Source: Cenococcum geophilum (taxonomy: Eukaryota). From it: a stretch of 64,000 bases of DNA. The position numbers and the translations under genes are program-made. The stretch spans positions 14,694,001 to 14,758,000 of the forward strand of contig CP158635.1 of NCBI GenBank assembly GCA_050273025.1. The letters are read 5' to 3'. The notes beneath the pieces are model-generated. The model made no database searches. It was not told where the DNA came from and saw nothing but the letters and a program-made list of their open reading frames with translations. Of this stretch, positions 1 to 64,000 are shown one piece after another (position 1 is the stretch's first letter; every line of letters begins with the position of its first letter).

Positions 1-789
1 TTTCGTAAAACGGTCTATAAGGATAAGGAGGTATCTTAGCCTTAGGGAGATCTGTAACAGTTAAGTAAGTAATACTGCTAGGCTTATATAGGGGCCTTAG
101 GGGCTATAGCTCACTATAAGGTATATAGCGGCGCGATTTAAGCGTTAGCAGGTATTGTAGTACCTAGGTATTTACAGAGGTCCTTAGTAAGGCCAGACCT
201 TATTATGCCTTAGGAGTCCTTAAGTGTTACTAGCAAGAGCTCGCCCCTAGGTGGTCACGTATGGAGCGTATAAAGGCGTCCCTTATACTCTATAGATGGA
301 CTAATAACTTAAGGGTATTCCATAAGCCGTTTTAGCTAAGGTAGCTACTACTACTACTTGCTATAGTACGAGGCTCTGCGCAAAGCTAGTGCCAATGAGG
401 TAATATGCAATACGTAGGTTACTCATAGGGTTATTATAGGGGACCGTCGCCTAGGCTAAGGGTCTAGCGCTATAGGTCGGTTGAAGTCTTAGTAAGAATA
501 GCAGGATACTCTAGTCCGCCGGCGCTAGGTTATTAGTATAGTAGCACTAAAACCGCCTACAAGGTCCATAACCCGCAACTTTTATATAGTATTAAGGGTT
601 AATTTGGCACGTATTGTTGTATTAAGTATATAGGCGGACTTTACCCTAGGGCGTATCTATCGCAACATATACCACAATGCGTTCCCTTTCTCCCCATCTA
701 GCGTTAGGTCGCGATATACCTGCGTAAGGTATATATTTAGGGGTATGCGGTATCCAAATCTTTAGGCTTATACATAGGTTATTAGTATA

Positions 790-1420
790 GGTCACTACTA
801 GCGGGTTATTAGCGGGTCGTAGACCCCAGTTAAAGGACCCCAGTTACGGACGGACCTGTCTGCCAATATACGTCGTCGGTATAGGTTACTACTAGTAGGT
901 TACTAGCGGGTTAAAGGACCCTAGTTAAAGGACCCCAGTTACGGACGGACCTATCTAGTATAAGTCGTTAGTGCAGGTCGCTACTAGTAGGTTACTAGCG
1001 GGTCGTAGACCCCGGTCAAAGGACCCTAGTTACGGACGGACCTATCTGCCGATATACGTTGTCGGTATAGGTTACTACTAGCAGGTCACTAGCGAGTCGA
1101 AGGATCCCAGTTAAAGGACCCCGGTTACGGACAGACCTATCCAGTATAAGTCGTTGGTATAGGTCGCTACCAGTAGGTTACCAGCGGGTCGTAAACCCTA
1201 GTTAAAGGACCCCAGTCACGGACGGACCTGTCTGCCGATATACGTCGTCGGTATAGGTTACTACTAGCAGGTTACTAGCGAGTTAAAGGACCCCAGTTAA
1301 AGGACCCCGGTTACAGACGGACCTGTCTAGTATAAGTCGTTAGTGCAGGTCGCTACTAGTAGGTTACCAGTAGGTTATAGACCCTAGTTAAAGGACCCCG
1401 GTTATGGACGGACCTGCTAC
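790..1420. repeat. Tandem repeat, 186-bp period (~3.4 copies, two related subunits), inside the gag region
   Basis: Motif a(c/t)ggacggacct recurs at 846, 1032, 1218 and 1404, with sub-unit copies at 941, 1127 and 1313. Confidence 0.9.
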
Positions 1421-2470
1421 CTAACAGTTAGGCATTATTTATAGCGGTTTGCTGCTAGTGTTCTTTACAATTACTACCTATATTCTTCTTGCGATACGCA
1501 GGCGTATCGCCAGCGTCTGGGGGGTCCTCTGAGCCATCTGGCTGTTGAGTAGTCTCCCCTGGAGCTTGGTTGGGAAAGCGTCGCCTTCCTGGGGTTCCGT
1601 TCTCTGAACCTGACCCTGTGGAGCCTATGCTACGACCGCGCTTCGGGCGCGAGGATCTGCTGTTGCCAGCTGCGCGGTCTTCCGCGAGCTTTGTGGTGTC
1701 GAGCAATTGCTCTACACGGCGGATTTTTTTGGTTCTCCTTTATTACAGTCATATAGTACGCAGTAGCATTTTCAAAGCGTCTTACTGTAGGGTTCTTGAT
1801 CTGGTCTTGGACCATAGTCTTAAGTTCGTCCCACAGTAGAGGACCCTTATCTTTGGCGCCCAGGCGGTGATGCACTAGTTAGGCGACTGTCTTCTCTTTT
1901 GCAAGACCTTTAATGGCCTAGCGCGTACGTTGCTCGCAGTCGTAGTTAGCGTTGTTGATCTCGAATTAATTCTTAATTGCGGCAATCCATTGGTCAAACT
2001 TCTGTTGAGTAGTGCCACTAATGTTAGGCGGTGACTTCTTGACCAGGGCGTTAAGATTCGTTCGACGTATGCGTTTAATACGCGACTCGTGCTCTTTACT
2101 AGAGAGGCAACAGGAGGGCTTTATTGAATCGATAATGCTCCGTAAGTTGGCTATTTTATTAGCCAGCTCGTCTAGCTCCTTTAGGTTAGCAGTATTCGGT
2201 AGGACGCTGGTAACCTTGCTAAGCTCCTGTTGAGCCTAGGTATATAAGTCGAACTGGTCTCCAGCGTTCGTAGATGTCTGATCGTCTTGAGATTCGGAAG
2301 GTCGCGTAGATTCTGCTAATGTGCTTCTAGCACTAGATCCTAAGGCGTTCTACAGTTATATCACTAGCGTGTCGCCGTTAAGTGTAGGCGTCGATCTTGT
2401 CTTCGGAGGCATCATAGATCGTAGAAAATTAAACCGGCTATCCTCCTAAAGGGATTGGTAAGGATTCGAA

Positions 2471-2584
2471 TGTGAGGTAAGGATGTGGATAGGGAGTCTA
2501 ATGATAGAATAATAGGTATATTGTATAGACAGAGACGAATCCTTAAGGGGTTTCCATAGGCACGTGCAGCGCACGTGCCTCACA
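2471..2584 (-). repeat. Putative 114-bp LTR
   Basis: Begins tgtgagg and ends cctcaca (7-bp terminal inverted repeat, TG...CA); lies directly upstream of the gag ATG. The partner LTR is not in the window. Confidence 0.6.
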
Positions 2585-2651
2585 GGCGAGTCGCCTGTGG
2601 GTCGCCTGTACCTCGCAGCTACATAGCTATCTACTTAGGTTTTACCTAACA

Positions 2652-3154
2652 CCTTAATCTAGTAAAGTAAAGGTAAAGGCGGGCTATTATACGCTTTAAA
2701 AGGCCGATATCCGCATGCTTAATAGCATATTTTAATACTTTATATATTTTAACCACCTATAGATACCAAATATAATTAAAGAACTCTATATTAACAATCT
2801 AAGCGGGCTAGCTTGTAGTAGTAGAGTTAGGAACTATAAGTAATTAATTTATAATTTAAAAACCTTCGTAGGTAGAGGGCTATAAAGGAACCAATTTATT
2901 AGCCTTATGGCCAACTTTAAAACTAAAACCTGCTACGCGGATATCCTTAATATGCTATAGAAACTGCTTAGGCGTTAAGGATATAATATATTTTTTAACC
3001 GCACCTTCTTTATAAATGTTAAGCCTATCGCGGATATATATTAAAAAGAGTGCAATAATGCGGGTATTAAAACTATGTAGTACTAGCTCCTTAAAATAGT
3101 AAAAGGAAGGGCGCTCTATAGGAATATTTTGTCGCTTAAGGTAATTTATATAAG
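2652..3154 (-). pseudogene. DUF6589-like transposase, C-terminal fragment (RIP-degraded)
   Basis: Minus-strand translation near 2660-2730 gives YAIKHADIGLLKRIIARLYLYF, matching the AIKxGDIGxL...F motif I recall for DUF6589. Contiguous with 11111 onward once the LTR element and one TSD copy are removed. Confidence 0.6.
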
Positions 3155-3579
3155 TGTTACGGACGCTTTAAGTACGATGTTATAACTACTTGGAGAAGAG
3201 ACGGAAGAAGCTAGTTGGTTAATTTAGGCACGGTCCAGGATGGAGCCGATAGAACTATATAACGAGGAATAGTAACTAAGGTCACATAATGTGCTACATA
3301 TTAAACGAGAGGAATGAGAGGAACTTACGTACCTTACGTATAAGACGTATATTACGTATAAGAAGGATTTTATAGGAGTACGGTTGTGTATTTAAGGACC
3401 CTTAATCCCTACCTAGATAGTTCCTTCCTTATAGTAATTCTTAGAATATAATTGGAGTTAATCTATTAGGCAACCACTCCACTAGTTGTTATTATGTTGT
3501 TAACTTTTATACTTATATTTCCTATACACCTAGCCTAATAACGAGCCTACCGTAGTTCTTGCTATAAGGTTCCGTTATA
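3155..3579 (+). repeat. 5' LTR
   Basis: tgttacggacgc...ttccgttata; colinear with 10681-11105, differing mostly by C>T/G>A changes. Confidence 0.95.
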
Positions 3580-3623
3580 CAATCACTACCTAGTTATAGT
3601 ATTAATATAAGAAGTCGAATAAC

Positions 3624-6582
3624 ATGCCACTAAAAGTAGCCACCACGACGCCATTGACGGTAGCAACTACTTTAAGGATAGGAGGTGATACTAGTATAGT
3701 AGATACTAACTTATAGTAACCTGTAACGGTTAGACAGCTATAGGAAATAGTTAACTAGCTAATAGCTAATAATATAGTATTGGAAGAAAGACTTAATGGG
3801 ATAGGAGCAGCAAAGATTAAGCTACTATTAATTAAGAAATTTATAGGAGAGAGGTTAAAGCTTAAAGGATTTCTTATGTAGATGCACTTTAAGGTCTTAT
3901 AAGAGGGAGCAAAGTTACCTATACCTGTAGATCGGATAGCCTACGCAGGACTATTCTTATTAGGAAGAGTACTTAAGTGGTTTAAACCTTACCTTATAGA
4001 GATACAGGCAAACGGAATAATAACCACTAACTAAGACGTGCGATTTATGTTCTTAAGTTAGGAAGGATTTATAGAATAACTTATATAGATATTTGGAGAC
4101 CTAGAAGAAACAACTATAGCAGAAAGAAAACTCTAGAACCTTATATAATGAACTTTAGCAATTAAGTATATAATATAGTTCCAGACACTAGTAATATAAG
4201 TAGAGTAGAATAATAGGGCGCTTAAGGTATAGTATAAATAGGGACTTAAGGCTAAAGTCTAGGATATAATTATCTTAATAAAAAATGCGGACACCCTAAG
4301 GGAACTAATAGATTAGGTGATTAAAATTAATAATTAGATCTACTAAAGGGAATAGGCTAAAAGAGGCTAAGATAGAGTTCTATAGTTATATAAGGCGCAA
4401 AGTACGTAACGACAAAAGCTAAGTTAGAAACTATAGTATGGCGTAAAGCTAATAGACCTAAGTGGTACTAAAGAAGCCTATAAGAGATAGAGTAAACTAT
4501 AGAAACCTAGAGGATAAGGATTAGGTAATTAAAGGTTTAAAAAGTAGAGGCCGAATTAGGGATCTTATTAGCAGAAGATATTTAGGCGGACTCTATAGCA
4601 AGAGAAATAGTTTAAAAAAGGAGCTTACATAAATTACAGAAAATAGGGTTATTATGTTAGAGACTATAAAAGTGGGCAGAGTTACTACGTAGTAAAGGGT
4701 ATAAGACTAGCAGACGATATATACGTATAAAGGGACGATAATATACTATGAGGAACAAAAGAATGTTTAATTAGAAGTTTTGCGTTTTATTATAATAACG
4801 TATACCAAATTCATAAGGATGCTAAGTATAGCGTAAGCTATTAGCTATAAGAGCTAGCACCTATAGGATATAAAGGAACCAACGAACCAGTTCGCAGATT
4901 GGATATTAAGGATAATAAATTTAACCTAGGTAAAATATTCCGTAATAATAAGGTAATAAGGGCCGCTTACTAGGAGCGAGCAGACCTTAGAGATGTTATA
5001 CTAAAGGTAGAGGATAATTCCACTACAAAATAGGGAATATTAGTAGGGATCAAAACCCTACTAGATACGATGTCTATCGCTTTATAAGATATAAGAGAAG
5101 TAGGATAGTAAACTACTTTGGCACTTAATAAAGGCAAAAGGCCAAAGGCTTAAGATTCTTATAGCGAGATAAGAGATAACCAAGATTCTTAAAATAAGAT
5201 AAGATAAGCTTAAGGACCTACAACGGATAATAACTAATGGAGTAGAGTAGCAGCTTAGTTTAAAAATATATAAATAAGCTCGGAACAGAAGTTCCTATAA
5301 GCACAAGATTCTTAAGACAAGATAAGTGAGATTTAAGACTCTTAAGATAAGATAAGAACACTAAGTAAGCCTAGTTAGACTAAGGCTAAAGCTAAGCTTA
5401 AGTTAGAAGCGAGCTCGGGATTAAAGAACCCAAGGGGTTAAGAATTTAAAGTATAAATTAGGACACCTATAGATAAGAGGTAAGGAGCTTCCTTATAGAT
5501 TAGAGAATCTGCAGTATAAATAGTAATTAGACTAGGAGACAAATATATAGACCTAGAGGATTTACTAGTTAAATAAAGTGTTCGGACTAAAGATCGAAAA
5601 ATTAATACTAGGATTAAGAAGCAAGACGACTTTAAGGATTAGAGCGTAAGGCGTAAACTAAAAGAAACTATAGAAGAGTTTAGGCAAAGAATTATTGCAT
5701 AGCAAGAATAGAAACTAGATAAGAGATCTAGTATATTAGGACGTACAAAGGACAGAGCACTAGTATAAAAAATTACTAATAGATTAAGAGCAGACACACT
5801 AAGAGCTAAGTGGCTTACTAAACTAGAAGATAAAGAGGATTTAGGGATTTTAACTAGGTTTAAGGAATAATATATAAAGGGCTATTATAATACAGTAATA
5901 AGAAGATACTTCCTTACGGACAGACTGTATATACTCTAGCAGCTATACTAAAAGTAGTATAGGCAAAGGCACAATAATAAGTGGGAAGATTTCTATATGT
6001 GGTTAGATAAAAAAGTTATTTAGAACTATCTAATTATAGAGAAGGCTATAACGCATATTAAAGGAGCCTTAATTATAACGTTAAAGGATCTAGAGGAACG
6101 TTTAGAGGACTAGAGAAGTAAGAGGCATATCTCAGTACCTATAAATAAAGTTGTAATATTTAGATTAGCATAATAAAGGTTTAAACTTAAGGACGAAGAT
6201 AAGCTAAGAGTTAACCTAAAGCACCTAGTATACCACACGTTATTATAGATTACGTGCGTGGACGATATATATAAAATATATAAGAATCCAAAGGAAAAGA
6301 ATTAGAAATACCCTATAAGGATATACTAGATAACGGATAAGTAATAGTACAGGAATACTAAATATATACATAGATAGCATCTAGCAGAGGTCTAAAAGGA
6401 AGGAAGTTTAGTACTTTAACTAGGAAGATTCCTTATAGAAGAATGCTTAGACGGATAATAGTAGTAGGAATGCCTAGAAAATATGTATCTATAGTATATT
6501 AAAGATAAAAAGCAAACTAGGTATTAGCTAAAGAGTAAGCTAAGTGCACTAGGATTAAGCAGCTAATAGTTAAGAAAAGTAG
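3624..6582 (+). pseudogene. gag: gag (unusually long, with Cys/His clusters), RIP stops; end approximate
   Basis: ATG CCA CTA AAA at 3624; retrotransposon gag-like segment (KLKGFLM...YAGLFLLGRVLKWFKPYL); zinc-knuckle remnant ~4625-4670; Cys/His clusters near 4760-4830 and 6230-6510. Confidence 0.75.
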
Positions 6583-6589
6583 AGGCCTA

Positions 6590-9500
6590 CGGGACCAGAG
6601 GGAGCCAGTAGTAGAGCCTTAGACCCTTAAAGGAATTTAAGGACGACACCTAAATTTATAAGTTAATTAGTAAGATCAGCAGTTTAAAGCGCTAATAGAT
6701 AGTAAAGTAACGCGAAACTATATCTCACTAGTAATAGTTAAAAGAATAGAACTACCTCACAGATAAAAGGAGCAACCTTACCTATTAGTTACGATTTTAG
6801 AAGATCTAATAACCTATAGAGGAGGGATTATTAATCTTAAAATAGGACCTATTTGGATAACTATTAAAGGGAGACAAATTAAGATGTCTTTTAATATCCT
6901 ACCATTAGGACGGGATGAGGCAGTATTAGGTATACCTTAGTTATAGGAATATAATCCGAGGATTAATTGGATTACAGGTTAGGTTAATATTAAAGATACT
7001 TAATACCGCAAGATGTAATAATAAGCCAAGTTAGTATAGTACTAAGTAGGAGCAACCTATAAAGAAATAGAAAAAGGACTAAGTTATATACTAAAGAGAT
7101 ACCATAAGTACGGCAAGAAACTATGGTCACTAGGAAGTAAGAAGCTATTAAAACATATAGCATAGGACTATAAAATAGAGTTAGAACTAAGAATAAGTCT
7201 AAAGTTCTTTCCAATCTATAAGCTTACTAAAGAAGAAGGTAGAGCGTTAAAAGAGTTTATTTAGGAAAATCTATAAAAGGGATACATTAGACTATCACAG
7301 TTATTAGCGGGTTATCCAGTACTATTCGTACTAAAGAAAAATGGTAAACTAAGGCTATGTATCAACTATAGATAGTTAAATAGCATCACTAGAAAGAATA
7401 GGTATCCTTTACCCTTAATTAGCGAAATCTAAGACAGGATAGGTAATGCGCAAATCTTTATAAAAATAGATCTAAGATAGGCGTACCATTAGATCAGAAT
7501 TAAGGAAGGCAATAAATAGAAGGCAGCCTTTAGGTTAAAGGAAGGACTATATAAACCATTAGTTATACAATTCGGGCTTATAAACATACTAGCAACGTTC
7601 TAAAAGCGTATTAACAATATATTAGGAGAACACTTAGATGAATTTATTATAGTATATCTTAATAATATTATTATCTACTTAATAACTAAGGAAGAACACG
7701 GGGAACACATTAAATAGGTCTTAAAGAGACTATAAGAAGAACAGATACCAGTAGCAATTAAGAAATGCGAGTTCTTCACTAGGAAGACCGATTTCATTGG
7801 ATTTATTATTAAACTAGGCCAACTTAGTATAGATCTAAAGAAGATCAAGGCTATAGTAAATTAGTAGGAACTAGAGAATATTATATAGTTAAGATTATTT
7901 CTAGGGTTTTGCAATTACTATAGAAGGTTTATAGCGCAGTGGTTAAAGGATATTAAGCCACTTATAAGGTTAATAAAGAAAGAAGAACTATAGGCATAGG
8001 GAAAGAAGCAAAGAGAACTCTTTAAAAAAGTTAAAGAGTTGTTTACCTAGGAGCTAATTCTTAAGATCTATTAACTAGGACTAGAGACGGTTATAAAGAC
8101 GGATATATTAGACTATATACTAGGGGCATACTTTATATAAAAGTATTAAGATAGATAGCACCCAGTAGTATACTACAGTCGAAAGATAACACTATTAGAG
8201 TTAAACTATAACATCTATAATAAGGAGTTATTAGATATAGTTACAGTATTAAAGAAATAAAGAGCATTCTTATAAGGTATAGAGAAACTATTTATAGTTA
8301 AAATAGATTATAAGAACCTAATAGGATTTTTAATAACGAAGGAACTCAACCAAAGACAGGTTAGATGGGCAGAGATGCTTACGGAATACTATTTTGAGAT
8401 TTAGTATACCAAAGGTATAGACAATATAAGGGCAGATACTCTAAGCTATAAAGCTAAACTACAAAATAAGGAGAAGCTATTGGGGGCTTTATTACAAAAG
8501 GATATAGACAGATTAATTAGGTATAATTATCTAAGAATTATAGCAACTTAAGAAGATAACGAACTAGAGAAAGTCTACAAGATACTAGAAAGCTTTTAGG
8601 TATAAAAAATTCTAAAAGCATAACTAGAAGATCTACAGACGGATATATATAAAAATCAAGAAGCGAAGTATATCCTAAGAAGCATAGTAGAGTAGTTTAT
8701 AGAAGACTTCTATAAGGGACTAACTTAAGGATATAATAGAGCTACGGGCTTAGTGTTAAGACTTTAGAAGGAGTACATCATTAACGGAATTTAGAGGATA
8801 GCTAGAAAAGTTATAAAGGAATATTTAGATTACTAAAGGAATAAATTAATAAGGTATAAGCTATATAGAGGGCTATAACCTATTAAAATACTAGAAAGAC
8901 CATAGGAGGTTATATTATGGGACTTTATTATTAAGTTACTAAAATTAAAAGATTTTATTACCGGATAAGATTATAACGCAATTTTAGTAATAATAGATAA
9001 GCTTATAAAGTAGGGATACTTTATAGCATATACAGAAGAAATCTCAGCAGAAGATATCGCTAGAATCTACGTTAAAGAAGTATTTATAAGATATAGAGTA
9101 CTAAGTAAGATTATATCGGATAGAGATCTAAGATTTATAGCAGCATTTTAGGAAGTATTCTTAGCGGAGCAAAGAGTTTAAGTAGTAACTTCCACCACAT
9201 ACCATCCGCAGACAGATGGTTAAATGGAAAGATTAAATTAAACGCTAGAGCAGTATCTAAGGCATTATGTTAATTATGCATAGAATAATTAGGTATTACT
9301 ATTACTAGTTATATAGTTTATATACAATATAACACCCTAAGAAGGAATAGGTATATCACTATTTAAGGCAAATTACGGATATAAGCCAAAAACATCGTTA
9401 TTACTATAGCAAGCAAAGAAAATAAGTAGTATAGCTAAAGAAAGAATAAAGACGTTAATAAATCTTTATATAAACCTTATGGAATTAGTAAAGAAAGTAT

Positions 9501-9988
9501 AAGAGAGAATAAAAAAGTACTATAATGCTAAGAGATCTAAGGGACTAGATCTTAAGGAGGGAGATAAAGTATAGTTACTACACAAAAATTTTAAAAGTTG
9601 ATGACTAAGTAAGAAGTTAGATTACGTTAAACTAGGACCTTTTAAAATTACGTAGAGGATTTTACCGGTTACATTTAAGTTAAACCTACTAGCTAAAATA
9701 AAGATCTACCCTATATAGCATATCGCAATACTAGAGCTAGTATATAGGAATATTAAGCCACCGGTCTATAAAACAGACATATATAGAGGATAAGAAGAAG
9801 ATAAATAGCAAGTATTAAAGATCGTTAATTATAAGGATATTGACGACGAAATATAGTATAAGGTTAAGTAGATAGGCTATACTAAGACTACCTAGGAGCT
9901 ACTAGAGAATTTAAAGAACGCTATAAGAAAGGTATAGGAGTATCGGAAGAGATTAGGTTAGGCAGTATTAATAAAAAAAGATCGCTAA
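6590..9988 (+). pseudogene. pol: pol polyprotein (protease, RT, RNase H, integrase, chromodomain), RIP stops
   Basis: Protease FKALIDSKVTRNYIS ~6685; RT motifs [21 protein letters not shown] and YLNNIIIY (RIP of YLDD) ~7650; RNase H region YNIYNKELL; integrase TSTTYHPQTDG; chromodomain YKVK*IGY...T*EL ~9860. Confidence 0.92.
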
Positions 9989-10572
9989 AGAATAAGTCAC
10001 CTAAGGGGGACCTAAGAAGAGTAGTTGCCGAACTACTTAGATCTATTTCCTTCTCTATTAGAGGAGAGTCTGTTCTTTTATTGCCTAGTTTCTATAAACC
10101 TTATTTTATAAGTTTCTACTCCTTAGAATGAACCTTCTTACGAACCTTCTTAAGACAAAGTAGATGAGTAGACGCCGCAATTTAAGTATTTAGAGCCTTC
10201 TATTCTGCGTCACGGGAACGTTTTAACTTAGTAAGGGCTTATAACAGTTTACTATCTAGCCACGCAGCAGCAGATTAAACATAAGACCCTAAGATAAATT
10301 AATTAGGGAACTAGACGACTATTAAAAGTAATAGGTCGCGTATATTTAATATTAGAAGTAGAGCGAACGTTATAGGACGAACGAACATTTGCTTTAGTAT
10401 ACTCTAAGCAAAAGGACAGTTATTATAAAGATAGGTTTGCTAATGCAATATAAACTAACCCCTCTTTTAAACAATAAGAATATAGAGACGGTATAATCTT
10501 ACTAAGAGATAATATTACAGCAATAGTGCGAGCACGACGTTGGGCGTATGAAGAAGAAATTGCTTTAGGTAT
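9958..10572 (-). pseudogene. Antisense accessory ORF of the retrotransposon: Cys-rich (Zn2Cys6-like spacing) N-terminus, probable intron, coiled-coil C-terminus
   Basis: Reads (M)PKAISSSYAQRRARTIAVILSL-KIIPSLYSYCLKEGLVYIALANLSL**LSFCLEYTKANVRSSYNVRS. Reverting RIP TAT>TGT gives C-x2-C-x6-C-x13-C-x2-C-x8-C. Confidence 0.6.
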
Positions 10573-10680
10573 AATAAGCAATAATATTAACTAAATTAAT
10601 TAGACGGATATTATACCTCTAGTAAACAACTTAGAGATGTTTTAAATCTTTAAGGATAAAGATAAAGAGGAGGGAGATGG

Positions 10681-11105
10681 TGTTATAGATACTTTAAGTA
10701 CAATATTATAACTACTTAGAGAAGAGACGGAAGAAGCTAGTTGGTTAATTTAGGCATAGTCTAGGATGGAGCCGATAGAACTATGTAACAAGGAATAGTA
10801 ACTAAGGTTATATAATGTGCTACGTATTAAATAAGAGGAATAAAAGGAACTCACATACCTTATATATAAGACGTATATTACGTATAAGAAGGATTTTATA
10901 GGAGTACAGTTGTGTATTTAAGGACCCTTAGTCCCTACCTAGATAGTTCCTTCCTTATAGTGATTCTCAGAATACAATTAGAGTTAATCTATTAGGCAAC
11001 CACTCCACCAGTTATTATTACGTTATTGACTTTTGTACTTGCATTTCCTACATACTTAGCCCAATAACGAGCCTACCGTAGTTCTTGCTATAAGGTTCCG
11101 TTACA
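10681..11105 (+). repeat. 3' LTR
   Basis: tgttatagatac...ttccgttaca, preceded by polypurine tract aaagaggagggagatgg and followed by TSD ataag. Confidence 0.95.
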
Positions 11106-11110
11106 ATAAG

Positions 11111-14000
11111 CGTAGAGTATAAAGTACTACTATATATATTACTTATTACTAAAGAAAGTCCTTATAATTATATATAGGAAGTTTAACCAGAGATGCTAAA
11201 GACCTAAAATAGGTAGTACCTAATAGTAGCTATTATATAAGAGCGCAGCCTCCGCCCGCTCCCGCTTATAGGCGTAAATAAGCTTTATAGTTTTCTAGTT
11301 ACTATATACTAGATATAATTAGTTCTAAAAATTATTATTACAATTAAGCTATAGTTGCTCTAGGAAGATTATCTTAAGTATATAGTAGTTGCTATTTATA
11401 GAAGCCTTGCTCTCTATAATAGGGCCTAGGTTTATATAAGTTGTCTTTATAAATAGCAGAATATTAATCTCTGGCATACGCGGATATTTAAGCTTAGTAT
11501 TAGATTTAAAAATACTATTTATAGTAGTAGGGTATGTGCTTTAAAGAATATCTATAATTATAAAAATTAATATCTAATTTTAAACGCTATTATATATGTT
11601 ACCTAGCGCCTTAGTAATATCCTTAATCTAAAGCTATACCTAGTTATATAGTATACTTTAAAAAAGGCTACTAGGGGGAATATAAGATCTGTAGATAAGC
11701 TTTCCAGTAGTATAGAAATAAAAAACACTAGTATCTCTAATTAACTAATATTGCGTTCGCTTAAGGTAGTTAAAATTATTATATATAATATAGATATTAT
11801 TAAAAGCGGATATTAATTAGAGGTAAGTCTTTAATAATATTAGCGCCAGTATATTTACCGCTGGTATTATAACTTTCCTTAAAGCGTTCGGCTAATTTTA
11901 TCTTTTAATAATTAAGCGTTATATATCCGTTAATAACCCCTAGTCTATAAAGCAGTAATAAAACCTAACGCTTTATACCTATACCTTAAAGATAAAGACT
12001 AAGAAGCTAAGTAAAGTAGTTAGCGAAGCTTTAAACGCGGCCTAATAAAAGGATAGATATAAGAAGAATAACCCCCTCTAGGTGCGGATTTTATAATTTA
12101 TTAGTTTTTAGCTGTACTAATAATCTTTCTATTAGCTAGTAGAGTAAAGGGGTATATTAGCTAATTACCTTATAGCTCTATAAGAGTTAAACGTCTTTAA
12201 ACTTTAGATCTAACTTCTATAGGCTAAAAATAACTATCTTCTGCTAAAGATTACAAAGCTCTTTATAAAGGATATTTATAACCGCATTAACTAGTTCTAA
12301 ATGGATATTTATAGTTTCTATAATCGTATTATAGATTTCCTTATTTCCTAAAAGGGTAGCAATAAGCCTCTTTGCCCTCTTCTTTTTAGCCTTTTTTTTA
12401 TTACACCTTATCTATTTTTACGCCTTCTTTTTTATTAGTATTAAGCTATAGCTATACTAAAGAAAGGTTACTAAAGGACTATTGCTAGTCCCATAAATGC
12501 TCTAAAATAACTCTAACCTTTTTTTCCTTTATTACTAGGCGCGATATCCGCTTAGCAAATACTCCGGTTAATATTTAAATAGGCGTCCGCCGGTTAACTA
12601 ATATTATATTTATAGAGGGGGTAGGCAATTTAATTATTAATATATTACCCATTCGGCGGCGCTTTTTGCTTAACATTGTAGGGGCTAATAGGGTAGATAT
12701 ATTAATCGATTATAGAGCTGCTTCTGCGGATTAATTTAACGGTATTTCTAAGATAATAGCTGTTATAGGAGGGTAGATTAATTTTGTTAAAGAAGGTAAC
12801 TGCTCTATATATAAAACAAGTCGCATCGCTTAAGAAACCTTAGAAAAGTCTCTCAGACCATAGAATCAACTTTTTAACAAAAAAGGTTAGCGATATCCGC
12901 TTGCGGATATACGTATGTCCGCTAATTGATTCTATGGTCTGAGCTTGCTGAGGTAACCTTGGCGCGCTTGCAGGCAGAGGAGCATTTAAAAGATTTGGCC
13001 AGCTCAGAAGAATCACCACACATTTTCGTCTTTAGGAAAGATAGGTCACCAATATATAAGTGATGAGGAGACTGGTACTGCCGGCACATCCAATATACCA
13101 AGGTCTTGATTGACGCGAGGCCCAGAAGTGGCGGACAGGATTCGGAAGATAACACTTAGCAGTAGCTTTACTGTCCGAATCTTCTGCTAAGTTTAATTCT
13201 ACTAGTATAAATAAATCTGTGCCTTAAAGCCTTTTATTAGCGTTCTTTATATGCCTTTGCGCCTCCCTGCCTCTAGCCTATATCTATATCTCTACGTCTC
13301 TACGTCTCTACGTCTCTATATCTCTACGTCTCTATATCCCTACGTCTCTATATCCCTACGTCTCTATATCCCTACGTTACTATCTAATAAGATATGTAAA
13401 GAAACACCTAAAGAGATATGAGTAGATATAGACAGAGTTAAAAGAAAAGCAGGAGGTAGGGGGAGGAGAAGTAGAGAAGGAAGTAAAAAGGGATAGCCTA
13501 GATAGAAAGGTAGATCTGGGTGAATAGTACTTAAGCTTTAACGTTTTCTTTTTAGCCACCCCTTTAACTATAACCTCTGTCTCTGTGCCTCTGCAACTCT
13601 CTACCTCTGCCGGTGTCTCCGTTGGTGTCTATTCTCGTGTCTATGCTCGTGTCTTTACTTGTGTTTCTGGTTGTGTCTCCGCTCGCTTGCGTCTCTACTT
13701 ACATCTTTCTTATATAAAAGTATAGCTCTTCTTATTTATAAGTCTTTGGTGGGTGATGTTTGAGATTGTCCCGCAACCATGTTGCGATAAATTACTGGTC
13801 CAGGCCCGATATTGCGCTTTTAAACCGTTTTGTTGGTACGCACGACAGAGTTTTACTCGATACCGTTTAGGGAAATCCGGGGAAGACAGAATATGCTACT
13901 CTGCAAGAATTTCTTCCTTACACCATCTAGACCCATAGGGGAAAGTGTTGACCGGACAATTCAGAATGAGAACTCTGTCGATTGAAGCTGGCTCTAGAAG
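11111..14000 (-). pseudogene. DUF6589-like transposase, N-terminal and core part (RIP-degraded; 5' limit approximate)
   Basis: De-RIPed motifs YDNFDYLERTQHQ (~11760-11790), LVYGDQKT (~11300) and VLPILGLWHLWLNFL (~11180-11220). A weakly RIPed Cys/His-containing upstream region lies at 12900-14000. Confidence 0.6.
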
Positions 14001-14745
14001 CTCTCTAAATATATTAGGTAGGTGCAGGCAACGGAAACGGATATAGGTGGTAAGTAGCAGGATGGTGAGTCATAGGGCGGTAGACACCAAAGACAGTAGT
14101 AAGACGGCGGTAAGGAAATCCGATTCAGGCCAACAGAAGGAGAGTAGCGTAGCTATAGTAATAGCCAGCTAGGCAAAGTTGGAATTACGTCTTAATGCTC
14201 TGGTTGGTTTTATCGTAGATATAGCGGAAGAAGTATGAGTACTTGACGCAAGAAACTCAGAGAAAATATGATACTGATTGGCGATCTGATGGAATCTGAA
14301 TGGAAAAATATAGAATGCATGGACTGGCGGCTGGTGTATCTCGTGACTGGTCGGGACATGACGTGGAGCTTGGGGGCACGCGGCGAAGCACCGAAGCGCT
14401 CGTGATGTTCATCTGAAGTATGTGAAACGTAGTCTATGAGCAGTGAAAAGGCTACTCAAATGACAGTGCCATAGATGTATAAGTAATTGACTGGAACCAA
14501 TCGTTACCATGTAATATTGGCCGACTGTAACATTATCAACGCCGTTCGAAAATCCCCAACTGTCTGGTGAGAAATGCGAACCCACATAGCCCAGGATCGT
14601 GAACCTAGTCTTGCTGCTCGATAGAAACGACCACTCTCGAAATATTCCCTCGAGAGCGCACCAACCAAGCACAGCTCTAATCCATGAGAGAAAGAACTCC
14701 TCAATACGTATTCCTTGAGATATCAACTGGTCTTCCCAACCGCCC

Positions 14746-15312
14746 TCAAACTCCTTCCGGCCCTTTCCTGCTCTCCTCCGTATCACGGTACGGCGCGACG
14801 TCCTGATACGGGGTGGCATCCTCCACCAAACTCACATACCCCTCCCTCGCACTCCCGTGCTTATGCATCCCATGCCTACACTCGGCGCAATCCCGCGTAT
14901 GCCTAACCACCCTTTCGACGTCCCTTAGCACAAAATACACATGGATCCCGAGGTTCAGCATCTGCGGCACCGTGCTATACGTGCCTAACATGACCTGCCC
15001 ACCGTCCTGGTGCTTCGGCACATTGACCCACGCGTAGATTAGGAAAATCAAATTCAGCACAGCGATACTGAAGTCCAGGGTCAGGACATTGGTGTGGGAG
15101 AACGAGATCGCGGACCCGCCGTAACTGATTGTGCTGGGGTGGAGGAGGGCCAGCCCAAGGATGGCGGAGCAGAAGAGCGGGATTATACCGACCGCGGGAA
15201 AGGCACAGTGAGTTACTATGCTGTGAATTAGGGCGAGGGTGGCTCCGGGGGCGAAGCTGACGATGGTGAGAGTGCGGAGAGGTTGGAAGGTGAGGGAGGG
15301 ATTGGATTGCAT
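14746..15312 (-). CDS. Small fungal membrane protein (188 aa, ~4 hydrophobic segments), unknown function
   Basis: ATG-initiated ORF with several TM-like stretches and a charged C-terminal tail, in non-RIPed sequence. Confidence 0.7.
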   Translation of the reverse strand: MQSNPSLTFQPLRTLTIVSFAPGATLALIHSIVTHCAFPAVGIIPLFCSAILGLALLHPSTISYGGSAISFSHTNVLTLDFSIAVLNLIFLIYAWVNVPKHQDGGQVMLGTYSTVPQMLNLGIHVYFVLRDVERVVRHTRDCAECRHGMHKHGSAREGYVSLVEDATPYQDVAPYRDTEESRKGPEGV

Positions 15313-15715
15313 GGCTCTTGAGCCGATGAGAATTTAGGAGATGGAGTGAGAGAAGACCATGTAAAGGGAGATTAGAGTTGAGTGGGCTCTGATTTTCTAG
15401 ATTCTTGGAACTTTGGAATTACGTGGATGTAGACAAACGAGACTGGGAATTTGAAAAGCGACTACCCTTTGTGTTTTAAAGTATTGCTAAGTTTAGAGAT
15501 CGTCCTGCGGAGGCAACAGCACAAGGCTTAGTCCCCTGGAAATTGGATGATCGAATCCTTCGGGGCTATGCGGCAGGGTTTCCGAGGGCGGAGCCTCTAC
15601 CAATGCTTTGTCAGATGCTCCTTGCATGGTTCTTGAAACGCCTCCTAATGAAGACAACTTGAATCTCGGGGAAGAGAGCTTGCAGTATTGTATTGTGCAC
15701 GACCAGTTTCACCCT

Positions 15716-15879
15716 CCCAACTAGCCTCGTTATAACAGCTCGCCTCACCACAACTTAATCCAATACGCAAATATATCTATCTACGCTATAAAAATTTAAA
15801 CGCATCTATTATAATTCTAGGGATATAGTTATATAATATTTATAATTATTGTGGTGGCCGGTCGTGGCGACTAGTTGGG
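15716..15879. mobile_element. Small RIP-marked MITE-like remnant
   Basis: Imperfect inverted ends cccaactag...caccacaa / ttgtggtg...ctagttggg around an AT-rich core; no TSD identified. Confidence 0.4.
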
Positions 15880-18800
15880 GTAACGATCAGAGTTACAAAA
15901 ACTAGAGCTATTGCGGTAGTATGCGGCTTGCTAGCTTTATTGCATTAAGTTTAATTATGGTAAGGCGAGCTTTCCTAACGAGGGTGAATTTCAATTCTTG
16001 GTTTGGGGTGAAGCTAGTCGTGCACAAAGCTGTATAAGGGATGGAGAATGCAAGACGCTTGCATGGTGTTTTGCCGCTAAAGACCCAAGCTTTGTAAGAC
16101 GTACTAGTCTCATATTGATGTGTGACTCCATACTCTATCTGCCCTTCTGACCCATAAAACAACAAGTACCCAAGAGCCTGTGAGTCAATGGGAAAAAGGA
16201 GTAGCTAGTGTCCAGTACATATAGGGGACCTGCGCTCGGAGAATATTGTTCCTGTAGTTGGCCTATTTACTAGTTCTTTTGGAGTTGTACCTATTAATAA
16301 GTATGGCAGAATATCAACGAACGGCATATATCCGCAGCGTTAGGATTGATCATGAAACTTTCGAGGGCTAGCATTGGAGAATTCCGCCTAGATATCCAAC
16401 GTGTATACGCTATGCAATGAAGCGCAACTACCGGTTCATTCTCGGGGCCTCCAACGATATCGATCGGCGCACGCTACAATATCTACTTGATCCGCCGAAG
16501 CTCTGGGAGCCCGAGCCACCACAGATTGACCGTAGTCATGTAACTCTCTATTTTTCTAAAGGACTCCGCAATGTCTTGTTCTTCCTTGGTAACACAGCGA
16601 TATCTAGAGGAAGAGAAAATTAGCTGGAATATAGCTGGCGAGGACGTCGAATCGCTGGACGAGATTTTACTTGAGAAAGGCGGCAATCTTATCTCCGGAA
16701 TCTTGGCAGAGGACTCCTCTCGCGACCACTTCTCTAATATTTGTGATGGGCAGAAGTAGCCAGAAAGAGGAAAAAGTAGACATAAGTCTCATGCATTTGC
16801 GCGATCGGTAACAGGGACACTTGTTGACGGCGGGCAGCGGGCAGAGATTGAGGGGGAAACGTTGGGAGGATTGCAGAGTGGGAGGCGTCGCAAACGGTGG
16901 GATACATGCCCACAGGGTGGAGAGAACCACAGCAACGGAAACAAGCTGTGAACATGCTGTCTGTGCTTCCGGAGCGTTCAACGCTCGAGCACAAGGGTGT
17001 CGGAGTTGGTGGGGAAAGACCTATCAGCCAGGAGTACATGGCGATCGCACCGAGCCAATCCATGCTCTTCAAGTTGCCGTGCGCCGCAACAACCGGAGTA
17101 TCCTTAAACTATAACACGGGGAAAATATAGCTTAAAGGAGGCAAGCTCGACATGAAAGACAGGAGCTTCGGGAGGCAATCTGCATCTTCAGCAAGAATGT
17201 AGTGCCAGAAAGTTAAAGAAGTGTATATATCATATGCGTGTCGGATATCGGTAGATTGTCATGCGGATCAGATGAAAATCGGTTGTGATGCTTTCCCTTT
17301 CCATCACCAAGACCGACCTCCCGGGGTTTTGGGAGCGAAGACTGACGTCGTAGGACTACGGCCGAATCACAATACCGCAGCGCTGGTAGTATAAGTACGA
17401 GAGGACTCGATGCTGGCCGGCAAAATTCCCTCGGAGGAGCAGAGGAGTAATCTGATGACGGGCTTTCGTCTGGATGCGTGCTATGAGATACACATACGTA
17501 CCTACTTACTCGTATTGTATTGGGGGCGCTGAAGCTTGCTCGTTGAAGCTTGCTCGCTAGGCACCAGAGGGTGGAGCTCGTGGTGTCAGAGGGCTCTGCT
17601 GACAGGTGACGCATATTTAAGACAAGTGATCGCCTTCGGATGAATTATGTGAAGCCTGATTCGTCGAATGAACTTGAGCGATGGAGGCTTCACGCAGCGA
17701 ATGGCATGGATCATATGCTGCAATGTGTGCTAAAAATTGCGGATGTCGCCATGGCAAGCTGCCGTGGCTAGGCCGGAAAAAGCCACGGGCCAACACGAGG
17801 CGGAATTGTGCGCTTTTGCGGGCGGAGATATTGTATTGTGGGTGGGCCCTGTCTATTTGCAGCCACGGTAGGAGGCTGCCTGAGCGCCAAATAGGAGGCA
17901 TGCAAGGGACAAGCGACGGGATGCGGGCTGTCAGAACTTTGGGAAGACAGAAGACGACCCCCCTGCTGCGGAAGCCTTAATGCTTGAATGCTTGATTGAA
18001 ATACTTTTTTTTAACGCGGTTTGGTTGAGACACTCGTCTGTGGTACGCAGTGCTGCATGCGTAACGAGACGCAGCGAATCAGCGACCCGGCCAGAGTCCC
18101 CAAGCCAGATCTGGTGGCGTCTCGCTCCCTTTTGCTTCGGCGTTGCGCAACAACGCGTGGCCCTTGTCTGGTCTGGTCGTAGCTGGAACCGCTTTGGTTG
18201 ATGGCTGAGTGAGATTCTGAGAGAGCCTCTCTCGGGTCAGCGCTTCGAAAAGACTCAGCCGCAAAGAATGCTCCAAGCAATACTGTAAGTGAAGCTGGAG
18301 CCTGCGGACTTCGTGGAGAATATACCACCGTGGATCGTCGCATGTTCAATTCCAAAGCCGGGAGGCTAGCAGAGATCGACCCACCTGTAACGCTAGCTCC
18401 GCCGACTATGGGCTACTGATACGAGGCGAAAGCATTCCAGAAACGACAACGAACTTTTTGGAGGCCGACGTTTCCGTAACCCTTCTGCTGTGAAGAGGCC
18501 GCTTCATCCTCCTCCAAGCTGTTTTAACCCTCCGCGACTTCTCGACGTCTTCACGGCGCTCCAATTGCTCATTTCCACAGCCCACCGCGGTCGTTCAGCT
18601 ATCGCTTCCTTCAGCCTCTTTTGAAACCCTTGGCTGTCAGACCCTGACATTGCGGCTGTCGATAACACGCAGTCTGAGCGTCACCCGAGAGTTGACCCTT
18701 CCTGCAGCGCTAGACAGACAGCCCGCCTTTCTAATGTACCTAGCAAGGGCCTTCAGCAAGATTTGCCTACGCCGATAGTCATTTTGCTATCTTGCAAATT

Positions 18801-18931
18801 CGGATCCCCACCAAAACAATCACTACTTATCATCCTCCCCTTCATCCGCCTCCTAGAAAACTTCCGGCCACGCCCAGTCTCTTGCTCCCCAGTCTCCATC
18901 CCTCTCCGCAGCTAGCCCACACCTAGTCAAA

Positions 18932-20275
18932 ATGCTCACCTTTCGACGGGCCCTGGTCATCTCCGCCGCCGTTCTCACACTCCTTTTCATCTTTCGATCA
19001 TCACATTCATCACCTACCCAGCCTAAGGCCCTAACAGCAGACTCACTAGTCCACCCCGAACCTATCTCCAAAACCAATGCTGAGCAGCCCGCCAGACAAG
19101 AGACAACAGACCCGCCGAAAGCCAAACCTAAAGAAAATGGAGCATGGAAAGGAGCAGGGAGTGCTCAGATAAACTCCAAGAAACCCAAGACCCAAATATC
19201 CCTCGATGACGTCCGCAAACGACCGCTCCGCGACCAGCTCGAATATCAATTCCCCTACGATGTCGACACCAAGTTCCCTGCCTACATCTGGCAGACATGG
19301 AAGTATACACCTGCGTCCGGTGAGTTCGAGGAGGTTTTCCGCGAGGCGGAGGCCAGCTGGACGATTCTCCATCCTACATTCGTACACGAAGTGATCACGG
19401 ACACCGTCGCCGTGCACCTGATGCGTCATCTGTACGCTTCGGTGCCGGAGGTGCTGGAGGCGTACAATGCGCTGCCCCTACCCGTCCTGAAAGCCGACTT
19501 TTTTCGCTATCTCATCTTGCTGGCAAGAGGAGGAATATACTCGGATATCGACACTGCAGCTTTGAAGTCGGCAACGGACTGGGTGCCTACGGATGTGCCG
19601 CGGACTTCATATGGCCTTGTCATTGGCATTGAGGCTGATCCGGACCGTGAGGACTGGGCTCAATGGTATTCGAGGCGGATCCAGTTCTGCCAATGGACGA
19701 TCCAGGCGAAGCCGGGACACCCGGCCCTGCGAAATATTGTTGCCAACATCACGGAGGAGACACTTAAGCGAAAGGCTGAAGGACGGCTAACGAAAGATAC
19801 AAAAAATATTATTGAGTTCACTGGTCCTGCGCTGTGGACGGACATCATTTTCTCATTCTTCAACGACCCAGAATATTTCGACATGAGCACAAGCAAGGGT
19901 AACATTACATGGGAGCAATTCACCAACATTAAGGCCGCTAAGAAAGCTGGCGATGTTATCGTTCTGCCCATCACCAGCTTTAGCCCCGGCGTGCGGCAGA
20001 TGGGTGCTGGCGAGGATGATGACCCGATGGCTTTCGTGAAACACAATTTTGAAGGTACGTATCCCTGATGCCTCTGTACAACACCCTTCTGTCCCCGCTT
20101 TATGTACTCAACGGCTTGTTACACATGACTGCATCTAGCTGCGTCAACCCTTGGCGTACTCCAACGCCCCCTCGACCCCCGTCCCCAGCTAGTTCCGAGT
20201 AAGGATGCTAACCTCTCTACTTGCACAGGTACCTGGAAACCGGAAGCAGAGCGACACATTGGCGAGGTCATCTAA
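18932..20275 (+). CDS. OCH1: Initiation-specific alpha-1,6-mannosyltransferase (GT32); exons 18932-20054 and 20229-20275
   Basis: N-terminal signal anchor; motifs FPAYIWQTWK, KADFFRYLILLARGGIYSDID (DxD), GIEADPDREDW, RRIQFCQWTIQAKPGHP. GTACGT...GCTAAC...CAG intron restores the end HNFEGTWKPEAERHIGEVI*. Confidence 0.95.
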
Positions 20276-21446
20276 ATCGACTCTCAAGTAACACAATGAC
20301 CCTTAGCGGACCTGCCTTTTCGACCGACCCCTCACCACTAAACCCTCAGACCGATCGATTGGATAAGCGACGAGAAACACCCTTGTGTACATCTGTATTT
20401 CTCTCACCATCGCCTTCTTGCATTTTCGAGCGAGCGAGCGCGCACTGGCATTCACACTCAAGCGGGATAACAAAAACAACGGGAAAAAACACGGAAAAGC
20501 AATTCCTTCGCAAACTTTATAGAATGGAGCTTTCGGCCGGGGAGGATCACTCCACAGCCTTGTCCTGGGGATAGGTTGGGCATTTTCAACGCGGGCGAGG
20601 GGAGGGGAAAGAAAGTAGCGGAGGCAGTTTGGGTTAGGATATATGGCAAAACGGCGCGGTATTCCCGGGTTCAAGTGCTGAATCGGGGCCTTTTGTCTGT
20701 TGGTTCGGTTCTTTGGTTGGGCGGCGCTGGGGAGTTTTTCTGCACTTGTTTTATTGCTTGTTAGGATTAGTGGCATAGAGGGTACGATATGAGTATATAG
20801 TGCTTGCAGGAACGATCTATGATATGCTCATTGACTGAGCTCATTGGTTTTGAAATGCGCTTCTCTCGTTGCAGGTTTGCAATACTATCATAGAGTGAAG
20901 AGGGCTATATGCTGCCCGAGCTGATTTCGTGTCTCGCTGATCCGGCGTACCGTGCATGTACGGAGTATCCGCCAAACAGTGAACCCGCAGGAGTAAAGCA
21001 ACATAGCGCGAAAGACGACGCTATCCCCTCTACGCCTTGGAGATATGAAAAGAAGATACAAATCCGAAAATACAAATTCCAGGATCCTACAACGCCAGGG
21101 CCGCAGAGCCAGCTCCGTGTCGGCAAGGAGAGTTTCAAATAAAATATAAAATAAAATATACGAATAATGTCCGCGATAGGGGAATAAGCCCCAATCTTAC
21201 TCCGGATAATATCCACATAAGATCGGGTTTCGAAACTTCAGGGCTCTCTCTCTCTGTGTGTGTACGAAACTCGTAACTCGTAACTCGTAAATCTTAAATT
21301 CTAAGAATACCCAGCTTTCGCACCCTCATTCTCTCCCGTCCATTCATCTTACACTCTTACACTCTAACCCCCTACATTCCGCGTTCCCCACACCCCCCCT
21401 CTCTCTCGTGTCCCCTAACCTCCAAAAAAAAACATCGCCAAGCACC

Positions 21447-21851
21447 TCATCTCCTCTGCCCCGTCAGCGCATTCAAGAAGGTATCCCAAATCAGCACGAT
21501 GGTGTCGCCAACACTCGGCCTCCGCTCGTGCTCGTAGCGGCTGCTGCTGCTGCTGTTACGGTGACCGCTGCCGCCGCCGCCGCCGCCGCCGCCGCTCGAG
21601 TGGCGCGAGTAGTGCGAGTGGCGCGAGTAGTGCGAGTGGCGCGATCCCGGGCGGTTGTGGTCGGAGTGCGAGCGGTGCGAGCGGTGCGAGTCGTAGGAGC
21701 GGCGCGTCGGCGTCTGCGAGGCTGGCGCCGTGCTGAGAGGTTGCGCGTGCTGTTGCGGGGTGCTGGGGGCGTAGGGGGAGGATTGGGCGGATGGTGGTGG
21801 GGGGAAGTAGGATTGTTGTTGTTGTTGAGGTGGTGAGTAGTGGGATGTCAT
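21447..21851 (-). CDS. Small Pro/Gln/His/Ser-rich hypothetical protein (134 aa)
   Basis: ATG-initiated ORF with low-complexity body and an ordered C-terminus RRPSVGDTIVLIWDTFLNAL; pyrimidine-rich 5' leader. Confidence 0.65.
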   Translation of the reverse strand: MTSHYSPPQQQQQSYFPPPPSAQSSPYAPSTPQQHAQPLSTAPASQTPTRRSYDSHRSHRSHSDHNRPGSRHSHYSRHSHYSRHSSGGGGGGGGSGHRNSSSSSRYEHERRPSVGDTIVLIWDTFLNALTGQRR

Positions 21852-22641
21852 GGTTTGGGATGTTGTGCGACGGGGTGGTTGTGATGATGGTGAATGGACG
21901 ATTGATTAGATGGGTCTATGTGTGTGTGGATGTATGGACGCTTTCTGCTAAATTTCCGAGAAACTGTAGTAGTTATTGTAGAAGGCTGTGATATAAGGAC
22001 CTGGGCCTGATATCTTTCTAGCAGGCCGGGGTCGAGATATCACGGAAGTGATTTGCGCGGGATGGTGTTGGTACCGAATCTGGAGGATCAGCAGCACTGA
22101 AGCAGGTTAATTTCTCAGCAACGTGTACGAGCAATGTGTATGGGCAGCCTGGTACATCCCATGGCAATATATAAAAGGCAACGTTTGCCTTCAACCACTA
22201 TGAAGATTGGTTCCGTCAGCCTTGGTGGTCACGGTGGTCTTGTGCTTGTGAAGAATGACGTCGAAGGGTCGGCATCTCCCGTTTAGGCAGGAGACGAAGA
22301 GCCAAGAGTCGGTGTAGGCTGATAGGGCGGGTTGCCTGGTCGGTCAATCAGATAAACTCGCACGTACAGGCGTATTGCTCCTTATCCAACAAATTCTCCA
22401 ACAATCGTCTCTACAACCTATTATGCAATATACATATCTGCGCGCATAGGCCTTGCTAGCAGGAACACCTCGATCGAATTAAGCTACAATAGAGTTAAAT
22501 TATATGTAAAATCTAAGCTTTATTACCATAATACTAAGTTGCAATTAATTGATTAATCCACGGCTCCATTGTGCCAAGACTTGATTGAATCTAGAGCTTG
22601 GTAAAAGGAGCGCCTTTCTCAACGGCGCATGGGATAGGGTG

Positions 22642-22798
22642 GCTTGCTGCAGTACTGTAATCTATTACTTTGCGATATAGTACCAAGTCGCTAGCCCTTT
22701 CTAAAAGACTTTGCTTAATAATAACACCTATCAAGCCACAGCTATAGCCCACAAGGGTGTAGTCGGGTGCCCTCCCTGATAGCGTGATCGAGGTGTTC
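22642..22798. repeat. Left arm of inverted repeat flanking the NLR gene
   Basis: Reverse complement of 28358-28529; shared core ttctaaaagactttgcttaataataa and ccctccctg.tagcgtgatc.aggtgt. Confidence 0.9.
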
Positions 22799-23288
22799 GT
22801 CCGCTTCCCTTAAGACCGAAGTATGGCAAATCTTAAGCTTAAAGGTATTTCTATTACTAGCCACCTTGTCACTGATCTAGAGAACTCTAGAAGCCTCGCC
22901 GTAAGCGGTGTCAAATTACCCAACTATGTATTCTCGCTTACCCCTGGACCCCTCTATAAAATAGAGATATAATAAAAAATATTAAATTCTATGGCTTCCA
23001 CTATGCCAGAATCAGGCTAGACTAAGTACCTTTTCTCTTCCTTCGAGCGCCCACCGGTGCATTGTTTCGGTCTCTTCATACTCGCCCTGGCTCGCCAACA
23101 CCGAACCAAGGTCGTCAACGCTGGTGGGCGTAAAGGGGTATTCTTAACCCATTTATCACGAAGACTCTAGAACATTTGGCAAGCTTAAGGAAAAGATATA
23201 AATTCATGGGGACCCCTAAGGCCCTTAAGATATAATAGATTTATAAGGTATTAAAACGAATACCTACATATGAATGCTCCCAAGAATC

Positions 23289-26200
23289 TTAAGAGTCGTC
23301 GACCTTAAAGTTGCATAACCATACCTTTCCGGATCCAACGCCGATGCCGATCGTCTTCCCCGACATGGCCGAACATGACGGCCGATACTCTGAGGGTAGC
23401 CACACTAAATTCTCTGAATTATATGTTATCCACGCTCCGTCTGAACTTAAAGCCCCGCCTTGGTATTGAGGATTTTGAGGATCTGTTACACTAGGTATTA
23501 TATTTAAAGCTGATGATGCATTGATAGCAATAATACCAATTTCAGTGTAAAGATATAAGCCGGTGGTATCAACTGATATGTTATAAAGTGCTTTGCCAAC
23601 ACTGAGTGTCTGTAGGCACTCGCCACTGCTTGTATCCCAGATCTTGACCGTCTTGTCGCCCGACCCCGACGCGAGCCATGTCGAATCGTGTGAGAAGGCG
23701 ACCGACATGACCCAATCGCTATGGCCCTTGAGCGTCTGCAGGCACTCGCCACTGCTTGTATCCCAGATCTTGACCGTCTTGTCGTGCGACGCCGACGCGA
23801 GCCGTGTCGAATCGTGTGAGAAGGCGACCGACCTGACCCAATCTCCGTGGCCCTCGAGCGTCTGCAGGCACTCGCCACCGCTTGCATCCCAGATCTTGAC
23901 CGTCTTGTCGTCCGACGCCGACGCGAGCCGTGTCGAATCGTGTGAGAAGGCGACCGAGTTGACACAACTTCTATGGCCCTTGAGCGTCTGCAGACACTTA
24001 CCACTGCTTGCATCCCAGATCTTGACCGTGTTGTCGCCCGCCGACGTGAGCCATGTCGAATCGTGTGAGAAGGCGACCGAGTTGACCCAATGTCTATGGC
24101 CCTTGAGCGTCTGCAGGCACTCGCCACTGCTTGCATCCCAAATCTTAACCGTGTTGTCGTTTGACCCCGACGCGAGCCGTGTCGAATCGTGTGAGAAGGC
24201 GACCGAGCTGACCCAATTGCTATGGCCCTCGAGCGTCTGCAGGCACTCGCCACTGCTTGCATCCCAGATCTTGACTGTCTTGTCGCCCGATGCCGACGCG
24301 AGCCGTGTCGAATCGTGTGAGAAGGCGACCGAGCTGACCCAATTGCTATGGCCCTCGAGCGTCCGCAGGCACTCGCCACTGCTCGCGTCCCAGATCTTGA
24401 CCGTGTTGTCGCTCGACGCCGACGCGAGCCGTGTCGAATTGTGTGAGAAGGCGACCAAATCGCTATGGCCCTCGAGCGTCTGCAGACACTCGCCACTGCT
24501 TGCATTCCAGATCTTAACCGTCTTGTCGCTCGACGCCGACGCGAGCCGTGTCGAATCGTGTGAGAAGACGACCGACCTGACCGTATCGCTATGGCCCTCG
24601 AGCGTCTGCAGGCACTCGCCACTGCTTGCATCCCAAATCTTGACCGTGTCGTCGCCCGACGCCGACGCGAGCCGTGTCGAATCGTGTGAGAAGGCGACCG
24701 AGTTGACCCAATCTCTACGGCCCTCGAGCGTCTGCAGGCACTCGCCACTGCTTGCATCCCAAATCTTGACCGTGTTGTCGCTCGACGCCGACGCGAGCCG
24801 TGTCGAATCGTGTGAGAAGGCGACCGAGTTGACCCCATTGCTATGGCCCTTGAGCGTCTGCAGGCACTCGCCGCTGCTTGCATCCCAGATCTTGACCGTG
24901 TTGTCGCCCGACGCCGACGCGAGCCGTGTCGAATCGTGTGAGAAGGCGACCGACCTGACCCAACCGCTATAGCCCTTGAGCGTCTGCAGGCACTCGCCAC
25001 TGCTTGCATCCCAGATCTTGACCGTGTTGTCGCGCGACGCCGACGCGAGCCGTGTCGAATCGTGTGAGAAGGCGACCGAATTGACTCCACTTCTATGGCC
25101 CTCGAGCGTCTGCAGGCACGCACTCCATTTATCTCCCATAGCCGGCTTTATCGTGATCCATTTCGGCTCTTCCTCCTTAAAAAGACCCCTTATTAGGCTG
25201 CGGGTAGGACTAAACATGAGTGCAGACGCATATGCCTGAAGAGGACTGTTCTCTATTGCCCGCTTATGATACATAATAAGTCGGCGCGCATCTTGAACTA
25301 GCTCAATTAATGGGAATGTATCTACTCTTCCCTAAAGTCATAAGCATGAACCATATATAGATAGCATCGCTGGTCTAATAATTACCTGGATTAAAGCCTC
25401 CAGTTTCGCCATTGAAAGCACCCCCTCCAACATGCTTCTGCAAAGGCTAAGAGCCTCAAGCCAGTAAAGGTATTTTTTTCTTATAAATATATCGACTATG
25501 CCTCCATCCTGCAGGTCGACCTTATAACCCGCACAAGAGTTGGAATTCCAGTCATAGAGGTGATCAACCCAATAGATACACGAGTAGCGTGACACCGCTA
25601 ATGGGTCTGGATCTGGTTGTTTAACCTGCTCAATAGGATATCCTAACGCACGTAAGTTGTAGATGTCTCGTCGTAGCGCCCTGGATATAACCTGGAGCGA
25701 TCTCGAGAAGATTACGTAGTGAGCCTCTCCCCTTCCAGACGGGAAGATTTCATCGAATGCCTTTATGAGCAAGTAGTCCTTCGCGGACTGATGTACAAAA
25801 TAGATGGTACCTTCTCGAATAGTAAGGAACGAACCACAAAGGCTAATGATCTCCCCTAACGACTCTAGATCATCCGACATATCCTCAAGTATCTCAACAA
25901 GAGATGTCAGTTCTTTCAGCGTGATGGGTTGGTATACAATCGCGATCAAGGCAAGTATCCGCTTGCAGATATCAGCATTACCCGAGTTGCATATTTGCTC
26001 CACCATTCGCTCGTAAAGAGAATTAAGTCCAGGTGGAAACGCGTTCAGCTTTGCGCGGGTCTCCCATCGTTGGATCTTCTCAAGGTTTTGACAGACCAAG
26101 GCCACCCAGAGGAAAGTGTTATTTGCATTTGAGGACAGATGGTTTAGCACGGCGTCTCGCGTTTTGTCATCGTATTTCTTTCGCTGCGCTAGCTGAAGTA

Positions 26201-28102
26201 CTTTATGCTGGATGTATATGCTGACAGCCGTAGAAACAGACTCTGCGTTTAGCTCGAGGCACAGCCTCACCTTATGTCCGGCTCTTTCTAGCCGTTCCTC
26301 GATGTCGGGCCAGTTGCGGCTAGAGACGATCCACTTGACACGAGATACAGACGACTTCTGGGCGATGAAGTCTAACAGTTTCGGCAAGTCTGCTACGCAT
26401 TCGTCGAGCGCATCGATGATCAAGTAGGTGCTGTTCAAGCTCGGGTCTTGCAGAATGCTTGTGAAGATCTCGGACAAGGCAACCCAGGCATTCGCATCCT
26501 CGAAGAGAGTTTTGCCTGCGTGATCGTACTTCTTCCGTATATGCGAGATGAGCGATGGCTGCTGATCGACAAGCAAGTACACCAGACCTCGCAGCACAGC
26601 CGTGGCGTTGTTAATTCGAGTGTCAGTGGCCTGGCAGAAGAAGTAGGACAGAAGATCCGTGTTGGCCATCGACTTCTTCAGCTCGTTGACAATACCACAG
26701 AGCAGCATGGTCTTACCCTTGCCGGGATCGCCCTTGATCCATAGCAGTCGGCTCTGCCGGTCGTTGCGCCATTGTTGGAAGTCGGAGTTTTGGAGGATCC
26801 AGTAGTACGAGTCCCCCAGCAAGCCACCCTTGGTTTCCTCAATACGCTTCTTGTCATCACGGGGATCGGTTAGGCGTAAGTGTTGAATGCATTCCTTGTC
26901 TTCTTTCTCCATTTGAAACGAAACCTGTTTCTGCAGGAGGCAGTAGATATCCTGAAGCAGCCTCGATTCCTGGTTCTTCGCAACGTCGAGAAGCTGTTCC
27001 AGGCGGAGGCTGATTTGCTGGGCAGTGTATGCATATGAATCTTGCCGGACAGCATTCTCCGCAACCTCGACGTTCTGCAGGCTCCCATTCCAGTCGTCCA
27101 GCTTAATCGTATCGCGAAGGAAGACGATGAACCGGTTTCGGTAGCAGGAGCTGACGCTCTTTATCAGATACAAGAGCAGCGCCTGATAGAGGTCGATGAC
27201 TCGCTGCTTAAGTTCGCCTCGGACCCCGGCGGACGTCTCAACGTCAACAGTATTCTCCTTGAGCAGGAGGATCGAGAGTTCGCAGTACCACTTCATTCTG
27301 GAGATGACGTGGACGATGCCATCACGATTTGCCTTCGTCTCGGTGGTCGGGTTTACGAATACCTTGCACGTTAGCATAGCCTTTGCAACCGAGTAGACAG
27401 ACCTACTTGCATGGCAAAGCAGACACCCGCCCAGGCCAGAGCAGCTTGTGGTATCGTCCCGAGAGCAGAGCCGATTAGGTCCTTTAGCGAGAGAAGGCCT
27501 TGCAGGGCGGCGCCGACGGTTTGCTTCTTTTCGCTCTCCCATTCGGTCTTTTTCAGACCAGCTTGTACAAGCCATTCCATCTGCGACCATCTCTTGTCTT
27601 TGTCTGTTTGATCAATCGAATTTTCGTCCATTTGCGATCCTTCTGGGCTCGAATCATCCTTCTCGAATTCCCGTGATAAGATCCTCTCGTATGCATCGAC
27701 CAGCTTGGGCTCCTTCTGTTTAAGTCCGTCGTATGCTTCATTCCAAAGGCGTTCCGAGATGTTCGGTGCGGGAGACGTCGTGGAGAAGGTAGGTTGAGTA
27801 GTAGACGTCGGGACTTGTGAGGTGGCGGGAGGGGGGAGAACTGGCGACCGCGGGGGTACAGGTTGGTGGACAGAAGACGCTGGTCCGGCAGCGTCTTGGG
27901 GAGAATTAAGATTGACATTCGTTGGCGGTGTAGGAATGTAGGAGATGTCAGCCGAACAAGTCTCCGTGACGGTTGTCGATTGTGATGTCGACGAGGTAGG
28001 CCTCGAGTTAACGTCGTGTTTGCTCTTAGACTTCTTGGAGTCCTTCGCTTTACGGTCTCTGTGGTGAATTCCCAGTCGGGAGAAGAACGATTTTGGAGGC
28101 AT
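23289..28102 (-). CDS. NLR-type STAND protein NACHT_N (NWD)-NACHT-WD40, HET-E/NWD-like, ~1571 aa; exons 28102-27407, 27362-25386, 25331-23289
   Basis: NWD N-terminus ERLWNEAYDGLKQKEPKLVDAYERILS; Walker A WIKGDPGKGKT; Walker B LIIDALDEC; KYLYWLEALSL; 12 WD40 repeats. Two short GT-AG introns (44 and 54 bp) join the three ORFs in frame with no stop. Confidence 0.95.
23616..25115 (-). repeat. 12 near-identical 126-bp WD40-encoding repeats
   Basis: 1500 bp = 12 x 126 minus one 9-bp and one 3-bp in-frame deletion; consensus LQTLEGHxxxVxSVAFSHDSTRLASASxDxTVKIWDASSGEC. Confidence 0.97.
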
Positions 28103-28357
28103 GGCTTCCACGAGCACAATCGAAAATGTAACGGCACTGACAAGAGCAGCGACTAAACATGCTCGAGGTCGGTCGGCGGGTGTAGTCGATGGTTATCGAG
28201 GCTGGAGGCCTGCGGCCGGTCGGCGCTGGCCAATTGAAATCTACGACTGCGTGGCGCCGCCATCCGGTGCGCATCTAAAGGTAAAGCAAGCACTATTGAT
28301 ATAGGTAAGCAATGCTACAATTACAAGATGAGCCTGTTCGTGAACCGAGCAGTTTTG

Positions 28358-28529
28358 ACACCTTGATCACGCTAGCAGGGAGGGCGGCCGACCCGCCTTG
28401 TGATGACGACAGAAGGTGTGCTGTAGCTGTAGCTTGACAGGTATTATTATTAAGCAAAGTCTTTTAGAAAAGGCCAATAACTTAGTATAATACCATAAAG
28501 TAATAGATTATTATAATACTACAACAGGC
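28358..28529. repeat. Right arm of inverted repeat flanking the NLR gene
   Basis: Reverse complement aligns to 22642-22798 with mainly transition mismatches and two small indels. Confidence 0.9.
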
Positions 28530-29211
28530 AGAGACTAGCAGGTACCTAGCTTTTAGACTGTTGTATGCGCTTAACTAAGTTCGGTAAGGCTATTAGTAAG
28601 AGCTAGGGCCGACTTTTTAAAAGGACGTGTTTAGGCGGAAGCTAACTTCGCTAGCCAATATATTAGGACGACTCTCAACGCCCTGGTCTTGGCTGCCAAT
28701 GGGCTGGAGGGCTAGAGGGCTTGCATCGTGAAAGTGTTGTGGTGTGCTGCGGGCGTGCTCCAGTCACCAAGAGAGAGAAAGCCACACGCGAACCCGATCT
28801 TCACGCAAGGCTGCACGAGTGGGCAATATTTAAATCCACCGCTGCTTAGCCTTTCTGCCTTTCCTACACTGAGGCGGGCCAAGAGAGGGCCCCTATTCGC
28901 TCAGGGACGATCTCCAAACTTCATGCAAAAGTCACCAGCCAACCCAATGGTGCACCGCCTCGTCCGCGTCTTCGCGCTTTTCCTTAGTGGGGCGATGATG
29001 GCAGCGGCATAGCCCCGCGCGTTTGCCTCCCGCTCTCACTAATCGACATCCCACCCTCTCTATTTTTCTCTGAAGGAAGAGAAGTACCACCACTTCAACT
29101 TGTTGCCTTCTTCCTCCAACAGCCCCGCCGTTCGTTGATCGCCTTTGGATAGCCTGAAGCTCATTCCAACCTCACTGCTCCCCAACTCTCGTTTCCCTGT
29201 ATTTTCTCAAC

Positions 29212-30914
29212 ATGTCGTATTACCCGCCCCCAGGACAGCAGGGCGGTTACCCCCCATACCAAGGCCGTAAGAACAACCTTGTCTACTTCGAGTTCAATGC
29301 CCAGTCTCATTCCCCTTGGCAGCTGAACTGACAATTGCGATACAAAAGAATCCTCTCAGCCCGGTTACGGCCAGTACCCCCCACCATCAAACTCTCCATA
29401 CCCGCCACAGCAGCCATACAGCCAACCTCCACCAATGCAAAACCAGGGATACCCGCCTCCAGGAGGCTACCCACCTCAGCAGGGTGGCTACGGAGCTCCT
29501 CCACCGCAGGGCGGTTATGGTGCTCCACCTCCGCAGCAGGGCTACAGTCAGCCCCCATATGGCCAACAGCCGCCCTCACAAGGATATCCCCCACAGCAGC
29601 CTTATGACGCCCCTCCGCCAGGCCAGTATGGCGTTCCTCCACCTCAGCAGGGCTATCGAGCTCCTCCTCCTGTAGGTCTTTCCAATCAGTCGCACTTGAA
29701 TGGTTCTCTTGGGACGATTGCGCATCCTCAACTGTTCATTTACAAACACAGGGGGGCTCCCAAAAACTAGCCGACTTGGCATAAGCCAGGACACAGCTAA
29801 CTGAACTTTGATAAAGGGTCAATATGGTGCTCCACCACCTCAGGCATACGGTGCTCCCTTGCCTCAACCATACGGTGCTCCCTCACCTCAACCATACGGT
29901 GCTCCCTCACCTCAACCATATGGCGCTCCCTATGGCGCTCCCACCCAGCCGACGCCTCCCTCTCTAGGCTACATTCCAAATCAAACTGCCCAGTTTGACG
30001 TGTCTCACGATGTCGAGGGTCTCCACAAAGCCATGAAAGGCTTCGGCACCAACGAAAAAGAGCTCATCCGGATACTATCCAAGCCAGACCCCGTGATAAT
30101 GGCAACCATCCGCACGCAATACAGCCAGCGTTTCATGAAAAACCTCGTCAACGACCTCGTCAGCGAAACCAGCGGCTACTTCAAGGACGGCCTCGTCGCG
30201 CTCGTGCGCGGCCCGCTAACCCAAGACGCATACCAGCTCTACAACGCGATGAAGGGCATGGGCACCAAGGAAGTGGTGCTCAACGACGTGCTGCTCTGCC
30301 GCAGCAACGCCGACATCAACGCCATCAAGGCCGAATACCAGCACCTCTTCAAGCGCAGCCTGGAGAGCGACCTGCGCGGGGACCTGTCGGCGGCGACGGA
30401 GCAGATGTTCGTGATGGTGGCGTCGGCGCGGCGCAACGAGGACAGCGCGCCCGTGATTCCGCAGCAGATCGACGCCGACGTCGCGGAGCTGCAGCGCGCC
30501 GTCGGCGGCGCGATGAGCAAGGACTCCGTGCACGCGTGCCAGATCCTGACGTCGCGCTCCGATGCCCAGCTGCGCGCCATCGCGCAGACGTACCACCAGA
30601 AGTTTTCAAAGTCCCTCGAGAGCGTCGTCAAGGGCCGCTTCTCCGGCCACATGGAGGACGCCCTGCTGCTCATCCTCGCCCGCGCGACCAACCGCGCTCA
30701 GAGCGATGCGGAGCAGCTCGAGGCTGCTATGGCCGGGATGGGCACCAAGGATGAGTTGCTGGTTAATCGCGTCGTTAGGGTGCATTGGAATCGCCAGTAT
30801 TGCCAGCAGGTTAAGGCGGCGTATAAGTCCAAGTATCGGCGCGATTTGGCGACGAGGATTAAGGGCGAGACCAGAGGCGATTATGAGAGGCTGATGGTTG
30901 CTTGTATTGAGTGA
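29212..30914 (+). CDS. Annexin with long Pro/Gly/Tyr/Gln-rich N-terminus; exons 29212-29266, 29349-29671, 29817-30914
   Basis: Annexin repeat motifs AMKGFGTNEKELIRIL, AMKGMGTKEVVLNDVL, AMAGMGTKDELL and ETRGDYERLM; two GT-AG introns with branch sites keep the frame. Confidence 0.93.
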
Positions 30915-32069
30915 AGTCAATCGATCAATTAACTGATCAATTGATCATTCAGCTTCATCAGAGCATCTTTGAGGGATAGACGGACTCGTGTTCTTTGTTT
31001 AGAAAATGGTGAGGCTGGGTTTTGTGTGGTTTCCTCCTTTTGCAGATGTTATGATTGTTTTTTTATTTTTGCTATTATTACTGAGGCGGTTGGGTGAACG
31101 ATGCTGCGGCGGCGGCGGACTTTGAGAGGTGGCCAATACGTTTGATGTCTGTGATGAGTCTTCTTGAGTTACCTTCGTGTGACGGTCTGATACTTAGAGA
31201 TTACCCAATCAAGTTTTGCTCGCGCATATGTCATTCTTTTGGTTTGCGGCCTGTGGTTTATTAACAGGTTTGGACGAGCGGATGGGATGTGGCTGAAAGA
31301 TTGATGCGCCGAATACGTCTTGGATGGCGTTGGGTCACGGTAAGTAGGTTTTGCCAGGACGTATTCCATGTGCTGCAGGGAAAGGCGTCCACACGAGGAT
31401 CCATCTGTTGAGTTCTCACCATGCCATGCGAGTTGTATGAACACCTGAAGCCCTTCATAACTTATAATATAGTAGATCTTTATATTTCTTCAAAGTATCT
31501 GAAGCTATTCACGAGGGCATAACTTGGCTACTATCAATCAAGCGGACGCCTTAGAAAAGTATGTGACTGGGGTATTTTCCGGTTGGGCATTCAGAAAAGG
31601 ACATATTAAACAACGCTTGAGTATCGTACGATTCTAGTGGTGCCGGCGCGCTACTCGCTGTAGGGTATGGTGATTCAATACGCCTGTAGTGGACCGAATA
31701 ATGCCACTATGAATGAACTGCATGACAAAAACAAGGAAAAAGAAGGCAGCGGAAAAGAAAGGCTGCTATAGGTCCATAATTGCTGCAAATTCGCCCTACT
31801 TTATAACTTTCTGCGAGATTCTGATAAGACTTTGACTCAATAAGGTTCGTGGGATGTGTGCTAACTGGTTCTCCTATTTGGCAGGGATACATAGAGTGGC
31901 GGAGCAACCTCGCGATGATGCTACTCGGAGACTTGCATACCAAATCCAAATTTCCTAGCCTTGCTGGCCAGCTATAGCGGGTCTTTAATATATTACTATA
32001 CTTCCATCAGTTCTGAGGGATTCCAACCGGGTTTTCGTATTTTTACTCCGCTTGGATCCCGAACGAAGT

Positions 32070-33787
32070 CATGTTCCGGCCAATAATATTCGGCAGCTCG
32101 GCAGATAACATATCACGACTTGGGAAAATGGACCAAATGTTCGAGGGACGTATGAAATTATTTCTAGCTGCATAATCACAGCCACCATTGTCTCTCGCAG
32201 GCCATACATTCCAATCTTCCGTTTCAAGAAACCGTGGATCCGCATTTTGACTTTCCCTCTCAGGAAGCACGAGCCCAGCAGGTCTTTCGGAAAGTTGCAT
32301 GGTTTATAATGGGTCTTCTAGCTCCAGAGTTAGAAGCATTTACGGCATAGTATCAGCACAGAGAAACCGCTTTTGTTTACAAAGAACATTGCGGTAGAAG
32401 GGGTACGAATGCTTCTCTTTCCAAGCCTTACTTGATCTCATAAATGACATGCCGCTGTGATAATCTGCTCCGCGGCTAGCTTTTTTTCAAATGGTAGTGG
32501 ACGATCACACACTCATTCCTTGTCCTAATGAGGGGACTTGCAGTCAATGTTTCCAGTCCACCTTTTATTCCTCGTCTAATTACGTCAACCCTCGGGTTTC
32601 CTAGATTGCTTGAGGATGGAGGCTATAAATATGAGGCCACGAGGATGCTCAGTGCAGAGAATGTCAAGGGGATGACATTGGTAAACAGAGCATCCTGGAA
32701 GGAATCACTCTCCCAAACACAGGACAAAAGCAAGGCCGACGCGGTAGCAAAGGTGGTTGTTTGCGGGCAAGTTATTTGGTTCATAGCCCAATGCATTTCC
32801 CGCTTCATTAATAGATTGCCTATTAATCTTCGAGGTTAGTTGGTACCGTTGTATCCTGCGACGCCCCGCCAATAGGCTGATTGGGCTGATCTTTTAGTGG
32901 AACACTCTTTCGCACTGTATATGCGCCTTCATCATCTACACGCTTTGGTGGCACAAGTCTTTTGACGTCAAGGAGCCATACATGCTAAGAAACGAAGCAG
33001 CTCGGGGCTACGTTGCTTGGCTGCGGATACTATCTCACGAAGCCAGCGTCCTTTCTCAGATGAAGAATGTTGATGGTTCACCTCCGGCTAATGGAAGAGG
33101 CCCAGCGGTTTAGCTGAGATAAAAAAACTCGATGGTGATTGTAACGCCACGACCGAGCTTCGCGGGGGTGAAATACTGCATCCTGCGCGGTTCTGCTTCC
33201 TCCCAGGAAACCACACCACGGTATTAGAGCTTACACCTGCGGATAGGAGGGGGCGGGCACTGGCAGCGCCATACATACGGAGCATCAAAGACTGTCGCCC
33301 CCCCGCCCCCCGGGGAACTGGCGCGTGGAGCAGATCCCGAACTCCCCGGGCATCTCCAGCGCGGTCCACCAACACACCGTGATCGTGTGGGCCATCTTTC
33401 TGCTCGCTGGACTCTTCTACGGCGGGCTGCACGCGCTTGCTTGGAACGTGCCGTTGCCCTCGCGGACCCAGCAACTACTTTGGAGGCTGTCTTCGGGTGT
33501 GCTGGTTTTCGGGTTTGGGTTGCTGTGCCTCTTCGCGAGGCTCCTGCATCCGGTGATGTCGGTGGGTGCAAAGGCACTTTTCAGCCGTAAAGGGGACGCT
33601 GTGTGACAATCGGAGACGGAGAATACAGAGACTCAGGGATTTGGCCCTGTATAGCTCGCTGAGCCCGATGGTGTCGCTAGTCGTCGTTGTGGGCTACGTG
33701 GCTGTCGTGGCTTGCGTGCTCGTTCCTGTTGGTGGCGTACTTTATCTTGCTTTTCCATGCTCCTGCTGGTGCATTCCGCTAGGCTAG
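32070..33787 (+). pseudogene. Decayed fungal multi-pass membrane protein gene (DKSKAD-motif family)
   Basis: Fragments in shifting frames: WFIMGLLAPELEAFTA*YQH; WTITHSFLVLMRGLAV; QDKSKADAVAKVVVCGQVIWFIAQCISR; IYTLWWHKSFDVKEP; FYGGLHALAWNVPLPSRTQQLLWRLS. Contains stops and frameshifts. Confidence 0.7.
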
Positions 33788-33849
33788 GTGGGCGGCGGTG
33801 CTCCTTCATCTTTCATGGTATGAAAGTTTCCAGTTAAGCAGTTGAGATA

Positions 33850-34852
33850 CAGTGTATCGCACGACTAGCTTCACCCCCCCTTGGCGAGCGCTGCGAGATT
33901 TCAAATTCGCTTGATTGCCACCAACTGTACATAGTAATTGTAGCGAACGGCTGTGGCTACACGCAAGGTCCGTTTTGGTTGCCCTGGAGAATCGCCTTGG
34001 TCGGGAGAATTAAATTGAAGACGTACGCTTCCTCTTCTCCCCACTACGCCTCCGTCCGTTGTGGCCGCCAAAACGCGAATACAACGCTGTCTCTGCAGAA
34101 AGGTCGATGAAATTTGGCAATATCGTACGGGCGAAAACCTCACGATATTTAACAAAGATCACGACACTGCAGAGGAAGGCCGATCGCGAAGGTTCTTGCA
34201 GCCAAGCATACGGATTCGCTACAATTACTATGTACAGTTGGTGGCAATCAAGCGAGATTGGATGCGCATACAAGGGGGTAACATCAATGCCTCAGACGCC
34301 CCCCCTGCTAGTATGGAGAGGAAAATAAGCAAACCCCAAGTAATATAGCAGGGCTAGGTTATTTTGTGTACTATACTAGCAGGGGGGGCGTCTGAGCAAT
34401 TCATGTCACCCCCTTGTAGAAATCTCGAAAAATATTTTTTCGCTTCGGTACGCGGGCTCGCTAGCAATCGTAGCGAACGCCCATGCTTGGCTGCAAGAAC
34501 TTTACTTCTGGCAGACTTCGCGATCGGCCTTCCTCCGCAGTGTCGTGATCTTTGTCAAATATCGTAAGGTTTCCACCCGTATGATATCACCAAATTTCAT
34601 TGGCAATTACAGGAACAGCTTTGTATTCGCGTTTTGGCGGCCACAGCGGGGGGGCGCAGTTAAGGGGCGCGTACGTCCTCAATTTGGTTCTCCTGGCCAA
34701 CCAAGGCGATTCTCCAGGGTAACCAAAAAGGTCCTTGCGTGCGGGCACATGCGTTCGCTACAATTACTCTGTACAGTTGGTGGCGATTTAGCGAGCCCGC
34801 GTACCATAGCGAAAATATTTTTTTGCCAGAGGGGGGTGGAAGCTGGTCACTG
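33850..34852. mobile_element. ~1-kb foldback (palindromic) non-autonomous element with TA flanks
   Basis: TA|CAGTG...CACTG|TA ends. The left arm (~33863-34315) is an imperfect reverse complement of the right arm (~34371-34848), with a ~55-bp spacer. Confidence 0.75.
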
Positions 34853-34871
34853 TACCACAACTTCCATCACT

Positions 34872-37370
34872 ATGAATACAAGGAAGCCAATCCCGTTTGA
34901 AGCTGCCTTTGATCCTTCGTCGGGCGACTATATCTCTATCTACTCGCCACCGGTTGGATTTTGTAGTTGCGTCGATTGCGAGAACCAATTTCGCAGCACA
35001 GATTCTCAAGGCATTGACCGTCTAAGTTATGCAGAGGCATTGAGTACTGCTGAAGCCAGCGAAATATCCATTTCATATGCAAAGGACATCAGGAAGGACC
35101 TTCAATATCTCCGAGATCAAGTCGCTTGTCATGGAAACACAATCATCAGTCGTTGGAAAAAGAGAAGCCGCGAGAAGCGAGCTGCTGCCTTGCTCAAAGC
35201 CTTTCCTAAGATCTTCCCACAGCAATGGTCTGGGCCTATCATTAATTACGACTACGCGAATGTGACTTGGCGAAAGGCACGAGAATTTCGCGAAGCACTA
35301 CTTCTGCCGTATTTGAATCTCGAAGTACTAAGGGACGATGCACTCAAGTTCCTGGGCCTGCTTTATAATCGAACGAAATTTGATCCAGAGGATTGGGTTT
35401 CTTTTGATTCACACCAGACTAGGACTAGTTGGGCGACAGGAGGATTTCGAACGGATTTCGCTGAGTGCTGTATTGTCTTCTATGGGCTAAACTATGGCGA
35501 GGTGGTTCCTTGGAACAGTGACCAGGCTCATCGATGGGACATTATTGGCTTTCCGCGAGGACGGCTAGTTCTTGAGGCTCAGCATTTTATAATGCAATTC
35601 TTACGAAAGATTGTGGAAGACCTACTGGACGGTGTCGATCGTGTTGGCTTGTCGGATAAATGGATTGAGCTTGGAAATTCTGGCTTTCGCAGATCCTTCG
35701 GAGCAGAGACCTGGTCGGCATTTAGCAATCAAGCATATTCGGCGCCGGTTTTCGATGTTGATCGCCTTGTCAGTATTTCACAAGCCCGGCTCGCAGAATC
35801 GGAGGATCACCTGTGGCTCCTTCAGACCGATCCAGCATACTTCCAGATGTTTATAAAAAATGAAACTCAGGGACGTATCTTCAAGGAAAATGATCCCGAA
35901 ATATGGAACCGGAACGTTGCACTGAATGCCTGGGTAGAACCCGTGGGAAAAATGCAGACTTGGCGCTGGGTCGTACAAGAAGTCGAACGCATGAGAGCGC
36001 AATATCTCAAGTTCCGTGACAGTATCCACGTCGGAGAACGCTTGCCATCAAAATTCGAATTCGCTATCGCAAGCCTCGAGCTTTTACTAATCAACCTTTT
36101 GCTCCATCGTACAAAATCCTTAGGCATGCTCTTGCCTCGGATGATTGCGTTTCAAGACCTATACAAGCACGATTATTCTCAACGGGATCAGGTCAGAATA
36201 ACGATAGATTTAAAGAAAACTAGGAGCACAAGGGAGATGTTTTACAAGGACCCGCTCCATTGGTGTTTAGAGCAGATGTCGACAGACCCTGAAAATCCAA
36301 AGATGTTTGACGCGGCGATGCTGTTCGGGTTTCTAGACGACTGGCTAGGAAAAGACACTACATCTGTCAAAGACAAATGCCGTCTCGATCAAAGGCTGCT
36401 TAGTGATTTGTCTGATCTAGCAGCAAACCATGAGCTACTAGCTGTAGTCAGACAGCATCGGCCAGTCTGCAAGCCGACGTCGATAGAGGAGGCACGGGCA
36501 AAAGGTGCTGATCGCCAGGCTTGGCGAGGTATGCAAACCGGTGATGAGAAGTACAAGCAATCAAAGCAAGATTGGGAAGCACTAGCGGCACAGCTTAAGG
36601 CAGTTCTAGATCTTCCATTTCCAAAAGGGAAGCACGACCGTGCCTGGCTGGAAAGTGCGGATCAAGTGCGACAGAATTTGAAGAATTTCTGGACCAAGGC
36701 ACGAGAGATGCACCGGAAAGCATTAGAACATTCGAAGCTATACACTGAGGAAGATAAACAGCAAGAGCTTGCTACTATGTCGTTTGATAGCACTATTGAG
36801 CACCTTGCCGTGTTAAAAGCTGAGCGAGACGCCATCCTCGCACCGAAAGCGCGTACAAAGCCGGATGAGCTAGTGTCCGATGATGCGGGGACTGGTTGGA
36901 ACATAGGGCCGGCAATGAAACTTCCATCTACTTCACTGTTATCTGCACCGAAAAGTAAGACCAAAACCCGACCTGAGGTTTCGACTTCAAATGCGGATGT
37001 GGCAGAAGCGCCCAAGACCCCAGTCATTGAAAAAACGAAAATCCCACCACTGGCAATCATTCAAGTCAAGCCCGAAAGCATGCGAGTTCTTACGAGAATG
37101 TTTCCCTGCACCCCAGAAGAATATTCAGGGAAGCCAGTTGACTGGAGAAGCTTTGTTGGGGCAATGGAAGATGCCGGATTTCCCGCCGCACAGTCAGGTG
37201 GATCGGCCGTTACTTTCACGAAAGAAGGAGAGGGCAGGATAGTCTTTCATAAGCCACATCCAGTTGCGAAAATTGAGCAGACTGTCTTACAGTCTTGGGG
37301 GAAGCGAATGGGAAAGTGGTTTAAATGGGAACGAGAGACTTTCGTCTGTGGTAGCGCAGGCGTTTCATAA
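34872..37370 (+). CDS. Intronless 832-aa fungal protein with C-terminal HicA-like domain
   Basis: Long uninterrupted ORF; first ATG outside the palindrome is at 34872 (MNTRKPIPF). C-terminus VDWRSFVGAMEDAGF...GGSAVTF...RIVFHKPHP...WGKRMGKWFKW. Confidence 0.85.
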   Translation: MNTRKPIPFEAAFDPSSGDYISIYSPPVGFCSCVDCENQFRSTDSQGIDRLSYAEALSTAEASEISISYAKDIRKDLQYLRDQVACHGNTIISRWKKRSREKRAAALLKAFPKIFPQQWSGPIINYDYANVTWRKAREFREALLLPYLNLEVLRDDALKFLGLLYNRTKFDPEDWVSFDSHQTRTSWATGGFRTDFAECCIVFYGLNYGEVVPWNSDQAHRWDIIGFPRGRLVLEAQHFIMQFLRKIVEDLLDGVDRVGLSDKWIELGNSGFRRSFGAETWSAFSNQAYSAPVFDVDRLVSISQARLAESEDHLWLLQTDPAYFQMFIKNETQGRIFKENDPEIWNRNVALNAWVEPVGKMQTWRWVVQEVERMRAQYLKFRDSIHVGERLPSKFEFAIASLELLLINLLLHRTKSLGMLLPRMIAFQDLYKHDYSQRDQVRITIDLKKTRSTREMFYKDPLHWCLEQMSTDPENPKMFDAAMLFGFLDDWLGKDTTSVKDKCRLDQRLLSDLSDLAANHELLAVVRQHRPVCKPTSIEEARAKGADRQAWRGMQTGDEKYKQSKQDWEALAAQLKAVLDLPFPKGKHDRAWLESADQVRQNLKNFWTKAREMHRKALEHSKLYTEEDKQQELATMSFDSTIEHLAVLKAERDAILAPKARTKPDELVSDDAGTGWNIGPAMKLPSTSLLSAPKSKTKTRPEVSTSNADVAEAPKTPVIEKTKIPPLAIIQVKPESMRVLTRMFPCTPEEYSGKPVDWRSFVGAMEDAGFPAAQSGGSAVTFTKEGEGRIVFHKPHPVAKIEQTVLQSWGKRMGKWFKWERETFVCGSAGVS

Positions 37371-39508
37371 GATTGTCACTTTGGAGCAGAAACTCTATGA
37401 CGTTCGGTTGGAAAACCACGGAAAATTTCTTACAGAGTTTGGAGTTGAAAGCCCGTCTGTTGGCATCAAGGAAGATCAGTAGTACCGGGAAATTTGTTAT
37501 ACCTAAGTATAAGAGGACCTCAAACCTCAATAGCCACGTTTTGTTCGTTTCAGTCTTAACTTTAAGATGTAGATTTCACATCCCTCATTCTTTTTAGCAC
37601 TCTCTTCATGTCTTCTCATCTCCTCTATCTCTTCCTCATCTTATTCACCGCTACTATCGCACCTGCTACCTCCTCCGCTCTTTTAGAACTCTCCATTGTT
37701 CTGTGGGTGCATTTCAACATAGCTATATAGCCCCACGACCAGCTCCACAAGCGTTTTCCGGGCCCCAATCTATCCCACATCAACCACTTCCAAAACGCAG
37801 CTGGAGCGTGCTACATACTCTTCTCCAAATATAGCCCAGCCTCACGACTGGTAGAAACTCATCCCAGGGCCTCCATTAACTCGTAACTGGTACTAGTTCT
37901 ACTTAAATAACTTTACCTACACGTTCTTAAAAGACTAGAAGTTTAATAAAAGGAGATTAGAAGCTTATAATAAGACTTATTATATAAGATCTAATACCTT
38001 TAGTCCTTGTAATTAGTGTATATACACTAAGAGTAGTAGTTGCGTTAAGGTAGGTTTTCCTATTAAATAGTTTTATATTACTAACTTTAAGCCTTTTAAT
38101 AGCCTAGGCCTAAGCGGTGGCATGCCTTTAATATCCTTAACTACTATATCGCCTAGGCTCTTTCTTATTTTAGTGCTAATACTAAATAACTAGGTCGAAT
38201 TTAAGACTATACTTTAGCTACTTATACCGCCTATAACTCCTAGCAAGCTAGCTAATAGCGCCTAATAAGAAAGTAAGGCTAGTATATTATTATTATTAAT
38301 TCTATTTAACGTCTAATATGGTCCCTATCTAGGTCTATATAGACTAATACCGTAATATAGGTACAAAAAACCTCCAAGGGGGGCGTAAGAGGTAATGTAG
38401 CATGTACTCCACTAAGTAGTACGCCCGTACTACGTTAACGGGAGGAAAAATACCGCTAGGTCGCTATTCTGGGATTCTTATAAGGGAGTATCCCAATTAC
38501 CTATCTTGCCCTATCTACCGCTCGTACTATACTTCTATAACTTTATAGATTGCTATAAGATTACCGTATACCTACCCTTCTTGCCCTATATGTGTATATA
38601 TATCGCCTATAGTCCTCCTACTTATCCCTTGCGCTGCTAGTGTTTAATAAACTGTGGCCCGTGTACGACGCTTAGGAAAATCAATTTATTAACGCCTAAC
38701 CACCTATAAATATAGTTGATTAATTGGTTGCGCATAGCCCACAAGTTATTGGACGAATTTAACAGTGTAAGGGATAGTATAAATCTAGTCCTATATAACC
38801 TTCTACTCTAAAGAAATAGTAGGATAAACTAGGTATTTTATCTTAGGGCCTTAACCTAGGTCCTATATACCTTATCTCCTATACCTAATAACAGGGTGGT
38901 TGTCAATAAGTCAATAACGCTTCAATTAATATTGATATTGATTGGTTAATATCAATCAATATTGATAATCTTGTTAATAATTAAATAATAGCTAAGCTAC
39001 TCCAAGCTTATTATTTGTAATACCACTCCGTTTCTAATGTTTTGAACACTCTACTCTCTTAATATTTTCAGCTCCTAGTTGTGCCCTTTCCCATAAGATT
39101 GTACCACGAGCTCCTAAAAAGACTCTCTCTGGCTTATCGCTTATTGCTAGAATTAATAGAATATTAATTGCCATATATAATAATCTTGGCCAACGTTTTC
39201 TTTATTAATCTTAATATTACTATTTAAGAGCAGATACATCGGGAAAATATTCGCAGGATGAGATTCAAGTAGACTTTGTTAAGCGCGTTTCGCGTAATTG
39301 ACATGCAATTTGACCAACTTGACACGCAATTAACCAACTTAACATATTTAAAAGTTAAATAACACGCAGTTAACCTACTTAACAACTTTAAAAGCTAACT
39401 ATATATTCCTTGACATGCAATTAAGGTAAAGTTATATACCAATTACGCAAATAAATTTTTACTATTTTCTTAGCCTATAGTATACTAGCATATAACATAT
39501 TTAACTAT

Positions 39509-39750
39509 TACACGAAGCTCTGCACGAAGCTCTACACGAGGCTCTGCACGAAGCTCTGCACGAAGCTCTACGTACAGAGGCTCTGCACGAGGCTCTGCGC
39601 GAAGCTCTGCATACGGAGGCTCTACACGAAGCTCTACACGAAGCTCTACACGAAGCTCTACACGAAGCTCTACACGAAGCTCTACGTACAGAGGCTCTGC
39701 ACGAGGCTCTGCGCGAAGCTCTGCGTACGGAGGCTCTACACGAAGCTCTG
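39509..39750. repeat. Minisatellite, 12-bp unit (acacgaagctct and variants)
   Basis: Directly visible tandem array. Confidence 0.95.
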
Positions 39751-39884
39751 CATCGGGTCCCCGCTATATTCCCGATAGCCTCTACACGTGTCTCTGCCTA
39801 TGTAGCCGCCTTATTTTTTACCCTTCCTTCCTTCCTTACATCCACCCTACCTAGGGAGGCACTAGAACGGCAGCCAGCAGAGGA

Positions 39885-40262
39885 CCGTTGCTAGAACTAG
39901 ATGACTATCGCTAGAACCAGACGACCGTTACTAGAACCAGACGACCGTTACCGGAACTAGACGACCGTCGCCAGAACCAGACGACCGTTACCAGAACCAG
40001 ACGACCATTGACAGAGCCAGACGACCGTCGCCAGAGCCAGACGACCGTCGCTAGAACTAGACGACCGTCGCTAGAACTAGACGACCGTCGCCAGAACCAG
40101 ACGACCGTTACCAGAACCAGACGACCGTCGCCGTCGCCAGACGACCGTCGCTGTCGCCAGAACCAGATGACCGTCGCCAGAACTAGACGACCGTCGCCAG
40201 AACCAGACGACCGTCGCCAGAGCCAGACAACTGTCGCTAGAACTAGACGACAACGACTAGCC
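39885..40262. repeat. Minisatellite, 20-bp unit (ccagaaccagacgaccgtcg and variants)
   Basis: Directly visible tandem array without spacers. Confidence 0.95.
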
Positions 40263-40306
40263 AGCGAACACTATAAACGATTCGATCGATCAATTGAATC
40301 AAGGTA

Positions 40307-40680
40307 GCATAGACAGGTAGGCACAAACAGGCAGATGCTGACGGGTAGGCAGATGCAGACAGGTAGGTAGATACAGACAGGTAAGTAGATGCAGACAGGC
40401 AAGCAGATGCAGATAGGTAGGCAGATGCTGACGGGTAGGTAGATATAGACAGGTAGGCAGATGCAGACAGGTAGGCGATGCAGATGGGTAGGCAATGCAG
40501 ATAGGTGGGCGATGTAGATAGGTAGGTAGATGCAGACAGGTAAGCAGATGCAGACAGGTAAGCAGATGCAGACAGGTAGGCAATGCAGACAGGTAGGCGA
40601 TGCAGACAGGTAGGCGATGCAGGCAGGTAGGCGATGCAGGCAGGTAGGTAGATAAGCAGGTAGGTAAGTTAATAGGTAGA
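40307..40680. repeat. Minisatellite, 17-18-bp unit (gcagacaggtaggc(a)gat and variants)
   Basis: Directly visible tandem array. Confidence 0.95.
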
Positions 40681-43600
40681 TACGTAGAAGAGAACCATTG
40701 CTGTATTATATTAAATTATCTAAAATAATATTTATTTTGCTAGCCTTATAAATAGCTTTAAAGTAGCTTTTGTTTATTTAAAATATGCTATTAGTATAAA
40801 AGAGGTAAATATAATTATAGTTGCCAAATGCGCAGATTACTGGCAGGTTGCGCGCAGGTTGCGCGCAGGCTACGCGCAGGCTGCGTGTCAAAAAAACACG
40901 ACATAGGCTAGTCGGTCGAGTTGCCAAATGCCCTCAACTGCGCGCCAATTGCGTCAACCACCAACCATTGAGGCCATTGGTAGGGTACCATATTTTGCCG
41001 ATGTAGCTTCCTAATATCGTACGGTTCTCCATTACTATAGTCTTTATACTTATCCTAACTTGCTAGCCGAGCGTATATTCCTAGATCTTAAGCAATCTAA
41101 TTAAATTTATTAAGATCCTAATCTTAAGAGGGTTTCCTTTCGTATAAGGAAGGAGTGAGAGGAGTAGGTGCTTTTTCCCGATAAGACTCCTATAGCTCTT
41201 TTACCTTTTATAGTATTGGCTTTTGCCATTTAGCCTTCTAGTTTGCGCGAATATACTTTATATAACGGTTTAGATAAAGAATAAGGGCAGCTGCATAAAG
41301 AGGAGAGTTGTTAGTTTTACTATAGTACTTATTAAAGGTCTCCTACCCCTTCCTAATTTAGGAGCTAAACTCCTTATTAGAAGCATGCTTAGACTACTAT
41401 ATAGTATTAGCCTTATCTAACCTAATTAAGATTTCTACTTATAAGGGCCTTTTTAAAGTGCTTAATAAGAATATCTATGGTAAAGAGTACTCTGTTAATT
41501 ATTACGTAGTCTCCCTAAGTTTCTAAGGTTGCTTAATAGAATAGTTAAAGGAATACCTTGGTCGTACGAAGAAATTCCCAGTCCTTTAGATAGAGATACT
41601 CTGTCTAAAGTGTAGTAAAGTAGCTCTTTAAATATATATTAATAGCGCTTAACTATTGTTTAGCTATAGCTAGCATTTAATGCTAGCTATTCTATCTCGT
41701 CCGGTTATTAAGTAAAATTATTCTTCCTGCTAAATCTTTAAACTCCCTTATATAACTAGCCAAATTATAAATATATATAATAATATTATAAAGCTTTCTA
41801 AGTGGTCCTATAGCCCAAAAAGCTGCCCTTTACTTAGCTTTGCCTTCCACCTTCCCTTTTCCTTCTTATTCGTCGTACGACTTAAGTTACTCTATCTCTA
41901 TTAGGCCCTAAAAAAAAGCTTATACAGCTAAGTTAATAATATAGCTAGTATAGCGGATCCGTTAGAACGTGTTGCTTATATTTGCCTTAGAAGCCGTAAT
42001 CGCATAATATTAAAAAGCCTTTAGTTTTTTAGGGGGTGTAGTATAGAAGTTAATATTATTAAGTGAAATTCCTAAATAAAAACGAAGGGGTTAAAAAGAT
42101 GCTACTATTACTGCCGCTATTATTATTAGAATTACTATTACCTTATATCTTTCTAATAGCCCTAAAGGACGGGTTACGCTAGGCTTTTAAGTCTATACTA
42201 GTCCCTTCTTCGCTACTAGCTTATATCTATAGTATCTACGCTAAAATAACCCTACTAACTTAATAGCGAATTAAAACGTGTAATCTATACTCTGCTAGTA
42301 ATTACCGTTTATAATATATAAAGGTTTATATAGGCTTAAACTCTATTATAAGATTAATACCTATTAGGAAACTGCGATTAAAACCTAACTAACTAAGCTA
42401 GCATATTTAGCCTCTAATAGGGGCATTACACTAAGCCTCCTTATTAAGGAGGTTAGTAGTAAAGTGCCTTTACCCTTATTTCTTAGAGTTAAAGCTAGCG
42501 CTAATGTGTCCGTTTTCTAACCTAATTATACTAGTAAACTAGATCACCCGTACTAGATCCTTTACAAGACTATAGTTCCTAGGGTTAAATAGGTAGGGGG
42601 CGTGCCGTAATTCTGCTATAAGTATTAAAAGATACTTTAAGTAATAAGAGTATCCTTAAATCTCTTCCCTAGATCTAAGGAACTTCCTTAGTTACACTTT
42701 ATGGAGCCTATAGCCGATACTTAACTTCCTAAATATGCGCAAAAGCCTTACTTTTACCTTTACCTATAGCTAGATATTATAAATAATATAAGGGGGTAGA
42801 TAGCGCGAGTAGATTAGGTAATTACGCCCGTATTTATCTTACTGCGCCCTTTTAGCCAATGCAGCTACTGCATAAAGTCCGTCTCCATTAAGAGATTAAA
42901 TACGCGAATTTTTCTTTAGTATTTATTAGCTAAGAGTAAGATTATAATACTAGCTCTACTAGAAGCTAGGCTATGCTACTAAATGGGTTATTTACCCCTA
43001 AATTCCGCCTTATAAGTTTTAGGTCTATATAAAGGATATTTTTATATAACCTATGCCTTCTTAGCTAAATAGGGGGCTAGATTAAACTAATGCCCGGCGG
43101 CTTTTTTAATTATAATATAATCCTCTAATTGTTAGGGAAGAGTAAGGTTTAGGTTTAGGTTAAAAAGGTACTAAAAAGGGCGAGGGCTTTTAGCTTTTAG
43201 CAGCGCAGCTTTAACTAAGCTAAGTAACTAGCATTAGCCTATAGTTTTACTAAGGACCTACTTCGGCGTCCGGCTTCGCCTTTATTATAACACTATAATG
43301 TAATACTGCCTAACGCGTCCCGTAGCTCGTAGTAGCTATAACCTATATAATCTATTACTAGGCGGTTCTTAGTATATCTATTTATAGCTATTCTAACAGG
43401 GATTAAGTCGTATATTGTAGTTATATTTAAAACACTGCTAAAGGCGAAGGTAAAGAAGAGGATAAACCGAAATGTTATTCCGGTGCACTAATCGGTAGGG
43501 GACGTAGGTAAGAGGAGAGGAGAGAGAAGAGAAAAAAGGAGGAATACGGTAGGACTAAAGCATATATTAACACTAAAAGAGAGTATAAATATGTCCTATA

Positions 43601-44079
43601 AAAAGCGCCGAAGAGTTATAGTGCTAAGTAATTATTAGTATAAAATATGCGGAGATTGGGGAAGGTGGGTAGAGCACCTATATAGACGCTAAGGGGATAG
43701 AAAATGCCTTATGGCTAATAGCTAGAGTCTAAGGTGGCACAGTAGTGGGAAAGAAAAGAGGAGATAGAGTATAAGGGTAAAAGTAGCGAGGGAGAAGGCC
43801 TTTTATAGTTGAGGTTAAGGTTATATCTTAGCCAAACTGGGGTAGAGAAGCGAGCGCGCCTTACCTATAAAGGAACCTCCATTTCCTAATATGTGGTCTC
43901 TATTTTATTTTTTACTATTTAAACTTATAAGTAATTTTAGGCTTTTTACTAGTATAAGGAGTATTAATAAGGTAACGATTAAGAATAAGAGAATTAGTTT
44001 TAGGGTACTAGCTATGGTTAAGGGTTTCTTTTAAAGATATATTATAGCGATCGGCGCTTTATTTAAGTAAACAAAGTGT

Positions 44080-47000
44080 TAGTGTCGCTGCATTAGGAAA
44101 TAGAGGCTTCCTTTTTAGGCAAAGCGCCTTACTTTTTAACCGTGGCTCCGCTAAGACTGCCTCTTAACCTTAACCATAAAAGGCCGTTTCCCTCGCTACT
44201 TTTCCTCTTATCTTCCATCTTTCTACCCTCCCGATACTGCGCCGCCTCCTCTTTCCACTGCTAGTCCCTAGTATAGTTATATTAAGGCATTTCTGCCGTC
44301 CCTTAGCGCTTATATGTATATAAGTCCAGCCCGCTTATTCCTCTTTATTCCCTGTGTCTTAGACTAATAATTAATATAGTAAATTGCGGCCTTTCTAATA
44401 GGGCGACTCTTTTACGGCAATATATAGATGGTTATAGCCTTTATTTCTAATCCCCACCTCTAATACCGATGGCCTTAACTATTATTAAGCCCTTTTAGCG
44501 CTGCCTCTGTCCGCTAATCGCGTGCATATCCTTACAATCCTGTTTTCTCTCTCTCTCGCACTTCCTTCTCTCGCCCCCTAGGTGATGCTCATCCCATAGA
44601 AGGGGGTTAGGGGAAGTCCGCAGTTACCGGCCACGTTAGCACCGTCGTCTTGTTTAACTTTGCCCGCATCCCTACTTAGCTAAGGAGGGACAAGCGTACC
44701 ATATCGCCCCCTTTAAGGGCTTAAGCTAGCTTACGTTGTATTTATTTCAGCTAACCCACTTAACTTAATTACGCGCTCTTTTCTCGCCTAGGATGCGCTA
44801 TTAATTAGACTATCTACTTTAGCGTTTACTAATAGTTAAAGTTACCTGTATTATAATTAACATGCGTACTAGGCTACTTAGTAGGAAAGCAGCTAAAGAT
44901 CGCTAATTTAAGCAACCACCCTATACGGGGCTATGTTAGGCATTATTTAAATAGATATCGTACGAAGTATTACCTAGGTGGCCATTCGTGCCTGCCTAAT
45001 GGTATAGTTATATTGCTATAGGTATTTTAGAGACGCCGTTTAATCTGCTAGTTTAGGGCTAAGGGGCTATTAGCTCCGCCTGCCTTACTACTTAGCAGTA
45101 AAGCAGTAAAGGATTAATAATCTGGCCTTCTAAGCTATAGGGCTATAGTGGGAACCACCTAGATTAAAATTGGAAGGTTTTAGCTTTTAGGCGTATAATA
45201 GATTAGCAATACAGCGGCACGCCTATAAAGGAATCTCTAACACCAGCCAGCTATATTAGGAGGGCGAGCATTATACAGCACCCTATGCAGTACCCTATGC
45301 AGTTCTTTACCTAGCACATTTATATATTTATATACGGTCACCGTGTAAGCGGCAGGCGTATCTATTACTAGGCTATTAGCATTAGAGAGCCCCACTACTA
45401 ATAAGAATACTACCTCCTTTTATTATAGATAGCTTATAACGCGTATGTATAAGCGGGGTTTTATATCCTACTAATACGAGCGGCGTAAAAGATTAGCTGG
45501 ATTAGAATTATCTAAAAGCGAATAGATATATTAGCGCTACCCTTTACTAAGGAATAAGGGTAGGGAATTTACACTATTAACCTCCTAATAAGGGGCTAAA
45601 TATAATAGCTGTGTTGAAGCTAAATATACCAGCTTAGATAGGCGGATATAGTTTAATCGCAATTTATTAAGGGTGTTAATTAGGCACTAGGAGTTTAAGC
45701 CCTTGTAAACCTTTATACCCTATAAACGGCAATCTACTCCGGTCTATGCTAGAGGTATACGCATTAAGTACTTTAATTTAATAAGAAGCCTAGGTAAGGG
45801 GTAAGGGGTAAGGGGTAAAGGGTAATAGGTAAGAGCTAGCGGCAAAGGGAGGACTAACGTCCACTTAAAAGGACCTATAATTCCCCCTTAAAGCTTTTAA
45901 AAGGTATAAAGCAATGGCAACTCTAATAATGATAATAACGTTAGCACCATCTTAATCTTTATTTCGTTTAATAATAACACTTTCTATACTAGCCCCCCTA
46001 GAAAATCAATAGCTTCGCCTTAGTATTATACAATTATAGCTTCTAAAAAAGGCGTAAGTAGTATACCTTAGACAAAGCATAAAATACCTCTTTTTCCCCT
46101 AAAAAGTTAAAAAGCGTTTAAAGCTTGGATAATCTTAGGCATATTATTCTATTTACTTAGTTTAGAGATTCCGTCTAATAAAGCGCCTATAGACCCTATA
46201 TATAATTATAAGAAAGCTTATAAGAAGTATTATAAGGATAATAAGAATAATAAGGATAATAAGGAAGATTTCTATAGGGATGGAAATAACAGTTAAGTCT
46301 CTAGAGGAAGTAGTTAAGGTAATTACCCTATAATTACCCTACTATACTTTCCCTATTCCCTAGTAGTTATAAATATATATATCTAATAACTAGTAAAAAA
46401 TCTAATAGTTATTAAAGATAATATAACTAATCTAGACTTAAAAGCTAAGGGCGATAAAGCTGGTAATACTAATAACAAAGCTAATAAAGCTAATAATTAA
46501 CCAATACCTTATAAATTAGGTATGCGCTTCCCCCTTTAATTTACAATAGCCTTATTTAATAATTAGTAGGTAATAGAAATAATAGTAGTAATAAGGACAA
46601 TAAAGATAATAAGGAGCTACCTTTATTAGAAGCGCTAGAAGAGGAGGTATATATACTTACGCATAATTATACTACACCCTTAACGCTAGACAGCAATTAA
46701 ACGGATAATTTAGCTAAGGGGTATTGCATTAGAACTGCTCTACAGTTTAGGCAGAAGCTTAAGATATTAATAGCTACTAGTTAAGAGTCTTTAGGAGCTA
46801 AGAAGTTAAAGAAGCGAAGGTCTGGTCAGCTCGATTAACTAAATAGCATTAATTATATCTCTAATACTTCCGTTAATAAGAGTAGCAAGAGTATATAATC
46901 TAGAAAGTAATAAAGGTTACCTACTTTCTGGAGGACTACGCCTTCTAGCTCTCCTACCCTTGGCCTTAATAACGGTGACGGTATTAAGGAGTAAGTAGTC

Positions 47001-47890
47001 TCTACTACGCGGCCTACTAGCTCCTCCCCCTAGCACTATATATCTCCTTATAATACTAAACTACTAGAAAATAGGGCTAATAACAGTTATAATTATATTC
47101 TAGACGATCTTATAAATAGCTTAGCTAAAGAAAGCAATAATAAGGACGGTAAGAATGTTATAGATAAAGGTAAGGCTAAGAACTATAGTAACGGAAGTGA
47201 CGATAATAATAATACGGATAATAACAACTCTAGGGACGGTAATAGTAGTAATAGCGACGAGGGTAATAAGGCCTATAAGTGTGTAGGGCGATAAGGATTG
47301 CCAACCCCTATTACTAGTTAATTAAAAATAAAGTGTGCTATAAAGCATTATCTCTAGCGGTCTCACTATTCCCCTTTAATTTTATTTACGTATATATCTA
47401 ACTAAAGCACTACGCTTACTAGCAATTATTATAAGTAGGTTATATTCTCTATATATAATCGCCTCTATACCTAAAAACCGCTGCTAAGCCCTACCTTTAG
47501 CTCTAACTCTAATAAAGCAATACTAGGAGCCGCCTTAAATGCTAATTTAGAAGAAATTTTAATTTAAGTAGCTTTTAGGCGCTAGAAAGACGGGTTATAT
47601 ATACTAAGTATCCTTCCTTAATAACTCCCTTTACCTTTTAACCTAGTTAAGCAGCCCTAGGAGTTAAAGCCCTAAAAGCTAAAGTCTAGAATAAAATTTA
47701 CTAAAGAAGAAAACGCGCTGCTTATTAAATTAAAGGAGGGATATAATCTTTTATAGGAATAGATTAAAGACAGCTTTCTAAAGAGAAGTCTTAGATTACT
47801 ATAAGCGTATTATTATTTAAAATTAAAGGCCTGACCTACTGTGTAGAAGAAAAGGGGCCGGCCTGCTAGGTAGAAGAGACGGCAGTAATT
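44080..47890 (+). pseudogene. RIP-degraded region: diverged inverted copy of the hAT 5' part, then acidic low-complexity coding sequence and a Myb/SANT domain
   Basis: 44090-44340 mirrors 43660-43895, and 45545-45685 mirrors 42355-42490. 47695-47830 reads KFTKEENALLIKLKEGYNLL*E*IKDSFLKRSLRLL*AYYYLKLK (Myb-like). Confidence 0.55.
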
Positions 47891-48017
47891 ATAGTGCCCT
47901 TCTTTTTGGCTTAGAGATCTCTTTTTAGCTTTAGGTTCTACTTCTAGCTTATTCTATTTATGGCGTATTTTATATTATATAAGGGCTGCATAAAAAGGTC
48001 CATAAGAGCTTTTTAGT

Positions 48018-51000
48018 GACTTATATATTATACTTATAAAAGGAGCTCTTGCTGCACCCGGCCTAAAAAGACCAAAACCAACCAAAAAGAACCCTAAAAA
48101 ACACCTAAAGAATCCCCCTAAGATGCATACATCGCAGGGGAGGCACACATTGACCGACGGTGGCTCGCACTCGCGCGCAACCGCTAGATCTACGCCTAAC
48201 AACGGCCCTTTATAATAAAGACGGGCGAATACTACACTATAAAGCGGAAACACCTCTATTAAAAAGGCATTTAACAAAATATAAAGCCTACTGGACGCGT
48301 CTAGTATCCAAAATTATGGGGGAGTAACTATTAGCTATAACGAACTAATATAGCTAGTAGAATGGCTCCGCTAGTCTAGTAAACCTTAGGCGCCCCTCTA
48401 GCAAACCCTTAATTAAATCCTTTAACGGCTAAGCAAAATTAAAAATAAATAAAAACCCCCTTTACCGGCGAACTGCACCTAGGCCGCTATAGCCGCGCTT
48501 CTACAGTATAGGGAACTTACCCCCCTTAAGATAATAACTGGGTATATAATTATAATATAACTAAATATAGAAAAAGTAGAGGGGCTTAGGGGATAATTAG
48601 AAATAGAAGTCCTTATAGAGATTCGCAAAGAGGTCTATAATATAGTTATAGTCTAACACCTTAGGAGCGAAGATATTAGAGTTACCCTAAAGGACTAATA
48701 GGTAAAGGAATAAGCTATAAGGGTAGGGGATAGGCTAGGAGAATATATTGGCATAAAAGTGCTCCGTAAAGACTACCTAGTTAAAGTCCTAGTGGTTCCT
48801 ATAAGCCTTAAGGTAGAAAAGGGACGCTAGGCGGATAATACAGCAACTATATAGGAGATAGTAAAACATATAGAACGCCTTATACTAGGCCTTGAGATTA
48901 CCTAAATCTAATGGCTTTAATAGGAAAATGCAAACTAAGCAAATAATAAGAATAATAAGAGGATATAAGGGTTGCCAGAGACTCGCTAGGGAGACGCTGG
49001 TCGAATATATAGCTCCCTTATCGTTAGCACACATATACCAGGAATGCAAAAACTCCTTATCTAAAAAGGAATAATTATAAATGGCCTTATATACAACGCA
49101 AGGCTCTATAACCACAGACTACGCCTAGAATAATGCTACTATTATATATAATAGGGACACACCTAATCCACATACGCAGTATAGGTGTGCTGCGGCCACT
49201 GTACAGGCCCCTATAATATAAGACACTGCTTAAATTAAGACTAAATAAAATACGTAAACTGCTACCGAAGCATATATAAGGTATAGGAGAGAGAAGACTG
49301 TATTAAATACAGGAGGCAGAAGGTAAGGGCTTAACAGCTGCGGGAATAACTGTACGCTAGGTTATATAAATAGAAACAATAGGCGATAAGCTAAGGGGAC
49401 GCAGATGCCTTCCTAGCGTTTCCTACCTTTAGTACTAAGGGGCTAGGCCAGCTATTCTAAGCCTTAACGGGCTAGAAGCGGCGCCGCGTAATATTACCAG
49501 ACTGTATAGGGATATAAGGGTTATAGGGGACATAAGGGAGAGGACGCCTAGTAGGAAGACCCCTATAAACAGCTATAGCAAGCTTAAGACCAGGATAATT
49601 AAGAATTAGATTTAACGCGGCAAATATAATATTTACAGCCAACCTATAAAGGGCGTATAGCCAGCTAGTAAGAACAGGGGAGGAACCGGAGATAATAACA
49701 GATTTAGATATAAAAGCGCTAGTAGGAACATAAGATACGGGAATAAAAAGCTCTATATAAAATAAGTAGTAACTAGGGTATAAACACAAGAGATAGAAGT
49801 TTTAAATATCCTGGAGAAAGTAGAAATAGAAGAAGCGAGGAATAAAGGAGAGGCGAAGGACCCTCGCCGGGGGTCCGCCACCTATCCATTATATAGTATA
49901 ACTGCGGCAATATAAACCACCGTCTTATAAGGCCTTTACTAGACAGTCTAGACCTAGAGAAACACTATATCCTTGCTATATAAGAGCCGTACTATAATAC
50001 CTATATATAATCGATATACTGCCCCTAAGGATTCCAGCTCCTATATAAACTAAAAGCAGCTATACACGTATGCTTTATAATTAGTAAGGCTATTAGCCTA
50101 TTCTTATAGTTATAGCAGGCAGTTAACCTAGATATTATAGTTATAATAATCTAGATATATAGGGGACCGGTATAAATTATTAATGTATATAACCCTAGGG
50201 TTAAAGGGGTCCTATAAACAGAGAATATTATATTAATAATAAGCTTGCTAAAAACCGAAGGTATAGAGTCTATCCTATTAGGAGATATAAACCTCTATTA
50301 CCCGTGGTGGGGGGGTATCTATATTACTGCTAATTAATAGGTAGAGTGCCTACTAAGAGCTATAGACACCTAGGGCCTTAAGTTAGCTACCCCCCTAGGA
50401 GCAACTATATGGTAATAAGGAACCTCCAGAAGTATAATTGACCTTATATTTATAGACGAAGGCCTATACTAGAGACTTAAAAGGTATAACCCTAAAGAAG
50501 AATAGGTACTCGCTTTAGACTATATCCCCATCTAGATATAGCTAGATTTGGATATTAAGGCGTAACTAAGTAGTAAAAGATACGTAATAAGGAAGCTTAA
50601 GACAAATAGTTTCCTTAATATAGTTAAATAACAACTCTAAGACCTAGAAGAAATCCACCCAATTCTAAATAAGTAAGGCTTATTAGCTACCCCTAAGGAA
50701 ATTAACTAAAGACTAGAAAGGATCTAGGCAGCGATTAAAAATGGGCTAGAAGAGCACTGCCTGGTCTTAAAACTGGGCCCCTATACGTGATATACATAGT
50801 CCGTATAATACGCGGTTCTTATTACTAGCTAATAACAAGCAAGAAGGAAATATATAAGCAGCTATAACCCTAAAGACGAGAGATAATATAAAGACATAAG
50901 AAACTAGTTAAAGAATACCCTAAAGAAAGAAGTAAGGAATAACTAGAGACGGTTTATAAACGAGCATACTTCTAACCTAAGCCTCCCCTATAATAAGAGC

Positions 51001-53580
51001 CTTTGGGCTATAGCAAAATAGGTAAAAAAAAAAGTAAGGCGCCTAGCAGAAGACCTATACCTACTACCCCTATAAAGAGTAGGGGAATTATAGGCTACTA
51101 ATAATAATAATAAGAAGGTAAAGATCCTTATAAAGAGGTTCTTCTTTTAACCGGCTCCGGTAGACCTTAGTAATATTACGGGTAAAATACCGGTGACTCG
51201 CCTAAGGGTCGACAGCGATATAACAATAGAGGAAATGGCCAGAACTATTAGCCACCTTTTAAATAATATAGTACTAGGACCAGATAGGATTCTAAATAAG
51301 GCCTTAAAAACCTATGGACTACTTATAGCACCCTAGCTTATAGATATAGCTAGGGCATACTTTACTATAGGCTACTACCCGCGATTTGGAAGATCTATAA
51401 CAACGGTTATTTTATAGAAAGAAGGTAAAGCAGATTACTTAATCCTAGAAAGCTACCACTCTATTGCCTTAGAAAACACCCTTAGCAAGATCTTAGAAAA
51501 GGTAATAGCGGACCGCATAGCAGATATGGCTAAGGAATATAACCTACTACTATAAAGCTAAATGGGGGCAAGAAAGAACCGCTTAATACTATTAGCACTT
51601 ACGCTACTTGCTGCCACTATTAAATCCACATAGGCGATGCGAAGAGACTTTATAGTATTAATGCTTAGCCTAGATATTAGCGGCGCCTATAATAACGTAC
51701 CTTACGAGCGTCTCCTATATATTTTTAGGGTAAAAGGCTTCCTAGAATAGATTATATAATTTGTTTAAGGGTTTATAGGTTAGAAAGAAATATTACTAGT
51801 CTTTAGTAGATACTAGAGCCCCCCTATTATAGTTGCAATAGGAATACTATAAGGATTACCCCTCTCGCCTATACTCTTCCTTTTCTTTATAAGCAACCTA
51901 CTTAACTCCTTTAAGGAAGGGGCGACCTAGGGGATAGGCTTTATTAATAATATAAACCTAATTATATACGGGCTAATAGCCGCAGAGAATTGTAGAACAC
52001 TAGAGAAAGCTTATAACACCTATATAGAATAGGCAAGATAATATAAAGTCCAATTCTCACCAGAGAAATACCAGCTAATCTACTTTATAAGAAAATATAA
52101 CTAATCTGCAGATCTTTAGCATATAATTCGCATCTAAGGCTTTAGGGGTTAACTAGTTTAGAGCCTAAGGGTATTAGGAGTATAGGTAGATAGTAAGCTC
52201 CGGTGGAGCGTATATATAGCGTAAGCGGCCCGCAAGGGCTAAGTATAGTACATTATATTATCTAGGATCGTCAATTCTATATAGGGTCTATGCTTCTAGA
52301 GGTTACGCCTACTATATATAGCAGTTGTCCGGCCAACTATAACGTATAGGTCCAGTATTTGGGCTATTAGAGAATCTAAGAAAGGCCCCCCCAAATTACT
52401 CCTTAAACTACTCTAAAAGGTCTAAATAGCCTGCCTTTAAAGCATAATAGGCGGATATAAGCGAACGGCCACAGCACTGCTTAAAAAGGAAGCTAATATT
52501 CCCCCCCTATAACTATATATTAAAGCCGCTGCAATATAAAGGGCGTAAAATAAACTTAACTCTAATATTATAAAGTATATTAAGATACACCTAAATAAAC
52601 TATAGAGGGACCCTAGGGCGCCCTATAGGAGAATAAACCAACAACCCTAAAGTAGGGAAGATATATTAGAGAAACAGGTAAAGAAAATAGAAGAAGAATG
52701 GTACTGCTTTAGGGCCTAGGCCTATATAGAGGAGGAAGGGAGACATATAAGAGGCCAGTAAAGATAACAGCAAGAGAGAGAAAGGAGCTAAAGTAGAGTA
52801 TAAAAGAACGCTAGGAAACCATCTACCGTAATATAATACTGGCTAGACTAACGCTGAAGAGGTGTATAGGAGTTAAAGGTACAGAGGCTAACTAAAGCAA
52901 GAGGAACCTAAGCTGTAGTATAGTTAACGCTATAGGGGGTAAACACTCTAGGGCTCCGAGAAGGCCTAACGAAGGCAGAAAATACAATAGTAATACTTTT
53001 AAGAATAGGAATAATAGGACTAAAAGACTAGCTCTACTAGGTGGGTATCCTAGTAGGTAGCCTAAGATACAAATATAGCTGGCTAAGATAGACACTAAAA
53101 CACGTAATACTGTTATGCCCCTTACACACCAACTAAGAAGTAATGCTCTTAGTAGCTAGCACAGAGAACTATAATACACTACTCTTAATATAAAAAGGCC
53201 TTAAGGCGGTTACCTAGTAGCTTATTAGCCAAAATGTACTAAACTAGTTCTAGGTTATAAGGGAAATAGTAATAGAGGGTGGGGGGGTAAGCAACGGGCG
53301 CCCCCTAATGACTCTACAGTAGTAGAGTAAAGTTTACGATACTAGCGCGTCCGTAGGCTTGTTACGGCAGCAGTGGTTCCTAAGGAGGTTAAAAAGTAAG
53401 GTAGTAGAGCACTATAGGTGACTTATAGGCGCCTCGCAGGCGCCTTATAGGCGAGTCCTAAAAGGCGGGGAGATGGATTACGGGGTTTTCTCAAATAGAG
53501 TTTTCTCCCTACATATATATAAGGAGTAGTCCGCGTAGGCCTAATAGGGATCCGAATTGGACGTTAAGCAATGAATAATA
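48018..53580 (+). mobile_element. Full-length Tad1-like LINE (ORF1 with zinc knuckles; ORF2 APE endonuclease-RT-CCHC), RIP-inactivated
   Basis: 16-bp TSD ATAAGAGCTTTTTAGT at 48002-48017 and 53581-53596; (AAT)n tail; knuckles ~49130-49280; endonuclease LLGDINLYYPWWGG; RT motifs LSLDISGAYNNV, GIL*GLPLSPILFLFF and GFINN. Confidence 0.93.
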
Positions 53581-54969
53581 ATAAGAGCTTTTTAGTAGCT
53601 TTATGGCAGTAGGTCCTATAGAGATAAAAAGCCGGGGTTTATATTTAATAGTCCAATTATTTAAGTGCATTTTCTTAAGGCGGTATTGCTGTATATAGCC
53701 GTTTTTATCTAAATTTTGCTGCTAATATATCTATGTTATATATCTCTAATTAAAATAGAACCTTATAAGTTATAAGACTTATTATATTACTGGGCATTAC
53801 AGCACCTATAGCTATTTGTTTATATTACACCAAAGCTAAAATATAAATCCTCTTTTACTATTAACATACTTAAAAGAATTTATTAAGTTATAAACTTCTC
53901 TATACTTAAGATATGCTAATCTATTAGGATTACCGTAGAATATAAAGAGTGTTGGAAGAAACTAAGATATTCCTTAAAGGTAAATCGCAGAAGCATTAAG
54001 AATTCGCGTCGTTTAGAGCTTTAATAACCTCATTTTAAAGTTTATCGCGATATATAGTGCCTGAAATTCCCTAGCCAATAAGATTTTCACAGTTACAGCT
54101 AGGGGGTGGCACTATGATAAGGTCTATAAGTGTTAAAGTAGTAGTTAATATTAAATACAGAAAGGGCTTTAAAGGGGCGGTAAAATCCTAGTGTCTAGCT
54201 GACTAATCTATTATTTACCCTAGATTTTAGACGCTATTCTTAAACAAAATTAATGCCCTTCTTTTAGCATAGGGATCTCTTTCTAACTTTAGGTTTTACT
54301 GCTTAGCATTACCTTTGCGCTTATATTACTTATCTTAGCGTAATTATATTATTGGTATAGAAGATTTAAGAAGCTTCCTAAAAGTTTATTAGCAAAGCAC
54401 TGGAAACCATTTAAGGTAGCGGAGTAATATTGTTTAAATATTAAGTAAATACTATAGGACTAAGGTAACGAAATTTTATATAAGAGCTGTATATATGCAA
54501 TTATATTAATAAAGGTTCCGAATCTAAAGGGCTTTTAGAAAGGGCTCTAATACTTTTACTATAAGGTAATTAGTTTAAGCCTCTTTAGTTAATGTTATTG
54601 TTATCTTCTAAGGCTATATACCTTGGTATTATGCGCTTATAAAGGAGGGGAAGTTAATTTTAATATATTTAATAAGGTGTTATATAGGGGTGCTATAAAA
54701 GCTTAAGCCTTCTTAGTTATCGTCTATGGTAAGCAGCTATATGCAACTTAGTATCTCTTCTATTAGGATCGCTGGCACTATATAATTAGAGAGCAGGCTT
54801 CTATATCTTAATCACTAACGTATGGTATATTACTATCTTCTTACTGTTTGCTATTCCAGTTATTAATCCCAAGTTATTTACCATTGCTAACGGCTTCTTT
54901 AAACTAGAAAATCCGCAGAACTCCCTATACGTCGTTAGTAAGCGTTGTTGTAGCTATATATAAAATGTA

Positions 54970-55750
54970 TAGAGGAAGTATTGTCTCTTAATCTAAAGGA
55001 TAATAACTACCTCTACCGAATCTAAAGAGGCGTATAAATTATTTACGTCTTGGTTCTATATATAGATATTATACCTATAACTAATCAAACTAATAGCTTA
55101 AGGATACTTATAAAATTATACTCTTTCCTAGCCTAAAATAAATAGTAAAATACGCTTATAGTCTATAAGACGTCTTATAGGATTTTATGTCTGGTAGATA
55201 CCTTTAAACTACACTAGTTATATTAACTCCCTATTTCTATACGCTCCTATTAATACTATAATTTTTTAGGCCTTATTCTGGTTGGTTAGATTAGCAATAA
55301 AGTTTTATTTATAGGTGTGTAAGGGAAGATATACGTTTTAAAGATTACTAGATTTAGGTATAAGCTTAAAGCTCTTTATACAGAGATTAAGGCTTATAGT
55401 GTTCTTAAGATATATAGGTTTATATTTACGTCAAAGTTCTTAGGCTATATTTATAAAGAAATAAAAAGTTGGGTTATAGGCTTTTTAATAAAAGCCCTTA
55501 ATGGCTATTACCCAGATATAAAGGATCTAGAGATTTGCAAAGATGCTATACTATAGTTATATGCTATAGGAGTTGTCCATAGAGACCTAAATAAGTATAA
55601 TATCGTAATTAAAGGTAAGAAAGCGAAGTTTATAGATTTTAAGGCGGCTACTTTCCGGGATAATAAAAACTACGCGAAGTTAGAGCTAGAGAAAACTATT
55701 AAGCTTACTTAGAAGCTAGTAAACGCGTTAGGGGTAGGGGATTATAGAAT
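54970..55750 (+). pseudogene. RIP-degraded protein-kinase-like gene (limits approximate)
   Basis: KITRFRYKLKALYTEIKAYSVL...SKFLGYIYKE...LYAIGVVHRDLNKYNIVIKGKKAKFIDFKAA (catalytic loop HxDLNxxN and IDF motif). Confidence 0.75.
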
Positions 55751-58700
55751 ATAGCTAGAATATAGACCTTTTATTAGAGGACTGGCGAACTATAAACTCT
55801 TCGCCTTACTTAGCATATACTTATTACTTTCTTTATTTAACCTAATTAATACTAGTATAGGGAGCTTAGAATACTAGAGATATCTTTTTAATAGCCTATT
55901 ATTATTTGCTTATTGCTGGCTCTTATACCCTCTTTAGGTGTTATTAGTATTTATAGCCTATTCTTTAATATAATTATCTACTTCTTAAATACGCTCTATA
56001 TAAATATATCAATGTCTTTACATTTATATACTAAATTACATTGCTAGAATACCTCATATCCATTCCAGCGTAATTTAAACATTTAATAAATTTGCCGTCC
56101 TTAGAGTGTCCGTAAGAATATTAAATTTATTCCTACGTATATACAGAATAAGGTATAACTAGATGTACTTCTTATATTAGTTCTTAGTATAGAGTATTCT
56201 AAGGCTTATTTACTAATTGACTTTAATATCTGCTGTTCTTAGAAATAAGGAAAGCTAATTAGAAACTTATAGCTAACTAAATTTAATTAAGGGTAGTAAG
56301 CTGAAAAACTAGGAGGGTGGCTATAGTGACTTTGTTACCTAGAAGAACTATATAATAGGTAAAAAGACGTTTTTATAAATATTATTTCCTAATATAACCA
56401 TATAAAGGTACATAAAGGTGCGAGCTATATATTATCCTAATTAGCGCTGCTAATAGGACTAGTCTTTTTGGTGCTAGTTAGCGGTTAATATTTCTTATTA
56501 TATATTCTATTTCTGGCTTAATCTATTTATAGCGCATTTCCTAATATAAGGGCTATATGAGAAGGTCCGCAAGAGTATTACTTTTTTAAGGGCGGTGAGC
56601 AAAAGCTACTTATTACTACTTATAACACTATAAATAATAGAGAATGCAAGGCTGAAACTCTGTTTATAACTTAGCTAGCTAATTAAAATTATATAATACA
56701 GCTAAAACTAAGCGGTAGTACAAATAATATAAAGTCGGGCGTTAATAATTAATTAACTTATGTATATAATATAAAGGCGTATAAACTGGCTGCAGAAACT
56801 TAGTTTTTAGTTAATTTGCCTTATAAGTAAGAATAAGCTATAAGAATCCAATCCTTATAAAATATTTTATTGGCGGAGGGGCTATATATATTTAGTGACT
56901 CCAATATATAGCTAAAATGCGCGTTATAGTAGACGCCTTACCAGTTCTACTATTTGGCTAGTGGCCTAATTATATATATAATATTCTATACTAGAAAGCT
57001 TTAATAGTAGGGCAGGGTAAATCCGGCCATAGCTTAGCCTAAGAGGTAGCCGCTTGGTGATTCTTTTATATAAGCCTTTTTATTAGGCACCAATATCTAA
57101 GTAGCTATAAACCTATTAGCTACAGTAATACCTCTATTTTCCCTTATAAATTTTCTTTAACCCTACTTTACTAATTATTTATAGCGCAGTTCCGTAAAGC
57201 CGCTTTCTATTTAAGCCTATAATCTACCTCTTTTTATATTTCTTGCGTTTTACCTCTTCTAGTTATTTAGTAATTCTATTCTTGCTATTAAGGTAAATAT
57301 TAGCTTAGCTATTCTACCCTATATAGTATATGCCTAATTACTTATATCTTCTATAATAGTTGTGCTTTAATATATATATGCTTTATGGCCTTTTATTCTA
57401 AAACAAATTCCTAAATTAGCCGCTATTCCTCCTTAGATAGCTATTTATAATTAAGAACGCTTTATAAAAGATAATATTTGCTTAATATTTTACGTTTACA
57501 GAACACCTCTCCTTTATAGCCACTAGTCCTACTAACTTACGTAGTTGCACTTCTAGCTATATGGGTTATGTCCGCTAAGGCTAGAAATAAGGCGCTTAGT
57601 AGGGAATAGGAGGAGATTAGAGGTTATAAATTTGAGATAATAGAGGATATAACTATAATATTTAAAGGCAGATTATATATTATTAAAGACGGTAAAGGGA
57701 AGCTAGTTAAAGAATTAGGTATAAAAGATGGAGAAGTAATAAGAGGGGTTCTTACTAAGTATAAATGTTATATAATAAGGGCACGGATTAAGTTAGAGAA
57801 GAGGTAGTAATAAGTAGTAATCTAAAGTAATATATGCCATTTATTTATGGATAAGAGTTAATTTCTAGCTTCTTTTATAGCATTTCCCTAAAACTCTAGA
57901 GTATCTTAGTCCCCTAAACTAAATAAATTAAAGATATTTTATTTATTTTTATAGCCAATTCTAACTAACAAAAGAGCGCCTTTATTCTCCTTTAGCATGT
58001 ATATAAATAGGCAATTTATAACTACTAGTCCTCCGCTCTTCTTTTCCTTTCTCTATAAATTACTTATCTTTATCCTAGTATAAAATAGCTTAGGGAGATT
58101 TTTAATTATATAGCGCCTTATAAATAAGAAAGAAAAGTACTAGCCCTCCTCTAGCAATATTGGATTTCCTATTTAATGTTAACCATAAATATAACATCTT
58201 ATTAAAGGTTATTTTATAGACCTAGAGTTTGCTATAATTCCAACCGGGGACGCTTTAATAATGGTTTATCTGTAACTTAATAATACACTAGTATAAAGTG
58301 CTTAGAGGACTCTTAGAAAAGGCGTCTATTTTAAATAAGTATTAATATATTAAATTTAGGGAATAAGGTGTCCAACTATTGGTTTTAGGATTATTAGATA
58401 AGATTGTACTTTCCTTTTATAATAAATCTTACTTTAAGATATATAAGTAACAAATTAACAAGCACCTAAGACTTGTATACTAAGCGTTTTATAAGCGTTC
58501 TAAGGGATTAAAGCTTTAAAATGCCTCTCCGATAACTAAGAGTCTTAGGCTAACCCTAGTAATAGTTAATACTAAGCACTAATTATATAACTAATTAATT
58601 ATTACGCACCTAAGCCTAGGCCTTGGTCTCTAGTTAACTAAGTTTCTCTATTAGGTCTAGCTTATTAATTTAGCAACACTACTATAATTAGTTATACTCT

Positions 58701-60949
58701 CTCCTTAAATAGGGAATAGAGGTTTGCATACTTTTATCTTACTTATATTTTATAGATTAGAGCTTAATATACACTAATCTAGTTAGTATAATATTATATA
58801 TAAAAGAAGGGTTTATACTTTAAGGAAATAAGGCTTATATAAAACTAAGGTAACCATAGCTACTAGTAAAGCCCTATTCTACGGCTATTAACTTAAAGAA
58901 CTTTTTAGCTGTAGACCTTAAGTTTAGATAATATAGTTTATAGTTTTTAAGGCGAGTAAGGTACTCCACGATAATATCAAAGCTTATTTTAGCATATTCT
59001 ATTAGTGGGATAACTAATACCATAGCAAGAAAGACGTAATTATTTGTATTCTAAATATCTGTATATACGTAACAGGCTCGGGCCTTCCGCTATTTTATTA
59101 TATTTTAGCCACTAGGCTTCTTAATAGGCTCACCCTAAATAAAGTTAAAATGGGAGTTTTTTAAGAGTGCTTAATCGCCACGTATTATACCATTTATTTT
59201 TAATTACTTAACTTTCTTATTAATCTTAATAAGGAATCTATTAATTTCCGCATTAGAACTTAGTAGGGTTAACCAACCCGCCTTAGAAGTTGTGTATTAG
59301 TCTATAGTTAGGAGCGGATCTAGAATATTATAGCTAGTGACCCTCTTTATATAATAGAGTAAAATTTAATAAAGTAAAATGTAATATTAAATAAAGTGAG
59401 ATAGGTATAAGTAAAGTGAAGTTTTATATAGATCTAGTTCTAATTTTAGCGCCTATATATTAAAACATATTATATAGGGATTGGTTTAGCCAATAGGTAT
59501 ATAAGGAAGATCTTAACCATTAGGGCGTAGCTATATATTAGCTAATAGAACGTCTAGGGACTATATTATCTTACTACAGCCCATATTTTATTTTACTCCA
59601 CTTTATCTTATTTTAGCTAAGTTTTAGACTTTAATATACCTTTAAGCTTTATTGGTTCTAATATATATATACTCTCTTTACCCTAATCTAAAATATCCTA
59701 CTTAGATCCTATATATTAATTAGAGCTATTATATCTACCTTTTTTTATATTATATAAGGGAAAATAGAATAGTAATAAAGTAAGATAAAATGGGGTAAGA
59801 TGGAATGGAGTAAGATATAAAATTGGAATAAAGTAGAATAAAGTATAGTGAAATAGAGTGGAATGGAATAAGCTAAAGTAAGGCGAGCACTAATTAGTAT
59901 CTATTCTTCCTCCGCCTCTAATACTTCTTTATATCCTCTAAAACTGTCTACTTAGCTCCTGCGTATTAATTAGAACAGTTATATTATTTTTAACTATACC
60001 CTTAGTAATTAGAACTTATAACGCCTTACCTAACTTACTAGTATATATTTACTTTAGTTAAAAGAGTAATTAGCTTATTTAGTGTTAATCTTCTTTTATA
60101 ATATTATAGAATCTAAGCCGCGATCTATGGTATAAGCCATCTATTAAAGTCCTTCTATATACTACCTTTTATTAATCTAAGACGTATAGCTGGCCCCTAC
60201 GTATTAACTAAGACTAGGACTAAGATTCTAGTATAAAGTCCTGTACCTTAAGCCTATTACTTAGCTTATAGTATCTATATTAGTAGGATACTAGTATAAT
60301 CTAGCGCTCTAATGCTTGCAATTATAATTACGTATCTAAACCGCTAAATAATGTCTTAATAAGTAAGCCCCTCCCCATAGCTTTACTATGTAGAGCTTTT
60401 TACTATTAAAATAATGCCACTATATATCTAGCCTCTGCTAGGATGGATAAGGGAAAGGCCGCATAGCTAGGAGGGGTATAGTGGATATTTATAGCACAGC
60501 GGTAATAAACCGAAAGGTATAATATTGGGTGGATTTCCCTTTATAGACTAGTACTATTAACCTCCTCCAGCTACTTCTCTAATCTTATACTTTAAATTAG
60601 CTTTACCCTTTAGGCAATATATAGACTATATTAAAGACCCTAAATACTCCTCTAGGCAGCCCTACTCTATTACCAGCTTAGTAGCCCCTTATTATTTAGT
60701 ATACTCTATAATTCCTAAAGCTGCTAAAGGTAGCTATAGTAATAAACACTTCTAAGGCTACTAAGCCTTAAGCTATATATAGTTCCTAACCTTAAGAACT
60801 AAGAGCCTAAGCTTTAAAGGTAGAGTATAAAATAGTTAATAAAATGTATATCCCTACCAAACTAAAAGTGTAACCCTAGCTAATTTGCCGTATATAGCTA
60901 GGATAATATAACCTTAAAGTACAAGATAGTTAAATCCTCTATAGTACCT

Positions 60950-63049
60950 TCTAAAGTAGACGCATATAATAAATATATATTTATTATTTGTATATATATT
61001 AGTAAGCATGAAAATAGCTACCGGATTTATGTTACTAATGGCAAAATAATAGATAAGAAAACTAAACGCACGATATACCTTATTAACGTCAAGTTTAAAG
61101 GCCTGTAGGATATACTTAGGTCCGTTCTATAAGGTATAGATAGAACTTTCCTTATAGAAGACAAACCTATAGTATAAAACCCTATCTATTAGGCCCTAGA
61201 TTGGCTACTAACTTAAGACTAGATAGAGCGGAATATATTATACTACTTCCTTTTTAAGCTAGAAGCTTATAAGGGAGCCCCGGAGAACAGCACCCACTTT
61301 AACCTCTTAGTAAACTATATTAGGGATATATATACCTTAATAAAACAGCGCCTTATATCGCTAGAAGATAGTAAAAAAATTATATTTAATCTGCTCTAGA
61401 CTCTGTTTAAGTCAAATAAATTAGTATATGGGAAATGCTATGGCATTAAAAAGCATAGATACATAAGATTTAACTTAGGTAAGGTAAAAGAGGACGATAA
61501 AGGAGATAAATATTTCTGTATTTAAGGTCGGTATCTGGATTTTAATGGCAAAAAATTTAGTAAGGCTGTAACCGTAGCTGCTATTTAGAAGTTCTAGGGT
61601 TTAAAGCTGATATATAGCCTTGCATATTTTCCCCTTAAATACCACCCTAACGCAGAGGAAGAGAAGTAAGAACTTGCTAATAGCGGTTATAAATTTATTA
61701 TATTAATAGGGACGCACTACTAATAGTATAAAGGTAAAGCCTTTTATATAGAGAAAGGAAAGCCCTTTAGATTATCTATTAATGGTTAGATTATAGTTAA
61801 CCTAGTACTTTTCTAAGAGAATAATCCAAACTATACCGAACCTAGTATTAATAAGCAGTGAAAATACCAAACCAATAACATTTGGACAATTTGTTTTAGT
61901 AAACTGGCTAAGAAAAAACTTAATAAAGTTAAGAGTAATGGTAAGAAGCCTACTAAGTTGAAATATAAGGACTTAGTTATTTGCAGCCCAACTATATTAG
62001 GGTTTAATCTTAATAATAAGCTCTAGTGTAAGTTCCTAGATTTATAAGCTAAGAAGACTATAAAGTTAATTTAATATCCCGTAGTGGAGTTTGCTGTTAA
62101 TAATATTAGTAATATTAAGTGGAATACTCTTTTCTTTTAGAACCTTGCCATCCTAAAGGACTAGAAGAAGCTTATTTAGGCTTTTACAGCTTCTTATATA
62201 AATAGGGCTTAGTTTAATAATTTTGTGCTTGGCAAAGGATATAGTTTAATTATACTACTACAGTACAAGCTCCGTTTTACTTTAGATTTAGAGAAAACTA
62301 ATATAGAGTATTAGTGGTCCTTCTAGAGTTGGAAAGACCTTAACTATAGAAGGACTTTTAGAAGAGCTGTAAAAGCCGCTTTACACGGTATGCCCTACTT
62401 ATTTAAACTGCTACTATTTGCCTAACTCTTTTAGTTATCTAGTGGGGACCTAGCTACTAACGTAAAGGAGGTTAAAATTTAGCTTTCTTGCACTTTCTGG
62501 CTGGCCAGCTATTAGAATATTATACTTTTATTAAATAAAGCTAACATATTTATAAAGCAACAATTATTGGATTATATGGGCAATAACCTAACTTTAATTT
62601 TTCTGCGGAAACTTAAATTTTATAAAGGAATTATAATCCTTACTACTAATTATATAAAAGACTTTAATGACATAATGTGAAGCAGAATATATATAGCTAT
62701 AAAATACCCTCCCTTAGGGGCTAATATAAGATGGGGCCTTTAGGCCAGTTTTCTAGTAAAGGCAGTTACTAATAGGGTAAGAATTAGTTATAAAGAGCTT
62801 AAGGAATTAGCATAATGGGAGCTTAATGGCTAATAGGTAGGAATACTAAAGTCCTAGCAGAGAATTTTTATGCTAAATTATTTATATTTTGTAGATTAAA
62901 AATACTATAAGAGCAGCCCTTGCCTTAGCGTATAAGGAAAAAAATCATTGTCCTATTAGTATTTAGAAATAGTTCTGCAATTAGGTAATAAGTTTAACTG
63001 TAACTATAAGGGTCTAGGCTAAGTTGGTAATTTAAACGCTTACTGCTAA
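60950..63049 (+). pseudogene. RIP-degraded fungal AAA+ ATPase gene with several introns (5' limit approximate)
   Basis: ITFNLL*TLFKSNKLVY; GRYLDFNGKKF; Walker A SGPSRVGKTLTIE (~62315-62350); Walker B ILLLNKANIF (RIP of LLLDEADIF); IFLRKLKFYKGIIILTTN; ELNG*. Confidence 0.85.
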
Positions 63050-63289
63050 GTGTTTCCCACTTTTTAAGACTTCTAGGCGGCTATGATTTTGGATATAGAT
63101 ATAGTTAGGTAGTTATATATTAAATCCCTAGTTGTGGGCCTAGGTTCTAACAAATATAACTAAATAACTTAAAGTACTTACTGCCCTCTTAAAACCTTAA
63201 TTATGGGTAGCTAGTATGTAAATGGCTTCTATTCCTATACAGGATATAAGCCTATAACAATAAGGCCTATATAGTAGGCTATAATATAG

Positions 63290-63920
63290 GCAAATTTAGA
63301 AATGGGAGAATGGGAGCTATAGGGTATTAGTTCCCGTAGAGAAGTAGAAAATATAGGTATTGGTTCCTGTAAGGAACTAAAAGCTATAAAGGGATGGAGG
63401 ATGCTAGTATCAATTCCCTTAGAGAACTAAAAGCTGTAAGAGAGTAGTTTCTGTAAGGGAGTGGAAGTTATTACTATTAATTCCTATAGAGGAGTAAAAG
63501 CTGTATAGAAATAGAAGCTATAGGGTATAGTTTTTATAGGGTAGTAGAAGATATGTTTACTATATATAGGAACGGAATTTATAGGGGATTTGTTTCCGTA
63601 TAGGAGTAGAAAAGGTAGCTAAAAGTTTTTATAAGGGAGTAAAAATTATATAGGAATGTAAGCTGTAGGGGATTAGTTCCTATAGGGTGGTAAAATATAT
63701 AGGCGTTGGCGCCTAAAGGGGATTTGTTAGAGTAAGGGATTTATTAGGGTAGGGGATTTATTAGAGTAGGGGATTTATTAGCGTAGGGAATTTATTAGTA
63801 TAGGGGATTTATTAGAGTAGGGGACTGGTTCCTATAGGGCGGTAAAATATATAAGCATTGGCTTCTATAGGGGATTTATTTAAGTAGGGGATTAGTTAGA
63901 GGAAGGAATTAATTCTCCTA
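63290..63920. repeat. Degenerate purine-rich tandem repeats, RIP-marked
   Basis: Recurrent ttcc(t/c)(a/g)tag..ga.tagaa.ctgta and gtaggggatttattaga units. Confidence 0.6.
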
Positions 63921-64000
63921 TGGCCTCTATTTAGGCGGCAAAAGGCGGCTTCTAATAGGCTAGGGAGTAGATTATATGTTTTATAGAAATATAAAGCCTA

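Follow-up and report, generated by a model that had tools for sequence, protein, structure and literature searches.

The NLR gene in the window, by which we mean the whole 64,000-nucleotide stretch of Cenococcum geophilum DNA that we analyzed, lies within a 5.65-kb cassette (positions 22751-28401) bounded by inverted copies of a multicopy end sequence of about 50 to 70 bp. We favor, with moderate confidence, the reading that these ends define a family of non-autonomous TIR cassettes, each carrying one whole NLR or HET gene as cargo. The units share a layout: a 5'-side end, one NLR- or HET-type gene, a module of about 190 bp (S1), and a 3'-side end. An enzyme acting on the ends in trans would move or exchange such cassettes. 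The window copy shows signs of age, namely differing internal deletions at its two ends and RIP-like transitions in its arms, and is probably an old and immobile member of the family. Its features are these:

22642 to 22748, minus strand: left S2, the outer left arm beyond the family terminus, an inverted copy of 28420-28529 (alignment).
22751 to 22798, minus strand: left family terminus, on the 3' side of the gene, with its outer end ACAAGGG at 22751 (family alignment).
22799 to 22987, minus strand: S1 subterminal module, seen only at gene-3' ends of units.
23018 to 23152, minus strand: relic TPR repeat of about 45 amino acids, lying after the WD40 stop codon and before S1 (tblastn).
23289 to 28102, minus strand: NLR gene of NACHT_N-NACHT-WD40 type, predicted to encode 12 WD40 repeats and 1571 amino acids (Pfam and exon joining).
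28267 to 28357, plus strand: 5'-side subterminal module, common to metagenome locus L008 (92% across 130 nt, terminus included).
28358 to 28401, plus strand: right family terminus, on the 5' side of the gene, ending ..CCTTGT at 28401 (family alignment).
28402 to 28529, plus strand: right S2, the outer right arm, flank beyond the terminus (alignment); homology with locus L027 runs to about 28576.

The three exons of the NLR gene (28102-27407, 27362-25386, and 25331-23289), separated by two introns (44 and 54 nt, both GT..AG), join in frame to give the predicted protein. Pfam searches placed NACHT_N (5.8e-32 and 8.5e-34), NACHT (3.2e-17), NPHP3_N (1.4e-36), and WD40 (1.4e-162, in 12 stretches) on it; a NACHT_N domain, a NACHT NTPase, and a C-terminal WD40 array are thus combined in one protein, as in NWD-type receptors. 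The WD40 units are 126 bp long and up to 92% alike. Judged by its reading frame, the gene appears intact, in keeping with what the preliminary description of this DNA had said of it. The genes adjoining the unit were assigned by Pfam to Gly_transf_sug (OCH1-like) and annexin. No transposase domain was found by Pfam among the ORFs between the arms, again as first described, and scanning the region for Rfam families and tRNAs gave no tRNA and a single sub-threshold snoRNA-like match.

The preliminary description had also reported two arms, 22642-22798 and 28358-28529, that are reverse complements of each other. We observed the same: when the arms were compared with the whole window by BLAST, a single 155-column match appeared (74%, E 8e-26) with no further copy, and outside the family termini a transition-tolerant local alignment stopped at the same limits, 22642 and 28529, with a score of 163 (shuffled controls: mean 40, maximum 63). 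The inverted repeat comprises the pairs 22658-22752 and 28416-28510 (95 nt, 83%) and 22762-22796 and 28358-28392 (35 nt, 89%), and it shows no significant extension past 22642 or 28529 or across 22463-22641. This last interval is a separate repeat outside the left arm. The earlier start coordinate of 22463 is based on a 13-nt match (E 0.74) compatible with chance. Between the two arms there are 24 transitions, 8 transversions, and 19 gap columns, and the A/T base is on the right arm in 17 of the 24 transitions; the arms have TpA/ApT ratios of 1.7 and 1.5, versus 0.56 to 0.77 in the NLR gene. Because of these counts and ratios, the statements that the arms differ largely by C>T/G>A changes and that the flanks are rich in TpA both hold.

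The arms themselves are composite. Their inner 50 bp or so (22751-22798 and 28358-28401) belong to the multicopy family, and their outer 107 bp or so (S2) are flank lying beyond a sharp boundary. Only the inner parts are therefore family termini, and the view of the full arms of about 160 bp as terminal repeats is not supported.

The family ends face outward and finish at a sharp boundary, ..CCACACCCTTGT, which was precise to within 1 to 2 nt across 30 aligned ends. Toward this outer boundary and past it, the top-base frequency in the same 30 ends is 0.91 at +20 to +29, 0.76 to 0.77 at +30 to +49, and 0.38 at +50 to +59; on the inner side, conservation falls off slowly. The right end of the window and L008 have the inner 98 nt plus the terminus in common and begin to diverge at the terminus. 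Ten contigs of sequencing run X13 start matching at 28358, and six cease matching at 28396. Compared with the family consensus, the left window terminus has an internal deletion of about 10 nt and the right one an internal deletion of 12 nt. TG follows both window ends and most single ends.

A 21-nt pattern taken from the arms matched 31 times in 30 metagenome loci, some of which are nearly the same sequence, as with L006 and L013 at 93% identity. What do the ends at these loci enclose? Where 900 nt or more of sequence was available on a given side, and with a panel of query proteins drawn mostly from inner sides, NLR/HET-type coding sequence was present inside the terminus in 19 of 23 loci but on the outer side in only 2 of 21 (Fisher p 9.7e-7). 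Pfam matches of the inner ORFs comprised HET-NACHT-WD40, NACHT_N-NACHT-WD40, HET-TPR, HET-TPR-DUF7104, ANK arrays, and RelA_SpoT. Among the 51 outer ORFs, an NLR was found only in L020 and a weak SesA match in L013; the remaining Pfam matches were to copper amine oxidase, to DOT1, and, in L008, to a MULE transposase. The units are polar: ends bearing S1 were always at the 3' ends of genes, and ends without S1 were at the 5' ends.

Three units were complete: that of the window, that of L018, and that formed by L030 and L022. In L018, 46-nt arms that are 100% complementary lie 2484 nt apart and bound a 2.57-kb unit with a HET-TPR-DUF7104 gene; the flanks are unrelated on one side. L030 and L022 lie on one contig as inverted ends around a HET-NACHT-WD40 gene split by about 14 kb of TE-like DNA. 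Within flanks of up to 4 kb, no locus had a partner terminus apart from L018, the window, and L001, which is palindromic. We rejected L001 as an inverted pair: its contig is 97.8% identical to its own reverse complement, its two ends point toward one another with a palindromic spacer between them, and its ORFs have no Pfam match. The ends of one unit were no more alike than the ends of different units; among 32 ends, partners ranked 22 and 2 in L018, 1 and 17 in L022/L030, and 24 and 23 in the window. An earlier proposal was that the window unit is a Pack-type or composite element that disperses NLR genes. The part of it that could be followed in the metagenome loci was borne out, since the arm ends do recur as inverted ends around other NLR/HET genes. 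The composite part fails to fit, as neither arm encodes anything.

In the window's own species, too, the end family is multicopy. Summed contig depth over the arm bins, which also contain the separate 22463-22641 repeat, was 387 and 467 in run X1 versus 40 to 58 for single-copy sequence, and 125 and 119 in X13 versus about 11. Contigs covered gene sequence at the locus in all four strains compared, and no empty site was seen in these strains; one X13 contig spans the 5' part of the NLR gene, the right arm, and the annexin gene. An empty site had been suggested by strain shares of 0.19, and we rejected it: the diverged strain has both the gene and the right arm.

Do these units move? That they do, and in what manner, is our inference. 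No TSD was found at any of the three complete units, the window unit included, which is weak evidence because the number is small and the copies are old. TA stands on both sides of L018 and of L030/L022, where it merely lengthens the palindrome; most single ends are followed by TG, and TA as a TSD, which would be that of a Tc1/mariner-pogo type element, was set aside as unproven. Pfam detected no transposase domain in the inner ORFs of the 30 loci or the window, and an autonomous element with the same ends, anticipated in the preliminary description, was found neither among the 30 loci nor in the window. We rejected the MULE in L008 as an autonomous partner, since its position is beyond the terminus and neither the window nor the other loci contain a relative.

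It is conceivable, though we consider it doubtful, that what we read as a transposon end is instead a conserved boundary of NLR/HET genes or a site at which they recombine. Spread and exchange of cargo would then occur by ectopic or site-specific recombination at these short sites, or selection would keep the sites as regulatory elements, with no transposase involved. The absence of a TSD, an empty site, and a transposase from the material searched is what such a site would lead one to expect. So is the persistence of one outer junction beside different inner sequence: the 1.5-kb flank at the left end of L018 is 90% identical to the flank of the L001 ends, and the S1 modules of the two are only 78% identical. 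Outer flanks also fall in part into recurrent classes (S2, S3, S6, and S7) that occur at both 5'-type and 3'-type ends, and the true outermost terminus may therefore differ between subfamilies. The relic TPR repeat of the window can likewise be read as replacement of cargo inside fixed ends. However, the perfect ends of L018 and the 1- to 2-nt precision of the boundary resemble transposon termini, and a recombinase gene was no more in evidence among the inner and outer ORFs near the units than a transposase.

The relic TPR repeat matched the TPR array of L002 at 64% identity (E 6e-11, tblastn of the whole window), and the surrounding window sequence, 22980-23210, is 84% identical to a homologous stretch of L027. 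This remaining repeat indicates that the cargo of the window unit was replaced. A more speculative and rather unlikely proposal builds on this: the inverted ends may constitute a cassette system that mobilizes, flips, and exchanges NLR/HET genes at the same chromosomal junctions. The same flank would then receive different cargo, cargo that had been replaced would leave relics, and the NLR repertoire would be dispersed and reshuffled somewhat as in integron cassettes or shufflons.

There is only a slight chance, in our estimate, that small MITE-like elements or solo ends have inserted independently beside NLR/HET genes, so that the genes lie outside the elements and the window bracket reflects two separate insertions. 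S1 and the terminus do form a discrete module of about 250 bp, whose inner edge at about 22970-22987 is fairly sharp, and five contigs of run X5 end at 22972, near that edge. S1 is common to L014, L011, L017, L005, and L022 and more distant in L023, L026, and L015. Four loci (L011, L021, L026, and L028) have no NLR/HET sequence on the inner side over at least 900 nt, and the transposase of L008 is on the outer side. Yet a single family terminus is all that the module carries, with no inverted counterpart to pair with it, and the bracketed units are 2.6 to 5.7 kb long and coding. Independent insertion also fits poorly with the polarity of the ends, whose orientation was never random, with the contrast in gene content between the inner and outer sides, and with the left end of L018, which consists of merely 46 nt of terminus and still matches its partner perfectly. 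Less credible still is an inverted duplication of purely local origin, or a pair of repeats that arose by chance in a TE-rich region, unrelated to the NLR gene: the arm changes are RIP-like, as for any duplicated DNA, and S2, two thirds of each arm and no family terminus, occurs at only 5 of 33 ends (left S2 matches only the right end of the window, L027, L011, and L009), so that part of the repeat is local or target-derived, but the inner 50 bp or so of the arms are a family end with the same geometry around other NLR/HET genes, which contradicts a local origin for everything except S2.

How do the proposed cassettes compare with known systems? Word and motif searches of the literature returned no description of TIR-bounded NLR/HET units, and the motif matches were unrelated primers. 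Pack-type elements (Pack-MULE and Pack-CACTA) are non-autonomous TIR transposons of plants. Like them, the window unit, L018, and L030/L022 have TIRs around host-derived coding sequence with no transposase inside, and cargo varies among members. They differ in that the cargo here would be one whole, apparently functional gene, always of the NLR/HET class; no fixed-length TSD typical of a superfamily flanks the three old complete units, no autonomous partner was found in the loci or the window, and the ends are about 50 to 70 bp as against the long TIRs of MULEs. The mimp elements are complete small MITEs in promoters, upstream of Fusarium effector genes. They too are short TIR-bearing repeats tied to one functional gene class, but here the gene has an inverted end on either side and the polarity is fixed. 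Helitrons have no TIRs, and have 5' TC and 3' CTRR ends and a subterminal hairpin; the ends described here are inverted repeats finishing ..CCCTTGT. A composite transposon has its cargo between two copies of an autonomous insertion element; the arms of about 160 bp have no coding capacity. Starship cargo can include NLR genes. Starships (PMC9156397) are giant cargo-carrying mobile elements of Pezizomycotina. They span tens to hundreds of kilobases and are defined by a "captain" tyrosine recombinase (DUF3435) at one end, whereas the units here are 2.6 to 5.7 kb with a single gene. No DUF3435 was found in the window ORFs scanned or in locus ORFs of at least 130 amino acids. The window cargo is of the same NACHT_N-NACHT-WD40 type as the NWD/HNWD, HET-E/HET-D type fungal NLRs, for which highly conserved repeats are described (PMC13449251, PMC1805685, and PMC4986451). 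In the portions consulted, PMC13449251 names no element or terminal repeats; the inverted ends reported here would be a concrete candidate vehicle. ToxhAT (PMC6737239 and PMC12506042) is a TIR transposon of 14 kb through which wheat pathogens carry ToxA. It resembles the present units as a fungal TIR-bounded element with a non-transposon gene as cargo and differs as a single element whose effector gene moves between species, in place of many small units with varied NLR/HET genes.

Fungal NLR and HET genes undergo very fast turnover, movement, and expansion. The family of NLR cassettes, as read from sequence, suggests gene-carrying mobile cassettes, and short inverted ends that each bracket one NLR/HET gene, of varied architecture, would give this turnover a concrete vehicle. 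If cargo is exchanged between such ends at fixed junctions, that system would be the mechanism by which highly repetitive fungal NLRs undergo the translocation and turnover reported for them. The cassettes would, if real, represent a rare eukaryotic case of small TIR elements with whole functional genes of one class, and the inverted-end family makes the question of NLR/HET mobility testable in assemblies.

The preliminary description had placed an inverted repeat around the NLR gene, and a repeat search, BLAST and local alignment all recovered it at 22642-22798 and 28358-28529. The repeat search resolved two inverted collinear blocks, one of 95 nt at 83% (22658-22752 and 28416-28510) and one of 35 nt at 89% (22762-22796 and 28358-28392). 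In BLAST against the 64-kb window, each arm matched only its partner (155 columns, 74%, E 8e-26), with no third copy within the window. When the outward flanks were aligned locally with tolerance for transitions, similarity stopped at 22642 and 28529 with a score of 163 (100 shuffles: mean 40, maximum 63), and the outward sequence gave no further inverted similarity past these points. The arms do differ mostly by C>T/G>A changes: there are 24 transitions versus 8 transversions, besides 19 gap columns, and the A/T base lies on the right arm in 17 of the 24 transitions. The TpA richness noted for the flanks also held, with TpA/ApT at 1.7 and 1.5 in the arms and 3.2 in 28529-28700 versus 0.56-0.77 in the gene.

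The arms enclose a gene for which Pfam reports NACHT_N, NACHT/NPHP3_N, winged-helix and 12 WD40 repeats:

28102-27407, 27362-25386 and 25331-23289, minus strand: exons of the NLR gene, 1571 aa

As first described, this gene is predicted to be intact: two GT..AG introns link its three reading frames, a 44-nt one that has a CTAAC branch site and a 54-nt one. Its neighbors encode an OCH1-like protein (Gly_transf_sug) and an annexin, and Pfam detected no transposase domain inside the unit, as the preliminary description had held. With most paralogues, homology at both the DNA and the protein level begins abruptly at 26915-26939, near residue 222 in the NACHT frame; no locus gave a tblastn match to the N-terminal exon, and paralogues carry HET in place of NACHT_N at the N-terminus. 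The abrupt start and the HET-for-NACHT_N replacement suggest that N-terminal domains may be swapped at this fixed point. Elsewhere in the window, a plus-strand open frame at 34380-37370 (996 aa, 929 aa from the first ATG) has as its only Pfam match a weak C-terminal HicA_toxin-like hit (8e-05, below the cut-off).

We aligned contigs of four public sequencing runs of strains (X1, X5, X7 and X13) to 17000-33000 at a likeness of at least 85%. Summed contig depth in the two arm bins was 387 and 467 in X1 versus 40-58 in single-copy bins, and 125 and 119 in X13 versus about 11; these sums are not copy numbers, and the arm bins also contain a separate repeat at 22463-22641. They show that many distinct contigs match the arm bins. 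Matching began at 28358 in 10 X13 contigs and stopped at 28396 in 6, and X5 and X7 had the same start and stop places. The 22463-22641 repeat, short and high in copy, lies directly outside the left arm. Its first 13 nt match the left terminus at its inner end in inverted orientation (BLAST E 0.74), and it has no inverted counterpart beyond the right arm. Its X1 depth reaches ~880 versus 58, with contig breaks at 22465-22484, and its segment 22506-22566 is matched by up to 13 contigs in X13 and 4-5 in the other runs.

A 21-nt pattern from the conserved arm core gave 31 matches in 30 metagenome loci (L001-L030), and copies were oriented on it. The pattern columns are conserved by ascertainment; beyond them lie ~28 further conserved bases, with a top-base frequency of 0.91 at +20..29 and 0.76-0.77 at +30..49. 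The frequency then falls to 0.38 at ..CCACACCCTTGT, which marks a sharp outer terminus of the family; on the inner side, conservation is lost gradually. In the window, the aligned family ends place the termini as follows:

22751 (ACAAGGG..): left family terminus
28401 (..CCTTGT): right family terminus

Hence, the window unit measures 5651 bp. Relative to the family, its two termini have each lost internal bases, about 10 nt in one and 12 nt in the other, and the deletions differ. S2, the outermost 107-110 bp of each arm, lies beyond the family terminus; just 5 of 33 ends share it, namely the two window ends and those of L027, L011 and L009.

Pfam was run on inner-side ORFs of at least 130 aa, with these results:

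L006, L013 and L024, inner side: HET-NACHT-WD40
L010, inner side: NACHT_N-NACHT-WD40
L002, inner side: HET with DUF7779 and TPR_10/12
L018, inner side: HET with TPR and DUF7104 repeats
L014, inner side: long ANK array
L020, inner side: HET
L019, inner side: RelA_SpoT
L012 and L029, inner side: DUF7104 repeats

On the outer side (51 ORFs), L020 was the sole locus with an NLR by Pfam, and L013 had a weak match to SesA; the remaining matches were a copper amine oxidase in L018, DOT1 in L015 and, in L008, a single MULE transposase domain. We then counted sides of at least 900 nt by tblastn with these proteins and the window NLR, assigning each match to a side. NLR/HET-type sequence lay inside the terminus in 19 of 23 loci and outside it in 2 of 21 (L012 and L020; Fisher p 9.7e-7), with a panel drawn mostly from inner sides, metagenome contigs of unknown source organism as loci, and the count including L006 and L013 (93% identity; possibly a single locus). 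The four loci without it inside were L011, L021, L026 and L028, the last with a large kinase-domain gene there. The family ends thus recur around other NLR/HET genes. A subterminal module of ~190 bp (S1; window 22799-22987) always lies between the gene 3' end and the terminus, and ends without S1 sit 5' of genes, so the units are polar.

Two features of the outer sides were also seen. In L013, an inverted partial copy of the terminus directly outside the pattern forms a foldback, possibly a head-to-head junction of two ends. Window segment 39508-39752 (~245 bp) is 73-84% similar to many overlapping registers of tandem arrays in L024 (about 740-1350 and 2735-3415) and L029 (2663-2985); it is a satellite-like repeat shared with them.

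Three units are complete: the window unit, L018, and L030 with L022. The L018 arms (46 nt, 100% complementary, spaced 2484 nt) enclose a HET-TPR-DUF7104 gene, with the copper amine oxidase gene 1.3 kb beyond them. L030 and L022 share one contig, with a HET-NACHT-WD40 gene between inverted ends. Near residue 440 this gene is interrupted by ~14 kb of TE-like DNA with ends similar to the AT-rich blocks of the window. For the other loci, a search of the 4-kb flanks gave no partner terminus. Window 3148-4361 and 9458-11110 are 74-79% identical to the DNA splitting the L030/L022 gene, and also to L029. The blocks at 3000-13000 and 41000-64000 (GC 0.29-0.36, TpA/ApT 1.5-1.7, no ORF of at least 170 aa) look like RIP-degraded repeats.

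Some sequences point to cargo exchange. The window carries a relic TPR repeat (23152-23018, minus strand) after the WD40 stop codon and before S1; it is 64% identical to the L002 TPR array (E 6e-11). In L022 and L005, S1 directly abuts the WD40 gene 3' end. From this we infer that the 3' end of the window unit once served a TPR-type NLR. An L027 stretch homologous to the relic region matches window 22980-23210. The 1.5 kb outside the left (5'-type) end of L018 is 90% identical to sequence outside the 3'-type ends of L001, and the S1 modules of these loci are only 78% alike. Both end types carry outer flanks of each of the short classes S2, S3, S6 and S7, with the same junction. Either the target is repeated, perhaps palindromic, or cassettes are flipped or exchanged at their ends, or the termini are longer and modular. 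The L001 contig (4258 nt) is 97.8% identical to its own reverse complement, with a pair of 3'-type ends that face each other over a 3.66-kb palindromic spacer, each half 90% identical to the L018 left flank. Either this large palindrome is genuine or it arose in assembly.

The preliminary reading of an NLR-carrying element is partly supported, by the recurrence of the ends around NLR/HET genes, but gains nothing from a TSD, an empty site or a transposase. A TSD is absent from the window unit, as already noted, and from the other two (0 of 3 complete units); two of them have TA on either side, where it only extends the palindrome, and TG follows most single ends. Ends of the same unit are no more alike than ends of different units. 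None of the four runs aligned to the locus shows an empty site. One in X13, first suggested by low word share, was rejected: X13 is a diverged strain in which a single contig runs from the gene's 5' part through the right arm into the annexin gene. In an X13 flanking contig, the match ends at 22245 and 1166 unlike bases follow; the left-arm region (22245-22942) may be rearranged or carry an insertion. No transposase-encoding element with family ends was found in the window or the 30 loci. The L008 MULE domain (810-1622, plus strand, 5.6e-17) was rejected as autonomous partner, as it lies 0.5 kb outside the terminus and has no relatives in the window or other loci. The window's right end has its closest relative in the inner 98 nt of that L008 end.

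Pack-type TIR elements of plants are among the nearest known kinds. So, from the accessible parts of their descriptions, are ToxhAT and Starships; Starships have a captain recombinase, whereas the units here have none and span 2.6-5.7 kb. The accessible part of a paper on repetitive fungal NLRs (PMC13449251) names no element, and searches of main texts by words and motif gave no account of conserved inverted ends around NLR/HET genes.

The main rival gives these ends a role in recombination or regulation and involves no transposition; it deserves serious but minority credence. Independent small insertions beside NLR genes are improbable, fitting poorly with the orientation rule and the one-sided content. 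Purely local duplication could account for S2 only and is very unlikely. The geometry is fixed, the terminus sharp, the gene content one-sided and the L018 end pair perfect; on these grounds we lean, somewhat beyond an even balance, toward a family of non-autonomous TIR-bounded cassettes, each carrying one NLR/HET gene.
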